A DNA stretch of 64,000 nucleotides. Source: Calditrichia bacterium (GTDB taxonomy: Bacteria > Calditrichota > Calditrichia > RBG-13-44-9 > J075). Position 1 is the stretch's first letter. Each line of letters opens with the position of its first letter. Shown piece after piece: positions 1 through 64,000 of the stretch. The stretch covers positions 1 to 64,000 of the forward strand of contig JANQRS010000018.1 in NCBI GenBank assembly GCA_028284445.1, given 5' to 3'. Under the pieces are notes generated by a model, which made no database searches, was not told the origin of the DNA, and was given only the letters and a program-made list of their open reading frames with translations. Position numbers and translations under genes: made by a program.

Positions 1-99
1 GTGACTAAAGTGACTAAAGTGACTAAAGTGACTAAAGTGACTAAAGTGACTAAAGTGACTAAAGTGACTAAAGTGACTAAAGTGACTAAAGTGAGTAAT
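1..99. repeat. Tandem array of the 9-bp unit GTGACTAAA: 10 perfect copies (1-90) plus one degenerate copy (GTGAGTAAT); it may continue upstream of the window
   Basis: Directly visible perfect tandem repeats at the window start. Followed at 100-175 by related motifs (TTAGCTCAC, TTAACTCTAGCTCACTT) that recur at 2780-2830 and 6236-6272. Confidence 0.9.
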
Positions 100-161
100 T
101 TATTGATTTTAGCTCACCTCACCAACTCTAGTTCACTTTAGCTCACCATATTAACTCTAGC

Positions 162-557
162 TCACTTTGGGTTAAAGGCCAACATCCACTGGATATTGAA
201 TTTGTCAACCAGCATGCCGAAGCCATGTTCAAGCGGAAAAAGCACTTGACCGCCTTCTGCCAGATCGGCAAAGGCCTGCTTCTGCTCAACTTCAACGGAA
301 AATTCTACAAACATGGAGAAATTGCGTCCAATGGGCACCGGCCGGTTAGGATCATCATCGGACGCTTTGAAACGAATGTTCTCCGCAATAAATTCAGAGT
401 CAAAAATACGGTCTTTGTGCTCATCAGCCAGCTTGAGCGGAGAGTTCTCAACTGTCTCGAGCTTCGTTATTTCGCCGTTCAGGCAAGTTTTATAAAATTT
501 CAGGGCTTCTCTACAGCTTCCCGGAAACATCAAATACGGTATTAGGCCTTTCATCAT
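162..557 (-). CDS. VOC/glyoxalase-fold protein, PhnB-like (131 aa)
   Basis: Small cytoplasmic protein; N-terminus MKGLIPYLMFPG..ALKFY and overall length resemble PhnB/3-demethylubiquinone-9 methyltransferase-like VOC family proteins. Its stop overlaps the start of the next ORF by 4 nt. Confidence 0.5.
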   Translation of the reverse strand: MMKGLIPYLMFPGSCREALKFYKTCLNGEITKLETVENSPLKLADEHKDRIFDSEFIAENIRFKASDDDPNRPVPIGRNFSMFVEFSVEVEQKQAFADLAEGGQVLFPLEHGFGMLVDKFNIQWMLAFNPK

Positions 558-1381
558 TCATCTCCCTTCTCTTGGGTGTTGGTTTCCGTATTGCCGGACA
601 TTTGCTTTTCAATCTGCGGCAACATGATATTTTTTACCCAGGCAAAATCAGGCCGCAGCGCCAGGGATTTTTCAAACGCAATCTTTGCTTGCACAATGTC
701 GGGTGTATCGAGATTCAAATAGGCATTTCCCAACCAGGCATGGGCGATTTCCAATCCCCAGGCGCGGGCAAGTGGATTGGCTGATTTTGACTCCTTTTCA
801 AATAACCGCAAAGCCTGCTGGAATCTCTGCAACCCACGCTCCTGGCTGCCGCCAAACTGTGCAGGGGAATAGAAAATATTCATAGCATCTGTGAGGACAA
901 CCCGGGGATTCCGGGGACCCGCCTCAAGCGCTTTGTTGCGCAGACCGGCAACTTTAGCGGCAAATTGAGCACTTTTTTGCGGTTCGAGAATGTAGAGAGG
1001 ATAATAACAATTGATGCTCAAGGCATAGGCTTCAGCAAAATTTGCATCCAACTCTGATGCGGTTTTCAGCTCCGAAATCGCTTCATTCAAAAGACGCTTC
1101 GCTTCCTCAGAGCTGGCACGCAAGTCTGCCAGCCGAAGGACCGACTGCCATTTCCCAAAAGCGACATAGTAATGAGCGAGAGCCGCCAGCTTGTCCTGCC
1201 CCGCATATGATTGCATTACGTCAATCGTTCTGATCAATTCCAGGTTATCGGATTGAAAGCTCGCCGCCATCAATTCCTGAACAGCCTCATCAAACTCATT
1301 GGCATAAGGAGCCTTACAAGCACTGGCAATTCCGGAGATGCACACAATAACAATGATTAGCAGATAGTTAAAGCGCTTCAC
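554..1381 (-). CDS. TPR-repeat lipoprotein (275 aa)
   Basis: N-terminal signal peptide with a lipobox-like Cys (IVIVCISGIASAC); multiple TPR-like A/L/Y-rich helical repeats; C-terminal low-complexity tail. Confidence 0.6.
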   Translation of the reverse strand: MKRFNYLLIIVIVCISGIASACKAPYANEFDEAVQELMAASFQSDNLELIRTIDVMQSYAGQDKLAALAHYYVAFGKWQSVLRLADLRASSEEAKRLLNEAISELKTASELDANFAEAYALSINCYYPLYILEPQKSAQFAAKVAGLRNKALEAGPRNPRVVLTDAMNIFYSPAQFGGSQERGLQRFQQALRLFEKESKSANPLARAWGLEIAHAWLGNAYLNLDTPDIVQAKIAFEKSLALRPDFAWVKNIMLPQIEKQMSGNTETNTQEKGDE

Positions 1382-1520
1382 AACGGATTTCTCCCATCAG
1401 GTTACGTGTTGTTTTTACTCGAAATACAAATCGCGGCAGAAATAATCGCCAATTTCTATAAAGGTTGACAAAGTGACGGGAGAAAGATGAATAAATCGAT
1501 GAGGCGTCGCAGCATATTCG

Positions 1521-2681
1521 TCAGGAAGGCTTTTCCTGATTCATTTTGGCGCGAAATTGGGAGGGCGTCATGCCGGTAAATTTCTTGAAGAAGTTATTAA
1601 ACGAGGTCTTGTTGTTAAAGCCGACCTCATACGCAATGCTCAACAGTGTATACTGCTTGCTGCTTCCATCTGCTAAGAGCTGTTTTGCCTCTTCGATGCG
1701 ATATTGATTCACGAAGTCGAAAAAATTCTGACCGAGCGCCTCGTTGATCACCTGTGAGAGATGATTGGGAGAGATGTCCAGTTTCTCAGCCAAATCTGCC
1801 AGCTTCAGCTCGCTTTCCTTATGCAGTTTCTCAACTTCCATCAGCTGTTGTAGTTGGCGAAGATAAGATTTTGTCTGATCTGTCGTCAACGTCGAAGTTT
1901 GATATTTGGGCCTGGGCTCAGCCACAATTTCATTGTGTAATTCCGGCCGTTGAAATGCGGCATAGCCAATCGCGTAAATAAAGACAGTCATCGCCGAGGT
2001 AAGAAATAAATCGACAAATTTCGAGTATGAATTGCCCAGTATGAAGGAGAGATTATAGAGCAACCATGCGCCAAAGAAGCCACCAAAGCCAAATGCCAGA
2101 TAGCGGAGCCATGTATGCTTGTCCAGGCGTGGCTTGCCATTGGTCGCGACCATCGGCGCTTTATGCTGCCGTAAGTGTCTGAGCGCCAGAAAAACATAAA
2201 AAAGAGCATGCGGAAATTGCAATGTGATCATTAGCAGTCGGAAAGGCTGGATCTCGGAAACGCCCGGCGTTTCAGGATAGAAAGTATTTTTGATGACTTG
2301 TAATTTCAGATCTGCACTCAGCAAGTAATACGGCACCATATAGCAAAAAACGATAAGAAATGGCACAATATGGAGCCAGTTTTTTCTCTCGAATTTCTCA
2401 CTACCGGTTGTCAAATACCAGGTGTAGAAGTAGAACGACACACCAATCAAATATGAAAAGGGAAAGGCGACCAATGAAAAATGAGGGAATATCAGCAGAT
2501 ATTTTGTCCAGAATGCGATGATGGAAAGCAAGCGAAGAGAGAAAATAAACAGCAAAAGCCCGAGAAAGCGATTGGCAAGTGGATTTCCTCGCTTAAGAAA
2601 AAGAAATAAAAAGGCCAGGAAAAACCCCTGTGCCGCCCCCAGCAGATGAATGATATCCCAAACGCTAAATACTGGTTCCAT
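1521..2681 (-). CDS. Membrane-embedded AraC-family transcriptional regulator (N-terminal polytopic membrane domain plus C-terminal AraC HTH)
   Basis: About 250 aa with 6-7 hydrophobic helices, followed by a C-terminal AraC signature (ISPNHLSQVINEALGQNFFDFVNQYRIEEAKQLL...SIAYEVGFNNKTSFNNFFKKFTGMTPSQFR). Paralogous to the ORFs at 19113-20207 and 39822-40976. Confidence 0.75.
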   Translation of the reverse strand: MEPVFSVWDIIHLLGAAQGFFLAFLFLFLKRGNPLANRFLGLLLFIFSLRLLSIIAFWTKYLLIFPHFSLVAFPFSYLIGVSFYFYTWYLTTGSEKFERKNWLHIVPFLIVFCYMVPYYLLSADLKLQVIKNTFYPETPGVSEIQPFRLLMITLQFPHALFYVFLALRHLRQHKAPMVATNGKPRLDKHTWLRYLAFGFGGFFGAWLLYNLSFILGNSYSKFVDLFLTSAMTVFIYAIGYAAFQRPELHNEIVAEPRPKYQTSTLTTDQTKSYLRQLQQLMEVEKLHKESELKLADLAEKLDISPNHLSQVINEALGQNFFDFVNQYRIEEAKQLLADGSSKQYTLLSIAYEVGFNNKTSFNNFFKKFTGMTPSQFRAKMNQEKPS

Positions 2682-2796
2682 TCGCTCAAATCTTGGAATT
2701 ACGAGTTCGGACGCTGCCTGAAGATGTTGGTTTAAAGACGCAAGTTAAGCATAAGCAAATTCGCTCGCACCTGAAAACTCAAGAAAGTGAGCTCAA

Positions 2797-2828
2797 GTGA
2801 CCAAAGTGACTAAAGTCACTTTGGTCAC
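2797..2828. terminator. Perfect 14-bp inverted repeat (GTGACCAAAGTGAC-TAAA-GTCACTTTGGTCAC) immediately 3' of the minus-strand gene 2835-4796; probable intrinsic terminator and member of a local repeat family
   Basis: Palindrome read directly. On the minus strand the hairpin is followed by TTGAGCTCACTTTCTTGAGTTTTC (T-rich). It shares the GTGACTAAAG and GAGCTCA motifs with the repeats at 1-175 and 6236-6272. Confidence 0.5.
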
Positions 2829-2834
2829 TTTCCG

Positions 2835-4796
2835 CTAGCGGACCAGTAGCATTCGGCGAACATGGACTTGTCTGGCAGTTTCCATTCGATAAATATACAC
2901 ACCGCTGCTGATCTGCTGCCCCTGGGCATCGCGGCCATCCCACTGCACTTCATGATATCCGGCCGGTTGCTGACCCTCCACCAATGTAACCACCTTTTTG
3001 CCGAGCATGTCGTAGACAACCAGTCGGACGTCCATCCTTGCCGGTATATCATAGCGGATATGCGTTGTAGGATTAAACGGATTTGGATAGTTGTTGTGCA
3101 ATGTTATACGGGTCGGTATCTCCACCGGGGAGTTGTCGATTTGATCCTCAATCCCGACGGTGCCAACACTATCAACCACAAGAGTTACGTCCTCGTCGTT
3201 GACTAGAATCCGAAGCGATAATCCGGCTGGTTCATTCACGAGCAGAAAGTTATCGCTTACAGCACCAGTAGTTGTCATAACCACAAACGAATCACCGACC
3301 TCCGGCATAAAACCGTCGACTAGCTCGACATCAAGCGTTCCGTTAAGCATTGCGTCGCCGGTAATCGCCAATTGATCATATTCACTGCCTCCAATCAGGC
3401 CGCCCAGATCGATTTCGAAAACTGCGGTGGCGGACGGGTTGTAGTCGCCGATATGGGTTAGCAGGCCAACGCCAGCCACAAGACCGGGGGCAACAATACC
3501 GTCATTTGCGAAATCATTCGGGACATCAATTGTAGCGATGCCGCGAATACTCGCGCCCTCTGCATTGTTGAGATTGGCAAATTGCAATTCACCGCTTGCT
3601 ACTTCAATGATACCACCGGCCTGATTCTGAAAATCCCAAAAGCTGCTAAAATTCGAAACGTTGGTACCGGTGTGTTTCAGAACCGTACCGCTATTGAGAA
3701 AAGTCCCACTGGCGTTGCTACTACCATTAAAATCCCCGTCGCTGACAAATTCAAACAACGCTTGATTGTCGATGACCGTGGTATCGGCCGCATTTAATGC
3801 AGCGTTACCAACAAAACCGATGGTCCCCAGGTTGAGGAGTGTAGAAACGCTGAGGGATTTGGTGTTGAAAACGCCATCCAACAAAAACAAGCCTTCGGCT
3901 GGAATGGTCAGCGTTCCCTCACCGGTGACCGTTCCCCCGCTCCAGCGAAAACCGCTGCCGCCTATGTCGAGCGTCGCTCCAGCCGGGTCAATTTCAATGG
4001 TACCTGTAGAGAAGATGATGTCACCAAGCGGTTCGCCGGAAAGGGTTCCTTTGAAAGTATGCGAATTTTTAAAATCGATAGTAGCGCCGTCCGCCACACT
4101 GTAAGTTCCGCCGTCGAAAGTGCTCGGCCCACTGAACCAGATGGTTCCGCTTTGAACATCTATCGTGCCGCCAAGATTCTGAAAATCCCAAAAGCCGCTA
4201 AAATTCGAAACGTTGGTACCGGTGTGTTTCAGAACCGTACCGCTATTGAGAAAAGTCCCACTGGCGTTGCTACTACCATTAAAATCCCCATCGCTGATAA
4301 ACTCAAACAATCCCTGATTATCAAAAACAGCTGAATTCGAAGCGTTTAGGGCCGAACTTCCCACAAAACTTGCTGTTCCCTCATTACGAATAGTTGCACT
4401 TAACGACTTTGTGTTAAACACGCCCTCGATCGATAGAATCGCACTGTCAGCTATAGTCAAAGTACCTGAACCGGCAGCGGTCAGATCAGCAATTGTCCCG
4501 CCGGACCAGCTGGCGCTTCCGGTCACTGTTAGTGAACCAGTTGTTTGTCCATCATCATTCAGTTGCAGGGTCCCGCCACTGAATTGCAGGCCGGCAACAA
4601 TTCGGGAACCGGTCGTCGGCGCTGTCCCGCTGCTTATAGCGACAATATCATCGGGGCCGGGAATACCGGATGGCGACCAATTATCTGCCACTTCCCAGGA
4701 ACCGCCTCCCAGCCAGGTGTAGGTGGTTTGGGCATTTAAAAAACAGGGTATTACAATTGTTAACATGAGAATAATTTGGAAACGAATATATTTCAT
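2835..4796 (-). CDS. Secreted repeat-rich (beta-helix/adhesin-like) protein with a T9SS C-terminal sorting domain (653 aa)
   Basis: Signal peptide (MKYIRFQIILMLTIVIPCFLNAQ); Gly/Ser/Thr/Asn-rich internal repeats; C-terminal NYPNPFNPTTHIRYDIP...VYDMLGKKVVTLVEG..GYHEVQWDG...GVYIYRM matches the type A Por secretion-tail (T9SS CTD) consensus. Confidence 0.8.
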   Translation of the reverse strand: MKYIRFQIILMLTIVIPCFLNAQTTYTWLGGGSWEVADNWSPSGIPGPDDIVAISSGTAPTTGSRIVAGLQFSGGTLQLNDDGQTTGSLTVTGSASWSGGTIADLTAAGSGTLTIADSAILSIEGVFNTKSLSATIRNEGTASFVGSSALNASNSAVFDNQGLFEFISDGDFNGSSNASGTFLNSGTVLKHTGTNVSNFSGFWDFQNLGGTIDVQSGTIWFSGPSTFDGGTYSVADGATIDFKNSHTFKGTLSGEPLGDIIFSTGTIEIDPAGATLDIGGSGFRWSGGTVTGEGTLTIPAEGLFLLDGVFNTKSLSVSTLLNLGTIGFVGNAALNAADTTVIDNQALFEFVSDGDFNGSSNASGTFLNSGTVLKHTGTNVSNFSSFWDFQNQAGGIIEVASGELQFANLNNAEGASIRGIATIDVPNDFANDGIVAPGLVAGVGLLTHIGDYNPSATAVFEIDLGGLIGGSEYDQLAITGDAMLNGTLDVELVDGFMPEVGDSFVVMTTTGAVSDNFLLVNEPAGLSLRILVNDEDVTLVVDSVGTVGIEDQIDNSPVEIPTRITLHNNYPNPFNPTTHIRYDIPARMDVRLVVYDMLGKKVVTLVEGQQPAGYHEVQWDGRDAQGQQISSGVYIYRMETARQVHVRRMLLVR

Positions 4797-5159
4797 ATCT
4801 GACCTCCTATCGGATTATTTGTTAATCCAGTTAGTATAAGCGGGATCCGGCTCTCTTTATTGGTGAGCTTTGCCCCTTATACATAAAGGGAAAAAATCCG
4901 TCTGAAAAGGTTCACAGAAGATCAGAAATTTCTTGTCTGAGCCGGACCTACTTCATAATTGAATTCTCCAACACCTGTTAATACCACCCTTTGGCCTAAA
5001 GAACACAGGATACGCTGACGACAACTTTGTGGAAGCAAACGTCGCCGCCGGACATCGATTTCAGGGGGATGAAACGCTGCTGGGCTTAATCACGGCAACC
5101 CCAGTAGTTGGCAAGACGATATCTACCGCCATCTATCAACCACTTATTCTACCGGCGGC

Positions 5160-5981
5160 ATGTATTCAACAGTTGATGATTTATGGAAATGGCGCCAGGC
5201 CTTGCAGAAGAACACCTTATTGTCTGCGGAACTTACCGAACGTATGACGCGCCTGAACCTGGCCGGCTACTGCTACGGTTGGTTTCGCAATCACGAGACA
5301 TTCATCCGGCGATACCCGTCGGGCAGCATGTATCACCACGGCGGCGCGCTGGACGGCTTTCAAAGTCACATAGCTGCCTATGACGATGGCATCACCATCA
5401 TATTCCTGTCAAACGTAAACCCGGTTAATGATATTACCCTACTCAAAAATCTGCATTTGGTTGCAAGTGGGATGGATCCGGAAACATATGTGCGCGACAT
5501 CTTGCGTCCGGAAATAGAAGACGACCTCGCAAGCTATCTGGATGATGGCGGCCGGGCGGCATTTGATCAATATTATCAGGCAATCTCCGAACGAGCCGGA
5601 TATAAAGTGCTGCCATCGCCGCTGGCATACGTCGAACTGATGGTTCTCTATTTGCAGGAGGACAAAATGCAAGAAGCAGAAGAGATTATCGGAGAGCTGT
5701 TTAGCCTCTATAAACATCCCGCAGAAAGCACCATTAATCGCATTGGCTATGCCTTTCTGGGGGAGGAGAAGTATGACCACGCTATTCGCTATTTCCGGAA
5801 AAATATTGAGTTATATCCGCATTCGCCTAATTGCTACGATAGTCTCGGGGAAGCCTACCAGGAAAGTGGCAACGAGGCACTGGCTGTAGAAAACTTCTCC
5901 ATGGCTGTTAAGCTTGCCAAACAATATGAAGATCCGGGGATAAAATACTATTCGAAGAATTATCACCAAGCAACCCAATAG
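5160..5981 (+). pseudogene. Remnant of a beta-lactamase-family serine hydrolase (C-terminal part only) fused to TPR repeats; the N-terminal catalytic S-x-x-K region is missing
   Basis: The ORF begins with GGMYSTVDDLWKWRQAL, a motif that normally lies about 200 aa into class-C/serine-hydrolase proteins. An upstream out-of-frame ORF (5029-5247) may hold a little more of the hydrolase body (weak, see rejected item), and 4800-5030 is non-coding. The C-terminal half is TPR-like (YAFLGEEKYDHAIRYFRKNIELYPHSPNCYDSLGEAYQESGN). Confidence 0.5.
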
Positions 5982-6151
5982 GGCGTGTTGACAATTATGT
6001 TCAGCAACCAATTTCTATGTCACTCCTCCGGAGTTTTTGGATCTTTGCACTCGCATTTCTATACAAATGCCGTATCTCCGGTGCTTTCTCACGGGCATTC
6101 ATCCGGGCAGGCTTGTATTTAGCCGCAGAGCGCAGTATCATTGTAGAAAAT

Positions 6152-6207
6152 GGTCACCCCTCCGGAGCCCGCAACTCCGGAGGGGTGACATATTTGTTCT
6201 ATTTCCT
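6152..6207. terminator. Bidirectional intrinsic terminator: perfect 15-bp stem (GTCACCCCTCCGGAG / CTCCGGAGGGGTGAC), 7-nt loop, then a T-rich tract
   Basis: Read directly. Lies between the convergent genes 5160-5981 (+) and 6274-7377 (-). Followed by ATATTTGTTCTATTTCC on the plus strand and CATTTTCTAC on the minus strand. Confidence 0.6.
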
Positions 6208-6235
6208 GGCAATTCGCCTAATTGTCAACACGCTC

Positions 6236-6272
6236 TAAAGTGACTAAATTTGTTAACTCTAGCTCACTTCAG
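6236..6272. repeat. Short repeat element (AAGTGACTAAA ... TTAACTCTAGCTCACTT) immediately 3' of the minus-strand SPFH gene; same family as the repeats at 1-175 and 2780-2830
   Basis: The 17-mer TTAACTCTAGCTCACTT is identical to 152-168, and AAGTGACTAAA matches the tandem unit at 1-99. Confidence 0.7.
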
Positions 6273-6273
6273 G

Positions 6274-7377
6274 TCATAACAGCTTGACGATCTTGTCCGT
6301 CAGACCGCCATCACCGAGCACAACCTGGAGGTTGTTGTTCTGGATGACTTTCTCGAGAATTTCAAGCTCCTTCAGGCGCATGAGCGTCGGGTTGTCGTCC
6401 AGCATTTTGGCAGTATTGGCCTGGCTACGCATGGCGGCCACTTCTTCACGCCGGGACAATACGTTTGCTTCAGCCACCTTTTTAGCTTCGATGACTTTGT
6501 TGAGCAGCTCCTTCATGTCACCGGGAAGAATGATATCCCGAATACCAAAACCGGTCACACGAATACCGAATGCTTTGGCTGCATCTGCTAAAGCTGTTTC
6601 CAGCTCCAGGGCAGTGCTAGCCTTATCCACCAATAAATCTTCCAGATTTTTGGTGCCAATGACCGCCCGTAATGCCAGCTGCGCTTCACGATACAAGGCC
6701 TGCGCAGCGTCGTCAACTGCAGTGACTGCTTGCAGGGCATCAACCACCTGATATTGCGCCAGTCCGTTGATTCGCAGTGTCACTTTATCCGCAGTCATGA
6801 TTTCCTGCCCGCCGATATCAACCATTTGACCACGTAAATCCTTATGGTACAACTTGACCTTGGCAGTATCTTTCCAGAAAGCGTACCGTCCGGGAGGCAG
6901 TTCTTCGATGAACTCGCCATTCCTGAAATACAGTCCCTTGTGATCGGCCTCAACAACAAACTCATCGAGCAAGGCGCTGCCGCTGTCGGACTTCAAGATC
7001 GTGTTCAAAGCGGCGTGTTCAAAACGAACATCCTCGGTGCCAACAATCTCAACCCTGGTGTCATGGTTTTCATTCCAGAGGACGTAAAGCCCGGGCGGCA
7101 AAACAGTGTTAAAACGCTTGTCTACCCAGACCAAAGCTCGCTGGTTGTCGGCCAAATCAATAACAGTTGCATCGTGATCGTCGAGAAGCCCACTTTTCAC
7201 GATCGCATCAAGACGCTGGTGATGCAACCAGGGCTGGCGCAAAGAAACAACATCCACCTGGTCATATACAAAGGGATTCGGGAACCAGTGTCGTCCCTTA
7301 CCTAGAATTGCGATCAATTCGCCCTTGCGGAAATGTAATCCAATTTCAAATGCGTTAATTCTAGTCGTTTTCATCAT
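6274..7377 (-). CDS. SPFH/band-7 (stomatin/prohibitin-like) domain protein (367 aa)
   Basis: Central region (DKVTLRINGLAQYQVVDALQAV...ALYREAQLALRAVIGTKNLEDLL) followed by a long A/E/K-rich coiled-coil tail (KELLNKVIEAKKVAEANVLSRREEVAAMRSQANTAKMLDD) is typical of SPFH/band-7 proteins. No NfeD partner gene is adjacent. Confidence 0.55.
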   Translation of the reverse strand: MMKTTRINAFEIGLHFRKGELIAILGKGRHWFPNPFVYDQVDVVSLRQPWLHHQRLDAIVKSGLLDDHDATVIDLADNQRALVWVDKRFNTVLPPGLYVLWNENHDTRVEIVGTEDVRFEHAALNTILKSDSGSALLDEFVVEADHKGLYFRNGEFIEELPPGRYAFWKDTAKVKLYHKDLRGQMVDIGGQEIMTADKVTLRINGLAQYQVVDALQAVTAVDDAAQALYREAQLALRAVIGTKNLEDLLVDKASTALELETALADAAKAFGIRVTGFGIRDIILPGDMKELLNKVIEAKKVAEANVLSRREEVAAMRSQANTAKMLDDNPTLMRLKELEILEKVIQNNNLQVVLGDGGLTDKIVKLL

Positions 7378-7717
7378 GGGGGTACCCCCTTCCTCTTTCT
7401 GGCACCAAGGCGCCTTTAAGTTAAAAATTGCAATGCCAGGTCGGCCGTCAGTAGACAGCTATTCAATCAACCCATCCTACAATGCGGAGCGTCGCTTAAG
7501 CTGTGTTCCCTGCCTCGAATGACCATTGCCCGTAACTGCTGAACAATGGCGATTGGAAACTTCCGACACAGCGGTATCCGCGCGCTGCAGGGCATTGAGT
7601 GACGGTGCTGCCGGATAGGGCCCGTTGATGCTGAGCCTCTGCCTTTAGCTGTTGATCGAATTGCTATTTCCATCAGGACCTCCCCAGCAGTTGCGTTAGA
7701 CGGTTTTTGAGACCGTT

Positions 7718-7794
7718 GGTGTGGAGCAGGAATCGAACCTGCAACAAGCGGATTAATAGTCCGTTGCTCTACCAGTTGAGCTATCCAGGTGTAT
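7718..7794 (-). tRNA. tRNA-Asn-like gene, probably a pseudogene (anticodon reads ATT; the 5' acceptor strand does not pair with the 3' strand)
   Basis: The reverse complement gives a D-arm TAGCTCAACTGGTAGAGC, an anticodon arm ACGGA-CTATTAA-TCCGC (compare E. coli tRNA-Asn GCGGA-CUGUUAA-UCCGU), a T-arm GCAGG-TTCGATT-CCTGC and the 3' end TCCACAC-CA. The 5' acceptor half ACCTGGA pairs with only 4 of 7 positions, and position 34 is A instead of G. Confidence 0.5.
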
Positions 7795-8191
7795 TTTCCA
7801 TAACCAATTCCGAATCTATCACGGAACGCTTAACGCTCATTGCAAGGCAAAACGAGAAGCGCCGGACAGTTAATTATTTCCAATACGCTTTAGAGTAGAA
7901 CAATACGCATGCCAAAAATGGAATCACACAACTCAAAACATTGTTAATATTGATTTTAAAAACGATTTTCAAGGCGAGCTAAACGAAAGGCAAACGAGAG
8001 GAATCTATAAAGGATTATAAGAGTTATAAATTTGGATAAGAAGGAGGATTATTTGAAGCACGGGAATCAAAACGAAAACACTCTGCTTTAACCCACTCCT
8101 AAATACCCTACCGGGAAGGGACCTGGGGGTGGATTAATAAGCCAATCCCCATTCAAATTGAGTCTTTTTGGAATTTTTCCTGTTGGCATTT

Positions 8192-9808
8192 TTATTGTTT
8201 CCCATCTAAATCCTTCACCTGATTTGTGGGAACCTCCTTGTTGACTTCCAGGTGCTTTTCAGCTTTCTGCAGCAGGTCATTGTTTCGTAAGACGATATTG
8301 CTGCTTTTCTCGCCGGAAACCTTCAGGAGCGTTTTGGCCCCATTGTCGGCCCTGGCATTGGTGAGTATGGCATCATTTACGTCATTGAGTTCAATTACCG
8401 GAAAATTTGATTCCAACAGCCCCTGACGACCCTGGACATCATTGACGACGACATCGTTGGATTGTGTCACGTAAACGGCGCTGGCCCACTTCTTTTCTGT
8501 TTCTGCGTTATTCCAACTGACATTGATGCCATCAAGGATGAGGCCGTCAACATTATCGGCATAGAAGGCGTGGTCTGCTCGCTTATCAGGTTTCGATTCG
8601 GGATCCATATGCAGTTGAACGTTCTTCAACTGGATATTGCGATACTGCTTACCGCCGGTACTTTCTATGCGGCTGGTGCCCTGCCCTCTGGCAATGATGT
8701 TCTCGAAGAGCACGTTTTCTACAAACCCGATTTTGGATTTCGGGCGGCGTTTGGTGATGATCATCCAAATCGGATCAGCGCTTCCCCACCAGTTGAAATG
8801 CCGTCGAGTACATTCAATAGTGATATTGGAAAAAATAACATCACTTACCCGCGCCCCATCGCGCACAACAATACTCAGGCCGCGATTGGAATCGCGCACC
8901 ACGCAATTATTGAAGACAATATTGCGGAAATCTCCATAGGACTCGGTGCCCAACTTCAAAGCAGTTGAGGAAGAACTGACAATACAATTTGTCACCGTCA
9001 CATTCTCGCATGGTTTGCCATCGCCGTGTTTGGTTTTCAGGCAAATACCGTCGTCGCCGGTAATAATCACGCAATCAGAAATCGTCACGTCTTTGCAACT
9101 GGTAATATCAATGCCGTCAGCATTCACGCCGCTTTCCAGATCCGAATAAATGTAGATGCCGCGAACGGAAACTCTTTCACAGCGGTTGAGGTGAAAAGTC
9201 CAGTAGGTTGATTCCAGCATTGAAACATCTTCGACGGTGACACCAATACAGTCGGAAAAGAGCACAAGGAAAGTTGGCGGCGGCACCCAGTAATATTGCT
9301 TCATTTCCACGCCAGACCGGCGGGCATTTTCGGTGATATCGGCGATGAATTTGTCTACCTTCCGGAGATCTTCATAAACTCGTTCAGCCTGACCATGAAG
9401 GGTGCCTTTTCCACGAATGGAAATATTCTTTGCGTCTTCGGCATAGATAAAGACGGATGTGCCGTTGAAATACCGGGGCTTATCGAAGAGGTCGCTGGTA
9501 TCACGGCTGGCATAAAGGGTTGCCCCGGCTTCCAGGTATAAGGTGGTATTGTCCTTCAAAACGATAGTGCCGGAAAGATAATCCCCGGGCGGTACATAAA
9601 CAGTCCCACCACCTGCTTCAAAACAGCGATCGATCGCCGTTTGAATCGCCTTCGTTGCAAGATCGGTCTTATTTGCTACCGCGCCGAAATCCTTAATGTT
9701 AAACACGGGCATTTGTGCAAAGGCATTAAACTGCAGCACAAGAGCGAGTGCAATAGCCGCACCAAGCCAGGGTGAGCTAAAAGCTGATATCTGAAAATTC
9801 TTCATCTT
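8192..9808 (-). CDS. Glycoside hydrolase family 28-like (polygalacturonase/pectinase-type) right-handed beta-helix protein, secreted
   Basis: Signal peptide from an internal Met (MKNFQISAFSSPWLGAAIALALVLQFNAFAQ). Motifs NADG (SGVNADGIDI) and GDDG (ITGDDGICLKT), with repeated beta-helix rungs, are typical of GH28. The N-terminal FNIKDFGAVANKTDLATKAIQTAID resembles polygalacturonases. The ORF extends to 9883, but the start at 9808 is preferred (4-nt gap to the upstream gene). Confidence 0.6.
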   Translation of the reverse strand, partial: KMKNFQISAFSSPWLGAAIALALVLQFNAFAQMPVFNIKDFGAVANKTDLATKAIQTAIDRCFEAGGGTVYVPPGDYLSGTIVLKDNTTLYLEAGATLYASRDTSDLFDKPRYFNGTSVFIYAEDAKNISIRGKGTLHGQAERVYEDLRKVDKFIADITENARRSGVEMKQYYWVPPPTFLVLFSDCIGVTVEDVSMLESTYWTFHLNRCERVSVRGIYIYSDLESGVNADGIDITSCKDVTISDCVIITGDDGICLKTKHGDGKPCENVTVTNCIVSSSSTALKLGTESYGDFRNIVFNNCVVRDSNRGLSIVVRDGARVSDVIFSNITIECTRRHFNWWGSADPIWMIITKRRPKSKIGFVENVLFENIIARGQGTSRIESTGGKQYRNIQLKNVQLHMDPESKPDKRADHAFYADNVDGLILDGINVSWNNAETEKKWASAVYVTQSNDVVVNDVQGRQGLLESNFPVIELNDVNDAILTNARADNGAKTLLKVSGEKSSNIVLRNNDLLQKAEKHLEVNKEVPTNQVKDLDGKQ

Positions 9809-9812
9809 ACTC

Positions 9813-10652
9813 CTATTTCTGCTTCCTGACAATTGGCGTTTGCGGAGGACCGAGAACCATCTCGGTCCAGGTATTGTCGGCATCGCCTTTACCGTAGATC
9901 AGGAAATGCCCGCCATACTCGCCGCCATCCGGATCACAATGCACAATCATCAACCTGTAAACCTGACCTTCCTGTGGCGGTATCCAATCCGGATCACTTT
10001 TGGCAAAGGTTTGACGCATATTGATTTTTGCTTCAACTGTGTAGTTCGCGGTGTTTATCTGCTTGCTATCCATATATATCGCATATTCGACTGCATCTGC
10101 CGGTAAGGGCTCTTCTATAAAGGACGTTTCTGCATCGCCGTGACGCCACCAGGCGCCGTAATCCGGCCGGCTTGTATCAGCAACAAAGCAAAATGCATTA
10201 TCGCCCTGTCCGAATTTTTCATCGATGGTATCAGCCGGCGCTTCAATAAACCAGGCGATTGCGTCTTTGTAATACCAGCGCTTCGGGGCATGTCGCGACT
10301 CACTAACGTCGTTGACGTTATCTTTCACATCCGCGCCCAGGTAGAGATAGAGCGAGTCCCAGGCGATATAATAGCGGGCATTCAAATCATCTCGCGGACC
10401 GGGTTCATTGCCGTGGTCAGTCAAGCGGTTGCGACGCGTATCATACCACTGGCTTTCCCGCAGGCGATAAATATCCCAGGCCCCATCGTGATGCGCAAAT
10501 TCTTGCCAATCGGAAAGATCTCCATCGATAACAGGTGCATTCTCCAGAAATGGAATGGCGGCATGCTTAGCTGGATCAGCAACCCTTTGGCATATTGCAA
10601 TATTGACCAGCAGGAGCAGCAAGGAGATTGTCGACAATATTAAGGAATTCAT
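9813..10652 (-). CDS. Secreted hypothetical protein (possible carbohydrate-binding / CBM9-DOMON-like module), co-operonic with the GH28 gene
   Basis: Signal peptide (MNSLILSTISLLLLLVNIAIC); Trp/Tyr/Asp-rich sequence with no catalytic motifs recognised; 4-nt spacing to the downstream GH28 gene. Confidence 0.35.
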   Translation of the reverse strand: MNSLILSTISLLLLLVNIAICQRVADPAKHAAIPFLENAPVIDGDLSDWQEFAHHDGAWDIYRLRESQWYDTRRNRLTDHGNEPGPRDDLNARYYIAWDSLYLYLGADVKDNVNDVSESRHAPKRWYYKDAIAWFIEAPADTIDEKFGQGDNAFCFVADTSRPDYGAWWRHGDAETSFIEEPLPADAVEYAIYMDSKQINTANYTVEAKINMRQTFAKSDPDWIPPQEGQVYRLMIVHCDPDGGEYGGHFLIYGKGDADNTWTEMVLGPPQTPIVRKQK

Positions 10653-10916
10653 GGATATTTAAGTTGCTCTTCGGGAGTACGCATGCAATTTCCCAAACAT
10701 AACAAGCGGCAACAGCATTTCCAAGTTCAAAGGCCGTCGGGTTTTATCTCCACCGAATTTATTTTATTTCGAAAATAGGGTTTCGTGCTGGTCCGATTGT
10801 ATAAAGAGGCAGCCGGAAAGCGACCAATACTTATGTCGCGTTCTATTGGGTAAACGCCAGGAGAAGCGCGTTCGTCTCAATAAGGGCGAAAAATCGAATA
10901 GCATGGAGAAATAAAT

Positions 10917-12266
10917 ATGAACCGCAGCTTATTATCAATTGTTGGCAGTCTCTTTTTTGCATTGCTCATGACCCATTCAACTGTCTACGGCCAGGGCAGC
11001 GACAATGTCACGCTACTTGCCAGTATTGACCCACGGCCCTCGACAGGCTATAATGATTGTTGGGGCTACACGGCAACCGACGGCCGCGAATATGCCCTCA
11101 TAGGCGCTTACACCGGTACCAGCATTATTGACATTACAGACACCGACAATGTTTCGGAAGTGGACTTTATTTCTGGGTCATTCTCCATTTGGCGCGATAT
11201 CAAAACCTATCAAAACTATGCCTACGTTGTTAACGAAAGTGGTGGCGGCATGCAAATCATTGATCTTTCCGATCTGCCGTCCTCAGCATCGGTGGCCGCG
11301 ACTTTTGGCGGCTTCAGCGTGATGCATAATATCTATATCGATGAAGACAACGCCATGCTCTATGCAAGCCCCGGCAGCGGTTCAGCAGCATGTATCGCTT
11401 ACAGTCTGGCGGATCCCACCAATCCCGTACAGACTTCTACATTTGGTATTCACAATCACGATAGCTATGCCCGCAATGGCATCGTATACCTGTCAGAGGG
11501 CGGCAATGGCAGTATTGGTGTCTTCGATTTGACAGACCCTTCCAGCCCGACCTTTCTGCAGCGCTTTGACATACCTGCCTCAGGGTATGTGCATAATGCC
11601 TGGACTACTGAAGACGGAAACTATCTGATGACGACTGAAGAAACATCAGGGAAGACCATCAAGTTCTGGGATATATCAGACCTCGACAATGTGACGCTGA
11701 AGAGTGAGGTATTGGGTAGCGGCGGCTTGGCGCATAACGCCCACATCAAAGGCGACTATGCCTATGTCTCTCATTATTCGGATGGATTAAAGATTTACGA
11801 TCTATCTGATCCGGACAACGTAGCAGAAATTGGATTTTATGATACACATGCTGCTACCGTCGGCGGTTCCGGCGCCTGGGGTGCATTTCCATTTTTTGAT
11901 TCGGGCAAAATTCTAATTTCGGATCAGGAACATGGGCTGTTTGTGGTCACCCTCGATTCGCCAACTGGTATCGACGATACGCCCGATGTTGCCGGCGTTC
12001 CCGGCGGCTATCAATTAGGCGACAATTATCCGAATCCGTTTAACCCCAGCACACAATTCCGCTTCACGCTACCGCAGCCTGAAAATGTTCGCATCAGCGT
12101 TTACAACCTGCAGGGACAAACCGTCGCAACCCTGGTAAACGAACGAAAGGCAGCCGGTGATCATACGGTTCAATTTGACGCCCGCGATCTGCCCAGCGGC
12201 CTCTATCTTTACCAGATTGAAGCCGGTCAATTCCAGGCTGTCAAGAAAATGATATTGACAAAGTAG
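10917..12266 (+). CDS. LVIVD-repeat beta-propeller protein (choice-of-anchor-B-like) with a T9SS C-terminal sorting domain (449 aa)
   Basis: Signal peptide; repeated Y-A-Y-V..--G-L-x-I-x-D-L-S-D-P blocks (GDYAYVSHYSDGLKIYDLSDPDNV); C-terminal NYPNPFNPSTQFRFTLP...SVYNLQGQTVATLV...GLYLYQI T9SS tail. Confidence 0.75.
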   Translation: MNRSLLSIVGSLFFALLMTHSTVYGQGSDNVTLLASIDPRPSTGYNDCWGYTATDGREYALIGAYTGTSIIDITDTDNVSEVDFISGSFSIWRDIKTYQNYAYVVNESGGGMQIIDLSDLPSSASVAATFGGFSVMHNIYIDEDNAMLYASPGSGSAACIAYSLADPTNPVQTSTFGIHNHDSYARNGIVYLSEGGNGSIGVFDLTDPSSPTFLQRFDIPASGYVHNAWTTEDGNYLMTTEETSGKTIKFWDISDLDNVTLKSEVLGSGGLAHNAHIKGDYAYVSHYSDGLKIYDLSDPDNVAEIGFYDTHAATVGGSGAWGAFPFFDSGKILISDQEHGLFVVTLDSPTGIDDTPDVAGVPGGYQLGDNYPNPFNPSTQFRFTLPQPENVRISVYNLQGQTVATLVNERKAAGDHTVQFDARDLPSGLYLYQIEAGQFQAVKKMILTK

Positions 12267-12271
12267 AGCAC

Positions 12272-14770
12272 TTACTTGTCAAGCTCCGTCCGTATTGCTA
12301 CCCCAAGATTTTCAATCGTATACGGTTTGCGCACATAGGCCCCGGCACCTAATTCCTGGGCCATGCGCACCCGTTCGGTTTCCGCATAGCCACTGGCAAT
12401 AATGGCTTTCGTGCCGGGACATCGTTGTAAGATATTCTTATAGGTATCGAAGCCGTCGATTCCCGGATCCATTATCATATCCAGCACCAGGATATCGCAC
12501 GATTGATTTTCCATATACCTGATAGCCTCCTCGCCACTGCCTGCTGTGTGCACCTTATATCCTAATTTCGTGAGAATATTGGCAGCAAGAATGCACTGCT
12601 CCGGTATATCGTCCACCACCAGCACATTTTCGCATCCCTTTGCAGAATACTGATTCAGTGGCACTGTCGCAGGATTATCCTGCAGCTTTTCCCGGGATGC
12701 CGGGAAGTAAAGAACAAAGCTGGTTCCGCAGCCTTCAGCAGGAACTATATCGATATATCCCTGATGATCTTGCACAGTGCCCCAAACGATGGACATTCCC
12801 AAGCCGGTTCCGCTTCTTCCCATCGCCTTTTTTGTATAAAAGGGTTCGAATATCTTTTGCCGATCTCCCTGTGAAATCCCTGGTCCGTTATCAGTCACGC
12901 TCAGAACTACATAATCCCCTTCTTTGACCTGATCGTAACCCTGGATGGGTTTATCAACATAGCGGTTTTCCGATCGAATTTGAATCACGCCTCCCTGCGG
13001 CTGCGATTCTGCAGCATTCAGGATCAGGTTCATGACACTTTTTTGAATATGAATGGTAGATCCCTTTAGATTCAGAAGATCAGGTTCCAGATCGCATGCA
13101 ACCTTGATATCGGCGTATCTAAGCAGCATATTCTTATGCTCAAGCGAGTCCAGATGGGTCGAAACAATATCATTTATGTTCGTGACTGTTTTGCTGACTA
13201 CGGCTCGTCGACCGAGAATCAGCAAGTCCTGTATAATCGCTGCGGCCCGAATACCGGACTCCTTGATTGCCAGTATCGGTCCTTTGAACGGATTATCATC
13301 TTTCATATCCAGCAATAACAAATCCGGATACCCAACGATTCCGGACAAAATATTATTCAGGTCGTGGGCAATCCCACTCGACAACAAACCAACCGTTTTC
13401 ATCTTCTCCACCCGCAACAATTGCGCTTCCAGCTCCTGCTTTTCCTCTTCAGCGCGTTTACGCTCCTTGAGCTCAAGAATATATTGCTCATTGGCTTGCT
13501 TCAGTTGCTCGTGTTGGTGTTCGATGGTCATAAATGCTCTCGAAAAACGGGCGGCCAGGAGATAGGCTTGCAACACCACGAAGATAAATATGCTGATTGG
13601 CACCCAGTGGTTCGTTTGGATCACTTCATCCGCATACAGCACATCATTGATCGTCGCTGCACCTAAAATGATGAAGGCGCCGAGGACCAACAAGCTGCTT
13701 TCACGCTGTTTCCGTACGCATTGCAGCAACAGGTATAGCCCATAAGCAAGGCAGACATAGCTGAATCCGTGATAGACATGCAGGGTATGCGTAAAAACAG
13801 CAACCGGCGTAAAGAAGACAATGGCACTCAGGCCAATTCCCGTTACTACCATCAACTTCAGGAAGGTCTTGTTGAAATCATCTTCAAACAGGTGATAGAG
13901 ATAAACCCCGAAGACGGGAACTGCGGCATATGCAGTGAAATACTCTAAGGTCACCAGCCATCCCCAATCGGCATTTTCAAGAAATTCAAATAGTGCCCGT
14001 TCACCGGTTGCCACGGCTCGAAAAGCGATTAAGACACAAAAAAGCCCAAAATAAAGCGGCGGCTCATAACGCTGCGTCAGGATAAAAATGCCAATATGGT
14101 AAAGACCAATTATTAAGAAACAGCCGAATAAGATATAATCGAGAATCTCCCGATGATTTTTCGTTGCCTGCAGTTCCGTCGCAATACCGAGTTGAATTGG
14201 TTCCCAGACACCGCCACGCGCATGATGATAGTTTGACACATGGAAAATAATTTCAAGCTCACCGGTCTCACACGAGAATGGGGTCACTTGCGAAAGATAT
14301 TGAGGATCGCTCTCTTCTTTGTCTCTGCCAACTGTTCCTGCGGAAGCTATTTTTTTACCGTTCAGGTATCCGGCAAAAGCCGTTCCCATATTCAGAAATT
14401 TCAGCCCAAGTGCCTGTCCATGCTTTCCCAGAATAATCCGCAGGCGATAGGTTGCATGGCCGCTGCCACCAATTGCTCTACCCTGAAATTGGAATGTGTT
14501 CCAGGAAGCAGGCACGGAAATAAACCCATCCATCTGCGGGATCGAGTCGCTGGCAAAATAATCCGGCGATAAAAGCTGATTCCAATAGAACTCGAACTCA
14601 CCTGAAATATGGATGCTACCATCCCGTACAAAATCCCAATCAGACAAGTCAAGGGTTCCCTCCTCGGCATGCGGGTACCTGGATTCCTGGCTATAAATTT
14701 GACCGGAGAGCAAGAGAATGAAGCAAAAGAACAAGCACCGGTGACAAGATTTTCGACAGCAGTTATTCAT
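12272..14770 (-). CDS. Hybrid sensor histidine kinase/response regulator with N-terminal 7TMR-DISM extracellular and 7TM domains
   Basis: Signal peptide and a large extracellular domain, then seven hydrophobic helices (7TMR-DISM architecture), a coiled coil, a HisKA H-box (SSGIAHDLNNIL), HATPase_c (DNGPGI...GTGLGMS), and a C-terminal REC domain (VLVVDD...LVLDMIMDPGIDGF...ASGY). The start is placed at the internal Met that precedes the signal peptide. Confidence 0.8.
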   Translation of the reverse strand: MNNCCRKSCHRCLFFCFILLLSGQIYSQESRYPHAEEGTLDLSDWDFVRDGSIHISGEFEFYWNQLLSPDYFASDSIPQMDGFISVPASWNTFQFQGRAIGGSGHATYRLRIILGKHGQALGLKFLNMGTAFAGYLNGKKIASAGTVGRDKEESDPQYLSQVTPFSCETGELEIIFHVSNYHHARGGVWEPIQLGIATELQATKNHREILDYILFGCFLIIGLYHIGIFILTQRYEPPLYFGLFCVLIAFRAVATGERALFEFLENADWGWLVTLEYFTAYAAVPVFGVYLYHLFEDDFNKTFLKLMVVTGIGLSAIVFFTPVAVFTHTLHVYHGFSYVCLAYGLYLLLQCVRKQRESSLLVLGAFIILGAATINDVLYADEVIQTNHWVPISIFIFVVLQAYLLAARFSRAFMTIEHQHEQLKQANEQYILELKERKRAEEEKQELEAQLLRVEKMKTVGLLSSGIAHDLNNILSGIVGYPDLLLLDMKDDNPFKGPILAIKESGIRAAAIIQDLLILGRRAVVSKTVTNINDIVSTHLDSLEHKNMLLRYADIKVACDLEPDLLNLKGSTIHIQKSVMNLILNAAESQPQGGVIQIRSENRYVDKPIQGYDQVKEGDYVVLSVTDNGPGISQGDRQKIFEPFYTKKAMGRSGTGLGMSIVWGTVQDHQGYIDIVPAEGCGTSFVLYFPASREKLQDNPATVPLNQYSAKGCENVLVVDDIPEQCILAANILTKLGYKVHTAGSGEEAIRYMENQSCDILVLDMIMDPGIDGFDTYKNILQRCPGTKAIIASGYAETERVRMAQELGAGAYVRKPYTIENLGVAIRTELDK

Positions 14771-15249
14771 GTTTGTATCAGCATTTCCTAAAGTAAGTGC
14801 CTGCTGAATCAATCAGTGGAAATCCTATATATCAATCAAATGCCGCGCTCAAATTTGCGTTCTGCACACATTTCTGTTTTGTCGCTTGCGCCTGGCAGCA
14901 GCGCGGCAATAGCCGGCGCGATATACCAGGGGCAATATCCCGGCAATATCATTTAAACAGAATGCATATGCCGGCAATGTAGATTATGCCAAGACTACTA
15001 TTTACAGATTAAAACCCAATGACAGTATCAGCAGCACGTGCGTTCGATGTAAACACAGATCGATGTTGAATTTCGCAGGACGGTGAGCAAATCGCAGATG
15101 TGGCTCATCCGCTAACTTTACAATGATCGGCAGATCCTGGGAAGACATGAGGGGAAAAACACTTTTTAATGGAGATAGAGGAATGAGCCAGGACACCCAT
15201 GGGTATACCGGCTCATCAATCAAGGGGAAGAAATAGATAAGGTATAACT

Positions 15250-17661
15250 TTACTCATAGCGAAGCGATTTGATCGGATTTCCGAGCGCTGAACGCATTGT
15301 GTGGTAACCGATTGTCAGCAGCGATATAAGAATCGCAAGTACCGCAGCCAGAACAAAAATGCCGGCATCAATATTGGTGCGATAAGCAAAATCATCGAGC
15401 CAACCGTTTATTGCCCAATAGGCAACTGGCATCGCAATAAACATAGAAATCAGCACCAGCTTCAGAAAATCTCTGGAAAGCATCACGACGATATTCGCCA
15501 CCGATGCACCCAACACCTTGCGGACCCCAATTTCCTTTGTCCGCTTCGTCGCCACCAAAGCAGCGAGGCCAAAGAGACCGAGACAGGCAATGAGCAAGGC
15601 AAAGCCGGTGGCATAAGTGACTATATTGCTCAAGCGCTCCTCCTGTTGATATTGGCGCCCGAGGGCATCATCCAGGAAGTAATAATCGAAAGATATTGAT
15701 GGCGCTACCGTTTCCCAGGTGCGCTTCAGCAGAGCGATGGTGGACTGGATATTTTCTCCGCGAATTCGCACTGCCATTTTGGGATTGGGCGATGCACTGA
15801 AGCTGACATCGTTGCTCATTCGCGCCATGCTGCGCAGATCCATTGTCAACACCAACGGGGAAACCGGGGAATGTAACGATTCATAGTTAAAGTCCTTCAC
15901 CACACCAATGATGCTCTGCGTGAAACTGCCCGGCAAGGTTTTGCCTATCGGATCTTGCCAGCCATATTCAGCAACCAGCGCCTCATTAACGATGATGGAC
16001 GCTTCCCGGTCTGCTGAATTCTCCCTTGAAAAGTTTCGGCCGGCAACCATCTCGATGTTCATGGCATCAATAAATTCAGGATCGATCATATTGGCGCGAA
16101 ATTCACGATAAGTGCCGTCGTCCGCCTCATATCCCAACCAGGCCCAGCCTTCACTCAAGGCGAAAACGGATGTGGTCATATCGATAATCGACGGTTGACC
16201 GGCAAGCTCATTGCGTAACTTCTCTCCCACCGGCAAGCCTTCTTGAACAGACAGCCCTGTAGGAACAACCACAACATGCTCTCGCTCATAGCCGAGATTC
16301 TTTTCCTGCAGATAGCTCAGTTGCTTCGCCATTCCGAGGGTGCAAATGATCAACATAATCGACAAGGCAAACTGAACCACGGTTAAGGTTTGCCGCAAAC
16401 CGGACCGGTTTTTCAACTTGCCGGCAAGCATACGCCCCTTAAGCACCTCCACCGGGTTAAACCCGGACAAAACGATGGCGGGATAGCTGCCGGCAACCAA
16501 ACCGATGAGCAACATCAAAGCCACCATGCCGCCTAAGACAAAGCGATCAAAGGCGAAAACCAGTTCCTTCCCGGAAAGGACGTTGAAGGTCGGCAAAAAG
16601 ATTTGCGCCAATACCACCCCGAGAAGGAGCGCCAGCAAGCTCAGTAGGACAGCTTCGCCCCAGAATTGGCGAATTAATTGAGAGCGATTGGCGCCAACAA
16701 CCTTACGGACGCCCACTTCACGCGCCCGTTCCGCAGAACGCCCAATGGCAAGTGTTGTAAAATTGATACAGGCAATCAAAAAGACGAAGAATGCGATAAC
16801 TGCCAGAATATAGGAATAAACCGGGTCGCTAATGGCCTCATGCCCGGCAGGGAAATTTGTATCGAGGTGAATATCCGGCATCGCCTGATAATGAAGAATA
16901 TAGGCGCCTTCCTTATATCTCTCGCCCATAATTTGTTTGATTAGAGCCGGCGTTTTTTCCTCGAGCTGAGCAATATCGTATCCGGCAGGTAATTGGATAT
17001 AGGTCTCGGGAACAACGCTAAAATAACTCTTATGAACACGTTCCGGCCAACGCTGCTTGCCATTCTCAAAAGAAATCAGGAAGCCAAATTGAATGCTGGA
17101 ATTAGAAGGCGGATTCTCGGCTACCCCGGAAATCTCAAAGTTGCTCATGTCGTTACCAACGCGCAGAGCGATGGTTTGACCGAGCGGATTCTGTTCGCCA
17201 AAATACTTTTCTGCCATTTCCTGAGAGATGACAATCGAAGAAGGATCGCTGAAGCGCGTTCCGGCCAGCATCGGGAAGTCAAAAGTATCAAAAAAACCAT
17301 CGTCTACCAGATGAACCCGTTCGCTGAATGACAATTCATCTTTTTCCAGCAAGTCGGTTAGTGTGGCAATACGCACCAACGATTCGATCTCCGGGAAATT
17401 GTCTTGCAGTGCCGGGCCGAGTGCAATGGGCGAGAGCGTATTCAGGAACTGTTGATCATCTTCATAGTTCTCTTCCACTGCCACCCGGTAAATATCCGCC
17501 GATCGATCGTGGAAGGTGTCAAAGCTCCACTCATCCCGCACGAAGAGCAGAATCAGCAGACAACAAGCAATTCCCAAGGCCAGCCCAAAGATATTGATGA
17601 CGGTATACAGTTTATTTTTCCATAAGCTACGGTAGGCGATTTTGAAATAGCTGCTCAGCAT
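15250..17661 (-). CDS. ABC-transporter permease, tandem FtsX/MacB-type (803 aa)
   Basis: An N-terminal TM helix and large periplasmic domain, then four TM helices, repeated twice (two MacB_PCD plus FtsX units). Typical of Bacteroidota FtsX-like permease family proteins. No adjacent ATPase gene. Confidence 0.8.
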   Translation of the reverse strand: MLSSYFKIAYRSLWKNKLYTVINIFGLALGIACCLLILLFVRDEWSFDTFHDRSADIYRVAVEENYEDDQQFLNTLSPIALGPALQDNFPEIESLVRIATLTDLLEKDELSFSERVHLVDDGFFDTFDFPMLAGTRFSDPSSIVISQEMAEKYFGEQNPLGQTIALRVGNDMSNFEISGVAENPPSNSSIQFGFLISFENGKQRWPERVHKSYFSVVPETYIQLPAGYDIAQLEEKTPALIKQIMGERYKEGAYILHYQAMPDIHLDTNFPAGHEAISDPVYSYILAVIAFFVFLIACINFTTLAIGRSAERAREVGVRKVVGANRSQLIRQFWGEAVLLSLLALLLGVVLAQIFLPTFNVLSGKELVFAFDRFVLGGMVALMLLIGLVAGSYPAIVLSGFNPVEVLKGRMLAGKLKNRSGLRQTLTVVQFALSIMLIICTLGMAKQLSYLQEKNLGYEREHVVVVPTGLSVQEGLPVGEKLRNELAGQPSIIDMTTSVFALSEGWAWLGYEADDGTYREFRANMIDPEFIDAMNIEMVAGRNFSRENSADREASIIVNEALVAEYGWQDPIGKTLPGSFTQSIIGVVKDFNYESLHSPVSPLVLTMDLRSMARMSNDVSFSASPNPKMAVRIRGENIQSTIALLKRTWETVAPSISFDYYFLDDALGRQYQQEERLSNIVTYATGFALLIACLGLFGLAALVATKRTKEIGVRKVLGASVANIVVMLSRDFLKLVLISMFIAMPVAYWAINGWLDDFAYRTNIDAGIFVLAAVLAILISLLTIGYHTMRSALGNPIKSLRYE

Positions 17662-17953
17662 AAGTTTGGTCCTGTAATTGATTAACGATACATAAAAAAT
17701 CTTCGCAGAGAACCGTCAAGAATTGCTGTCATTCCCGGCCCTTTTCAACACGAGTTCATTCAATATCCATACCGGAATTACAAACAGCATCTTAATTCTT
17801 GTTTATTATCACCTTACACATAACACAAAAGCGGACAAAACCCAAAGGTCTGTCCGCTGATAAGACACCGGCTGTACGCATGTGAACAGGCGGAATTGAA
17901 ACTATACGGTACGCGTTGCGCGTGCCGCTTAAGATGGTGCTGGTTTACGAATT

Positions 17954-18835
17954 CTATTTGCTGCAATCCTGGTCAAATAACCCCTCTACACGGTAGGTGC
18001 CATCCGTGTCGATGAACATTGCCGGTATGCGGGTGGTATCCTGGGCGCCGTCTACACAATAGAGTTTATTCTGTTCAACATACGTTCTTCGAACATTGGT
18101 AATACTTTCAGGGAGCTCAGACAATTCATTGTCCTCTACATGTAAGAAGAACAAATGTGGAATATTGCCAATGCCTTCAGGCAGCGCCTCCAGCCGATTT
18201 GCAGTCAACTCCAGTTTATAGAGCATGGGCAATTCGCAAAAAAAGTCTGGCAGCCTCTGAAAATTATTACGCGATAAGTCCAGGTTCCTCAAGTTGTCTA
18301 ATTCCGCAAAAGAGGCGGGTAGAGATTCCAAAGCATTGGCAGCCACGTAGAGCCCACTCAGGCTGGTCATTTCACCGATCCTTTCCGGGAGCCTCTCCAG
18401 ATCGTTTCCAAAAAATTGCAATATTCTTAGACTATCCAACTCGCAAATGGCGTCCGGAAGTTCCTTCAAGCTCGTATAAGGTATGTAAATTGCGATTAAG
18501 TTCTCGACTTTACCGATCGATTCGGGAAGAGCTTTAATATCATAAACGGGAGCAATTGTCGCAGGTGGTCCCCAGTCTGTAACTTTGGAAAGTCTCAGAA
18601 TTGTTAGGCGTTTGTTTTCCCATTCTTGAAAGCCAACCTCCAGTGGCGCAAGAATACCATCACCATTATTTCTATCCAACGCTGACGACGCTTCGGTCAA
18701 CCCATTCAGATTGATAAGGTGTTGTAGAAACGCAATGTCGTCAGGGTGGTGGGTGTAGTCGTCTGAGTCTAGTCCCGATTGACAGGCCATCCACATAGTG
18801 GCCAATAAGAATACTAAAAGCCTAATATACCTCAT
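17954..18835 (-). CDS. Leucine-rich-repeat lipoprotein (293 aa)
   Basis: Signal peptide with Cys (LLATMWMACQS); at least 8 consecutive 23-residue LRR units of the form LxxLPxxIGxLxxLxxLxLxxNxL (for example LERLPERIGEMTSLSGLYVAANALESLP). Confidence 0.8.
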   Translation of the reverse strand: MRYIRLLVFLLATMWMACQSGLDSDDYTHHPDDIAFLQHLINLNGLTEASSALDRNNGDGILAPLEVGFQEWENKRLTILRLSKVTDWGPPATIAPVYDIKALPESIGKVENLIAIYIPYTSLKELPDAICELDSLRILQFFGNDLERLPERIGEMTSLSGLYVAANALESLPASFAELDNLRNLDLSRNNFQRLPDFFCELPMLYKLELTANRLEALPEGIGNIPHLFFLHVEDNELSELPESITNVRRTYVEQNKLYCVDGAQDTTRIPAMFIDTDGTYRVEGLFDQDCSK

Positions 18836-19112
18836 GTTTCCTCCCCGGTTCTTTAATCTAAATCAGTTCAAAAACTGTTCCAATTTGTAAGTCCTGCAAA
18901 CGCCCATTTTTGTGGCGATTTTGTTTCGAATTCTCTAATGAAGTGTCAGATTTAATATACACCTGTATGAAATAAGATGCTTTCTTAAAACGAGCAAGAG
19001 AGCTTGTACGAGACCGACACAACTAAATCTACCAATCGTCGTAAATTGGAAAGGCGGTGATAGCATTTCCAATGAGATTTCCGGGGTTAAGACAATCAAC
19101 CAGGACGAGTAC

Positions 19113-20207
19113 ATGCTAGTTGTTTTATCCAATATGATTCTTTGCAGTTTTTTCCTACTCTACATCCAGCTATCTCCAAACAGGCAAAGAATTGACCGCA
19201 TTATATTCAGAGCATATTTGTTTTATTTGATCTACCACGGTCTCCATCTCTTTTCCGATTTGCATGCCCCATCTTATCAAATAATGCTCAGTGGCCCGAT
19301 CATTATCCTTCAATTAATCACCTTATTTTTATGTAGCATTGTCTCGGATTCGAAGCAAAAGTTAGCAGTTGTTTTTGTTCTCGTATCTCCGGTCATCATT
19401 TACTTCTTAATATTGCTCCCCCAGCCAGCAGTAGCGAGCATGATTCTGTCAGCAATTGGTATGGCAACATCGCTGTATGCACTCAGGATATTATCGACCA
19501 GCATCTCGCTAAATGTGGCTCGCCGACCTACGACAGCCGGCACTCGCATTAAATGGTTGATCAATGCCAATTACGTTCTATTTTTTGTTTGGGTCCTGTG
19601 CCTCTTTTTTGACATGGCCGTTTATTTCTTTGATTACCAATTCCCCCCTCAGAGCGTGATCTACCTCTCTGCGATAGCTACCTACATCATTATCCTCAGT
19701 TATTTTCTGCAGATCAGGCCTGGCGTTAGAGAGGCACAAGGAGATACCCCGGAAACGATGGTTCAACCGACCGCCGTCAGACAATTGGAACACTTCTTTC
19801 CAATAAACAAAGCGCAGAAATACCTGCGCTCCTCACTCAGTGACGACGAAATTCAGCACATTGCAGAGAGCATTAGCTATTGGATTGATCGGGAAAAGCT
19901 ATTTCTCCATCCGAATCTTAATCTGGACTTATTGGCTGCCAAAACGCAAACAAGCAGGCACAAACTCTCTCAATATTTCAGCAAGGTCTTGAAACAATCT
20001 TTTAGCCACTTTATTAATTCGAGGCGGGTCAGAGAGTTTAAACAGCGGGTTGCAGAAGATAATGAAGAACGGTTTACCCTACTCGCGCATGCATTTGAGT
20101 CGGGCTTCAGATCAAAATCCTCATTCAACCTCGTTTTTAAGGATCTGTCTGGTGAAACGCCAAAACAATTCTCTAAAAGAATAAGGCATAAAGCCAGTCC
20201 CAAATAA
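19113..20207 (+). CDS. Membrane-embedded AraC-family transcriptional regulator (paralog 2)
   Basis: About 240 aa of hydrophobic helices, then a C-terminal AraC HTH (SRHKLSQYFSKVLKQSFSHFINSRRVREFKQRV...LAHAFESGFRSKSSFNLVFKDLSGETPKQFSK). Immediately upstream of a serine hydrolase gene (50-nt gap). Confidence 0.75.
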   Translation: MLVVLSNMILCSFFLLYIQLSPNRQRIDRIIFRAYLFYLIYHGLHLFSDLHAPSYQIMLSGPIIILQLITLFLCSIVSDSKQKLAVVFVLVSPVIIYFLILLPQPAVASMILSAIGMATSLYALRILSTSISLNVARRPTTAGTRIKWLINANYVLFFVWVLCLFFDMAVYFFDYQFPPQSVIYLSAIATYIIILSYFLQIRPGVREAQGDTPETMVQPTAVRQLEHFFPINKAQKYLRSSLSDDEIQHIAESISYWIDREKLFLHPNLNLDLLAAKTQTSRHKLSQYFSKVLKQSFSHFINSRRVREFKQRVAEDNEERFTLLAHAFESGFRSKSSFNLVFKDLSGETPKQFSKRIRHKASPK

Positions 20208-20256
20208 TTGGATTGGACGATTCCCGGTAAATCGCTGGCTACCTTCGAGAAACATT

Positions 20257-21285
20257 ATGGGTAGCCAAATGGGCCAAATGCGATTCGTTCTAATATTTAT
20301 CTTAGTCTGCGCTTATCAGTCCTGTATCGAAGAAGAACTGAATTGGCCGGAAAAATCATGGAGACAGTTAACCGGTTCGCAGATACTGGCGCAGAACTGG
20401 AATGCTTCTCTTCTTGCGAAAGCGACAAAACATTCAGCCGAAAATGGTTCAATGGGTTGGATGCTTATTGAGAACGGGCTTGTTGTTGCAACATTCGGGA
20501 ATGACTCTACGACATTCATTGTTCAGTCGGTTCGCAAGAGTTTCTTGAGTGCCTTATATGGTATTCAAGTCACCAATCACCTCATCAACTTGAACTGGAA
20601 CCTGGCAAAGCTGGAAATCGACGATCATCCCGATTCATTAGATGCAAACGAAAAAAAGGCAACGATTCAGCATCTGCTTCAATCCCGCTCCGGCATTTAT
20701 CATTTAGCAGCGTCATCACCAGAACATATGATCAGCAACCTTCCGCAAAGAGGGCAATTCATACCCGGACAAAAATGGTATTATAACAATTGGGATTTTA
20801 ATGCGCTTGGCACAATCTATATGAATGTGACAGGTGAGGATCTTTTCGAAAGTTTTGCTAAACGCGTAGCTACCCCACTCGGCATGCAGGACTTTATTGC
20901 CGGCAACTGCTACTATAAGATTGACAGTGTTTCCATTCACCCCGCATATCATTTTTCCATGTCCATGCGCGATATGGCTCGCTTTGGCTTGCTGTATCTA
21001 CGAAATGGCAATTGGCAAGACAAGGAAATCATCTCGCCGAAGTGGATCGAAGAAAGCACCAAAGCACATACATTAAATCGGCGGGAAGGCTATGGTTACA
21101 TGTGGTGGATCGAACCACAGCTCAATTCCTTTTCAGCACGTGGCGGTAGCGGCCAGTTGATTATGGTTATTCCGGACAGAGATATTGTATTTGTTCATTG
21201 TGTTGATAGACATTCACCCGAAGCGGCAGTTTGGTCCGATGTGGAAGATTTATTACGTATCATTCTGGAAGCAAAAAGCAGGTAG
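20257..21285 (+). CDS. Beta-lactamase-family serine hydrolase (class-C/transpeptidase fold), secreted
   Basis: Signal peptide; S-x-x-K motif (SVRKSFLSALYGI); shared blocks with the ORF at 38385-39419 (RSGIYH..A; WYYNNWDFNALGTI; GYGYMWW). A conserved YxN motif is likely at YYNNW. Confidence 0.7.
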   Translation: MGSQMGQMRFVLIFILVCAYQSCIEEELNWPEKSWRQLTGSQILAQNWNASLLAKATKHSAENGSMGWMLIENGLVVATFGNDSTTFIVQSVRKSFLSALYGIQVTNHLINLNWNLAKLEIDDHPDSLDANEKKATIQHLLQSRSGIYHLAASSPEHMISNLPQRGQFIPGQKWYYNNWDFNALGTIYMNVTGEDLFESFAKRVATPLGMQDFIAGNCYYKIDSVSIHPAYHFSMSMRDMARFGLLYLRNGNWQDKEIISPKWIEESTKAHTLNRREGYGYMWWIEPQLNSFSARGGSGQLIMVIPDRDIVFVHCVDRHSPEAAVWSDVEDLLRIILEAKSR

Positions 21286-21291
21286 AGGCAT

Positions 21292-22173
21292 ATGCTGGAA
21301 ATTACCGGAGTTAGCAAGTTATATGATAATGGCGTATGGGCCCTGAAGGATTTGTCGCTGGATATCAGCAGCGGCGTGACCGGATTGATTGGCCCCAATG
21401 GAGCAGGAAAAACGACATTAATGAAAATACTCTCGACCCTGGCAAAGGCAACCGAGGGAAAAATTCTCTGGCAGGGCCATAACATTGCCGACTTCCCGCT
21501 CAGCGTGCGAAAAGAACTTGGCTATCTGCCGCAGGAATTCGGCGTCTATCCACATTTAACCGCAGGCGAATTTTTAAACTATCTCGCCGCTGCCAAAGGC
21601 TTATCAACCCATGACTCCAGATACAAAATTGAGGAAGTCCTCGAACAAGTAAACCTAAGCCACGTCAGAGATGAACAGCTATCAAATTTTTCCGGCGGTA
21701 TGAAACAGCGGGTGGGTATTGCTCAAGCCTTATTGAATGATCCAAAACTGCTGATCGTTGATGAACCAACCGCAGGACTTGATCCTGAAGAGCGGGCGAG
21801 GTTCCGCCAACTTATCTCCGACTTATCCGGCAACAGGGTCATCATCTTATCTACACATATTATCAGCGATATTGAGACCACAGCTTCCAATCTGGCTTTT
21901 GTGAACGAGGGCAAGCTGCTGCTACATGCAGCACCAACAAACATTCTTGGCAAGATGAAGGGCAAAGTATTTGAGATGACGGTGTCGCAGGATGAATTTC
22001 AAAAATGGCGAGACGAATGCCTGGTTATCGCATCACGCATAGAAAAAGACCAGGTCGTTGTCAGGTACAGCAATGAGACACGCATAGCAGATGACAATAT
22101 CAGCGTCAGCCCGACCCTTGAAGATGCATATCTCTATATGTTACACATATATTCCGGGAAAGCAGCACAATGA
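21292..22173 (+). CDS. ABC transporter ATP-binding protein
   Basis: Walker A (GPNGAGKTT), ABC signature (FSGGMKQRV), Walker B (LLIVDEPTAGLD); 6-nt gap after the hydrolase gene. Confidence 0.9.
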   Translation: MLEITGVSKLYDNGVWALKDLSLDISSGVTGLIGPNGAGKTTLMKILSTLAKATEGKILWQGHNIADFPLSVRKELGYLPQEFGVYPHLTAGEFLNYLAAAKGLSTHDSRYKIEEVLEQVNLSHVRDEQLSNFSGGMKQRVGIAQALLNDPKLLIVDEPTAGLDPEERARFRQLISDLSGNRVIILSTHIISDIETTASNLAFVNEGKLLLHAAPTNILGKMKGKVFEMTVSQDEFQKWRDECLVIASRIEKDQVVVRYSNETRIADDNISVSPTLEDAYLYMLHIYSGKAAQ

Positions 22174-23756
22174 TGGTATTGAGGCTCGCCATCGCCGACT
22201 TTCGTGAAAGAACCAGGCGTTACTCTTTTTTCATTGCGATCACGGCCTGTGTCGTCATTTGTTATTCAATCGGCAGCGGAGAATTTACGTTTCACTGGGG
22301 AGCTTATATCGGTAGCGCCAACGGTGCGTGGATCGGGATGAACTTTGCTGTGATCAGCGTTCTATTCTTTTCCCTTGCCGGGTTTTATCTCTGCAAAGGC
22401 TCAATCGCCTTCGATGAAAAATCCGGCGTCGGATTTCTCATCGGCTCAACCCAAACAAGCGATTCAGGCTATATTTCTTCAAAAATTCTCTCTAATATTT
22501 TCTTCCTCTGCCCACTTTTTTTGATTTTTCTAACTGCCTCGATGCTTAGCCTGCAGGTGGCGGGAAATGTCAGCCAGAGAGAATTATCAAACCTCATTTG
22601 TCCCCAGCTGATTGTTGCTTTACCGATTTTATTTTCCGTCGCCGCAATTGCGGTTCTTTTTGATTCTCTGCGCCTGCTACAGAGAGGACTCGGTAATATC
22701 TTATATTTCTTTGTCTGGATAACGCTGGTCAATTATTCCAACTCGGCCCAAACAATACATGATCTAGATCTGCTCGGATTTACGATTTTTAAATACGACT
22801 TTCGGCAGACATTGGTATCGACGATTGGCACTGCCGAGGGCTTTTGGGATCTATCCTTAAGAAAGGAGAATTTTTCAACCGTTGACTGGCAAGGAACACA
22901 ATGGAACATGAAAATCATATGGATTCGCATGTTTTATATCCTGCCGTTCATTGCCTTTGGCTTTCTTTCAACCACCATATTCAAGCGATTTGATGATACA
23001 GAGAGTAGATTAATCCCCAAGAAACGCCTGAACGGTTTACATAGTTTTCTGCTTTCTAGCGCAACAGCTTTTGACAATCAGATACGAGACAGATTCGCAC
23101 GATTTGACTCCTCGCGGCTCTTTATCCGCCGCATCATTTTTGCTGATATGCAAATTATCGCAGAGCATTTGCTCGAATTGAAATTAATGCTCAAAAATCA
23201 AAATATGCTTTGGTATTTATTGATCGTCTGGCTTCATGTTTGGTGTCTTTTCACTGCCAGCCATTTTGATGTACGATATGTCGCATTGCCGTGGCTAATA
23301 ATTGCCCCGATACTGGTCTGGTCCAGGATGGGAACATATGAATCTTACTACAAAGTTGCCTCTCTAATTTATACCACGCAAAGGTCCATACGTAAGCAGC
23401 TCACACTACGCTACACTTCCGGTGTCTTGATTGGCCTGGTTATCACAACACCAATCTTGCTCAAAGCCTTAATTTTGGGAGACCTGAATTTGGCAGCCAT
23501 AACCTTAATCTTTATTGCTTTCTTACCGGCCTTAGCGCTGGCTCTTGGCATCATTTCCAGAGGCAGCAAACTTTTTGAGGTCACATTCGTTCTCGCCTGG
23601 TATATCGGCCCCCTGAGAGGGCATCCCATCTACGACCAACTATTCAATCTCCCATATCCCCAACTGGGACAATTCCTTGCCCTCATGAGCATGCTGACGC
23701 TTGCGTTCCTTATTCTAAGTGTTCTGTCACGGACCGTACAACTGCACCTGAAATAA
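22170..23756 (+). CDS. ABC-2-type polytopic membrane permease (528 aa), translationally coupled to the ATPase
   Basis: ATGA start/stop overlap with the upstream ATPase gene; at least 10 predicted hydrophobic helices; no recognisable soluble domains. Confidence 0.6.
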   Translation: MMVLRLAIADFRERTRRYSFFIAITACVVICYSIGSGEFTFHWGAYIGSANGAWIGMNFAVISVLFFSLAGFYLCKGSIAFDEKSGVGFLIGSTQTSDSGYISSKILSNIFFLCPLFLIFLTASMLSLQVAGNVSQRELSNLICPQLIVALPILFSVAAIAVLFDSLRLLQRGLGNILYFFVWITLVNYSNSAQTIHDLDLLGFTIFKYDFRQTLVSTIGTAEGFWDLSLRKENFSTVDWQGTQWNMKIIWIRMFYILPFIAFGFLSTTIFKRFDDTESRLIPKKRLNGLHSFLLSSATAFDNQIRDRFARFDSSRLFIRRIIFADMQIIAEHLLELKLMLKNQNMLWYLLIVWLHVWCLFTASHFDVRYVALPWLIIAPILVWSRMGTYESYYKVASLIYTTQRSIRKQLTLRYTSGVLIGLVITTPILLKALILGDLNLAAITLIFIAFLPALALALGIISRGSKLFEVTFVLAWYIGPLRGHPIYDQLFNLPYPQLGQFLALMSMLTLAFLILSVLSRTVQLHLK

Positions 23757-23857
23757 TGAATCGGCAGCCCGCCCAGCGCAATCACTTGCGCCAGGCTGGG
23801 GGAGGTTTCGTGAGAGCGCGAACTCCAGGCAAACAGAGACATCAAACTGAATAGCTG

Positions 23858-25018
23858 TTAGCGCAGCAGAAGCATTTTGCGGGTTTGAGAGAACCCGTTG
23901 ATTTGTAGTTTGTAGACATATGTGCCGCTTCCGATCTTTGAAGCGTTAAAGGTCACCTGGTGGGAGCTTTGGGCAGGCACCACGTCATCAAACAAAACAG
24001 CTACCTCGCGCCCAAGCATATCAAATACCGTCAGCACGGCGTGACCACCGGACTCAACTTGAAACGATATCTGAGTTGTCGGATTAAAGGGGTTGGGGAA
24101 ATTTTGGGCAAGATGAAAAGAGCCCGGAATCGACGTTGCCGCTTCTTCAATAGCAATCGTGGGATTTATGCCAACGATTCGCCGCAACTTGCCGTCGCCA
24201 TCGTGAGAGATGTAGATAGTATCCCCGGAAGCCGTTGCCGCAATACCATTCGGTACGTTGAATTGCGCGCTGGCGACCGGACCGTCGCTTGCTCCCGCAT
24301 TGCCGGTGCCGGCAAATTCAACCACATCTCCAGTCAGGGAAATACGATAAATGTAGTGCGTTTCATATCCACTCGCATAGAGATATCCTCCGGCATAGGT
24401 CATATAGCCGGCAACGGTATTGATTGAGGCTATCATATTGGTATTGCCATCCGGCGATATCTGAAAAATGTTACCATCCAGGAAATTAGCAGCGTATAAA
24501 TCCCCGGACTCATGCCAAATAACATCGACCGCTCCGGTGCCAAGTCCGCTTGCCAGATCGCTGCGGCTACCGCTTTGGTCAATCTTGGCGATCCGTCCGC
24601 CAAACCAGATCGTAGAATAGACATTGTCTTCGTTATCGGTTGTCAATCCGACGTTAAATCCCGTCAGCCCATCATAAAACAATGAAATGGTTCCATCAGG
24701 TGCGACCTTAAAGACCTTGGCATTATTTCCGCTTGATACGTAGAGATTGTCGTTTGAATCAAATGCCATACCGGTGATAAAGTCAAAATCAGTGCTCGTT
24801 GCATAAACGGATGTTACACCATCCGCTGTAATCTGATGCACCCGATTTGCCCGATCAGCATGATAGACATTCCCGCCCGGGCCAACGACCAGGTAGTCAA
24901 CAATAAAATCGCTACCATCGAGAACCGTTTCCACACTCTGAGCATAATTGCTTGCCAATGGAATCAGCAGAGATATTAATGCCGTTATTAGCCAACGCTC
25001 TATTGGCGATGCTATCAT
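23858..25018 (-). CDS. NHL/SMP-30-like beta-propeller protein with a T9SS C-terminal sorting domain
   Basis: Signal peptide from an internal Met (MIASPIERWLITALISLLIPLASNYAQ); repeated Y-x-x-D/S...G-x-I beta-propeller blades (NLYVSSGNNAKVFKV, DTIYISHDGDGKLRRI); C-terminal NFPNPFNPTTQISFQV...TVFDMLGREVAVLFDD...GTYVYKLQ. Confidence 0.7.
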   Translation of the reverse strand: MIASPIERWLITALISLLIPLASNYAQSVETVLDGSDFIVDYLVVGPGGNVYHADRANRVHQITADGVTSVYATSTDFDFITGMAFDSNDNLYVSSGNNAKVFKVAPDGTISLFYDGLTGFNVGLTTDNEDNVYSTIWFGGRIAKIDQSGSRSDLASGLGTGAVDVIWHESGDLYAANFLDGNIFQISPDGNTNMIASINTVAGYMTYAGGYLYASGYETHYIYRISLTGDVVEFAGTGNAGASDGPVASAQFNVPNGIAATASGDTIYISHDGDGKLRRIVGINPTIAIEEAATSIPGSFHLAQNFPNPFNPTTQISFQVESGGHAVLTVFDMLGREVAVLFDDVVPAQSSHQVTFNASKIGSGTYVYKLQINGFSQTRKMLLLR

Positions 25019-25299
25019 AGATGTTTCCTCCATTATGTAGTAAGTGAAAGCGCCCTTATCTAGCAAGGCACCTTCAACCTATCAGAGAGGTGTTGCAATT
25101 ACCTGTGGGAATGCTGAGGAAATACCTTGGTTATTCTGCTGTTTTTCTGAGTGTACCCTAAATGGGTCAGTTTCTTATCTCAAATAATAGACGATGCTGC
25201 TGGAAATGCCATGATTGGGGAATGGAAACTATGGCCAATGTCCGTTATTTTTTGAAGCAGGCCTCAATTTACCCAGTTTCTCTATATGTGAAAGAGAGA

Positions 25300-27453
25300 C
25301 CCATGCAAGCATCCATGCCACAAAAATCCGGTCCCTATACCATTGCCGGCTGGACCATTGACGTCGATAGCGACAGATTGATTCGTACCGATCAGATCGT
25401 CAAGCTGGAACCGAAAATTATGCAGGTGCTGATCTGCCTGATCGAGCATCAGGGGCAAATTGTTTCCAAGGATTATTTGATGCAAACTGTCTGGCCGGAT
25501 GTTGTCGTTACCGACCACCCGATTACGCGGGCCATCTCTTCACTTCGAAAAATCTTCCAGGACAATCCCAAATATCCGCAGGTCATCGAAACGATTTCCA
25601 AGAAGGGATATCGCCTGATATGTTCAGCTGAAGTTGTCGATGAGACCGGCACGTTGTCGTCGTCCAACGGCCCTCTTCTGGCGACGGTAGCCGTTGATGC
25701 GCAAAAGGGGCATATTGCCCAGGCAGCCAAAAGATTGCTTATTCCTGCCTTTTGCCTTTGTCTCATTCTAACCATAGGTATACTGCCCTCAGGTACAGAT
25801 TCCGGTCAAGCAAAGGAACTATATATTACAAGTCCGGCGATTTCGCTTACCACCTCACTGGGGCTTGAAATGGATGCCGCTTTTTCTCCGGATAATCAGT
25901 CTATCGTATTTTCGCATCAGAGCCCGGAATCACTGCAATGGGATCTCTATCTAAAGCGCCTGGATGGCAGCGAGACGCGTCTGACCGATACAGTATTCCC
26001 GGAGAGGCATGCTTCTTTTGCACCCGATCGACAGAAAATAGCTTTTGTGCGAAAGGATGAAGCCGGCTGCCGTATCATCTCCAGGTCCATGGCAGACGGC
26101 GCTGAGGTTGAGCTACTGGTAGAAGCAAACAAATTGATCCTGGATCTCGAGTGGGCGCCCGACGGACAAAGCATAGTCTATTCGACAAGAACAACTGCAG
26201 ATAGCCCCTATGCACTTTTTATTTTCTCACCTGCCACAGGCAAGAAACGGCAGCTCACTTCACCGACGGCCAATTTCTACGCCGATCATTTATTGACCTT
26301 TTCACCGGATGGCCGCCAACTGATTTTTGCGCGCCTGGACTCTCAATACAACGACGATCTCTATGTGATGGACATGCACACCGAGCAGGTGCGGCGCTTG
26401 ACAAATGAAAATCAAATCATCTTCGGTATGGATTGGCTGAGTTTGACGGATGAGATCATCTTTTGCATTTATGACGATGGAGAATATAAGCTTAAGAGCA
26501 CCGACTTAGAGGGCAATGTCCGTCCTGTGAAATTCGCCAAGGCTTTCCCAAACGGCACAAATCCAATCGTTTCCCCCTCAGGAAAACTGCTTTCTTTTCA
26601 GAACGGCAAGTTTCGCAAAAACATCTACAAAGCGACAGTTAACACAACGAGCGGGAGCCTGGGCGAAGCAAAAACGGTTATCACTTCATCAACAGGAGAG
26701 TGGAACGCTAAGGTATCCCCCGATGGCAGCAAGATTGTTTTTGTGTCCGACAGAAGCGGCGGCAATGAACTATGGCTATCGAATATAGACGGCAGCGACC
26801 TGCGCATGATCTCCCAAACCAACGTCCCGTATAATTGTATGGCCTCCTGGGCGCCTGATGGCCGTAGCTTTGTTTTTGCTACCAAACCGGAAGAAATATA
26901 CTTGACCTATCGATACATACTCGAAGATGAAGGGATTGAGTTGCTGGCATCGGACGCAGTAGTACCGGTTCATTCACGAGACGGTAGCTGGATCTATTTT
27001 GCCTCCCTGCGCAGCGGCGATTGGCGAATCTGGAAAATACCTGCCGAGGGTGGCGAGGTCAAGCAGGTCACCCATACCAATAGCTTTGCACCGATGGAAT
27101 CTGTAGATGGTCAAACACTCTATTATTGCAAACGAGGCATCGCGGGTATCTGGGAGAAAACCGCGAAGGTGGATGAAGAGATCGTCATCGAGGACCTTGA
27201 GATTTTTGACACACAAAACTGGCTGGTCGTCGAGGACGGTATCTATTACCTGAGACGAAAGCAACATCGACGCCCGGAACTTGTTTTCTTTAGATTTGCC
27301 GATAAGTCGTCCGTTGTATTGGCAAACGAAGTAACGCGGACAAATCGCATCGACGATGGATTCAGCCTCTCGCCAGATGGTAGGGATATCTATTTTTCAG
27401 TGAACGATCATGAGGAAGTCGATATCAAGATGATTGAAATTGCCATCAAATGA
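25300..27453 (+). CDS. CadC/OmpR-type winged-helix transcriptional regulator fused to a TM segment and a TolB-like periplasmic beta-propeller domain
   Basis: N-terminal trans_reg_C-like region (YTIAGWTIDVDSDRLIR..IVKLEPKIMQVLICLIEHQGQIVSKDYLMQTVWPDVVVTDHPITRAISSLRKIF...KKGYRL), one TM helix (LLIPAFCLCLILTIGIL), then repeated TolB/WD40-like beta-propeller blades (FSPDGRQLIF, WAPDGQSIVYS, SPDGSKIVFVSDRSG). The ORF opens at 25162; an internal Met start is preferred. Confidence 0.7.
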   Translation, partial: PMQASMPQKSGPYTIAGWTIDVDSDRLIRTDQIVKLEPKIMQVLICLIEHQGQIVSKDYLMQTVWPDVVVTDHPITRAISSLRKIFQDNPKYPQVIETISKKGYRLICSAEVVDETGTLSSSNGPLLATVAVDAQKGHIAQAAKRLLIPAFCLCLILTIGILPSGTDSGQAKELYITSPAISLTTSLGLEMDAAFSPDNQSIVFSHQSPESLQWDLYLKRLDGSETRLTDTVFPERHASFAPDRQKIAFVRKDEAGCRIISRSMADGAEVELLVEANKLILDLEWAPDGQSIVYSTRTTADSPYALFIFSPATGKKRQLTSPTANFYADHLLTFSPDGRQLIFARLDSQYNDDLYVMDMHTEQVRRLTNENQIIFGMDWLSLTDEIIFCIYDDGEYKLKSTDLEGNVRPVKFAKAFPNGTNPIVSPSGKLLSFQNGKFRKNIYKATVNTTSGSLGEAKTVITSSTGEWNAKVSPDGSKIVFVSDRSGGNELWLSNIDGSDLRMISQTNVPYNCMASWAPDGRSFVFATKPEEIYLTYRYILEDEGIELLASDAVVPVHSRDGSWIYFASLRSGDWRIWKIPAEGGEVKQVTHTNSFAPMESVDGQTLYYCKRGIAGIWEKTAKVDEEIVIEDLEIFDTQNWLVVEDGIYYLRRKQHRRPELVFFRFADKSSVVLANEVTRTNRIDDGFSLSPDGRDIYFSVNDHEEVDIKMIEIAIK

Positions 27454-27518
27454 TGGTTCTCGGGTGCAAACCAGCCACAAGTCGAAACAAACAAATCGTA
27501 AAAGAGTGGGAGCAAATT

Positions 27519-28424
27519 ATGTTTCATGGGGAAGCAGTAAGTTGGCTTAAGCAACTACTATTTATTACGACTATCATCATCAGCGGATGCGGAACGGACT
27601 CATCATCACCTCAGGAACCGGAAAACGATCCGCCTGAACCGGAAGGGTTTGTTGATGTTACGTTTTTAGGCAATCACGGGGTCATGTTGGATGATGGCGA
27701 GAACAAGGTAATGATCGACGGCATGCATAACGGCGGGGATTCGGTGGGGCTTTGGAGCGCAATCTCTCCTGCGCAATGTGTGCTGTTGCAGGCTGCAGAC
27801 GCGCCATTTGACAATATTGACGTCACCATGGTAACCCACAACCTCTCCGACCACTACAATGTCGGGATCATCGGCCATTATCTTTTCAATAGTCCGGAAA
27901 CGCAAATGCTGGCGCCCTCAGGCGTTCGCGATTCCATTGCCACATTTGGCGACTATGCTTCGATATCTGATCAGGTAGTAATGACTGTCAATCCTGCCGT
28001 TAACGGTCGTTCACAAGCAACGATTAATGGCTTAAGCATCGACGTGCTCAATATGCAGCATTTTAACGAGAACTGCACTGACTGCGGACGTAATTACGCC
28101 TACATGTTAACGCTTGGGGAATTGAAGATCCTCCATCTGGGAGACGCCGACATGTTGGATTCAGACAATATAAACAACTTCGACCTGGCCGCGGAAGATA
28201 TCGATATTCTCTTTTTGGCCACCCCCTATCCGGAATTCGTGACGGCTGCGCAGAGAGATGTCCTCAACAGCTGGATTAATCCCGGGCAAATTGTCGCCAT
28301 GCATCTCAACATTGCCCAGCAGAGCGACATTATTAGTAACATCAGCAATGTCTATCCGGAAGCAACTATTCTCACCACGCCAATGTCCGTGATCCGCTTT
28401 GAGGCAAAGGATTTTGTGAATTGA
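27519..28424 (+). CDS. MBL-fold metallo-hydrolase lipoprotein
   Basis: Lipoprotein signal (LLFITTIIISGCGTDSS). The H-x-H-x-D-H motif variant appears as VTHNLSDHY, with downstream His/Asp residues (LHLGDADM, VAMHLN) consistent with the MBL fold. Confidence 0.55.
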   Translation: MFHGEAVSWLKQLLFITTIIISGCGTDSSSPQEPENDPPEPEGFVDVTFLGNHGVMLDDGENKVMIDGMHNGGDSVGLWSAISPAQCVLLQAADAPFDNIDVTMVTHNLSDHYNVGIIGHYLFNSPETQMLAPSGVRDSIATFGDYASISDQVVMTVNPAVNGRSQATINGLSIDVLNMQHFNENCTDCGRNYAYMLTLGELKILHLGDADMLDSDNINNFDLAAEDIDILFLATPYPEFVTAAQRDVLNSWINPGQIVAMHLNIAQQSDIISNISNVYPEATILTTPMSVIRFEAKDFVN

Positions 28425-28757
28425 TGCATGATGCCTAAAATGATTGCAATGCCGGAGTCATAAGTTAGCCTCTATCTTATCTGGAGCTCGAATACTAAGC
28501 TCCGAATGCAGTTCTGCACGACTCTCGAGTCGTAAAAATGAATAGATTATTCCCTTCCTAAATCCACACTCTTTATAGCACAATTAGAGGCTAATTTCTC
28601 ACCGAAGTAAGAGATTCAGACAGTTTTAGGACTCTAAATAGATAAAACCGGTCCAAATGGCCTGTCTTTATCGACTGGACCTGATATAAGACACTCATAT
28701 AAGACAGCAACCATCGTCGAAAAACTATATCGGTTTAAAAAATCGGAAGAGGAGAAC

Positions 28758-31511
28758 ATGATGCCGGAACAAATAATGACGCTAGGGCAAATAACCAAAC
28801 GTTACGTTCTACGGGGAAAGGAGACAACCCTTATCCCTGATTTTCGCGAAATCCCTTTCTATTGTCATTTTGTCGACGGCGCTGTAAATGGCACTCCTAA
28901 AATTCGGATAGCTGTATCTGAGATTGGGAAGGGACTACCGGATGAGATCCTTATTGAACTTATTCCGCCTGAAAGATCGGCTATCGAACTCAATACCCGA
29001 CCCGACACATTTACTGTATCACTTCGGCATGGGCCGCTTCCGCGGCGCTTTGCAACCGCCGGTAGTAGCCGCGAGTTCCAAGTTGCATTGCGCTCAGCCA
29101 ATCCCATATGGGATCCCTTTGACTTCAATATTGGACAACCTGGCGATTTGATCTTTGACGATCCCTTTCCAGATATTCCAGACCCGCTGCCACCTGGTGG
29201 CGGTGGTGGGCCGAACCAGGAAGTTGTTGTTCACACGCTTCATCCCGGTAACGATCCTCAAGGTTTGTGGCGAGTAAGGTTGCACAACTTAAGTCAGCAA
29301 CAAGCGGAATTTAGTATCAATATCGAATTTCCAGAGACTGTGCAAGCTTTAGAGACAACCCGAATCCCCTTTCAATTACTGAACCGAACTTTTGCAGAGT
29401 TTATGCTTTTGATGAGCCTCAGACTCCATATTGATAATGGATTTGCCTCGATTCGCTTTAGCCCTGAGTTTCGTAAGCTGGCAGGCATTGATGACATTAC
29501 TGTTTCGGTAAATGATCGGCTACAAAACATTGGCTTGGAAACCTTCCAGATTCGAATGGGTAAAGACGCAGAATTTGGATGGCCGCTCTTATTGATTGGC
29601 ATCGATCTCGAAGAGCGAGGCGATGAAGTAGGCCTGCCATTGTGGGATGGTAACATCGAAGATTTGTCCATTCAAGTAGCCTTCTCCTTCCATCTCTTCG
29701 AACCACAAATAACAGATTTCTTCAAGACAGCGCTGCTGCGGAAAAATGGAACGATATATCCTCGTAACATGCCTATTACCGCAAGTGTTTACACAAATCC
29801 GGATTTGACAGGAATATGGGCCAGTATTTTGGATTGGCTTCAGGATTTTTTTGGTGGACAGTCATTTTCCGAGACAGTAGAAGACATGCGGCTGAAATTC
29901 CAGGGCGCACTAAATGATGCCATCGATGATGGTATAGGCGATTATTTTCGGGAAACGCTCGTCCACCTTGTCCAGCGAGACCATGCCATTCATAGCCTTA
30001 ATTGTGACGTCAATGATTTGATTATTAAGCATCATGAATTACCGGATCCTTTGCGGGATCAACTGACGATTCCTGGTAACGGAGGTGTAGCCACTACAGT
30101 TACCGATGCGACCAGCGAGACTGACTCAAGAAGTCCTGCTTCTCTTGCCCAGACAGAAAGCAACGTTCACATCGAGGGGATACCACCGGTGGTGCTTCCC
30201 GCAACCATAACAAATAGTCATCATCGCTTGCGTGAAGGGGAGATTGACCATATTGTTTTTTTGATGATGGAGAACCGCTCCTTTGACCACATGCTTGGTT
30301 ACTTAGCCCTAAAGGGGCGGCCGGTTCGCGGTTTAACCGGCAGCGAGCAAAACCAATTGCCGGAAGGCAATCCACCTTATATAGTTAATCACCTTTCGCG
30401 CACCTATGGTATTCCAAGTCCCGGTCACGATTTCTTAGATGCTAAAGAACAAATCGCAGAAGGCGAGATGAGTGGTTTTGTCAAGAATTTTGTGCGGCGT
30501 TCAAATGTAACCGATCCCTCAATGGTTATGGGATACTACCAGGAAGAGGACTTACCAGTATATGAATTTTTTGCCAACAATTTTGCTATTTGTGATGCCT
30601 GGTTCAGTTCTCATCCGGGAGCAACCTGGCCAAACCGCTTCTGTGCAACAACAGGAACAGCTCCAGAACGGGACAACTTCGACGTTACGGACGAGAGACT
30701 TGGATACTACGAAGGACTATCCATATTCGACCTGCTGACAGCATTTGGCGTAGATTGGACATACGCAGAGGGCAATATTGGTTTTCTGCGCTTATTTGAT
30801 CGTTATCGACTCGATACAGAGCATGTCATTCCATACCGGGACGATTTTGGTCTTGGTCTGAGTGACACATTTATTCAGCGGGTTGAGAGTGGAAATTTAC
30901 CCGCCGTATCTTTCATTGATCCGCGCTATTTTGATATTCCTCCCGCCTGGGATGCAAATGACGATCTACCACCAACAGATGTCTGCTACGGGCAAGCGTT
31001 GATTAAAGAAATCTATGACATGCTCTCCAAAGCGCCAACCTGGTCAAAAACACTCTTCGTCATTACTTACGATGAACATGGTGGTTTCTTTGATCACGTG
31101 CCGCCACCAGGAACACCAGCGTCCGAAAATCCGGCACCGCTGCCGCGCATCACGCCGGAAGGAGCTGATCATCTCGGAGTGCGGGTTCCCGCGTTTCTGG
31201 TATCACCGTGGGTAGACGCAGGTTCAGTAATTACAACACAGTTTGAACACACATCGATTTTGAAGACGATTCTGGAACGTTTCGGCTCAACTGAATACGC
31301 TAACAGTGATGTGCTTGGTGCAAGGACTGCCCAGAGTAACAGTCTACTCTCAGTCTTGCGTTCTACCCCCCGAACAGATACTCCTGAAGCACCTGAAGTA
31401 GTTTGTGAAAAAAGGGCTATCCCACGTGGTCCAGCGCATCGCGATGATTTTCATACCGGGCTACGCTATTTGGGTCTACCGGCCAGCCTTAGAAGGAGGC
31501 TAGTCAAGTAA
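28758..31511 (+). CDS. Large two-part protein (917 aa): an N-terminal domain of unknown function (about 480 aa) fused to a phospholipase C/acid-phosphatase-type phosphoesterase domain; no signal peptide recognised
   Basis: The C-terminal half carries the phosphoesterase-family signature (IDHIVFLMMENRSFDHMLGYL ... TWPNRF ... ITYDEHGGFFDHVPPP). No Sec or Tat signal is evident at the N-terminus (MMPEQIMTLGQITKRYVLRGKETT). Flanked by a 330-bp 5' intergenic region containing direct repeats. Confidence 0.65.
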   Translation: MMPEQIMTLGQITKRYVLRGKETTLIPDFREIPFYCHFVDGAVNGTPKIRIAVSEIGKGLPDEILIELIPPERSAIELNTRPDTFTVSLRHGPLPRRFATAGSSREFQVALRSANPIWDPFDFNIGQPGDLIFDDPFPDIPDPLPPGGGGGPNQEVVVHTLHPGNDPQGLWRVRLHNLSQQQAEFSINIEFPETVQALETTRIPFQLLNRTFAEFMLLMSLRLHIDNGFASIRFSPEFRKLAGIDDITVSVNDRLQNIGLETFQIRMGKDAEFGWPLLLIGIDLEERGDEVGLPLWDGNIEDLSIQVAFSFHLFEPQITDFFKTALLRKNGTIYPRNMPITASVYTNPDLTGIWASILDWLQDFFGGQSFSETVEDMRLKFQGALNDAIDDGIGDYFRETLVHLVQRDHAIHSLNCDVNDLIIKHHELPDPLRDQLTIPGNGGVATTVTDATSETDSRSPASLAQTESNVHIEGIPPVVLPATITNSHHRLREGEIDHIVFLMMENRSFDHMLGYLALKGRPVRGLTGSEQNQLPEGNPPYIVNHLSRTYGIPSPGHDFLDAKEQIAEGEMSGFVKNFVRRSNVTDPSMVMGYYQEEDLPVYEFFANNFAICDAWFSSHPGATWPNRFCATTGTAPERDNFDVTDERLGYYEGLSIFDLLTAFGVDWTYAEGNIGFLRLFDRYRLDTEHVIPYRDDFGLGLSDTFIQRVESGNLPAVSFIDPRYFDIPPAWDANDDLPPTDVCYGQALIKEIYDMLSKAPTWSKTLFVITYDEHGGFFDHVPPPGTPASENPAPLPRITPEGADHLGVRVPAFLVSPWVDAGSVITTQFEHTSILKTILERFGSTEYANSDVLGARTAQSNSLLSVLRSTPRTDTPEAPEVVCEKRAIPRGPAHRDDFHTGLRYLGLPASLRRRLVK

Positions 31512-31712
31512 TCAAGCGCAAATTTACAGTCAGGAGCGACAATTCTATGACGCTTCTTGATAGTTTCTGAGGCTTGTACGCCGGAACACCTAACATATTC
31601 GCTATTCGAGAACGGCAAGTCCATCGCGGCATTTTCGATTTTATTACACCTACAGATACCGTGGCATCCATCTATCAGATGCCGCGGAGGAACAAACACA
31701 CAGAGACGTATA

Positions 31713-32942
31713 TCAAAGCATCGCCTCGGTTTTCAAAGTCGCTTGGAGTTTTTGCCCCTCGCGCATGATTTCGATCTGGTATTCAGCACTTTCAAGGAAG
31801 AGTGCGCGAACACCATTCAGGGTGATTTCTGAAACAGGCCTCCCATTTACGGACAGAATGTAATCACCCACCTCTAGTCCGGCCTTATCGCCGGCATACC
31901 CCGGTGCAACCTGGGCAACCTTCACAACCCCAATATCGTCAGTCGCCGCAGTTAGAAACATGCCGCTTTTATCTTCTTCAAAAGGGCTATCTACCAAAGA
32001 CGTGGGTTCCAGAATCATCCGGGTGTTCGGGAAATCAAAGATCACTTTGAAGCGCCTCAAGACCTCCGCACCGACAATCCCATAGGGCGCCGTATCAAGT
32101 ATACAGCCGACCAACGGCTTACTGAAATCGAAGGAACCAATGCTGATCTTGTTCAGGCGGGTTGTAAAGGCCCTGTTCTGAGTCATCTCGGGTGTATTCG
32201 CAAGACCCGTGGCTCCCATTACCGGAACGCGCCTGGCATTCGGATCAACAATGGCATCGATACTGCGTTGCGTACCAAGGCTAAGTCCGCCCATTGTCCC
32301 GCCACCCGAATCTATCAAAAGATCAATCTCTACCGGTTTCCCGGTATAGCTTTCGAAAGTGGCTTTGACAACCGGTAAGCCAGCCATCTGTCTGACAAAG
32401 GTAATCGGCACGGACTCCCCGGTTCCTTGATACTGATAGTAGCGTGGATTGTGGAATATCACTTCACTGTTTTGATAGTCAAGTTCAACAATGTATTGCT
32501 CAAAAAAGGGTTTCCCTAAAATACCATGGACTGCCTTCCCCATCATCATCCGGGCAGTCTCGGTGAATGGGGCAATGGTGACGTTCTGAGCTTCAAATTT
32601 CAGATCGGCAATAGAGAGTTCGACCTCAGGCGCCAGCGAGTATGTTAGTTTGCTTCCCTGGGTGGCGCCGCGGGAATTCCGCGGCGATCCACTTTTTATC
32701 TTGAGTTGACGTGCCAAATCGACATCGACCACGCTGGTGCTCACTCCGGTGTCCAGGAGAAAGAGAAACGGACCACGGGTACCGATCCTGGCTTCTACCA
32801 TCGGTATGTTGAGCAAGGTATGCATTCTAACGCGCTCTACCTCCGAATCACCAGGTGGCTGACAAGCAATAGTCGATAGCAGAAAGCATAGGGTGCAGAC
32901 AATCATCGCATGCTGTTTTTGCATAATCACTCCTTTCCTCAC
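31713..32942 (-). CDS. Retropepsin-like (clan AA) bilobed aspartic protease fused to a C-terminal PDZ domain, lipoprotein
   Basis: Lipoprotein signal (VCTLCFLLSTIAC); two D-T/S-G catalytic motifs (FLFLLDTGVSTSVV and LLIDSGGGTMGG); C-terminal PDZ-like GVVKVAQVAPGYAGDKAGLEVGDYILSVNGRPV. Confidence 0.65.
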   Translation of the reverse strand: MRKGVIMQKQHAMIVCTLCFLLSTIACQPPGDSEVERVRMHTLLNIPMVEARIGTRGPFLFLLDTGVSTSVVDVDLARQLKIKSGSPRNSRGATQGSKLTYSLAPEVELSIADLKFEAQNVTIAPFTETARMMMGKAVHGILGKPFFEQYIVELDYQNSEVIFHNPRYYQYQGTGESVPITFVRQMAGLPVVKATFESYTGKPVEIDLLIDSGGGTMGGLSLGTQRSIDAIVDPNARRVPVMGATGLANTPEMTQNRAFTTRLNKISIGSFDFSKPLVGCILDTAPYGIVGAEVLRRFKVIFDFPNTRMILEPTSLVDSPFEEDKSGMFLTAATDDIGVVKVAQVAPGYAGDKAGLEVGDYILSVNGRPVSEITLNGVRALFLESAEYQIEIMREGQKLQATLKTEAML

Positions 32943-32944
32943 GG

Positions 32945-33811
32945 CTATTTGTCCCCATCAGCAAGATATTCAAAGGATTGAAGCTGCATAAACACCTTGC
33001 TTTCGCCGTTATTGAGGTCAATTGAGTTTGTCCCCAAAAAATAGGGCGGCCTTGGCGCCAGAAACGAATGCTGCACCCGGGAACTTGCCAGGCCATACAT
33101 GGTTTCGATTACCCAAGCCTCATATGATTCGCCTTTGCCGCTGGTATAGGTTTCCCGACGTAGCACCTGGGCAAAGGGCCGCCCGGTGATGGCATTGCCT
33201 GGCGGACTATAAACGGGCGCCAGACGAATCCTTTTGCCTTTCTTGAGATCCATACAAGCCATTGCCCAAGTCCCTGGTCCAAAGCCGGCACCGTTCATCT
33301 GCTGCTTGCGAGTTTGTGACTGTCCGCTTGAAGAAGTGACCATAGTGACCACCTGCGAATCTGCCTGAATGTTGGCGACGTAATAGTCTTTGGCTTTGCC
33401 GGGAATCGGTCCGATCTCGAAAAGCACACCGAGATCTTCCAGATTAGCAAACATGGACAGCGAGCGGGCATTGGTATCTTCGCTATTGGAATTTCCGGAA
33501 TCAGTAATATTGATCAGAGCGACATCTTTCCCATGCCAGCTCACTTTTTCCGCCGTGACAATGACCCGATCTTCACGCGGTTGACCTTTATTCGGTCCGG
33601 AGCTCTGCTTGTATTTCCGCAGGTAGACAGCCCGAAACGGACGAAAGGCCTTTAGCTGAACATCTCCCGGCGCGGTTGCCGACCACTGTTGAAAATCAGC
33701 ATACATTGTCTTCTTGGGATGAATATTTGGGGGTTGCTGTGCACAGGTTGGTGATTGATATATAGCGACCGCTAGTACAAGAACAACAAGCAACTTATAG
33801 AACCACTTCAT
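32945..33811 (-). CDS. Secreted hypothetical protein, co-operonic with the aspartic protease-PDZ gene (2-nt gap)
   Basis: Signal peptide (MKWFYKLLVVLVLAVAIYQSPTCAQ); no recognisable motifs. Confidence 0.4.
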   Translation of the reverse strand: MKWFYKLLVVLVLAVAIYQSPTCAQQPPNIHPKKTMYADFQQWSATAPGDVQLKAFRPFRAVYLRKYKQSSGPNKGQPREDRVIVTAEKVSWHGKDVALINITDSGNSNSEDTNARSLSMFANLEDLGVLFEIGPIPGKAKDYYVANIQADSQVVTMVTSSSGQSQTRKQQMNGAGFGPGTWAMACMDLKKGKRIRLAPVYSPPGNAITGRPFAQVLRRETYTSGKGESYEAWVIETMYGLASSRVQHSFLAPRPPYFLGTNSIDLNNGESKVFMQLQSFEYLADGDK

Positions 33812-33968
33812 GATAACGCCTCCATTTCTGATTATGTATATTGCTTGTCAAAATCTATCAGAAACAGAAGCCGTTCTCTAACACACCAACGACAAAGCTT
33901 AACACTATAAAAGGCTTCAGCAGGCAGCAAAAACAGGTTAAAACATTGTTTTTAATCAACTTGAGAAT

Positions 33969-36900
33969 CTATTTCTTAAGTTCAGAAGGAAGATGCCCAA
34001 ATTGTTTGCGGAATGAGCGGGCAAAATAAGACAGGTTGTTAAACCCGGTTTGGAAGGCAATTTCGGAAATGGAACCGGCATTGTTTTCGATCAACTTCCG
34101 GGCACGTTGAAGGCGCATCGAGCGGATAAATTGCGAAGGCGTTTGTCCGGTCAAGGCACGGACTTTGCGCTGGAATTGGCGCTTGTCCATATTAAACTGC
34201 TTTTCTAAAGCTGTTGAGGCAAGCTGTGGATCGTCGAAGTGCGTTTCTACAAAAGCGCACAACTTCTTGAGAAAGGCTTCATCCAATGACGTAATGGCGA
34301 TATCCTGCGGCTGGAGAAAGATCTGGCGGCTATAGCGAATCTTCAGTCGCTGACGCTGCTCAATCAGCTTCCCGACCCGCACTTTGACTTCCTCAATCTC
34401 AAAGGGTTTGGTAATGTAGGCGTCGGCACCCAATTGCAGACCATCTATTTTATCTTGCTTGGCCGCTTTTGCAGTCAACAAAATGACCGGAATGTGACAG
34501 GTTATTTCGTCGCGCTTCAGGGCATCGCAGAGCTGGTAGCCGTCTTTCCCGGGCATCATGACATCAGATATGACCAGATCCGGAATTTTGTTGCGCACCA
34601 GCTCCAAGCCGCTCAAGCCGTTATTGGCTGTTACAATTTCAAACTCTTTAGAAAAATGGCCAACCAGGTAGTCCAGTATATCCTGATTGTCTTCGACAAT
34701 GGCAAGTATGGTGGCATCCGCCTCCGCTGGCTGCGGTTTCCTAAAGGTGCGGTCGATCTTATTCGTTTGCATTCCGGGATTTTCAAGTTGCTTCGCTTCC
34801 GCAGATATGCCGTTCAATGGCACACTCGCTGAATGACCATTTTGCATCACTGCATGATTTGACCTGGCAGTTGCCGGCAAGCAGACGATAAAACGGCTGC
34901 CCTTCCCTGGCAAACTTTCTGCCTCAATCGTTCCGTCGTGAAGCATCACCAGTTCTTTGCTCAAAGCCAGCCCCAGGCCAGTCCCGCCAAACGATCTCGC
35001 CTCAGGGGCATCGGCTTGATAGAAGCGGTCAAAAACAAGTTGCAGCTGATCTTCCGGGATGCCGATGCCACTGTCCGTCACGCCAATCATTATCCGGCCA
35101 TTGCTTTCTTCAACTGCCAGCGTCACCTTCCCAAAATCCGGCGTGAATTTGAAGGCATTCGACAACAGATTGTAGATCACCTTTTCAAACTTCACTTTAT
35201 CAATGTGAACAAACGGTCGCTGGGAACCGGCAAGAAAGTCATAGTCAATTTGCTTGCGGTCAGCTTCCGATAGATATGAATCATAAATAGGCTGCAAAAA
35301 GGCGAGTAGATCAACGTCTTCAGCAGCAAGCTTCATATCACCCGATTCTAGTTTGCTGATTTCGAGCAGCTGATTGATGAGATCCAGCAAGCGCTGCGAA
35401 TTTCGATACATCACCCCAAGATGCTTCGATTGGGAATGACCGTTGCTGCCGTTTGCATTCAGCATCTCTTTTAAGGGGCCAATAATCAACGACAGCGGCG
35501 TGCGAAACTCATGGGAGATATTGGTAAAAAAACGGGATTTCATCTGATCCGCCTCAATCAGTTTTTGCGCCTGCTGTTCTATGATCCGCTTTGCCTCTTC
35601 AGCAAGGTATTTTTGGTCTTCTAATTCGCGTGTTCTCAAGGCAACGAGATTCTCCAATTCCTGTTTTTGCCTTTTGATAGATTGTCTGCGCACAAAGAAA
35701 ACCGTCCCGCTTATCCCCAGAAAAATCGCTAGCATCGCTAAACGAAACCACCAGGTATGCCACCAGGGCGGCGTTACGACCAAAGCGATCGCAATTCCCT
35801 GTTCATTCCAAATCCCATAACTGTTGCTTGCCTTCACCCTGAGAGTATAACTGCCCGGTTCCAGATTCATAAATGTTGCCGAGTTCTGATTTCCGGAATA
35901 GACCCAATCGTCATTTAGGCCGTCCAGTCGATAGGCATACTGATTATTGTCGGGATCTCTGAAATCGAGAGCGGCAAACTTGAAGGTGACAATATCGTCG
36001 TCATAGGAGAGATAGATGGTATCGGCTTCGGAAATCGGTTTTTCAAGAATGGCGCGGACATTTTGTTTTCGAAACTCGCTGAGAACAATCCCCGGGGTCA
36101 GCGATGTCTCTTTCATTTCCTCCGGGTAAAATTTCACCAGTCCCCTATTCCCTCCGAAAATCAGCGCTTCATCCGATGACACTATGGCTGCCCCGCGATT
36201 AAACTTTATTCCTCTTAGTTCATCCGCCGCCGGATAATTGCGAAACGATTCTGTTGCCGGATAAAAGCGGGATAAGCCATTAGTGGTACTCAACCACAGA
36301 TTTCCCTGCTTATCGCCGCTCATGCTCTTGATGTGATTACTGGGCAGACCATCTTCCCTCAAATAATGTTGGAGTTCCATGCCGTCTTCGCGGATGGACA
36401 ATAGCTTACTGACACCACTACTATACGAACCAAACCACATGCTTCCGGATTGGTCCTGGAAGATGCTGCTGATGCTATTATGCGGCTGATTTATGAACTT
36501 CCCGGTCTTCGGGTCCAAGCGACTAATACCGCCGAACTTGGTACCGGTCCAAATAAACCCCTGACGGTCTTCGAAAACGGTCCAGACACCGGGCCAGGCT
36601 AAACTTAAGGCGTTATTCGCATCGGGGAGGTATGACGTGACGTTGCCCGTCGAATCAATTTGATGCAGGCCCTTTCCTGTAGCCAGCCAAATCAGCCCCC
36701 GGCTATCGCGAAAAATCTGATACACAGGGATTCCGTCGGAGCGCTTCTCCGGCAAATAACGATAGCTTAGAGAACTGCCGGCCTGCTTACTAAATTTTAC
36801 CAATCCGGAACTGCTTCCAACCAACAAATGCTTCTCATCGGCTTCAAGGATCGAGTAGATGTTTCCGCCTTGAAGTTGAAAGGTTGCATAATCACGTAGC

Positions 36901-38270
36901 ATGTCCCGGGACGTCGGTCTGTTTCTCAAATTCACTCGAATTAGACTTCCCCTATCAGTTCCCAGCCACAATGACTGATCGCTTTCTGCCAATACAGCCG
37001 TAACCGAGCTTACCAGTTCCTTCTCTCCCGGCGATGCTTGCAGTTGCCACACTTCAAAGAACGATTTCCGGGCATCGAGCTTATAGATGCCTGCACCACC
37101 GCTTCCCAACCAGATCATCCCGGATTGATCCTCCCACATCGCGGTAATTCTACCGGCGCGCATGCCGTGTTGATTTGACGAGAGTTGTAATCGGTAAATT
37201 GTATAGCGCTGCCCGGCCGCGAGATTGCTTTCAGCTTGAAAGGAATTTTTCTGTAGCTTGCAAAGGCCGTTTGATGTGCCAATCCAGAGATCGCCCAGCC
37301 GGTCAACCAGGAGCGAATGAATAAAGGGATGGTTGATACTATTGGGATTTTTCGGCTGGTATTGATGGCGCCGAAATTTGATGCTTCCGTCCGCTTCGAC
37401 ATTCATCAATTCATTAAGACCGGCGGCCGTCCCAACCCACATCCTTCCGGCTCTATCTTCAGCAATAGCCGTAACCACATCACTACTAAGGCTTGCGGTG
37501 TCCCCGGCATTGTGCAGATACGGCGTAAGTTCGAAGCCGTCTAAAATTTGTCCCTTCGTGAATGCAGGCGATAGTTTATTCAGTCCACGCCCTTTGGTGC
37601 CAATCCAGATGTTGCCGAAAGGGTCTTCATAGAAGGCCGATATTGGCATATTAACACCGTCGGCATCAACAAAATGATGCTGCAACACAACCGTTTCAGC
37701 TGCGGCATTTTGGCTTGCCTTGCCACGGTCATTTAGCCCATCAATATCATCGGTAATGATCAACCCTGAATTCTCAGTGCCGATATAATAATGCCCGGAG
37801 CGGGACTGATAGAGAATATTGATACGCCCATATTGCCCCAGGCCGGTAAACCGCTCGAATTGTTCCCCAGCCGGATCAAAGCGATTCAAATAATTGACAG
37901 TAGCGACCCAGAGATGTCCAGATCGGTCTTCATAAATGCCTGTTGCTGAGGAGGCGGAAAGTGAGGCATCATTTAGCGGATGGTATTGGAAGATTTTGTA
38001 TTCGTGGCCATCATAGCGGGCAATACCATTGGCGGTTGCGAACCACAAGAAACCCTGACGATCCTGCATAATATGCCGGACATCCTCATCCGGCAGCCCG
38101 TCCTGCAGGGTCAATCGGTCAAAGTGGAAATCTTCGTCCTGCGCGGACAAGACAGCTATCCCCATGAACAGAAGCGTGAAAATGAAATATGTAGCAATCT
38201 GGCCTCGAATTGTGATTCCTCTCTTTTGGAACGCATTAAAAAAACAGGTTTTGAATAAAAAGCGCCTCAT
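33969..38270 (-). CDS. Hybrid two-component system regulator (HTCS): periplasmic two-component-regulator beta-propellers plus Y_Y_Y, TM, HisKA, HATPase, REC and AraC HTH domains
   Basis: Signal/TM; repeated WxGT..GL propeller blades (LWFATANGIARYD, LWVATVNYLNRFD, MWVGTAAGLNEL ...); TM helix (FRLAMLAIFLGISGTVFFV); H-box (FTNISHEFRTPLSLI); HATPase (DSGIGI...GGTGLGLA); REC (ILAIVEDNQDI...DLVISDVMMPGKDGY); C-terminal AraC HTH (ISEIAFQTGFNNLSYFARSFRKQFG). Classic Bacteroidota HTCS architecture. Confidence 0.85.
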   Translation of the reverse strand: MRRFLFKTCFFNAFQKRGITIRGQIATYFIFTLLFMGIAVLSAQDEDFHFDRLTLQDGLPDEDVRHIMQDRQGFLWFATANGIARYDGHEYKIFQYHPLNDASLSASSATGIYEDRSGHLWVATVNYLNRFDPAGEQFERFTGLGQYGRINILYQSRSGHYYIGTENSGLIITDDIDGLNDRGKASQNAAAETVVLQHHFVDADGVNMPISAFYEDPFGNIWIGTKGRGLNKLSPAFTKGQILDGFELTPYLHNAGDTASLSSDVVTAIAEDRAGRMWVGTAAGLNELMNVEADGSIKFRRHQYQPKNPNSINHPFIHSLLVDRLGDLWIGTSNGLCKLQKNSFQAESNLAAGQRYTIYRLQLSSNQHGMRAGRITAMWEDQSGMIWLGSGGAGIYKLDARKSFFEVWQLQASPGEKELVSSVTAVLAESDQSLWLGTDRGSLIRVNLRNRPTSRDMLRDYATFQLQGGNIYSILEADEKHLLVGSSSGLVKFSKQAGSSLSYRYLPEKRSDGIPVYQIFRDSRGLIWLATGKGLHQIDSTGNVTSYLPDANNALSLAWPGVWTVFEDRQGFIWTGTKFGGISRLDPKTGKFINQPHNSISSIFQDQSGSMWFGSYSSGVSKLLSIREDGMELQHYLREDGLPSNHIKSMSGDKQGNLWLSTTNGLSRFYPATESFRNYPAADELRGIKFNRGAAIVSSDEALIFGGNRGLVKFYPEEMKETSLTPGIVLSEFRKQNVRAILEKPISEADTIYLSYDDDIVTFKFAALDFRDPDNNQYAYRLDGLNDDWVYSGNQNSATFMNLEPGSYTLRVKASNSYGIWNEQGIAIALVVTPPWWHTWWFRLAMLAIFLGISGTVFFVRRQSIKRQKQELENLVALRTRELEDQKYLAEEAKRIIEQQAQKLIEADQMKSRFFTNISHEFRTPLSLIIGPLKEMLNANGSNGHSQSKHLGVMYRNSQRLLDLINQLLEISKLESGDMKLAAEDVDLLAFLQPIYDSYLSEADRKQIDYDFLAGSQRPFVHIDKVKFEKVIYNLLSNAFKFTPDFGKVTLAVEESNGRIMIGVTDSGIGIPEDQLQLVFDRFYQADAPEARSFGGTGLGLALSKELVMLHDGTIEAESLPGKGSRFIVCLPATARSNHAVMQNGHSASVPLNGISAEAKQLENPGMQTNKIDRTFRKPQPAEADATILAIVEDNQDILDYLVGHFSKEFEIVTANNGLSGLELVRNKIPDLVISDVMMPGKDGYQLCDALKRDEITCHIPVILLTAKAAKQDKIDGLQLGADAYITKPFEIEEVKVRVGKLIEQRQRLKIRYSRQIFLQPQDIAITSLDEAFLKKLCAFVETHFDDPQLASTALEKQFNMDKRQFQRKVRALTGQTPSQFIRSMRLQRARKLIENNAGSISEIAFQTGFNNLSYFARSFRKQFGHLPSELKK

Positions 38271-38384
38271 ATAGAGCTCATTCGTGACAACCGGGTTCTT
38301 AAGAAAAGGCTGCAAGTATCGAGGAATTTCTTTACCTTTCCCGCTCATCTATTTCACAACGATAAGCCGAGGCGGTGTCCACAT

Positions 38385-39419
38385 TTGAAAACTACTTATC
38401 AGCTGATACTTCTCGCCTTCATCTCCCCTTTCTTTGCACTTGCGCAAGTCACAGAAGAGGGCCCCGTCTCCGTGGAACCAGTGTGGTCCAATGAGAGACT
38501 GGCATTCCTCGATACCTATCTGGACTCTTTGGGCTCAGCAGCATTTATACTCGCAAGCAGCGACAAAACTATTTTCAATTGGGGAGATACAACTGCCAAT
38601 TTTCGCGCGCACTCAATGCGAAAAAGTTTCTTGAGCGCACTCTTTGGCATCTGCCTTCACCAAGGTCAACTGGATACTACCAAAACACTGGCCGAACTGA
38701 AGATCGATGATCATTCACCACTGCGCCGCTCTGAAAGAGACGCTCGAGTCATAGATTTGTTGCAATCTCGTTCCGGTATTTACCATGCCGCAGCTTCAGA
38801 AACTGCTTCCATGCGGACATCTCGACCAGCACGCGGTTCGCATGCACCGGGCGAATTCTGGTATTATAACAATTGGGATTTCAATGCATTGGGTACCATA
38901 TTCGAGCAAGAAACAGGCGAGGATATATTTGAAGCATTTGCAGTCCATGTAGCAAAGCCGCTCGGCATGCAGGATTTCGATATAGAAAACTGTTGGTATA
39001 AGCGCGAGAAAGTGTCACTACATCGCTCCTATAAATTTCGCATATCGGCCCGTGATTTAGCCCGATTCGGCCAGCTTTTTCTCCGGAATGGATCCTGGAA
39101 CGGTAAGCAACTTATCGCGGAATCCTGGATCAGGGAAAGTACGAGTCAGCACTCCCTAACCGGCCAAAAGGGCAGCAAAAGCGGCTACGGGTTGATGTGG
39201 TGGGTTGTCGCGGATATGGATGAGGAAACACGCCGAAAGCTCCCTAAAGATTTATACATGGCAAGTGGGACCGGCGGGCAAAGACTGATTGTAATCCCTT
39301 CTTTGCAAGTGGTAATTGTTCATCTTGTGAATACGGATAAGCGTGATAGGCCTCGTATCGGAACGAGCTCAATCGATCGGCTATTGGAGAGGATACTGGC
39401 TTCGCGAGCGCGAGACTAG
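38385..39419 (+). CDS. Beta-lactamase-family serine hydrolase (paralog of 20257-21285), secreted
   Basis: Signal peptide (LILLAFISPFFALAQ); S-x-x-K (SMRKSFLSALFGI); shared blocks WYYNNWDFNALGTIFEQETGEDIFEAF and GYGLMWW. Confidence 0.7.
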   Translation: MKTTYQLILLAFISPFFALAQVTEEGPVSVEPVWSNERLAFLDTYLDSLGSAAFILASSDKTIFNWGDTTANFRAHSMRKSFLSALFGICLHQGQLDTTKTLAELKIDDHSPLRRSERDARVIDLLQSRSGIYHAAASETASMRTSRPARGSHAPGEFWYYNNWDFNALGTIFEQETGEDIFEAFAVHVAKPLGMQDFDIENCWYKREKVSLHRSYKFRISARDLARFGQLFLRNGSWNGKQLIAESWIRESTSQHSLTGQKGSKSGYGLMWWVVADMDEETRRKLPKDLYMASGTGGQRLIVIPSLQVVIVHLVNTDKRDRPRIGTSSIDRLLERILASRARD

Positions 39420-39455
39420 CAGCGGCGCTGTCTGGTGTCCTAAAATTGTTTGTCA

Positions 39456-39749
39456 TTACTTTTTCATAATGTTGATGACATATGCCGACAAAAGACGTGC
39501 GTAAATTGCGCTGAACATGAATATTAAGACGAATGTAATCAGAGCTGATAAGCTTGAACTGTATACAAATGCGGTGTTGGTGTCGCCGTATATATCTACC
39601 ATTGAATATTGGACTGCCACTGCTTCAACTCGCGCCTTAGAAAAATTCGCGATCAGCGAAACGAAGTGAATTCCGATCAGAAGAACAGACTGTTTGAGGA
39701 CAGGGATGTGCGAGTTTCTGTTCTTCCGGATTGTCCCAGATGTCTTCAT
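39456..39749 (-). CDS. Small hypothetical membrane protein (97 aa); could be spurious
   Basis: ORF in a 400-bp gap between the hydrolase and AraC genes; two hydrophobic segments; no similarity recognised. Confidence 0.25.
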   Translation of the reverse strand: MKTSGTIRKNRNSHIPVLKQSVLLIGIHFVSLIANFSKARVEAVAVQYSMVDIYGDTNTAFVYSSSLSALITFVLIFMFSAIYARLLSAYVINIMKK

Positions 39750-39821
39750 GCCTTATCTTACAGTCGGTTTCAATTGTAATTGATATCGAAGTTCATCTCA
39801 ATACAATCCGACTATTTTTCT

Positions 39822-40976
39822 ATGGAACCATCTCTGAATCTTTGGACCATTATCATTCTGATGGCGTCAGGCCACGGTATTTTATTATCCCTGCTTTTAT
39901 TTATGCATAAGCGCGGCGATCGCACCGCCAATCGAATCCTGAGCGCCTTGATCTTCGTCTTTTCTCTGCGTCTTCTGGAAGTTGTCGCAATCTGGACGAA
40001 GTATATCCTGGAAGTTCCGTACCTGTTTACGGCGACAGCATCCTTCAAATATCTCTACGGCCCGCTGCTCTACTTCTATGCAAAATCTGTTACCCAAGGC
40101 ATAAGGTTCAACAAGAGATATCTTTGGCATTTCGTACCATTCGTGATACATGCACTTATTCACATTCCCCTTTATCTGACATCACGTGCGTATAAAATTG
40201 ATTTATTAACCAACTATGTTTTGATTGACAATCCGCCCATTTCTTTCTCCTGGGATCCGTACTTTATTTTTGCCTTATCGCAGCTTCCTCACCTGATATT
40301 CTATTCGTTTTTGACCTGGCAAGTAATCAAACGATATGAGCAGACCATCAACAGTTCATCATTAACGCTGGAAAAGATCAAGCTTGCCTGGTTGCGAAAG
40401 TTGCTGGCAGGCTTTGGGGGATTATGGGGACTTTGGCTTTTCTATACAATTGCTATAACACTTGGAACCAGATACTATGTAGAATTGGATTATATCGTTA
40501 CCGGGTCTGTCAGCTTGATCGTTTTTGCCATCGCCTATATGACATTTAAGCAGCCGGAGATCGTTTCAGACGGCCTGATGCTAAAACGTCTGCCAAGATA
40601 TGAAAAATCGACGCTAACCCCCGATCAGGCAAATATCTATGCCGAAAAGCTGGTCTCCCTTATGGAAAGGGAAGAGCTCTTCAGAAAGAGTGATCTCAAT
40701 TTGGCCTTTTTGGCTGGCGAGCTGTCGATTTCAGCCCATCATCTTTCCCAAATTTTGAATGAACAACTGCAACAAAATTTTAATGACTTCATTAATCGAT
40801 ATCGTGTGCAGGAGGCGCAAAAAAGACTGTCCGACCCTGATGAAAATCGTACAACGATTCTGGAAATTGCTTATGATGTCGGTTTCAACAACAAGGCTTC
40901 TTTCAATGCGGCTTTTAAGAAACACGTGGGATTGACGCCCACACAATTCAAAAAATCAAAACAGCTGTCTTCATAA
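39822..40976 (+). CDS. Membrane-embedded AraC-family transcriptional regulator (paralog 3)
   Basis: The N-terminus (MEPSLNLWTIIILMASGHGILLSLLLFMHKRGDRTANR) is near-identical in pattern to 1521-2681 (MEPVFSVWDIIHLLGAAQGFFLAFLFLFLKRGNPLANR). C-terminal AraC HTH (ISAHHLSQILNEQLQQNFNDFINRYRVQEAQKRL...IAYDVGFNNKASFNAAFKKHVGLTPTQFKK). Confidence 0.75.
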   Translation: MEPSLNLWTIIILMASGHGILLSLLLFMHKRGDRTANRILSALIFVFSLRLLEVVAIWTKYILEVPYLFTATASFKYLYGPLLYFYAKSVTQGIRFNKRYLWHFVPFVIHALIHIPLYLTSRAYKIDLLTNYVLIDNPPISFSWDPYFIFALSQLPHLIFYSFLTWQVIKRYEQTINSSSLTLEKIKLAWLRKLLAGFGGLWGLWLFYTIAITLGTRYYVELDYIVTGSVSLIVFAIAYMTFKQPEIVSDGLMLKRLPRYEKSTLTPDQANIYAEKLVSLMEREELFRKSDLNLAFLAGELSISAHHLSQILNEQLQQNFNDFINRYRVQEAQKRLSDPDENRTTILEIAYDVGFNNKASFNAAFKKHVGLTPTQFKKSKQLSS

Positions 40977-41125
40977 CCCGCCCGATTATCGCCAAACCCG
41001 TACTTGCCATGCCCACTCCGCTTTTATTGCCAACTATTTGGTAAAGACTTATCGGATTGGTCGATTTCCTCCCGCAAAAAAATAAATTTGACGAAAAAGA
41101 TAATTATTCAGACGGGGCAGGCGCT

Positions 41126-43108
41126 ATGTTCAGCATATTACGTTTTTCCATCTCGCATAAACTTTATTGCTTTATCGCAAACAGTCTTGCAAAAACGGTA
41201 TCGGCTTTTCTGGTTCTCTTCCTGGTAGCGCTTCAAGGCATTAACACAGAGCTTTCTGCACAAACCTTCACCCGCATTACGATTGATAATGATGCTACCT
41301 GGGCAAGAGGTGTGAGCTGGATTGATTTTGATAATGACGGCGATTTGGATTTATACATAACGAATAATGACTATAGTGGGGTGATCACGTTTGTTGCCGA
41401 GAAAAATCGCAACAAATTTTTTCGCAATGACGGCAATGATGTCTTCGTACCCATCATACCGGAAGGCATGGCAGATGATACCAGCTTTACGCTGGGTCAG
41501 ACCTGGGCAGACTATGACAATGACGGCAACATGGATTTATACACCGCAAATGTCAATGCAATTTACGAGACAACCTTAAACACGCCAACAACTCTGGGCT
41601 CAGCATTATATAGAAATCAAGGATCACCAGACTATTTATTCACGCGTCTTGCTTCAGGCGAGGCAAGCAGTCTCAATCGGATAGGCGGATTTGCAGCCGC
41701 CTGGGGCGACTATGACAACGATGGTTATGTGGACTTGTTCATTACAACACCCAGCACCAGTTTTTATCCGAATGAAGTTCAGACCAACATTTTGTTCGAC
41801 AATAACGGCGATGGCACTTTTGCAAGAAGCTCTACAAGCCCAATCGTAAACGTACCGGCTGATTTTTATACGATACCTTCCTGGTCCGACTACGATCTGG
41901 ATGGTGATCTCGATTTATATATTACAGCCGGACCGATTCAAAATGGGGTACTACAACCGGACTATTTCTTTAAGAACATGCTCAAAGAAACAGATGTCGC
42001 TACTTTCGAGAGAGATACCACAAGCAATTTTGCTTCCGAGCCACGTGACGCGCAGCAAGCAAATTGGATAGATTTTGACAATGATGGCGACCTGGATCTT
42101 TATGTGACCAATTTTGGCGGTACGCCCGGCATTAACGTCGGGATGGCCAATGATCTTTATCGCAATGACGATGGCGAATACACAAAGATTACCAGCGGTG
42201 CCCCGGTAGCAAACAGGAACGTTTCATTCGGTCAGATCTGGGGAGATTTTGACAACGATGGTGATCTGGATTTATACGTAACGAATTTTACCAGCCAATT
42301 CAATTTCGGCGGCAATGACTATTACCAGAATGACGGCGCGCCGGACTATAGCTTCGCACGTATTAGAACAGGCGATTTTGTGACCGGAAATCGTGCCAGC
42401 TGGGGGGCAGCATCAGGCGATTACGATAACGACGGCGATCTCGACTTGTATGTCACTATCAACAGCTTAACAGCAGGCCCCGCCCGTGATGCTTTATATC
42501 GAAATGATGCCAACAATGGCAACAATTGGATCAACATCCAATGTGTTGGCACGGCTTCCAATCGAGCAGCAATAGGCGCCATAGTACGGGTTAAAGCGAC
42601 AGTTTTTGGCAATACATTCTGGCAGATGCGAGAAATATCCTCTCAAAACGCCGCAAATGGCCACAACAGCCTAAGAGCGCATTTTGGCCTGGGTGATGCA
42701 ACGCTTATTGACTCGATTTCTGTCACATGGCCATCCGGAATGATAGATATTGCGACGAACGTTTCGCCAAATGCCTTTATGACCGCCACCGAAGGCAGCC
42801 AGATTGTTGTCTCAATCGATGAACGCGTCCCGTTCGTTGGACCAGAGTCTTTTTTATTGCACCAGAATTTCCCCAATCCATTTAATCCGTCCACCACCAT
42901 TCGCTTCTCGCTTCAGCAAAGAGAGGAAGTAACCCTAAGAGTATTTGATGTGGTTGGGAGGGAGGTTGCGACCTTGGTGAATGATGAGTTGCCCGGCGGA
43001 GACCATTCAGTGGTTTTTGCTGCCGGCGAGCTGGCGAGTGGGGTCTACTTCTATACCTTAAGCGCTGGTCAATTTATCCAAACAAGAAAGGCATTGTTAA
43101 TGAAGTAA
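41126..43108 (+). CDS. FG-GAP/VCBS-repeat protein with an ASPIC/UnbV domain (CRTAC1-like) and a T9SS C-terminal sorting domain
   Basis: Signal peptide; at least 7 FG-GAP-like repeats (WIDFDNDGDLDLYITN, WADYDNDGNMDLYTAN, WGDYDNDGYVDLFITT, ...); ASPIC/UnbV block (NNWINIQCVGTASNRAAIGAIVRVKA...SQNAANGHNSLRAHFGLGDATLIDSISVTWPSG); C-terminal NFPNPFNPSTTIRFSL...RVFDVVGREVATLVND...GVYFYTL. Confidence 0.8.
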   Translation: MFSILRFSISHKLYCFIANSLAKTVSAFLVLFLVALQGINTELSAQTFTRITIDNDATWARGVSWIDFDNDGDLDLYITNNDYSGVITFVAEKNRNKFFRNDGNDVFVPIIPEGMADDTSFTLGQTWADYDNDGNMDLYTANVNAIYETTLNTPTTLGSALYRNQGSPDYLFTRLASGEASSLNRIGGFAAAWGDYDNDGYVDLFITTPSTSFYPNEVQTNILFDNNGDGTFARSSTSPIVNVPADFYTIPSWSDYDLDGDLDLYITAGPIQNGVLQPDYFFKNMLKETDVATFERDTTSNFASEPRDAQQANWIDFDNDGDLDLYVTNFGGTPGINVGMANDLYRNDDGEYTKITSGAPVANRNVSFGQIWGDFDNDGDLDLYVTNFTSQFNFGGNDYYQNDGAPDYSFARIRTGDFVTGNRASWGAASGDYDNDGDLDLYVTINSLTAGPARDALYRNDANNGNNWINIQCVGTASNRAAIGAIVRVKATVFGNTFWQMREISSQNAANGHNSLRAHFGLGDATLIDSISVTWPSGMIDIATNVSPNAFMTATEGSQIVVSIDERVPFVGPESFLLHQNFPNPFNPSTTIRFSLQQREEVTLRVFDVVGREVATLVNDELPGGDHSVVFAAGELASGVYFYTLSAGQFIQTRKALLMK

Positions 43109-43123
43109 GGCAGCGCGTGTCAT

Positions 43124-43319
43124 TTTCGCTCCTGATGCTTGGATGTTCTCCCCCACAGGGCAGGGTTCATTCATGTGGCCGCTCATGTTAGAAATATTTC
43201 GTCGCTATGCGACGGTTAACCCATACCGTTGATCGTCTATAGCGGACCGATGCTCTGTCGGAGCGAAATATTTATGGTTTCATGCGATGAATTAATATTG
43301 ATGCCCTGCCCTGTAGGGG
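43124..43319. other. About 195-nt highly structured element between convergent genes: outer 15-bp stem (CCCCACAGGGCAGGG / CCCTGCCCTGTAGGGG) enclosing nested palindromes and mutually exclusive pairings (TTTCGCTCC / GGAGCGAAA / GAAATATTTCG)
   Basis: Inverted repeats read directly: 43150-43165 against 43304-43319; GTCGCTATGCGAC palindrome at 43201-43213; ACGGT..ACCGT hairpin at 43212-43230; TTTCGCTCC (43124-43132) complementary to GGAGCGAAA (about 43260-43268), which can alternatively pair with AAATATTTCG (about 43192). Confidence 0.5.
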
Positions 43320-43383
43320 TATAACGTCATCTTTGCAGAGCCTTACTTCATTATGCGATCATTTAGCATTCGGCTCGCATTTG

Positions 43384-44370
43384 TCATCTACGGTTAATCC
43401 AGTCCAATATATCTTGCAGAACATGCTCAGCGACATCATTCGTTTCCTCGTTGAGTATCAGATGCGTCACCCGAGTATAGGAGACCCAGCGATAAGCACT
43501 GAAATTCCTGCTGACAATGTCCTGCCAGCGTAATTTATTGGCATCCAGGGTTACGCCCGGAAAATTCTCATCACTACATCCCTGGAGAATAAATGCAGGG
43601 CTATTCCCGGCTTGTAATATGCTGTCGGCCTTTTCGCTGTAGGTAATCCATTCCCGCCAATAGGTTTCTCCCGCTCCCAAAATTGATCCACCAACCGGAA
43701 ATTGACCATTTCGGAGCAATTCGAAGGCCGCCTGTACATCATTAACAATGGTTTCTGAAATATCCGGATTTGCTCGTAGCTGCTCCACCAACAACGTGTC
43801 AACAGCAAAGGCGGGCGCTGCCAGAATGACCAAACCGGCAATATTGCCGATTTGATTTGCAGCAACCGGGGCAAGATTACCACCTTCACTATGTCCAATG
43901 ATAAATATTTTCTGCGGATCAAGATCGCTGCGGCCTTGCAAATAGTTAACGGCAGCAACGATGTCAGCAACTTGATCGCTTTGGGACAATTGCAGAGAAT
44001 TTAGATTAGGGTAGGTAATAAACCGTTTATCATAGCGCAGAACGGCAATATCTCTTTCTAGCAGAAAATCTGCCCAGTTCCGATAGATTGGCGGCAAATC
44101 ACCAGTAGCAGCTCCGGCAATCAGGCCATCCCGATCTACCGGACCAGAGCCGGGGACTATAACAACCGCTGCCCGCGCTTGGCTTTCCGGCATGAATAAT
44201 GTTGCTTGTAAAGTGAGATTGTCGCTTGTCGGAAACGTAACTTCAGTCGAAGTGGGCCCAGTCTCGACCGGTGGTGTGGTGCTTTCAGAACATGCAGCAA
44301 GAATGAGTCCTACGACTATTCCGACTACGAGCATTATTCTTAAACGAAAATGAGTTTTATTCATTGCCAT
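43384..44370 (-). CDS. Alpha/beta-hydrolase-fold lipoprotein (dienelactone-hydrolase/S9-like)
   Basis: Lipoprotein signal (LVVGIVVGLILAACSE); nucleophile elbow G-x-S-x-G (IIGHSEGGNLA); C-terminal His (VTHLILNE). Confidence 0.65.
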   Translation of the reverse strand: MAMNKTHFRLRIMLVVGIVVGLILAACSESTTPPVETGPTSTEVTFPTSDNLTLQATLFMPESQARAAVVIVPGSGPVDRDGLIAGAATGDLPPIYRNWADFLLERDIAVLRYDKRFITYPNLNSLQLSQSDQVADIVAAVNYLQGRSDLDPQKIFIIGHSEGGNLAPVAANQIGNIAGLVILAAPAFAVDTLLVEQLRANPDISETIVNDVQAAFELLRNGQFPVGGSILGAGETYWREWITYSEKADSILQAGNSPAFILQGCSDENFPGVTLDANKLRWQDIVSRNFSAYRWVSYTRVTHLILNEETNDVAEHVLQDILDWINRR

Positions 44371-44472
44371 TCGCCTTATCCCTTAGTGTCCAGGGAAAAA
44401 GTAGGCAGTAAAAAACTCATATTTCAAGTACGAAATCGGGAAGCAGGGCGTTTTCGCCCCCTAATTTAACGC

Positions 44473-45960
44473 TTAGTCAAGCACATTCATTGCAGTTCTT
44501 TCGAACTGCTGCCCGTTGCCCGGAATGTACTGCGCCATATTCCTGACCATCCCTCTGAAAACCAGTGAATGAACCGGATAAATGCTATACCAATAGAGCC
44601 TGCCCAACAAACCATTTGGACGAAATGTCGCATTCTGATGAAGGATGCCGCCCATCCCCTGCGGTTCAATTTTGAATTCCAACCAGGCTTCACCCGGCAA
44701 CTTCATTTCCGCATATAGTAAAATGCGCATATTCTTTTTGTCGGCCAGCAATACCCGCCAAAAATCCAGGGCATCACCGGGCTTCAGGGAATCCTTGTTG
44801 GTCCTTCCGCGACGTAATCCGACACCGCCGGCTATCTTATCGATGTAGCCTCTTATTTTCCACAGCCAGTTTTGACTATACCAACCGCGCTCCCCGCCGA
44901 CAGACCAGATATTATCCAAAACTTCCAGGGGGTTGCGTTTGAATGAAACGCTCCGCTTATCTTTTAAACATCCATACTGAGGCAGTTGAATATAGTCGTG
45001 GTATTTTGCATCAAGGGTTCCGCTTACCCAGGCATCCTTCCAGCTGGAAACAACAGCATTTTCAGCAATTTTGGAGAATGCCCTTTCAACAGCAACTTCA
45101 TAGCTGAGGCATTCATGGGGAATAAGTTCTTTTATCTCATCATTCTGGCAGATCACTTCATTTTTTAGACTGTCCACCAGGCTTCGGGCCAGGGAAAAAG
45201 ACGTTGAAGTAACAAAGTATAGCCAGTAAGAGGATAATCTCGGGGTCAATACCGGCACGCTGAAAATGTATCGCTTGAAGCCGCGCACTTTGGCAAATGA
45301 GTGCAGCATTTCTTTATACCTGAGGATATCCGGCCCGCCAATGTCAAAGATCTTGCCGTAGCAGGCGGCATTTCCTATGACCTTTTTTAAATAATAAATG
45401 ACGTCATAAATGGCGATGGGCTGGCTGCGATTATTTATCCATTTTGGGGCGATCATCACCGGCAGTTTTTCCACCAGATCCCTGACAATTTCAAAGGAAG
45501 CGCTACCCGAACCAATAATAATGCCGGCTCGCAAAACGGTAAGATGTATGCCGCTTTCTCGTAATATTTGCTCGACACCAAAACGCGATCTTAAGTGTGG
45601 GGACAGATTATCATCGTTGACAATCCCACTCAGATAAACAATCTGCTTCAATCGGGTCTGTTTGACTGCACGAGCAAAATTCCCGGCGCAAATCTGTTCC
45701 AGATTTGCAAAATCCTTTACGGTATTGCCCATCGAGTGCACAAGATAAAAGGCAACATCAATATCATCCGGTATCCCGGACAGAGAATCGTAATCCAATA
45801 AGTCACCGCGAACAATTTCCGTGCGTGATTTTTGAGACGGTGTGATCGCCATACGGTCCGGGTTACGAACCAGGCAGACAATTTCATGTCCGGCTTCAAG
45901 TAAAACTGGCAGTAGTCGTTTGCCAATATAGCCATTGGCACCTGTGAGTAATACTTTCAT
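44473..45960 (-). CDS. NAD(P)H-binding (NmrA/atypical-SDR-like) domain fused to a C-terminal DUF2867-like domain
   Basis: Rossmann G-x-x-G-x-x-G at the preferred start (MKVLLTGANGYIGKRLLPVLLEAGHEIVCLVRN). The C-terminal 180 aa resembles the DUF2867 region that commonly accompanies this fold. The ORF extends upstream to 46104, but that would overlap the TonB receptor gene, so the Met at 45960 is preferred. Confidence 0.55.
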   Translation of the reverse strand: MKVLLTGANGYIGKRLLPVLLEAGHEIVCLVRNPDRMAITPSQKSRTEIVRGDLLDYDSLSGIPDDIDVAFYLVHSMGNTVKDFANLEQICAGNFARAVKQTRLKQIVYLSGIVNDDNLSPHLRSRFGVEQILRESGIHLTVLRAGIIIGSGSASFEIVRDLVEKLPVMIAPKWINNRSQPIAIYDVIYYLKKVIGNAACYGKIFDIGGPDILRYKEMLHSFAKVRGFKRYIFSVPVLTPRLSSYWLYFVTSTSFSLARSLVDSLKNEVICQNDEIKELIPHECLSYEVAVERAFSKIAENAVVSSWKDAWVSGTLDAKYHDYIQLPQYGCLKDKRSVSFKRNPLEVLDNIWSVGGERGWYSQNWLWKIRGYIDKIAGGVGLRRGRTNKDSLKPGDALDFWRVLLADKKNMRILLYAEMKLPGEAWLEFKIEPQGMGGILHQNATFRPNGLLGRLYWYSIYPVHSLVFRGMVRNMAQYIPGNGQQFERTAMNVLD

Positions 45961-46003
45961 ACCAAATCCCCTATTCACTTGAAAAATGTCTACATGATGC
46001 CCA

Positions 46004-48391
46004 TTAGAAATCGATGACGATGCCAATAGTCGGCAAGACCTGTCCACTGGAAGAAGGCTCGATTTCCACCAATTCCCGTGGCTGTTGCACGTTACCGGCT
46101 TCATCCCGCCTCAGACCATAGGTTGGTGCTGATGGCAGCTCGCTGCCGGTTATATTCTGAACTTCCAAATAGGCATCCAGCGTCCAGGTTCTGAAATTCC
46201 ATTTCTTGTCGATACGAATATCGAGCGAGTTGAGCGCCGCCAGCCGCTGCTCACCAAGACTGCTGTAATCAAATATCAGCGCCGGATATTCCTCGAGTGT
46301 CGCTTCTCTGTCCAGGGCCGCAAAAGGTGCCTTGCCGGCATAACGCAGCCGCGCGCCGATTTCCAGACTATTACCGATCTTATAGCCACCGGTAAAGCTC
46401 ACAAGCTGGCGATTATCCCAGAGCGAAGGGAGGAATTCGTCGCGATCAAAGCCGGTAAATTCGCTGCGGTATAGCGTATAGGCCAATAGCCCATAGAAAT
46501 TGTTGCTGAGTTTGCGTTGATAGGTAAATTCTAAGCCGTATGTTCTGCCAAGTCCCACACTTTCGATCGCCTCGTTTCCAAATACAGCGAAATCTGCACC
46601 CAGGTTTGCCAGCGAGACGCTGTCACGAAGCGAAACCGGATAATTGTCGTAGCGCTTATAAAATGCTTCCAGCGATATCTGCGTGGTTCTGGAGGGATCA
46701 AGCGAGATGCCGGCAACCAGGTGATCGCTTCTGATATAGCTGGCGCCTTTGTTAGGCAACGCCAGGGTGTTGTCTCTAAATCCCAAAATGGTGTTGGGCG
46801 GCAACTTATAATATCTACCGATCGACGCATTTACAGCAAGCCGCTTGGCCTGATTGATGACGTAAGCAAGCCCCAACCTCGGTGAAATCGTTTCAGCCAG
46901 ATTATTACCGTCCGTACTAAAGGTATTCCCATCCGTTCGCAGGCCCACTGTTGCATTCAGTCGATCCGCCAACCAATTGCCGGAAGCCTGGGCAAATATG
47001 CCGTAGCGGTAATAGGATAAATCCGTGTCGAATTGGTTATTGTTGACCAAGTCTTCCGTTGCGTTCTTATACAGCGTATGTTGTAATAAAATGCCGCTGG
47101 ATATAGACCACCTGTCATCGAAGCGGTTATACTCGCTTCTTAGCTTTATGTCCCGCTCGGTGGAATTATTATCAAGAAACAGCCCGCTCAGATTCTCATT
47201 ATCACGGTATCGGCGAAAGTTGTTGTCAAAATAATTCATGCTTAACGCCGTCCGGACCTTACTCTTGAAGTCCCTGAATCGATGTGTCCAGGCAATGCCA
47301 TGCGTGGTTGTCCACTGTTTGATAACCGGCACCTGATCCAGCACCGCCTGCTGTTCCTCATCGATGTCATCCGGCACATTAATCCGGAAATCATCGATAG
47401 ATCCCAAACCGATCAGACTGATTTCATCATAATTGCTGGATTTGTGGCTCACTTTGTATTGATAATCCCAGTAATCGGGCAAAAAGGGCAGCCCGACCAC
47501 TTTGAACAAGAACTGCAAATAGGATCTGCGCAGCGATAACATATAGGTGGTATTGGAATATGCTTCATCCTTGCCCTTAAACAAGGGCCCCTCGACTGTC
47601 GCGGCCGCTTCACTAAAACCGAGGCGAAAATTATACTGATGCCGCTCGGCATTTCCATTGCGCTGTGTGAATTGCAGCACGCTGGACAGAACGTTATCGT
47701 ATTTCGCCGGAAAAGAACTGGCGCTGAGGGTCACACCTTCAAAAAACGATACGTTAAGCAAACCAACCGGCCCGCCTGCACTGCCCTGAGTAGCAAAATG
47801 ATTGATATTGGGAATTTCGATGCCGTCAAGATAGTAGACATTCTCATTTGGCGCCCCGCCGCGAATAATGACGTCGTTTCGAAATCCAAGCGGTGAAGCG
47901 GTTACTCCCGGTAAGGACTGTATCACCCTGGCAATATCATTATTCCCTCCCGGATATGTGGCAATTTCAACCTGCGACAGTTCACGGATCGATACAGGAT
48001 TGTCTTCCGGCTTTTCAAACAAACCCTGCGTTGTGACTACCTCATCCGTTTCAATGGCAACTGACTGTAGCTGAAAATTGATGTCCGGGTTTCCGCCGGA
48101 TTTAACTGAGGTATTAAATTTGGTTGCGGCTTTGTAGCCGACATATTCTGCAATCAGATTATATGTTCCGGTGGGCACATTTTCTACCTGGTAGTAGCCA
48201 TTCAGATCAGTTGATGCGCCAAATCCAGTGCCTTCGAAATAAACATTTACACCAATAAGCGGTTCCCCGCTCTTCATATCCGTTACGTAGCCGGAAATCG
48301 AGCCTACCGTTTGGGCAAAAATATCTATGGCTGTAAGGGCAAGGATACTCAACACCAGTGCTATACCTGTTATCCCTTTTCTTGATTCCAT
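46004..48391 (-). CDS. TonB-dependent outer-membrane receptor with an N-terminal carboxypeptidase-regulatory-like domain
   Basis: Signal peptide (ALVLSILALTAIDIFAQ); CarbopepD_reg-like N-terminal domain (GYVTDMKSGEPLIGVNVYFEGTGFGASTDLNGYYQVENVPTGTYNLIAEYVGYK); plug plus 22-strand barrel-like alternating pattern; C-terminal aromatic residue (...TIGIVIDF). Confidence 0.8.
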   Translation of the reverse strand: MESRKGITGIALVLSILALTAIDIFAQTVGSISGYVTDMKSGEPLIGVNVYFEGTGFGASTDLNGYYQVENVPTGTYNLIAEYVGYKAATKFNTSVKSGGNPDINFQLQSVAIETDEVVTTQGLFEKPEDNPVSIRELSQVEIATYPGGNNDIARVIQSLPGVTASPLGFRNDVIIRGGAPNENVYYLDGIEIPNINHFATQGSAGGPVGLLNVSFFEGVTLSASSFPAKYDNVLSSVLQFTQRNGNAERHQYNFRLGFSEAAATVEGPLFKGKDEAYSNTTYMLSLRRSYLQFLFKVVGLPFLPDYWDYQYKVSHKSSNYDEISLIGLGSIDDFRINVPDDIDEEQQAVLDQVPVIKQWTTTHGIAWTHRFRDFKSKVRTALSMNYFDNNFRRYRDNENLSGLFLDNNSTERDIKLRSEYNRFDDRWSISSGILLQHTLYKNATEDLVNNNQFDTDLSYYRYGIFAQASGNWLADRLNATVGLRTDGNTFSTDGNNLAETISPRLGLAYVINQAKRLAVNASIGRYYKLPPNTILGFRDNTLALPNKGASYIRSDHLVAGISLDPSRTTQISLEAFYKRYDNYPVSLRDSVSLANLGADFAVFGNEAIESVGLGRTYGLEFTYQRKLSNNFYGLLAYTLYRSEFTGFDRDEFLPSLWDNRQLVSFTGGYKIGNSLEIGARLRYAGKAPFAALDREATLEEYPALIFDYSSLGEQRLAALNSLDIRIDKKWNFRTWTLDAYLEVQNITGSELPSAPTYGLRRDEAGNVQQPRELVEIEPSSSGQVLPTIGIVIDF

Positions 48392-48513
48392 TTCTCTCAG
48401 ACCTTGCTTTATTTTTGATTCAGAGTCTTCTAGCCGGTATTAAAGACTTGCAAGCAACACAATGCCCACAATCTCCATCCCGATCTAATTCGATTTAGCT
48501 GCGCGAAAACAGC

Positions 48514-48589
48514 ATGAGCGTTTTGAGCGTTTTCTCAATATACAACCCAAGGTGGCGCCCGTCAAGAACAAAACGCTCAAAACGCTCAT
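48514..48589. promoter_or_regulatory. 20-bp perfect inverted repeat (ATGAGCGTTTTGAGCGTTTT ... AAAACGCTCAAAACGCTCAT) separated by 36 nt; each arm is a direct repeat of ACGCTCA; probable operator, shared with the copy at 50555-50572
   Basis: Read directly. Located 120-200 nt upstream of the TonB receptor start (48391) and downstream of the M50/CBS gene stop (48707). The same motif, AACGCTCAAAACGCTCA, recurs upstream of the TetR gene. Confidence 0.5.
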
Positions 48590-48706
48590 TCGTGCAAAAA
48601 TGCAAAAATCAGTAGCAGGTTTATCGTTCAGGAACCTGTCTGGAAGGAAGGAGGCGATCAATGATCTGTCCGACCATTGATCGCCAGAGGAAGTATGTTC
48701 GGACGA

Positions 48707-49822
48707 CTATGCCGTCCTTAATTGAAGTCTTTTCATCGCTGAATGGATCATCATAAATTCACTAATATTCTCTGTTGTCAGCAATCCAACAATTTGCCTA
48801 TCCCGCAATACCGGAATGATGCGGGTTTGACCGGCAATAAGACGATCAACAACATTTTGCAGACGGTCTCCGATAGTTGCTGATTCAAACTCGCGCTGCA
48901 TGATGTCACCGACCAGGGCGTGCTGCCCTCGTCTGGCCAATCCCTCCATTATGTCCTCACGAGTCAGGACACCAACAATATTGCCCCCTTCGGCAACCGG
49001 GAAATCTTGCTGCGCACCGGCGAGCAGATATTCTACGGCCCTCCCCACCGTATCGGACGTATGCAAAATCTGAAAGCGGGTCATCATTGCTGAATCGACC
49101 GAGACATCGCCAAATGTATCACGCATCTGGATCATATTTGCCTCTTGGGTCGCGCCAAACCACACGAACACACCGATAAGAACCAGGAAAGGATTGATAT
49201 AGAATCCGACGATGGCGAATAGAATTGCCATCGATTTGCCCAACCCTGCTGCAATACGGGTTGCCCGGCCATATTCCATGCTCAGCGCCAGGAGCGAGCG
49301 AACAACACGGCCACCATCCATCGGAAACGCCGGCAGCATATTAAAGGCTACCAGGAGTATATTGACCCCCATCATCCGGCCCCAAAACGAAGCGCCGGCG
49401 CCTTCCACACCCATTGCAAATTGCAGATTCCCCGTCAGAAGCATCCCGCAAAAAATAGCCGTAGCGATAACTACATTCACAGCGGGCCCGGCCAGGGCAA
49501 TTGCTAATTCCTGTCGCGGGTCATCGGGCATCCGCTCCAGGCGAGCGACGCCGCCAATTGGGTAAAGCGTGATATCACGTGTAGCAATTCCGTATTTTTG
49601 CGCCATCAGCGCATGACCAAACTCATGCAAAACAACGCAGATAAATATGCCCAGTACAAAGATGATATCTTCCAGAACCAGGCCGGCATTTTGGCTATGT
49701 GACCAACTGTTAATGGCAATCCAGGCGACAATTAACAGAAAGGTCGCGTGGATATTCACCGGAATGCCACGATATTCGGTTATTTTCCACGACCACTTCA
49801 TTTTCATCTCCATTCTTAACAA
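48707..49822 (-). CDS. Site-2-protease-family (M50) zinc metalloprotease with tandem CBS domains
   Basis: HExxH in a TM helix (LHEFGHALMAQKYG); the M50 motif NMLPAFPMDGGRV; at least 4 TM helices; C-terminal CBS pair (VDSAMMTRFQILHTSDTVGRAVEYLL...; GDIMQREFESATIGDRLQNVVDRL...). Confidence 0.8.
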   Translation of the reverse strand: MLRMEMKMKWSWKITEYRGIPVNIHATFLLIVAWIAINSWSHSQNAGLVLEDIIFVLGIFICVVLHEFGHALMAQKYGIATRDITLYPIGGVARLERMPDDPRQELAIALAGPAVNVVIATAIFCGMLLTGNLQFAMGVEGAGASFWGRMMGVNILLVAFNMLPAFPMDGGRVVRSLLALSMEYGRATRIAAGLGKSMAILFAIVGFYINPFLVLIGVFVWFGATQEANMIQMRDTFGDVSVDSAMMTRFQILHTSDTVGRAVEYLLAGAQQDFPVAEGGNIVGVLTREDIMEGLARRGQHALVGDIMQREFESATIGDRLQNVVDRLIAGQTRIIPVLRDRQIVGLLTTENISEFMMIHSAMKRLQLRTA

Positions 49823-49834
49823 TTAGCTATTGCT

Positions 49835-50512
49835 TTAGGTTCTGATTTCAGCATCTTGCAGGGACGGATCGGTATCCTGAAATAGTCCCTCATCCGGCAC
49901 GTCCATATCAAGTGAATCCGCCCAAAATACCACTAACTGATCGATGTAACTGGCCGTTCGCTTCAGGTAATCACTATTGTCCAGGAGCCAGAATTTGATG
50001 AGTCCGAAATAATCATCAATGATCAATTGGATATTGATATAAAGAACCAGGCTATTTTGGTTCCTCAAGCCACCCTCAGAAGATTCCCAACCCGAACTTG
50101 TAGTTGAGTCTTCTGCCATCAGAAACTCCATAAAAAGCTGTTCCAGTTCCTCATGGAAACGGCTTTTTGACGGATGCTGAACAATGACTTCATCGAAAGA
50201 AGCGCGAACGAATTCCCGTCTCTTGTCCAACAGCCCGAACATCACATAGGCAAAGTTCGAAAACTTTTCCTGCAGGGAGCTTTGTTCAAACCCATCGACC
50301 AATGGTAGCATTGCCCGGTATTCACGCAAGGCGTCGAGATAAACACTTTCCAGTATCTCAGCGGACGAATCAAAGAATAATAGAAGCTTATCCTGTTCAA
50401 CACCACTCTTCGAACAAACTTCCTGGGCACACAGCGGCCGTGAATCATTCATAAACAACTCAACAGCACTGGCAATCAATCGATCTCTAATTGTGGATTT
50501 TCTGTCAGTCAT
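49835..50512 (-). CDS. TetR/AcrR-family transcriptional regulator
   Basis: N-terminal HTH pattern (IRDRLIASAVELFMNDSRPLCAQEVCSKSGVEQDKLLLFFDSSAEILESVY) matches the TetR_N consensus (R..I..A..LF...G...T...I....GVS.G.LY..F..K..L). Helical C-terminal domain. 12-nt gap to the M50/CBS gene. Confidence 0.6.
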   Translation of the reverse strand: MTDRKSTIRDRLIASAVELFMNDSRPLCAQEVCSKSGVEQDKLLLFFDSSAEILESVYLDALREYRAMLPLVDGFEQSSLQEKFSNFAYVMFGLLDKRREFVRASFDEVIVQHPSKSRFHEELEQLFMEFLMAEDSTTSSGWESSEGGLRNQNSLVLYINIQLIIDDYFGLIKFWLLDNSDYLKRTASYIDQLVVFWADSLDMDVPDEGLFQDTDPSLQDAEIRT

Positions 50513-50554
50513 GATGCATTCTCCCGATAAATGATGTCACTTAAGAAACCAGAT

Positions 50555-50572
50555 AACGCTCAAAACGCTCAC
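50555..50572. promoter_or_regulatory. Third copy of the AACGCTCAAAACGCTCA direct-repeat motif, 43-60 nt upstream of the TetR start codon; probable autoregulatory operator
   Basis: Exact match to the arms of the inverted repeat at 48514-48589. Confidence 0.45.
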
Positions 50573-50660
50573 TAAGAATTATTACGCCGCTGCAGATATT
50601 ATGTTTCAAGGGATTTACGAAAATTGTTGTGATGATCCGGGATGAATACAACATTAAGAC

Positions 50661-51077
50661 ATGAAAAACTTCACCGTAAAGAACGATCAATTAACTGTAG
50701 CTGACTATCAGGCGTTAAGAGGCACAACGGGTTGGGAAAAACTGCCGGATGCGCAAGTTGAGAAGGCGTTGGCCCGCCATCTCTATTCGGTTACGGTATT
50801 TGAAAATGAAGAAGTAGTGGGAATGGGACGAATTGTCGGCGATGGTTCAATTTACTTCTACATACAAGACGTGATTGTTCATCCGGCCTATCAAGGACAG
50901 GGCGTTGGCAAATTGATTATGGAAGGTATTGAAGACTTTCTGGCAGAATCTGTAACCGGGCATGCCTTCGTAGGCTTGATGGCTGCAAAAGACGTCCATG
51001 GATTCTACAGCAAACTTGGCTACAAAGCCAGAACTGACTCCGCGCCGGGTATGTTTAAGGTGATACAACGTACTTAG
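50661..51077 (+). CDS. GNAT-family N-acetyltransferase
   Basis: Acetyl-CoA-binding motif (VIVHPAYQGQGVGKLIMEGIEDF); 138 aa. Confidence 0.75.
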   Translation: MKNFTVKNDQLTVADYQALRGTTGWEKLPDAQVEKALARHLYSVTVFENEEVVGMGRIVGDGSIYFYIQDVIVHPAYQGQGVGKLIMEGIEDFLAESVTGHAFVGLMAAKDVHGFYSKLGYKARTDSAPGMFKVIQRT

Positions 51078-51094
51078 GAAATGAAATCCTACAA

Positions 51095-53281
51095 TTAGCC
51101 TGATGGCTCTATCGGTAAACTGACCGAAAATGTGGTTCCCTTACCTACCTCGCTTTCAACATCGATGCTTCCACCGTGCTTCTGAATAATATTATAGCTG
51201 ATGGATAACCCCAGTCCCATACCGACGCCAGAGCCCTTGGTTGTAAAGCCAGGTTCGAAAATCTTGCTCAGGTTTTCAGGCGCTATACCAATGCCGGTAT
51301 CGGCGACCTGGATACGGACATGTGTTCTGTCAGCTGTCGTTGTGATTTGGATATCACCCTGGCCTTCAATAGCGCGAGCAGCATTCGCAAACAAATTCAT
51401 AAACATCTGATTCAGCTGATTAGGATAGCAATAGATTTCTGGTATATCGCCATATTGTTTGCTGACAGTTATCCGGTCCTGTAACTCAAACTCAACCAAT
51501 GTCAGCGTATTGTCAATTCCTTCATGAATGTTGGATTTTTGAAATTCGGCTTCATCCAGGCGTGCAAAGTTCTTGAGCCCCTGAACAAGCTTCGTAATTC
51601 GATCACTCGCCATTACTGTCGCTCGGTTATTGTTAGTGAGAACTTTGAGTGCCCTGAGAAATTGCCGGTTGTTTTGAATACCGTCTGTATCCTCGTTAGC
51701 TTCAAGAGCCTCATTGATTTTCTGAATTGCTCTATTCGAGACGTCTGCAGCACTGCTGACGGCACCGACCGGGTTATTTATTTCATGTGCTATGCCGGCA
51801 ACCAATTGCCCCAATGCCGCCATTTTTTCCGATTGCACCAGTTGAATTTGAGTTTCCTGAAGTTGGGTATGCGCCTGGTCCAGCTGCTCGTAGGATTCAG
51901 ACAATTGCACATTGTTGTTTTCTAGCAAATTATTTGCTTCCGTCAATTCAACCGTCCGCTGTTTCACACGGTCTTCCAGTTCCAGATTCAGCTTGCGTAA
52001 GGCATCCGTTTGTTCTTGAAGAGCGTTGCGAGTACGGGCGAAACTTCGCGCAAGAAAGATTGACATGGAAAGCAGCAATCCGAGGATACCGACTGCGGCC
52101 ATGGCAATAGCAAATGTCATTGGCAACTCAGGCCAGATCCCCATACGGGCAAAAATCAGGTGAAAAACAGCCCATAGCATCACCATTGCAAAAAAGATCA
52201 TGCCCGATCCAATAATCCACGCGCCATCTTTGCGTTGCAGAATAGCAACAACTGCCACCCGGCACATTTCAACCAGCATGAGCCCTTCCATGATATCCGG
52301 CAGCATATGCGCACTAAATGGCTGGGACCAGTCCAGCAAAATCATGGCCAGGCCGACGCCTAGAAACGCCCAAAATTGTCTCGGTAATCGTTCGTAGAAC
52401 AGTGAATACAAAAATCGCAGGCCGGCCAGCAACATAAAGCTGAACATTGCGTCGCTGAGTTTCAAATAAAAGATGATTTGCTGAAGATCGGTGACCATCG
52501 AAAATTCAGTTTGCAAGCCGGTAAAGAATACCGCGCCGAGCAGCGATGTAAACAGGGCGTAGTATAGGTTTTCCCTGGCTCGTTGATAGAACAGGAATAG
52601 CAGCATATGCAGCATTGCAAAAACGACAGGAACGATGCCAAACGCCATTTGAATGTTGGCGTTCTCTCTCCTCTGGCTGACGCTTTCCGCAATGGTACTA
52701 TCCAGGTCGCTCAAAACTATCGCAAATCCGTACGACAGCTCCTGGCGATTCAGCCCCTCTGCAGGAAAAAAGTTCGAAAACCGGACGGCAATGACATGGT
52801 GAGCCTGATGGAAACCAATGTGCCTGGGCGGGGCCACAAATTCCGGATTGATTGTCCAATACCCTTCTTCATCATCCAGTGACGATCCCACTTTACCAAA
52901 CTGCGCAACCAGTTTCCCGTCGATGTAGATTTCCGAGGCACCCCAATGCCTGACGTTTAGAGCCAGTAGCCGGTTGTGTAATGTGGAGTCAACAGCTATA
53001 TGAAGCCGAAACCAGCCGATGCCAGTCCAGCCACTTCTCGGCAGGTCGTTGGAATTGAGCCAGGTATCGCCAATTTCCCAGCTGCTGTCGTCAAACTCGG
53101 GATTCGCCCATTGAAGGTTATCACCCGGGTGATATTTCCATAAACGATCATCCAGGCGGATGCCATCCACCAGGCTGTCCGCTGTCAAGACTAATGCAGG
53201 AGAGGAAATCTGCCCTTGCGCTATGGTAAGATTAAAGAGGCAAAACAAGATCAAACATAAACTGCGTGTACTTCTATCCAT
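51095..53281 (-). CDS. Sensor histidine kinase with 7TMR-DISM extracellular and 7TM domains (no receiver domain)
   Basis: Signal peptide; extracellular beta-sandwich-like domain; seven hydrophobic helices; coiled coil; H-box (VAGIAHEINNPVGAV); HATPase (ADTGIGI...GVGMGLGLSISYNII). Same architecture as 12272-14770, minus the REC domain. Confidence 0.75.
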   Translation of the reverse strand: MDRSTRSLCLILFCLFNLTIAQGQISSPALVLTADSLVDGIRLDDRLWKYHPGDNLQWANPEFDDSSWEIGDTWLNSNDLPRSGWTGIGWFRLHIAVDSTLHNRLLALNVRHWGASEIYIDGKLVAQFGKVGSSLDDEEGYWTINPEFVAPPRHIGFHQAHHVIAVRFSNFFPAEGLNRQELSYGFAIVLSDLDSTIAESVSQRRENANIQMAFGIVPVVFAMLHMLLFLFYQRARENLYYALFTSLLGAVFFTGLQTEFSMVTDLQQIIFYLKLSDAMFSFMLLAGLRFLYSLFYERLPRQFWAFLGVGLAMILLDWSQPFSAHMLPDIMEGLMLVEMCRVAVVAILQRKDGAWIIGSGMIFFAMVMLWAVFHLIFARMGIWPELPMTFAIAMAAVGILGLLLSMSIFLARSFARTRNALQEQTDALRKLNLELEDRVKQRTVELTEANNLLENNNVQLSESYEQLDQAHTQLQETQIQLVQSEKMAALGQLVAGIAHEINNPVGAVSSAADVSNRAIQKINEALEANEDTDGIQNNRQFLRALKVLTNNNRATVMASDRITKLVQGLKNFARLDEAEFQKSNIHEGIDNTLTLVEFELQDRITVSKQYGDIPEIYCYPNQLNQMFMNLFANAARAIEGQGDIQITTTADRTHVRIQVADTGIGIAPENLSKIFEPGFTTKGSGVGMGLGLSISYNIIQKHGGSIDVESEVGKGTTFSVSLPIEPSG

Positions 53282-53612
53282 CAAACAGAATCTCCGGTTC
53301 AGATGCTCATATGTTACTACAAGCATACCAATGAATCCGAAAGAAAAGTTGCATTATTTGATAGAATTTTGGGGATTGGCGGTTTTCTCTACTCAACAGG
53401 AGATGCGGTTCAGCGATCCTGCGCAAAAAGCTCAAGACCGAAAATCATGGTTTTCCATACGGACGGTTCCTGTCAATAATAGCTTAACTTCTGCGAATTG
53501 GGCTAATATTGTAGCTATTGGTATCGAACAGACGACGCAATCTCTTTAAAAGCAATAGACAGTCGGCAAATTCCTGCGAACGCCTGGAAGCTGGAGAGAC
53601 ATGGATCTCATA

Positions 53613-53975
53613 CTACTTCTCAACCCAGAGGCGGCGGATAATGCCGTTGTCTTTACCGCCGTCTATTTCATAGTCAATTGTAACCGTCCACTCATGCGCA
53701 AAGGCATCAAGCAACAGGTCCAGCATCCCCTGCCTGACAGCCTGGTTGCTGTCATTACGCAGTTGAAACCCATAAGCTTTATCGTTTTGCTTATCCAGGC
53801 ACACAACTACTTCGACATTGATCTGGTCTGTTGCCGGACCATAGCGCGTCCCAACATCGTGAACGCGCAACAGTGTAATCTTGCCGCTTGTCTGCTTTAA
53901 TGCGGCATTACCGGTGTGCGGAACTGTAATCGCCAGTATGGTGCAAATACATAACAGAATTATTGATCGTGACAT
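53613..53975 (-). CDS. Small secreted hypothetical protein (about 120 aa), last gene of the sigma/CHAT operon
   Basis: Signal peptide from an internal Met (MSRSIILLCICTILAITVPHTGNA); 57-nt gap to the upstream gene. Confidence 0.4.
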   Translation of the reverse strand: MSRSIILLCICTILAITVPHTGNAALKQTSGKITLLRVHDVGTRYGPATDQINVEVVVCLDKQNDKAYGFQLRNDSNQAVRQGMLDLLLDAFAHEWTVTIDYEIDGGKDNGIIRRLWVEK

Positions 53976-54109
53976 AACTATTCTCCCTTCCTTTTCACCC
54001 TGCATATTATAAAGAGACTCTTCCTTAGCATAAGTCGCAAAAATAATATGCAATTCTCAACAAACTGCTCGCATGGCGAATCCAAAAACAGGTTAGGCAA
54101 ATGCTATCC

Positions 54110-54463
54110 CTAGCGCATTGCCCGGCTCTGCCCAAATATGTTGAACCATCGTACTACCAGTAGATTGTAAAAGGCGCTGAAAAGTGTCCCACCAACAAAT
54201 CCATAAAGAAATGCTTTCGCGAAAGCGAAAGCATCCAGGTCGAAGAAATCTTCAATCCCGGATACCGGCGGCAAAAATCCTGTTGGCAAGAACTTCAACG
54301 TGGCCAGGAATATCACAAAAGTGATCCCAAGTGCAATACCATAAGCAATGGCTATGACACCACTGGCCTGAGTGTACAGTAATTGTCCACGGCTTGGTGT
54401 ATCGTCGCCACCACCGGACTTGGAATGTTGTTCGTGGGCAAACCCTAAAAAATCTCTATCCAT
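54110..54463 (-). CDS. Small two-TM membrane protein (117 aa) in the sigma/CHAT operon
   Basis: Two hydrophobic helices (VIAIAYGIALGITFVIFLATL; FLYGFVGGTLFSAFYNLLVV); 16-nt gap to the TPR-CHAT gene. Confidence 0.4.
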   Translation of the reverse strand: MDRDFLGFAHEQHSKSGGGDDTPSRGQLLYTQASGVIAIAYGIALGITFVIFLATLKFLPTGFLPPVSGIEDFFDLDAFAFAKAFLYGFVGGTLFSAFYNLLVVRWFNIFGQSRAMR

Positions 54464-54478
54464 TTTTCTCCTCCGTAA

Positions 54479-57400
54479 TTAAATATAAGCGGTTTGTGCA
54501 AGCGTAAAGAGCTTCCACAAATATGGATGAGCCGCTTCATAGATTTCGTCATTATTGAAGACTTGAATCCACTTTTTTTCGGTTAACTGCAAAGCTTTAT
54601 CGGGCGGATGTCCATCCTGCACAAGTCTTAGAAAGTTAAGTAATTGATCAAATGCTCTCCGACTGTCTATTTCCCATAAACTTGCTAAACATGCCTTAAC
54701 ACCGCGGGCAAGCAAAGCTTGTTGGAAACCGGAAAATCCGCTACCCTCATAAAGCTTTCCATTGGCTGTCTCACAACCAACCAGAAAAACAAACTGAGCT
54801 TCCGACCAGTCTTTTTTTTTGAAGTTACGCAGATGAATTTCCTGAGTAATTGGTTTTCCGTCACTCTCCCGCATAGCGGTAATTTCAAAAACCGAGCCAT
54901 CGGGGAAATCTGGATCAGCTCTACTATGCCCTATAAAGAAATAGATATCAAACTGTCCAGCCACATGATCTGGAAAAACATTTGTCTCGATTAATGTATC
55001 AGCGACAACCAATTCCTCAACCTTGGGGAACATCTTACGCAGTTCAGCGACAAAATAATCTGCACTCTTAAACGAGGCCCGATCGGCACTGACCAAAATT
55101 CGGGGGGCATCAAAGGAAACTGCGGAAGACAGAAGGGGCTTCAATTGCAGAAAAAAGGCACTGGGGATCGTTACCTGCGACGCTATTTCGACAATGTAGC
55201 CGTCTTTGGCTGAATCGGTATATTTCAGGCAGGCAAAGGGAATTCCATGTAGAATATCGTCCGGAATAAATAGCACCCTCTTTTTACTCATCAGCTTTTC
55301 CCTCAACTCCGGCCAACCGAGACTGATCTCCGATATTTTGTCAATCGCTTTATCGACCGCGTCATAATTTTGCGCCAATAGGAGTGGGTCGAATTTTTTC
55401 AGGTGACTTTTTGTGTTGTTAATTTCGGTCAACAGATCATAACTCACCCGGTACAACTCCTCCTTTTTTAAGAGCTTCAGATGGAGATTTAGTGTGTCCT
55501 TATCAAGCGCAAAGAGATAGAGTGTCTCATCTGTCACCATATAATTCAAAAGAAGATCATCTGTCCGCAGATTTGCTTTAACCTTATCAATATCTGTCCG
55601 AAAAAATCCTTTTGACTTCGCACCGGCCTTTAGCGCATCCTGAAAACTGTGCTTGGATTCACGAGCCTTGAGGTAATCAAGCTTGATAAACGCCTCTCTT
55701 ACGTTTCCCGACTTCAATTCATATTCTACCGCCTGTTGTAAATAGGTATGGATTCGTCGACGAAATCTCATAAGGTTGTCAAGATTCGAGAACGATTGGC
55801 TAACATTTTCAATTGCCGGGAAAAGCTTGTTAGAATACTCCAATGCCTCCGCTAATTGCCCCTGCGCTGCTGCTACCTGGGCAAATAAGCCCAGTGCGTC
55901 AATTTGACCTTGAGAATCTTGCAGGCGATTCGCCAACTCCTCCATCTGTTTCAATTCATTTTGGACCTGCTGATACTCCTCCGCCTTAAGGTGACTTTGG
56001 ATTAAGTATGTCCGATTCTCAAGGGATTTTCTAATCAATCCCGATTGATCATATATCTTTATAGCCGACTGGAAACTTTGAATTGCAAGCGGATAATTTT
56101 CGGCCGTCAAGTTCAGCCGGCCCGTGGAAACCAAATAATCCCCTTTGACGATTGGAAAATCGACAACTGCTATCAGATCTTGAATTTGTTTGTTGTATTT
56201 ATCAAGACTGGCGGTATCTTTTTGCTCAACAGCTAATTCTCCCAGCAGACCCAAAAGCCGCATGCGCTGCTCGATATTTTCACGATTATATTGCAGGTGC
56301 AAATCAAACGCTTTCTGATAGTATTTTTGGGCTTCATCGTATTCACCCAATCGAAAAAACAATTCCCCCAAATTGGACCATACGACAATTTGATTGCTAA
56401 CATCTCCGGCCTGTAAGAAATCCAAGGCCATATTGTAATCAGCCTCCGCTTGATCGTAATTTCCGAGAGCCCGATGGGTTATTGCTCTGGTATTGTACAG
56501 GGTATGATGGGCGGAACTATCCAGCGAGAGCTGGCTAATTTGATTACAGATATTAAGAGCCTGCAGATAATTTCCGCTATCCCACTCAGCTTTAGCAGAA
56601 CCCATTTGCGACATCAAATAGTAATAGGGAGTACTAGGTGAGGCGCTCAGCTGAGTTGCTCGCCTTGTAGCCTCTCTATATGCTTTGGTTGCCATTTCGG
56701 CCTGACCGGCAGCCACTAAGACTTCGGCATAATTATATTGCAGCCCCAATCCTCTCAATTGAAATCCCAAGCGATCCGCATGTTTTATAGAGCGCTCGCC
56801 GATAACTAAAGCCAGATCAAGTAGTCCTCGGTTCTCAGACAGCATAATCATTATCCGCTGTGTGAAATCCAGCCGTAGTTTCTGATCTGGAATCTCACTC
56901 AATATTCGCAGGCCAACAGCAGCATAGTGTTGGGCCCGTTCAAAATCGATTTTGTATATGGCAAAGCACAAGCGCTCAGCACTGTAAGCCCGAAGCCATT
57001 TTTTTGCCAGCGTGCGGTCAAAACGAGACACTTTAAGTACCCAATCGCACCAGTAAGCACATTCCGTTTGTTCATAGATCTCTCTTGCCAGATCATGCGC
57101 TTCGGCAAAAAGCGAATCGCTTAGCTCCCGATGTCCGCGAACGCGGCTCACTATGGCTTTCAGCAGTTGTCGCCGCAGTTGCGCTTCCACCATGTAACTC
57201 TCGGTTTGTGGAGCTGCAGAATCTGGCCCTGCCAATGCTGCCCGGCGACGAGCAATAATCTCATTTAGCGTTTCCACTTCGAGCTTCGCCACTAGTTCAT
57301 TTTGAGCGTAGTCTACGACCTTCTGACGCATCGAATCAGGCACAGATTGGTTCGTATAGTAATTGTAAAGGCGATTTACAATAGCCTGCTTTTCCATAAG

Positions 57401-58135
57401 ACTTTCAGCCGACAGCACCTCCTCCTGCAAATCAATCAGATCGGCACGCTGAAATGCATCCGGTACTGGGAGGATAGTCCCACATATTCCAAAAACAACT
57501 ACGATTGTGACGGAAATTTGTATATTCATTTCAAATTGAAAACCGGTTAGGCGAAAAAGATTAATCTCAAAGAACCGTTTAAGACGTCGCCACATGACTC
57601 CAAATCCCTTCCCAATTCTTCGGAATAGATCCTCAAGCGAAGTTGGCGTTGGTATTTGCTGGTACTGACCCGATTCAACAGCTAATTGCTGTGAGTCTAG
57701 CCATTGGTTTCGAACTTGACGATAGATTTTTGCATAAGGCTCAAAGATCGATCCGGCGGAGTTGGTCAATGCTTCAAGCTCATCCCGGCGCGGGACCCAG
57801 GTATCCGGCTCTTCCTCCTCCATGTGATGTGGTACGCCCTTGGATGGCAATTTAGACGAATCCTCTTCTTGCGCCGGGCGCTCCGGCAACTCCTTATGAG
57901 GCATTTCAGACGCTGCTTCGTCCTGCCGGGCAGCAGCGGCCTGAGTCTCCTCTCCTGATTTCTTGTCAGATGCCTTCTCAATCCTGATAGGCTCCGGCTC
58001 AACCACGACATATTGGTCATGGTGTATCTGCCAGCGCCTGGCCAATAAGGCATCGTGTCTTCTTAGGTCATGTTCTGATAAATCTTTTATATATCGTTTA
58101 AGCAATACGCGCAATGATGAGTGTAGACCCTTCAT
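54479..58135 (-). CDS. Membrane-anchored TPR-repeat plus CHAT-domain (caspase-like peptidase) protein, 1218 aa
   Basis: N-terminal about 190 aa is acidic and low-complexity, then one TM helix (ISVTIVVVFGICGTILPV), more than 10 TPR-like repeats (YNMALDFLQAGDVSN, LGELFFRLGEYDEAQKYYQKAFDL ...), and a C-terminal CHAT domain with a conserved His...Cys dyad (YFFIGHSRADPDFPDG ... FVFLVGCETANGKL). Confidence 0.75.
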   Translation of the reverse strand: MKGLHSSLRVLLKRYIKDLSEHDLRRHDALLARRWQIHHDQYVVVEPEPIRIEKASDKKSGEETQAAAARQDEAASEMPHKELPERPAQEEDSSKLPSKGVPHHMEEEEPDTWVPRRDELEALTNSAGSIFEPYAKIYRQVRNQWLDSQQLAVESGQYQQIPTPTSLEDLFRRIGKGFGVMWRRLKRFFEINLFRLTGFQFEMNIQISVTIVVVFGICGTILPVPDAFQRADLIDLQEEVLSAESLMEKQAIVNRLYNYYTNQSVPDSMRQKVVDYAQNELVAKLEVETLNEIIARRRAALAGPDSAAPQTESYMVEAQLRRQLLKAIVSRVRGHRELSDSLFAEAHDLAREIYEQTECAYWCDWVLKVSRFDRTLAKKWLRAYSAERLCFAIYKIDFERAQHYAAVGLRILSEIPDQKLRLDFTQRIMIMLSENRGLLDLALVIGERSIKHADRLGFQLRGLGLQYNYAEVLVAAGQAEMATKAYREATRRATQLSASPSTPYYYLMSQMGSAKAEWDSGNYLQALNICNQISQLSLDSSAHHTLYNTRAITHRALGNYDQAEADYNMALDFLQAGDVSNQIVVWSNLGELFFRLGEYDEAQKYYQKAFDLHLQYNRENIEQRMRLLGLLGELAVEQKDTASLDKYNKQIQDLIAVVDFPIVKGDYLVSTGRLNLTAENYPLAIQSFQSAIKIYDQSGLIRKSLENRTYLIQSHLKAEEYQQVQNELKQMEELANRLQDSQGQIDALGLFAQVAAAQGQLAEALEYSNKLFPAIENVSQSFSNLDNLMRFRRRIHTYLQQAVEYELKSGNVREAFIKLDYLKARESKHSFQDALKAGAKSKGFFRTDIDKVKANLRTDDLLLNYMVTDETLYLFALDKDTLNLHLKLLKKEELYRVSYDLLTEINNTKSHLKKFDPLLLAQNYDAVDKAIDKISEISLGWPELREKLMSKKRVLFIPDDILHGIPFACLKYTDSAKDGYIVEIASQVTIPSAFFLQLKPLLSSAVSFDAPRILVSADRASFKSADYFVAELRKMFPKVEELVVADTLIETNVFPDHVAGQFDIYFFIGHSRADPDFPDGSVFEITAMRESDGKPITQEIHLRNFKKKDWSEAQFVFLVGCETANGKLYEGSGFSGFQQALLARGVKACLASLWEIDSRRAFDQLLNFLRLVQDGHPPDKALQLTEKKWIQVFNNDEIYEAAHPYLWKLFTLAQTAYI

Positions 58136-58161
58136 ACAAACGCCTCCTCAAGATTTTTCAA

Positions 58162-61100
58162 TTATTCTGGCCGGTTCAATTTACTGAGAAGTCGATCATA
58201 TATAAAATTCGCGATCAGACCGTCAAAGCAATAAGTACCGGCAGCATTGTCCATCGTGCAGCGATCATGGCGCGGATCACGATCCGGGAAATATGCGCCC
58301 CAATTCTCTTCCGCTGAAGGATGACTAAGATCGGAATTAAAAATACTGCCATTATATTCGGCGAAAGCCTTATGCACCGGACTCATCTTACCAATACTGG
58401 GGATCGCCTGCTCCAGACGATTCACATAAAAAGATGATTTTCGGTCAGGATTGACAAACGACGGATAATACTCGTCAACACAAGCACCATTAAAGGCACT
58501 GGACATTGCATGCGCGAATTCGTGGATATACGTATCATTGTCCACACCCCAAATATTGATGGCAATCCGGCCTTTGCGGGCTGAATGATATTCATGAATG
58601 AAACGGAAAGGCGCTTGCGGATAACGATTGTGATGTATGGTATCGCCTTTGCTGCCTCTTCGGAAATCGCCGGGAGCGGGGATTGGTTCAGTTGGGGCAA
58701 GCGGATCGGAATCAAAATTGTATGGCACCCCATCAGGTTCATTTTGAAAATAGGGGTCCTGAAAGTTGTTCGGGTCTTGAAATTCCTGCCAATCGCTATA
58801 ATGGGCCGAGGCACGAGTATATTTTAGATTGGCTGATAAGGCAATTATCACATCTGTATCTTCGTACAAGCGCTGCCAATTCATACCAGGTATTTCATCA
58901 AGATCTTTTGCATGCATTTCGAGGATATGCGAATAACTGTCTTGCATTCGTGCCATGGCATCGAGGCTCTCTCCATCTCCTATGCCGTCTCCAAAACCAA
59001 CAAGGTTAAGAGATGGCTGCAACATGCCAAATTCATCAGCGCGCTCGGAGTAGGCATCCCAATTTGGATCAAAAACTGTCACAATTCTAATTCGTGACCA
59101 GATATCATCTTGCCCGAGCACTTCGTTTATTTCAAAATTGTAAAGCGCTTCATTCACGGCTTGCAGAAATAGGTCCAATCTATAACGAATAAGATCCAGC
59201 AGATAATCACCCGCCTCATTTTCATCTCCGTCGCGACTTAACAAAAACGGATTGGCAACGAAGGCAATCGTGTATGGACGAACCGGTGGATTTTCAATTC
59301 TATAATTATATAGATTTCGTTCATTAAATTTGAAGTAGCTCGCACCTGCAGTGTCAATTTTTTCCAGGATCTGTCTGGCAATTTTGTTGTTATCACCCTG
59401 GTTTAGACGCATTAACCTTGTCAATTCACCAAATAAGTGATCAAATATCGTTTCCAAATGTCTTTTGCCGGGCGTTTCAAATCGGGAGACCCAGAAGCCA
59501 AGAAAAGAAGTCCTGTTATTTGCGGTCAGAATCTCATAAAGGTAGCGGATTTCGAAACGAAGGAGATTCTCGTCCTGGAAGTCCAACTCTTGTCCCAGAA
59601 ACAGGCTAATTCGCTTCAATAATTCAACAGCTCTTTCATCTTGTTGATTTATTAATTCTGAAATTCTATGCTCTAGTTCTGTTGTCAGCTCACCTTGCAG
59701 GGCTGGATCTCGCAGAAATTGAAGTCTGCACTTCTCGTTCAGAACCCCAAAATACCTTCGAGCATTTTTGATCAAGTTATCTTTATCATGATCGCCAGCC
59801 TCGCTATTTGCAGGCAAAAAGGCGATCTGCTCTATTATCGATTGATAAATCTCAAAATCAGTTTCCCGTTCAGGATCAGAATCGCTGACTTTCAATTGAT
59901 CAATGAAAGAAGCAACATCGTCTATTCCCAGCTTTTGCTGAACGTTCAGCTTTGTGTCATCGTCCAAACCTTCAAAGTGATCTTCGATTTCAGTTAATAT
60001 ATCTTCAATAGATAATATGTCTTCATCATACAAACCGGCAATAACATCGAGGAGGCGAGGCACAGAAAGTGGACTAATCAGCTCAACTTTTTGCAGCAAA
60101 GTGGCAAATTGCCGAAATCGCCGTTCCATGGCTTGCACGATACGCCGCCAAGCTACATCACCAGGGACTTCAAGTTTTCCCTTTAAGGCGTTTTGTTGTT
60201 CCTCCGTCAGTTGATTATAAGCGAAAGCGAAGAACTTGTGTACATCGGTATAGTTCATTGACAGCAAGCAACGCCTTAAGCGGAGTTCAAACAGTGTTTT
60301 CAGATCTGACTGTAAATTATCGCGAATGTATTCCATCCTGTCGCAGAGAATATCCGCTTGCCGCTGTTTTCTGCGAGCTTCCGGCATGCTGAGGGCACGA
60401 AGCACGGATTCGCGCTGAGCATCACTAACATCTGTATTCTCTTCTTTAAAAAAGGCAGTCAGTTTTTCATTGATTTTTTTGATATCCCTTTCGAGACCGG
60501 TACTGCCAACCTGGCGCAACCTTCCATACCAGGACAGCGGCTTAAATATTTCCAGCAGCCCCCGGGTTTCACTCTTAATGGGGGATTTAATAATATTGAC
60601 AATCTTTTTGGTATCGTAGGCAAAGACAGTCATGACTTTCTTGCGTAAGAAAATTCTGATGTAGAGATAAACCACATCATTGTATAAGATAGCAAATAGA
60701 ATTCCGATCAAATATCCCCATAGATACCATTTCGCAACGGTGATAAACTCAGGCAAATAAGTGGGCGAAAAATCAGCCCAAATTGATACTATTTGGGTTA
60801 CAAACAGGAACAAAAGCACCATGAGGAAAAAAGGTGTGCCCCATACAGAACCGGCGATGAATATCAACAAGATGATTAAGGAGATATACAGTGGTGGAAG
60901 ATTCGCTGCCCCGGCCAACTGCATTTGTGCATCCAGGCATAATTCTTCCTCTACCTGGCCGGGCTTCAGTGCACATTTGTCGGCACAACGAACCTCTAAG
61001 CAATCGGGCTGTAAAAGATGGCCACTACATTCGCCAATACAACGACTATCCAAGGCAATATTTTGCGAAATTGGAATAATGACTACCAGAATAACAACAA

Positions 61101-61290
61101 GCAAAGCCACAGACATCCCGTACAGGTGAATACGAAACATTGTTCGGCGGGGCAGCCGTCGCACTTGCAACAATGACAATCGTCTCCCAAAAAGATGGTC
61201 CCGACCGGCTTGCTTTAATATCCACGTTAAGATATCCATTAGAATAAGGAAAATACTAACCATTGCTCCTCCTCCAAGAAGTCGATTCAA
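58162..61290 (-). CDS. Large polytopic membrane protein (1042 aa) with a C-terminal HExxH zinc-metallopeptidase-like motif; family unknown
   Basis: N-terminal about 230 aa has 5 or more TM helices and a Cys-rich loop (DSRCIGECSGHLLQPDCLEVRCADKCALKPG). About 800 aa of soluble region follows. A HEFAH motif sits in the context DTYIHEFAHAMSSAFNGACVDEYYP near the C-terminus. 27-nt gap to the TPR-CHAT gene and 40-nt gap to the anti-sigma gene. Confidence 0.6.
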   Translation of the reverse strand: MNRLLGGGAMVSIFLILMDILTWILKQAGRDHLFGRRLSLLQVRRLPRRTMFRIHLYGMSVALLVVILVVIIPISQNIALDSRCIGECSGHLLQPDCLEVRCADKCALKPGQVEEELCLDAQMQLAGAANLPPLYISLIILLIFIAGSVWGTPFFLMVLLFLFVTQIVSIWADFSPTYLPEFITVAKWYLWGYLIGILFAILYNDVVYLYIRIFLRKKVMTVFAYDTKKIVNIIKSPIKSETRGLLEIFKPLSWYGRLRQVGSTGLERDIKKINEKLTAFFKEENTDVSDAQRESVLRALSMPEARRKQRQADILCDRMEYIRDNLQSDLKTLFELRLRRCLLSMNYTDVHKFFAFAYNQLTEEQQNALKGKLEVPGDVAWRRIVQAMERRFRQFATLLQKVELISPLSVPRLLDVIAGLYDEDILSIEDILTEIEDHFEGLDDDTKLNVQQKLGIDDVASFIDQLKVSDSDPERETDFEIYQSIIEQIAFLPANSEAGDHDKDNLIKNARRYFGVLNEKCRLQFLRDPALQGELTTELEHRISELINQQDERAVELLKRISLFLGQELDFQDENLLRFEIRYLYEILTANNRTSFLGFWVSRFETPGKRHLETIFDHLFGELTRLMRLNQGDNNKIARQILEKIDTAGASYFKFNERNLYNYRIENPPVRPYTIAFVANPFLLSRDGDENEAGDYLLDLIRYRLDLFLQAVNEALYNFEINEVLGQDDIWSRIRIVTVFDPNWDAYSERADEFGMLQPSLNLVGFGDGIGDGESLDAMARMQDSYSHILEMHAKDLDEIPGMNWQRLYEDTDVIIALSANLKYTRASAHYSDWQEFQDPNNFQDPYFQNEPDGVPYNFDSDPLAPTEPIPAPGDFRRGSKGDTIHHNRYPQAPFRFIHEYHSARKGRIAINIWGVDNDTYIHEFAHAMSSAFNGACVDEYYPSFVNPDRKSSFYVNRLEQAIPSIGKMSPVHKAFAEYNGSIFNSDLSHPSAEENWGAYFPDRDPRHDRCTMDNAAGTYCFDGLIANFIYDRLLSKLNRPE

Positions 61291-61329
61291 TAAATCAGCG
61301 GTGATTTTTGTAGATGACTATCGGTACTA

Positions 61330-62376
61330 TTAGTGACCTTGTCCGGGCGGCGCTTGCTTCTCCTTCAGATCTTCAGCAATCCGCCGTCGCATTTTTTCAG
61401 CGATGATTTTCCACCCCGGATCCTCTTCCTGCTCGATATATACCGAGAGCAATTGGATGGCATCATGAAGCTCTCCATTTATCCGCTTAAGCAACGCAAG
61501 ATTAAATCTTGCTTCCTTAAGAGTCTGATCTTTTGCAAGTGATTTTTCGAAGTAATATGATGCACTATCATAGGCCAAAATCCGAAAACAGAAGACACCA
61601 ATATCATTTAGCTGCTCAGCACTAATATTCTCACTTGCGCGAATTCTAGCCAGATCCTTTTCCGCCTGATTGATATCTCCTTCAATCAATGATATCTGAA
61701 AGGCCAATCGCATGGCCTCTGCATGGCGAACATCTTCGACGAGTACATTCTGTAAATTCTCTTTGGCTTTATCGATCGAGCGGTTATTGTCAGACCCAGT
61801 ATTTTCAGACATTATTCCCTCCAGAGCGGTGGGAGAATAGTTACCGACAATTCTTACTGCGCTTTCGCTACCAGCTCCTATATCAACTAGATAGTTTTCT
61901 TCAAGTATCGCTTTTGTTTCACTAATTTGAGCCATTGTTCTATATGTACCAAGCCCCCAACTCCCGCCGAAGACAACCAAAATTACCGCGGCGGCTGTTG
62001 TCAAATACTGCCAAGCTTGATAGCGGGGCATCTTCTTTCCCGGAATGTCGACCGGCTTGTTTTCGTCTTCCAACTTGCGTCTTGTATTTGACTGTGCCCG
62101 GATTTCAGCGACAATATTAGCTGCCTGTTCTTCCGGACTAAGTGCAAATAATCCCTCAATCTCTCTTAGCTCTTTCTCTGTTGGCTCCCCGCCATATTGC
62201 ATATGATCCAGCAACATTGAATAGCACTGTTCACATTCATTTACGTGTTCATATATTTTGCGATTCTCATCGTCACTGGTCTGCCTGTCCATGTGCCTAA
62301 GTAACATATTTGTATATCGACATCGCATTTTCTGTCGTTCTCCATTAACATGTTTTATGATATCCGTTGCACTCAT
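61330..62376 (-). CDS. Anti-sigma factor-like protein: N-terminal zf-HC2 zinc finger, one TM helix, C-terminal TPR domain
   Basis: zf-HC2 pattern (C-x-...-H-x3-C-x2-C: MRCRY ... EHVNECEQCY); TM helix (WQYLTTAAAVILVVFGGSWGLGTY); C-terminal TPR-like repeats (YYFEKSLAKDQTLKEARFNLALLKRINGELHDAIQLL). Confidence 0.6.
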   Translation of the reverse strand: MSATDIIKHVNGERQKMRCRYTNMLLRHMDRQTSDDENRKIYEHVNECEQCYSMLLDHMQYGGEPTEKELREIEGLFALSPEEQAANIVAEIRAQSNTRRKLEDENKPVDIPGKKMPRYQAWQYLTTAAAVILVVFGGSWGLGTYRTMAQISETKAILEENYLVDIGAGSESAVRIVGNYSPTALEGIMSENTGSDNNRSIDKAKENLQNVLVEDVRHAEAMRLAFQISLIEGDINQAEKDLARIRASENISAEQLNDIGVFCFRILAYDSASYYFEKSLAKDQTLKEARFNLALLKRINGELHDAIQLLSVYIEQEEDPGWKIIAEKMRRRIAEDLKEKQAPPGQGH

Positions 62377-62515
62377 ATGACGCTACCTCACCCATCATTA
62401 TGATTAATACCTCCCTGATAGCCTGTAATTTGCTGCTTGATCAGGATTATTATTCCAGATTCCCCGTTTTGCATTTTGAGCTATGTATAGATTTGCTACG
62501 TTATATCATATAAAC

Positions 62516-63154
62516 CTACATTGCAGAAGGTGCCACAATCCTTTGTCCGTCAATGCAGTGATTCCGAATCAGTTTGTGAAGCCCGTCAATTATGCGACAG
62601 ATACTGCTAAAGTGTAGGTTTACATTTAAACTTTCCGCGATATCCTTTTTGGGAATCCCGTTGAAGTAGTGCAGGGTATAGATCAGCTTATTGCGCTGCT
62701 TGTGCTTATGCTTGACCATTATTTCTTCCAGGCAGGCTTCAACAGCTTCGCGCAAATCTTCCGGTATCGCCTCAAAATCCGTTTCTATATCAGGAAAATC
62801 ACGCTCACTTGCAGGTGTCGGCTGTTTACTTTCTTCCTTCAGGAACCTTACGGCCTCTCGATGTGAAATAGTTCTCAGATAGTTGATGATTGTCCCATCA
62901 TACCTGTTCTCGAGCTGCCGTAAAGCCCGGCAGTCCTTATTCGCTAAAATGCTATAGACTCTCGATACCACTTCATTAACCATTGAGAGCTCAGAGTAAT
63001 CATACTGCCGGAAAACCTGATACACTTTGTAGCCAATAACCTTGGTTTGATATCGCCGAACGAACTCGATCCAAAAAAGGTCATTTTCGTAATCATTCTT
63101 CATAAGATCGATGAACTCCTTATTCGACAATTCTCTCAGTTGCGTATTCTTCAT
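62516..63154 (-). CDS. Divergent ECF-type sigma-70 family RNA polymerase sigma factor (212 aa)
   Basis: Region 2-like (LFWIEFVRRYQTKVIGYKVYQVF) and region 4 HTH-like (RNKLIYTLHYFNGIPKKDIAESLNVNLHFSSICRI) segments; size typical of ECF sigma factors; first gene of the operon (140-nt gap to the anti-sigma gene). Confidence 0.5.
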   Translation of the reverse strand: MKNTQLRELSNKEFIDLMKNDYENDLFWIEFVRRYQTKVIGYKVYQVFRQYDYSELSMVNEVVSRVYSILANKDCRALRQLENRYDGTIINYLRTISHREAVRFLKEESKQPTPASERDFPDIETDFEAIPEDLREAVEACLEEIMVKHKHKQRNKLIYTLHYFNGIPKKDIAESLNVNLHFSSICRIIDGLHKLIRNHCIDGQRIVAPSAM

Positions 63155-63855
63155 TAGCTTTAGTCCTCACTCCGCTTTTCAGAAACGTATTTAGTTTGAA
63201 TCTTTTTGAGATATTCAGAACATTGTCCCCTCCTTTCTACCAGGAGCCCCTCGGCCGGTAATCGTCCGTTATGGGCAACTTGACATTTCTTGAGAGCAAA
63301 ACTTGCCAGACATAACTGGCCACATTTATCGCCTTATACATATATAGAGCGAATTACTCAAAGAATGTTGTATTTTTTCTTGAAAAATATCTATATTTTT
63401 TCATACTTCCTTACCAACTCGAGAACTCGTGTTTACTCCAGTATGTCAAGTATGCGATTCCACTTTGACCGAAGCCCCTGTTCCTAATAGACTTAATTGC
63501 CTCACAAAGAAACGCCTTATTGGCGCGTGAGATAGTACGGCTTGGCTATAAGGCAGTTCGACTTTATAATTTGCAATCCAGGCAACAATCCACATTGCCA
63601 AACAATCCCCCTGCAAAAACAGGTTGGGTTTATTCGAAACGCTTCCGCCCTAGTCAATTTTTCCGAAACAAGAGATAAAGTTAATCCCCTCCTCTTTTTA
63701 GATAAGCACAACAATTTTGGCATACCTGCTACAGCCTGATATGAGAGTTGTCAATTGAGAGAGCGACTGTCAATCGAGGAATTAGTAGGTAGAGTTCTCA
63801 TGCCTAAACATCTATCGGCACTTTTAAAGTGTCAAACCTCGGAAGGGAGATTTTC

Positions 63856-64000
63856 ATGCCGAACAAAAGGAATATTACTTGCCACCTGGAAAGAATACGG
63901 TGTATCGATGAGGCCGACGGCCCAGGCAAATCAGAACCGTATTTGTGGACCGTGTTTCTACGTGTTGATGGAGAAGATATTAGCCAGCACCCCGATGACC
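63856..64000 (+). CDS. 5' fragment of a hypothetical protein (runs off the window end)
   Basis: ATG preceded by an RBS-like GGAAGGGAGA 5 nt upstream; open to the window end (MPNKRNITCHLERIRCIDEADGPGKSEPYLWTVFLRVDGEDISQHPDD...). Divergent from the sigma operon. Confidence 0.3.
   Translation, partial: MPNKRNITCHLERIRCIDEADGPGKSEPYLWTVFLRVDGEDISQHPDD

Follow-up and report, generated by a model that had tools for sequence, protein, structure and literature searches.

ECF sigma factors rank with the major signalling systems of bacteria, and for many ECF groups we know of no activation mechanism. A locus in a Calditrichia bacterium (GenBank assembly GCA_028284445.1, contig JANQRS010000018.1), of which a stretch of 64,000 nucleotides was analysed and is called the window here, raises the question of how an ECF-type sigma factor encoded beside an anti-sigma factor and two putative proteases might be released.

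The sigma factor gene belongs to a conserved cassette

An ORF check confirmed the six minus-strand open reading frames that a preliminary description of this DNA had listed (Table 1). The gaps between them, from the sigma gene to the 146-aa gene, measure 139, 39, 26, 15, and 56 nt. In MAGs of the candidate division KSB1 and of Calditrichota, which are little-studied sediment bacteria, the genes follow the order ECF sigma, zf-HC2/TPR anti-sigma, 4-TM peptidase, a protein that we term 4a, exported TPR-CHAT protein, and 2-TM protein. Because this identical order was found again in dozens of genomes, the cassette is more than a chance arrangement. Among the KSB1/Calditrichota loci with enough flanking sequence, which form the denominators here, the sigma gene lies upstream of the peptidase gene in 35 of 37, the anti-sigma gene occupies its cassette position directly downstream of the sigma gene in 35 of 40, the TPR-CHAT gene lies downstream of the peptidase gene in 32 of 33, and in 30 of 31 the CHAT gene is followed directly by the 2-TM gene, with order and strand kept for each pair. 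In 31 of 32 loci, 4a is a small ORF of its own, placed after the peptidase gene and before the CHAT gene. The suspected linkage of the sigma, anti-sigma, HExxH, and TPR-CHAT genes thus extends to related genomes, and together with the gene for the 117-aa protein they constitute a functional unit that is syntenic across KSB1/Calditrichota genomes. The spacing and synteny suggest that the cassette genes are co-transcribed.

Table 1 Features of the cassette in the window
Feature	Position	Strand	Length or residues	Description
Sigma factor	62516–63154	−	212 aa	Divergent ECF-type sigma factor
Anti-sigma factor	61330–62376	−	348 aa	zf-HC2 (ZAS) inside, TM helix, periplasmic TPR (predicted)
HExxH protein	58162–61290	−	1042 aa	4-TM anchor, variable helical linker, C-terminal igalysin-like metzincin domain
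4-TM anchor	60652–61131	−	Residues 54–213	Hydropathy and AF2
Igalysin (M64)-like metzincin domain	58165–59313	−	Residues 660–1042	Predicted cytoplasmic
4a and TPR-CHAT fusion ORF	54479–58135	−	1218 aa	
4a adaptor module	57461–58135	−	Residues 1–225 of the 1218-aa ORF	
TPR-CHAT	54482–57460	−	Residues 226–1218	Predicted extracytoplasmic caspase-like protease
CHAT domain	54500–55321	−	Residues 939–1212	Pfam PF12770, E 8e-23
Small 2-TM membrane protein	54110–54463	−	117 aa	Conserved
146-aa ORF	53613–54053	−	146 aa	Signal-peptide-like segment; cassette membership doubtful

The proposed six-gene operon has to be reduced, as five of the ORFs belong to the conserved cassette and the 146-aa gene has no counterpart at related cassettes (homologues in 0 of 58 related loci; no family match in Pfam, NCBIfam, or PADLOC). 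A weak terminator-like hairpin was noticed at positions 54068–54080, between the 117-aa and 146-aa genes. The histidine kinase gene, which begins 286 nt past the 146-aa ORF, had been over-read as an adjacent partner; it has no counterpart next to any related cassette. Likewise, no conserved neighbour beyond the cassette genes was present among the 58 loci, and a search for a common promoter motif or regulon found none.

Genes downstream of sigma/anti-sigma pairs in ECF operons are often targets rather than activators. The locus could thus be a conventional ECF switch with some other trigger, whose co-transcribed regulon comprises the peptidase, 4a, TPR-CHAT, and 2-TM proteins; these would form a proteolytic machine of the envelope and cytoplasm that is induced to act on other substrates, for example damaged or foreign envelope proteins. 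This explanation is possible, although we do not consider it probable. It agrees with the finding that no conserved gene beyond the cassette could serve as the output, so that the cassette genes themselves may be the output. On the other hand, whole cassettes occur in duplicate within single genomes: at least five genomes have two matching loci each, and in three of them both loci show cassette genes. Such duplication of whole sets fits partner-specific signalling modules.

A divergent sigma factor and a putative membrane anti-sigma factor

The sigma factor of the window gave weak matches when searched alone, with Sigma70_r4_2 at an E-value of 0.004 in Pfam and SigK (9e-8) and TIGR02937 (1.2e-5) in NCBIfam, all of them below the curated cut-offs. 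The ECF assignment is rescued by its orthologues, whose 21-sequence profile matches solved AlgU/RpoE ECF sigma factors across sigma-2 to sigma-4 (E about 2e-6); Sigma70_r2 is matched by 8 of the 21. The expected sigma-70 match was therefore borne out by the family and only weakly by the window protein. A length of 212 aa is compatible with an ECF (group IV) sigma-70 factor, and the candidate cognate anti-sigma factor, a zf-HC2 protein, is encoded directly downstream.

The same pattern was observed for this anti-sigma factor. The window protein alone matches zf-HC2 with an E-value of 0.06 (Pfam), but 20 of 23 orthologues match the profile (PF13490, best E 7.7e-15), and all 23 match TPR. Its N-terminal zinc motif, HVNECEQC (HxxxCxxC, nt 62224–62247), is that of class I/ZAS (zf-HC2) anti-sigma factors, and H44, C48, and C51 are at least 90% conserved among the orthologues. 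The single TM helix that had been described was confirmed at residues 125–143 (nt 61948–62004), and a juxtamembrane 'RLSGGY' motif, which reads VRIVGNY in the window, is conserved ahead of the TPRs. These features point to a single-pass ZAS anti-sigma factor with a predicted capacity for sigma binding, which presumably holds the sigma factor at the inner membrane. A Calditrichia subgroup has no recognisable zf-HC2 anti-sigma factor.

A TPR-CHAT protease predicted to lie outside the cytoplasm

Judged from alignments, the 1218-aa ORF is a fusion of the adaptor 4a with TPR-CHAT, which the preliminary description had missed. Its 4a segment, consisting of conserved N-terminal helices (cytoplasmic), a disordered acidic stretch, and one TM helix, aligns with stand-alone ORFs of 133–343 aa in related loci; other relatives of 4a were not detectable, and the fusion occurs only in the window and L016. 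The one TM segment of the protein spans residues 201–225, with K/R on its N-terminal side. Among the stand-alone CHAT orthologues, a clear signal or anchor segment opens the sequence in 27 of 30, and a lipobox is present in at least five, which is why TPR-CHAT is predicted to be extracytoplasmic, that is, periplasmic. Owing to the fusion, a single chain here would join a domain in the cytoplasm to a protease in the periplasm through one TM helix, which agrees with the topology originally suggested. Both the anti-sigma factor and 4a are predicted to reach the two sides of the membrane.

The CHAT domain, preceded by TPRs (Pfam) as in the TPR-CHAT family, was recovered by its profile as anticipated (Table 1). 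The catalytic pair, His1070 (nt 54926–54928) and Cys1121 (nt 54773–54775), is invariant in 33 of 33 sequences, suggesting that the protease is catalytically intact. The CHAT family profile matched Csx29 (2e-12), separase (0.02), and DdvA (0.048), and the top Foldseek matches of the AF2 model of TPR-CHAT were again Csx29, separase, and DdvA (8rot_A), all near 1e-14.

An unannotated membrane peptidase with a metzincin-like domain

The 1042-aa protein, whose public annotation begins at Met10, has no match in Pfam, NCBIfam, or PADLOC. An exhaustive search placed it in a family of 143 sequence clusters that has no Pfam model. Its polytopic nature was confirmed: the AF2 model contains four anchor helices (residues 54–71, 134–149, 152–171, and 179–214), and a strand at 40–45 runs beside strands at 220–235. 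In 43 relatives, the mean number of K+R is 6.8 before TM1, 6.0 after TM4, and 0.3 per outer loop, and this distribution indicates an N-in/C-in orientation, which would place the metzincin domain on the cytoplasmic side. The anchor of the window protein has a Cys-rich periplasmic loop (residues 75–131) specific to it. With hhalign, the second TM helix of the 117-aa protein (FLYGFVGGTLFSAFYNLLV) could be aligned over 34 columns to TM4 of the peptidase (probability 91%, E 1e-6), which suggests a TM motif common to the two proteins.

AF2 modelled residues 660–1042 confidently. The HExxH motif is HEFAH (residues 923–927, nt 58510–58524), followed by D939-E940-Y941 and by a candidate Met-turn, C1011-T-M1013-D1014 (nt 58249–58260). 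Across 49 peptidase sequences, no variation was seen in HExxH, G935, E940, Y941, or C-x-M-D, and conservation of D939 reached at least 90%. The zinc motif of the window, HEFAH-x7-G-x3-D-E-Y, has a spacer five residues longer than that of igalysins (HExxH-x3-G-x2-DEY). The predicted domain has the catalytic fold of an igalysin-like metzincin, although its Foldseek match was not significant. This cytoplasmic igalysin-like character had gone unnoticed in the preliminary description. Pfam Peptidase_M64 matched neither the window protein (E ≤0.1) nor 10 relatives (E ≤0.01), and the peptidase belongs to a separate, unannotated family that is possibly related to igalysins (M64; T. ramosa IgA peptidase and B. 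fragilis BF3526, PDB 4DF9). Unlike these secreted enzymes, it is predicted to be cytoplasmic and membrane-tethered.

An M50 site-2 protease of the RseP/RasP type was considered and rejected for this protein, as its HExxH motif is situated in a soluble domain about 700 residues past the last TM helix, rather than within a TM helix as in M50 enzymes, and PF02163 (site-2 protease) gave no match. A housekeeping S2P (RseP/M50) encoded elsewhere could still perform a canonical membrane cut after site-1 cleavage by CHAT, leaving the metzincin with an unrelated role such as maturing or turning over 4a or the 2-TM protein. Truncated DdvA does depend on RseP (PMC11506125), and a gene for an M50+CBS protease lies 3.8 kb downstream of the cassette in the window. 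That gene, however, is not conserved near the cassettes, and no gene is linked more tightly to those for the anti-sigma factor and CHAT than the metzincin gene, a linkage that would be difficult to account for if the metzincin stood outside the pathway; we regard this version of events as very improbable.

Relation to known protease-controlled signalling systems

The preliminary description had presented type III-E Craspase as the only described pairing of a TPR-CHAT protease with an ECF sigma factor and had called the suggested proteolytic cascade previously undescribed. Neither statement holds, because DdvS/DdvA of Myxococcus xanthus (2024) comprises an ECF sigma factor and a transmembrane ZAS anti-sigma factor that carries a periplasmic TPR-CHAT region (PMC11506125, PDB 8ROT), and it has already been proposed that the CHAT domain of DdvA makes the site-1 cut in this same protein ahead of RseP, with dyad mutants showing no phenotype (PMC11506125). 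The cassette is a split, extended relative of this design. It shares the ECF sigma factor, the single-pass zinc-finger (ZAS) anti-sigma factor, and the predicted periplasmic TPR-CHAT region with an intact His-Cys dyad, and the TPR-CHAT model aligns with DdvA over 962 columns (E 6e-14), although the likeness of the CHAT sequences is marginal (E 0.048). Unlike DdvA, the 348-aa anti-sigma factor has only TPRs outside and CHAT is on a separate polypeptide, so that cleavage, if it occurs, would be a genuine trans event. The cassette also adds the putative cytoplasmic metzincin, the adaptor 4a, and the 2-TM protein, is adjoined by no CBASS/CRISPR regulon or defence island, and occurs in KSB1/Calditrichota instead of Myxococcota. 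The joining of anti-sigma factor and TPR-CHAT in one DdvA polypeptide argues for a signalling role of CHAT and against its being merely a product of the sigma regulon. The same holds for the mirrored layout of the cassette anti-sigma factor, in which periplasmic TPRs stand opposite a TPR-protease, and the ZAS domain in the cytoplasm stands opposite a tethered protease on that side.

Kinship with Craspase (Cas7-11/gRAMP, Csx29, Csx30, Csx31, and the RpoE-like CASP-sigma) stood only in part. Both systems couple a TPR-CHAT protease genetically to an ECF-like sigma factor, which in Craspase is freed when its holder is proteolysed, and no PDB sequence matches the cassette CHAT family better than Csx29 (2e-12, versus 0.048 for DdvA), which is also a top fold match. 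The topology, however, is that of DdvA: Csx29 is cytoplasmic and RNA-activated, whereas the cassette CHAT is predicted to be exported and membrane-anchored. The sigma holder is a zf-HC2 membrane protein here and Csx30 in Craspase. A type III-E Craspase module was rejected, since no Cas7-11/gRAMP, crRNA, or array was found beside the CHAT and sigma genes in scans of the cassette proteins for Cas models and of the window for arrays. As had been noted initially, the window contains no CRISPR array, the cassette proteins match no Cas or defence model, with PADLOC returning nothing but a generic TPR match, and the neighbouring genes are unrelated.

These observations bear on whether the cassette is an antiviral switch that senses phage attack at the envelope and either induces defence genes or lets its unleashed proteases kill the cell. 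The characterised bacterial CHAT-sigma pairings are all linked to defence: besides DdvS/DdvA and the CRISPR-linked circuits of Craspase, CalpL, and PCaspase, where protease-sigma pairs include SAVED-CHAT/PCaspase and CalpL/CalpT/CalpS, Csx29 is the nearest relative of the CHAT domain by sequence, and several diversified paralogues per genome occur, as in conflict systems. We nevertheless consider a defence function improbable, given the search results above, the absence of conserved defence genes beside the cassette in 58 loci, and the housekeeping and regulatory genes around it in the window; moreover, a periplasmic CHAT, as predicted, cannot dock on a cytoplasmic Cas effector.

Two other comparisons concern the order of cleavage. 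As with DegS/RseP on RseA and PrsW/RasP on RsiW, a membrane anti-sigma factor would here undergo sequential proteolysis starting extracytoplasmically, but the candidate site-1 enzyme is an operon-encoded clan-CD cysteine protease instead of a DegS-type PDZ serine protease. In BlaR1, an extracellular sensor activates a cytoplasm-facing metalloprotease that acts on a repressor (PMC9834060). The cassette peptidase resembles BlaR1/MecR1 (M56) in being a polytopic membrane protein with a predicted cytoplasm-facing zinc metalloprotease domain; it differs in that M56 is a gluzincin and this domain igalysin-like, with no sequence similarity detected, and in that BlaR1 unites sensor and protease in one chain, whereas sensing here would fall to the separate TPR-CHAT, 4a, and anti-sigma proteins.

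A proposed route from the envelope to sigma release

It is reasonable to read this cassette as a dedicated proteolytic pathway for releasing the sigma factor. Our favoured reading, to which we give about even chances, is a self-contained signalling cassette that works across the envelope, with CHAT cutting the anti-sigma factor on the outside and the metzincin acting on the inside. It draws on the synteny, the duplicated sets, the 4a fusion, the invariant catalytic residues, the predicted topology, the DdvA and BlaR1 precedents, and the trio described below. Counting against it are the longer zinc-motif spacer, the promoter-motif and regulon search that found nothing shared, the Calditrichia subgroup without a recognisable zf-HC2 protein, and the dyad mutants of DdvA that showed no phenotype. 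In such a scheme, the cue would come from the periplasm, probably as a protein that the TPRs bind, and would switch on the CHAT protease. CHAT would then cut the anti-sigma factor in trans on its periplasmic side, next to the membrane or within the TPRs, which is the site-1 function suggested for the CHAT domain that is part of DdvA. The event may then be passed to the cytoplasm via the shortened anti-sigma factor and/or the adaptor 4a; the tethered metzincin would destroy the cytoplasmic anti-sigma domain by a BlaR1-like logic, with or without the help of a general S2P, and the freed sigma factor would transcribe its regulon. We infer every cleavage step, and the substrates named for both proteases are conjectural. 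More doubtful is a two-compartment relay that frees the ECF sigma factor without intramembrane proteolysis, in which the periplasmic CHAT, sensing a protein cue and either cutting the anti-sigma factor or working via its fused or partner adaptor 4a, would license the metzincin, a member of a new family, to destroy the zinc-finger domain of the anti-sigma factor. If true, this relay would be a new mechanism of ECF activation and give the first assigned function to a cytoplasmic igalysin-like peptidase.

The notion that a caspase-like protease might serve as a site-1 enzyme comes from the work on DdvA (PMC11506125), where it is hard to prove because protease and substrate are one chain. In the present cassette the protease and its presumed substrate are separate, which opens the idea to an in vitro test that combines the periplasmic domains of CHAT and of the anti-sigma factor. 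The cassette adds a second protease, predicted to act on the opposite side of the membrane, from the unannotated, possibly igalysin-related family. It may thus point to a route from an outside signal to gene expression, and it offers a functional way into the study of regulation in KSB1 and Calditrichota. A simpler trio of sigma factor, zf-HC2 anti-sigma factor, and exported TPR-CHAT genes, with no peptidase, was found on two unrelated metagenome contigs (L001 and L061), and its occurrence in other lineages suggests a wider class of envelope signalling.

A conserved cassette around the HExxH peptidase gene

The six minus-strand ORFs that the preliminary description had reported as one operon were found exactly in their places (see table), with intergenic gaps of 139, 39, 26, 15 and 56 nt in gene order and a histidine kinase gene 286 nt past the last of them. 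The proteins of 1042, 117 and 146 aa gave no match in Pfam, NCBIfam or PADLOC. An alignment of the 1042-aa HExxH peptidase was scanned against one genome per GTDB species, which yielded 58 loci, nearly all in MAGs of candidate division KSB1 (including Ca. Zhuqueibacter) and Calditrichota, while some carry only the labels "bacterium" or "Cytophagia". Neighbouring genes were sought first with the window proteins as queries, afterwards with HMMs of the families. The results showed a single-strand order of sigma factor, anti-sigma factor, peptidase, an adaptor module (133-343 aa; hereafter 4a), TPR-CHAT protein (~1000 aa) and, last, a protein homologous to the 117-aa one. Counted over the KSB1/Calditrichota loci having enough flanking sequence, the TPR-CHAT gene lies downstream of the peptidase gene in 32 of 33 (at the 33rd, L030, it is in frameshifted pieces), 4a is present in 31/32, the 117-aa homologue in 30/31, the sigma factor in 35/37 and a recognisable anti-sigma factor in 35/40. 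At least five genomes have two matching loci each, and in three of them both loci carry cassette genes. The partner genes are absent from nine weaker peptidase matches of other phyla (L049-L056, L059).

The gene cluster is thus real and strongly conserved, and its synteny rules out chance adjacency and defines the conserved unit as sigma, anti-sigma, peptidase, 4a, TPR-CHAT and the protein with two transmembrane (TM) helices. This unit differs from the six-ORF operon with a kinase alongside that was proposed earlier: none of the 58 loci has a counterpart of the 146-aa ORF or of the kinase. Both were rejected as cassette parts, as was a nearby M50 protease, because they are not conserved with it, and no further conserved neighbours were found beside the cassette in related loci. 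A promoter and terminator scan stayed at background level overall; a weak terminator-like hairpin separating the 117-aa and 146-aa genes agrees with the conserved cassette stopping after the former. At four loci in Calditrichia MAGs (L034, L035, L036 and L043), the region upstream of the peptidase gene holds a sigma gene, then a ~130-aa ORF and a ~400-aa protein without a match to the anti-sigma HMM; three tandem triplets of these genes occur at L036.

Coordinates of the features in the window
Feature	Position	Strand	Length
ECF-type sigma	62516-63154	minus	212 aa
Anti-sigma	61330-62376	minus	348 aa
HExxH peptidase	58162-61290	minus	1042 aa
Peptidase TM4	60652-60740	minus	
4a/TPR-CHAT fusion ORF	54479-58135	minus	1218 aa
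Small 2-TM protein	54110-54463	minus	117 aa
Weak terminator-like hairpin	54068-54080	minus	
146-aa ORF	53613-54053	minus	146 aa
Peptidase_M50 with CBS domains	48707-49822	minus	371 aa
TonB-dependent receptor with CarboxypepD_reg domain	46004-48391	minus	
FG-GAP protein with T9SS sorting tail	41057-43108	plus	
Hybrid two-component regulator	33969-38348	minus	
Degenerate repeat copies	2779-2841		
9-nt tandem repeat	1-98		

The sigma and anti-sigma factors

Alone, the window sigma scores weakly (Sigma70_r4_2, E 0.004; NCBIfam SigK, 9e-8). A family profile of 21 sequences compared with the PDB matches AlgU and E. coli sigma-E from sigma-2 to sigma-4 (E ~2e-6), and eight of the 21 members match Sigma70_r2. 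Judged by these profiles, the cassette sigmas appear to be a divergent ECF family. In a search for an ECF-type motif common to the regions upstream of the sigma genes, neither enumeration (dyads; 7-mers allowing one mismatch) rose above shuffled controls.

The anti-sigma factor behaves similarly: the window protein has a weak zf-HC2 match (E 0.06), and 20 of 23 family members match this model (best E 7.7e-15), with TPR models matched by all 23. The family is built in the order HxxxCxxC (at least 90% conserved), TM helix, a conserved 'RLSGGY' segment and TPRs. This segment, 'D-x-R-L-S-G-G-Y' at residues ~170-185 (VRIVGNY in the window), separates the TM helix from the TPRs; R175 is at least 90% conserved and G178 is invariant in the family alignment, and the segment is a candidate for recognition or cleavage by a protease.

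The TPR-CHAT protein and its adaptor

The CHAT domain read from the 1218-aa ORF was borne out by Pfam (E 8e-23, residues 939-1212, plus TPRs), and its His1070 and Cys1121 are invariant in 33/33 sequences. Matches of the CHAT family profile include Csx29 (E 2e-12), separase (0.02) and DdvA (0.048). An AF2 model of residues 226-1218 (pLDDT 71) has the same three proteins as its top Foldseek matches, all at ~1e-14 (DdvA as 8rot_A, 962 aligned columns).

4a, which forms residues 1-225 of this ORF, is a separate protein in most relatives. There its N-terminus ('PLHPxFRxLL…') is conserved, as is a second helix that follows a disordered stretch, and the protein ends in a TM helix. It has no Pfam match, no PDB match by profile and no similarity to the anti-sigma factor, and a homologue search with its alignment returned one protein. 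Stand-alone CHAT proteins start with a signal anchor or lipoprotein signal; the N-terminal segment is strongly hydrophobic in 27 of 30, and at least five have a lipobox. In the window and, independently, at the locus L016, 4a is joined in frame to the CHAT protein, and in the window fusion one TM helix (residues 201-225) stands in for the tail of 4a as well as the signal peptide of CHAT. Together with the starts of the stand-alone proteins, this fusion supports the predicted topology proposed earlier, a cytoplasmic tail with an extracytoplasmic TPR-CHAT region, and speaks for joint action of 4a and CHAT.

The HExxH peptidase

A word-indexed homologue search with the 1042-aa protein found only itself; an exhaustive HMMER search gave 143 clusters, 81 of them at E <=1e-30. 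The matches cover the C-terminal ~400 residues and often the N-terminal membrane block too, most relatives are 550-690 aa long, and Pfam gave no domain in any of ten relatives checked. In a 49-sequence alignment, H923, E924, F925, H927, G935, E940, Y941, C1011, M1013 and D1014 are invariant. The AF2 model (pLDDT 71 overall, >90 through most of residues 660-1042) has four TM helices, a small sheet (residues 40-45 with 220-235) and a compact C-terminal domain. The helical linker in front of this domain is poorly predicted and includes a ~400-residue helical insertion (residues ~260-655) of low pLDDT that most relatives lack. S2P identity was rejected, as the HExxH motif lies outside the membrane, at a distance from the TM helices. 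The defining features of igalysins are HExxHxxxGxxD, a Glu and a Tyr switch following it, and a Met-turn (PMC12237041); the window peptidase, with HEFAH-x7-G-x3-D-E-Y and an invariant C-T-M-D as a candidate Met-turn, may have the same triad, with a longer spacer.

Among 43 relatives, the mean K+R content is 6.8 before TM1 and 6.0 after TM4 but 0.3 in either of the remaining two loops, which predicts a cytoplasmic peptidase domain. A Cys-rich loop (residues 75-131) that joins TM1 to TM2 in the window protein and that most relatives lack would then face the periplasm. In the 117-aa protein, the second of two TM helices carries 'G(F/Y)xxGxxxxxxYNxLV' and can be aligned to the peptidase TM4 over 34 columns (hhalign probability 91%, E 1e-6). 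This hints at a shared membrane module, and the 117-aa protein may duplicate part of the peptidase anchor in free-standing form.

Relation to known protease-sigma circuits

Craspase had been taken as the only described pairing of a CHAT protease with an ECF sigma factor, which is wrong: Myxococcus xanthus DdvS/DdvA combines an ECF sigma with a ZAS transmembrane anti-sigma factor whose periplasmic domain is TPR-CHAT, and self-cleavage of this domain in trans, ahead of RseP, has been proposed (PMC11506125). CalpL/T/S and SAVED-CHAT/PCaspase are, like Craspase, further protease-sigma circuits. The cassette is a variant of ECF sigma/anti-sigma signalling with a periplasmic TPR-CHAT, but differs from the DdvA type in being split into separate proteins and in adding an adaptor, a small membrane subunit and a dedicated igalysin-like peptidase (metzincin) that is predicted to be cytoplasmic. 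The preliminary interpretation was thus partly right, overstating novelty and including two non-member genes; full-text literature searches returned no description of this cassette. Membership of Craspase was rejected, as the cassette proteins match no cas model and the CHAT protease is predicted to lie in the periplasm. The window has no CRISPR array, and the one PADLOC match among the cassette proteins is a generic TPR one, in the CHAT protein; a defence role for the cassette seems improbable to us.

Two unrelated metagenome contigs with distant CHAT homologues (L001, 342-4879; L061, 4517-9381) carry an ECF sigma, a zf-HC2 anti-sigma factor and an exported TPR-CHAT but no metzincin; a further gene is optional (DUF8256 in L001). 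These trios suggest a broader theme, and the split trio appears to be widespread and uncharacterised.

Possible activation of the sigma factor

The co-location of the cassette genes is conserved, their catalytic residues are intact, and the components are placed, by prediction, on opposite sides of the membrane. That the cassette proteases would be the activation machinery of the sigma factor is, in our judgement, an evenly balanced proposition. The periplasmic TPR-CHAT, jointly with 4a, would sense a cue and clip the periplasmic region of the anti-sigma factor, a site-1 role as proposed for DdvA; the membrane-tethered cytoplasmic metzincin would then remove the ZAS domain or, alternatively, be controlled via the cytoplasmic domain of 4a, and the sigma would be released at the end. 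The metzincin step can be likened to that of BlaR1, in which a metalloprotease facing the cytoplasm is switched on by an event on the outside and acts on a repressor (PMC9834060). We are less confident of the exact order of the cuts than of the activation role itself. The main rival, that the four downstream genes are instead the output of the sigma, is a real possibility, albeit an unlikely one.

Canonical regulated intramembrane proteolysis (RIP), with an unrelated function for the metzincin, would need an enzyme of the very kind that the M50 gene encodes, but this gene is not conserved beside related cassettes; its closeness is therefore probably coincidence, and we regard such a scheme as very doubtful.

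Other features of the window

The M50 gene (E 2.8e-22) is found 3.8 kb downstream, on the same strand, preceded by the kinase gene, an opposite-strand GNAT gene and a TetR-like gene. The hybrid regulator, of Bacteroidota type (Reg_prop/Y_Y_Y/HisKA/REC/AraC), the FG-GAP/T9SS protein and the TonB-dependent receptor point to an FCB-group host, as do the relatives. The window opens with ~11 tandem copies of the 9-nt repeat GTGACTAAA, and degenerate copies, partly an inverted pair, recur further in.
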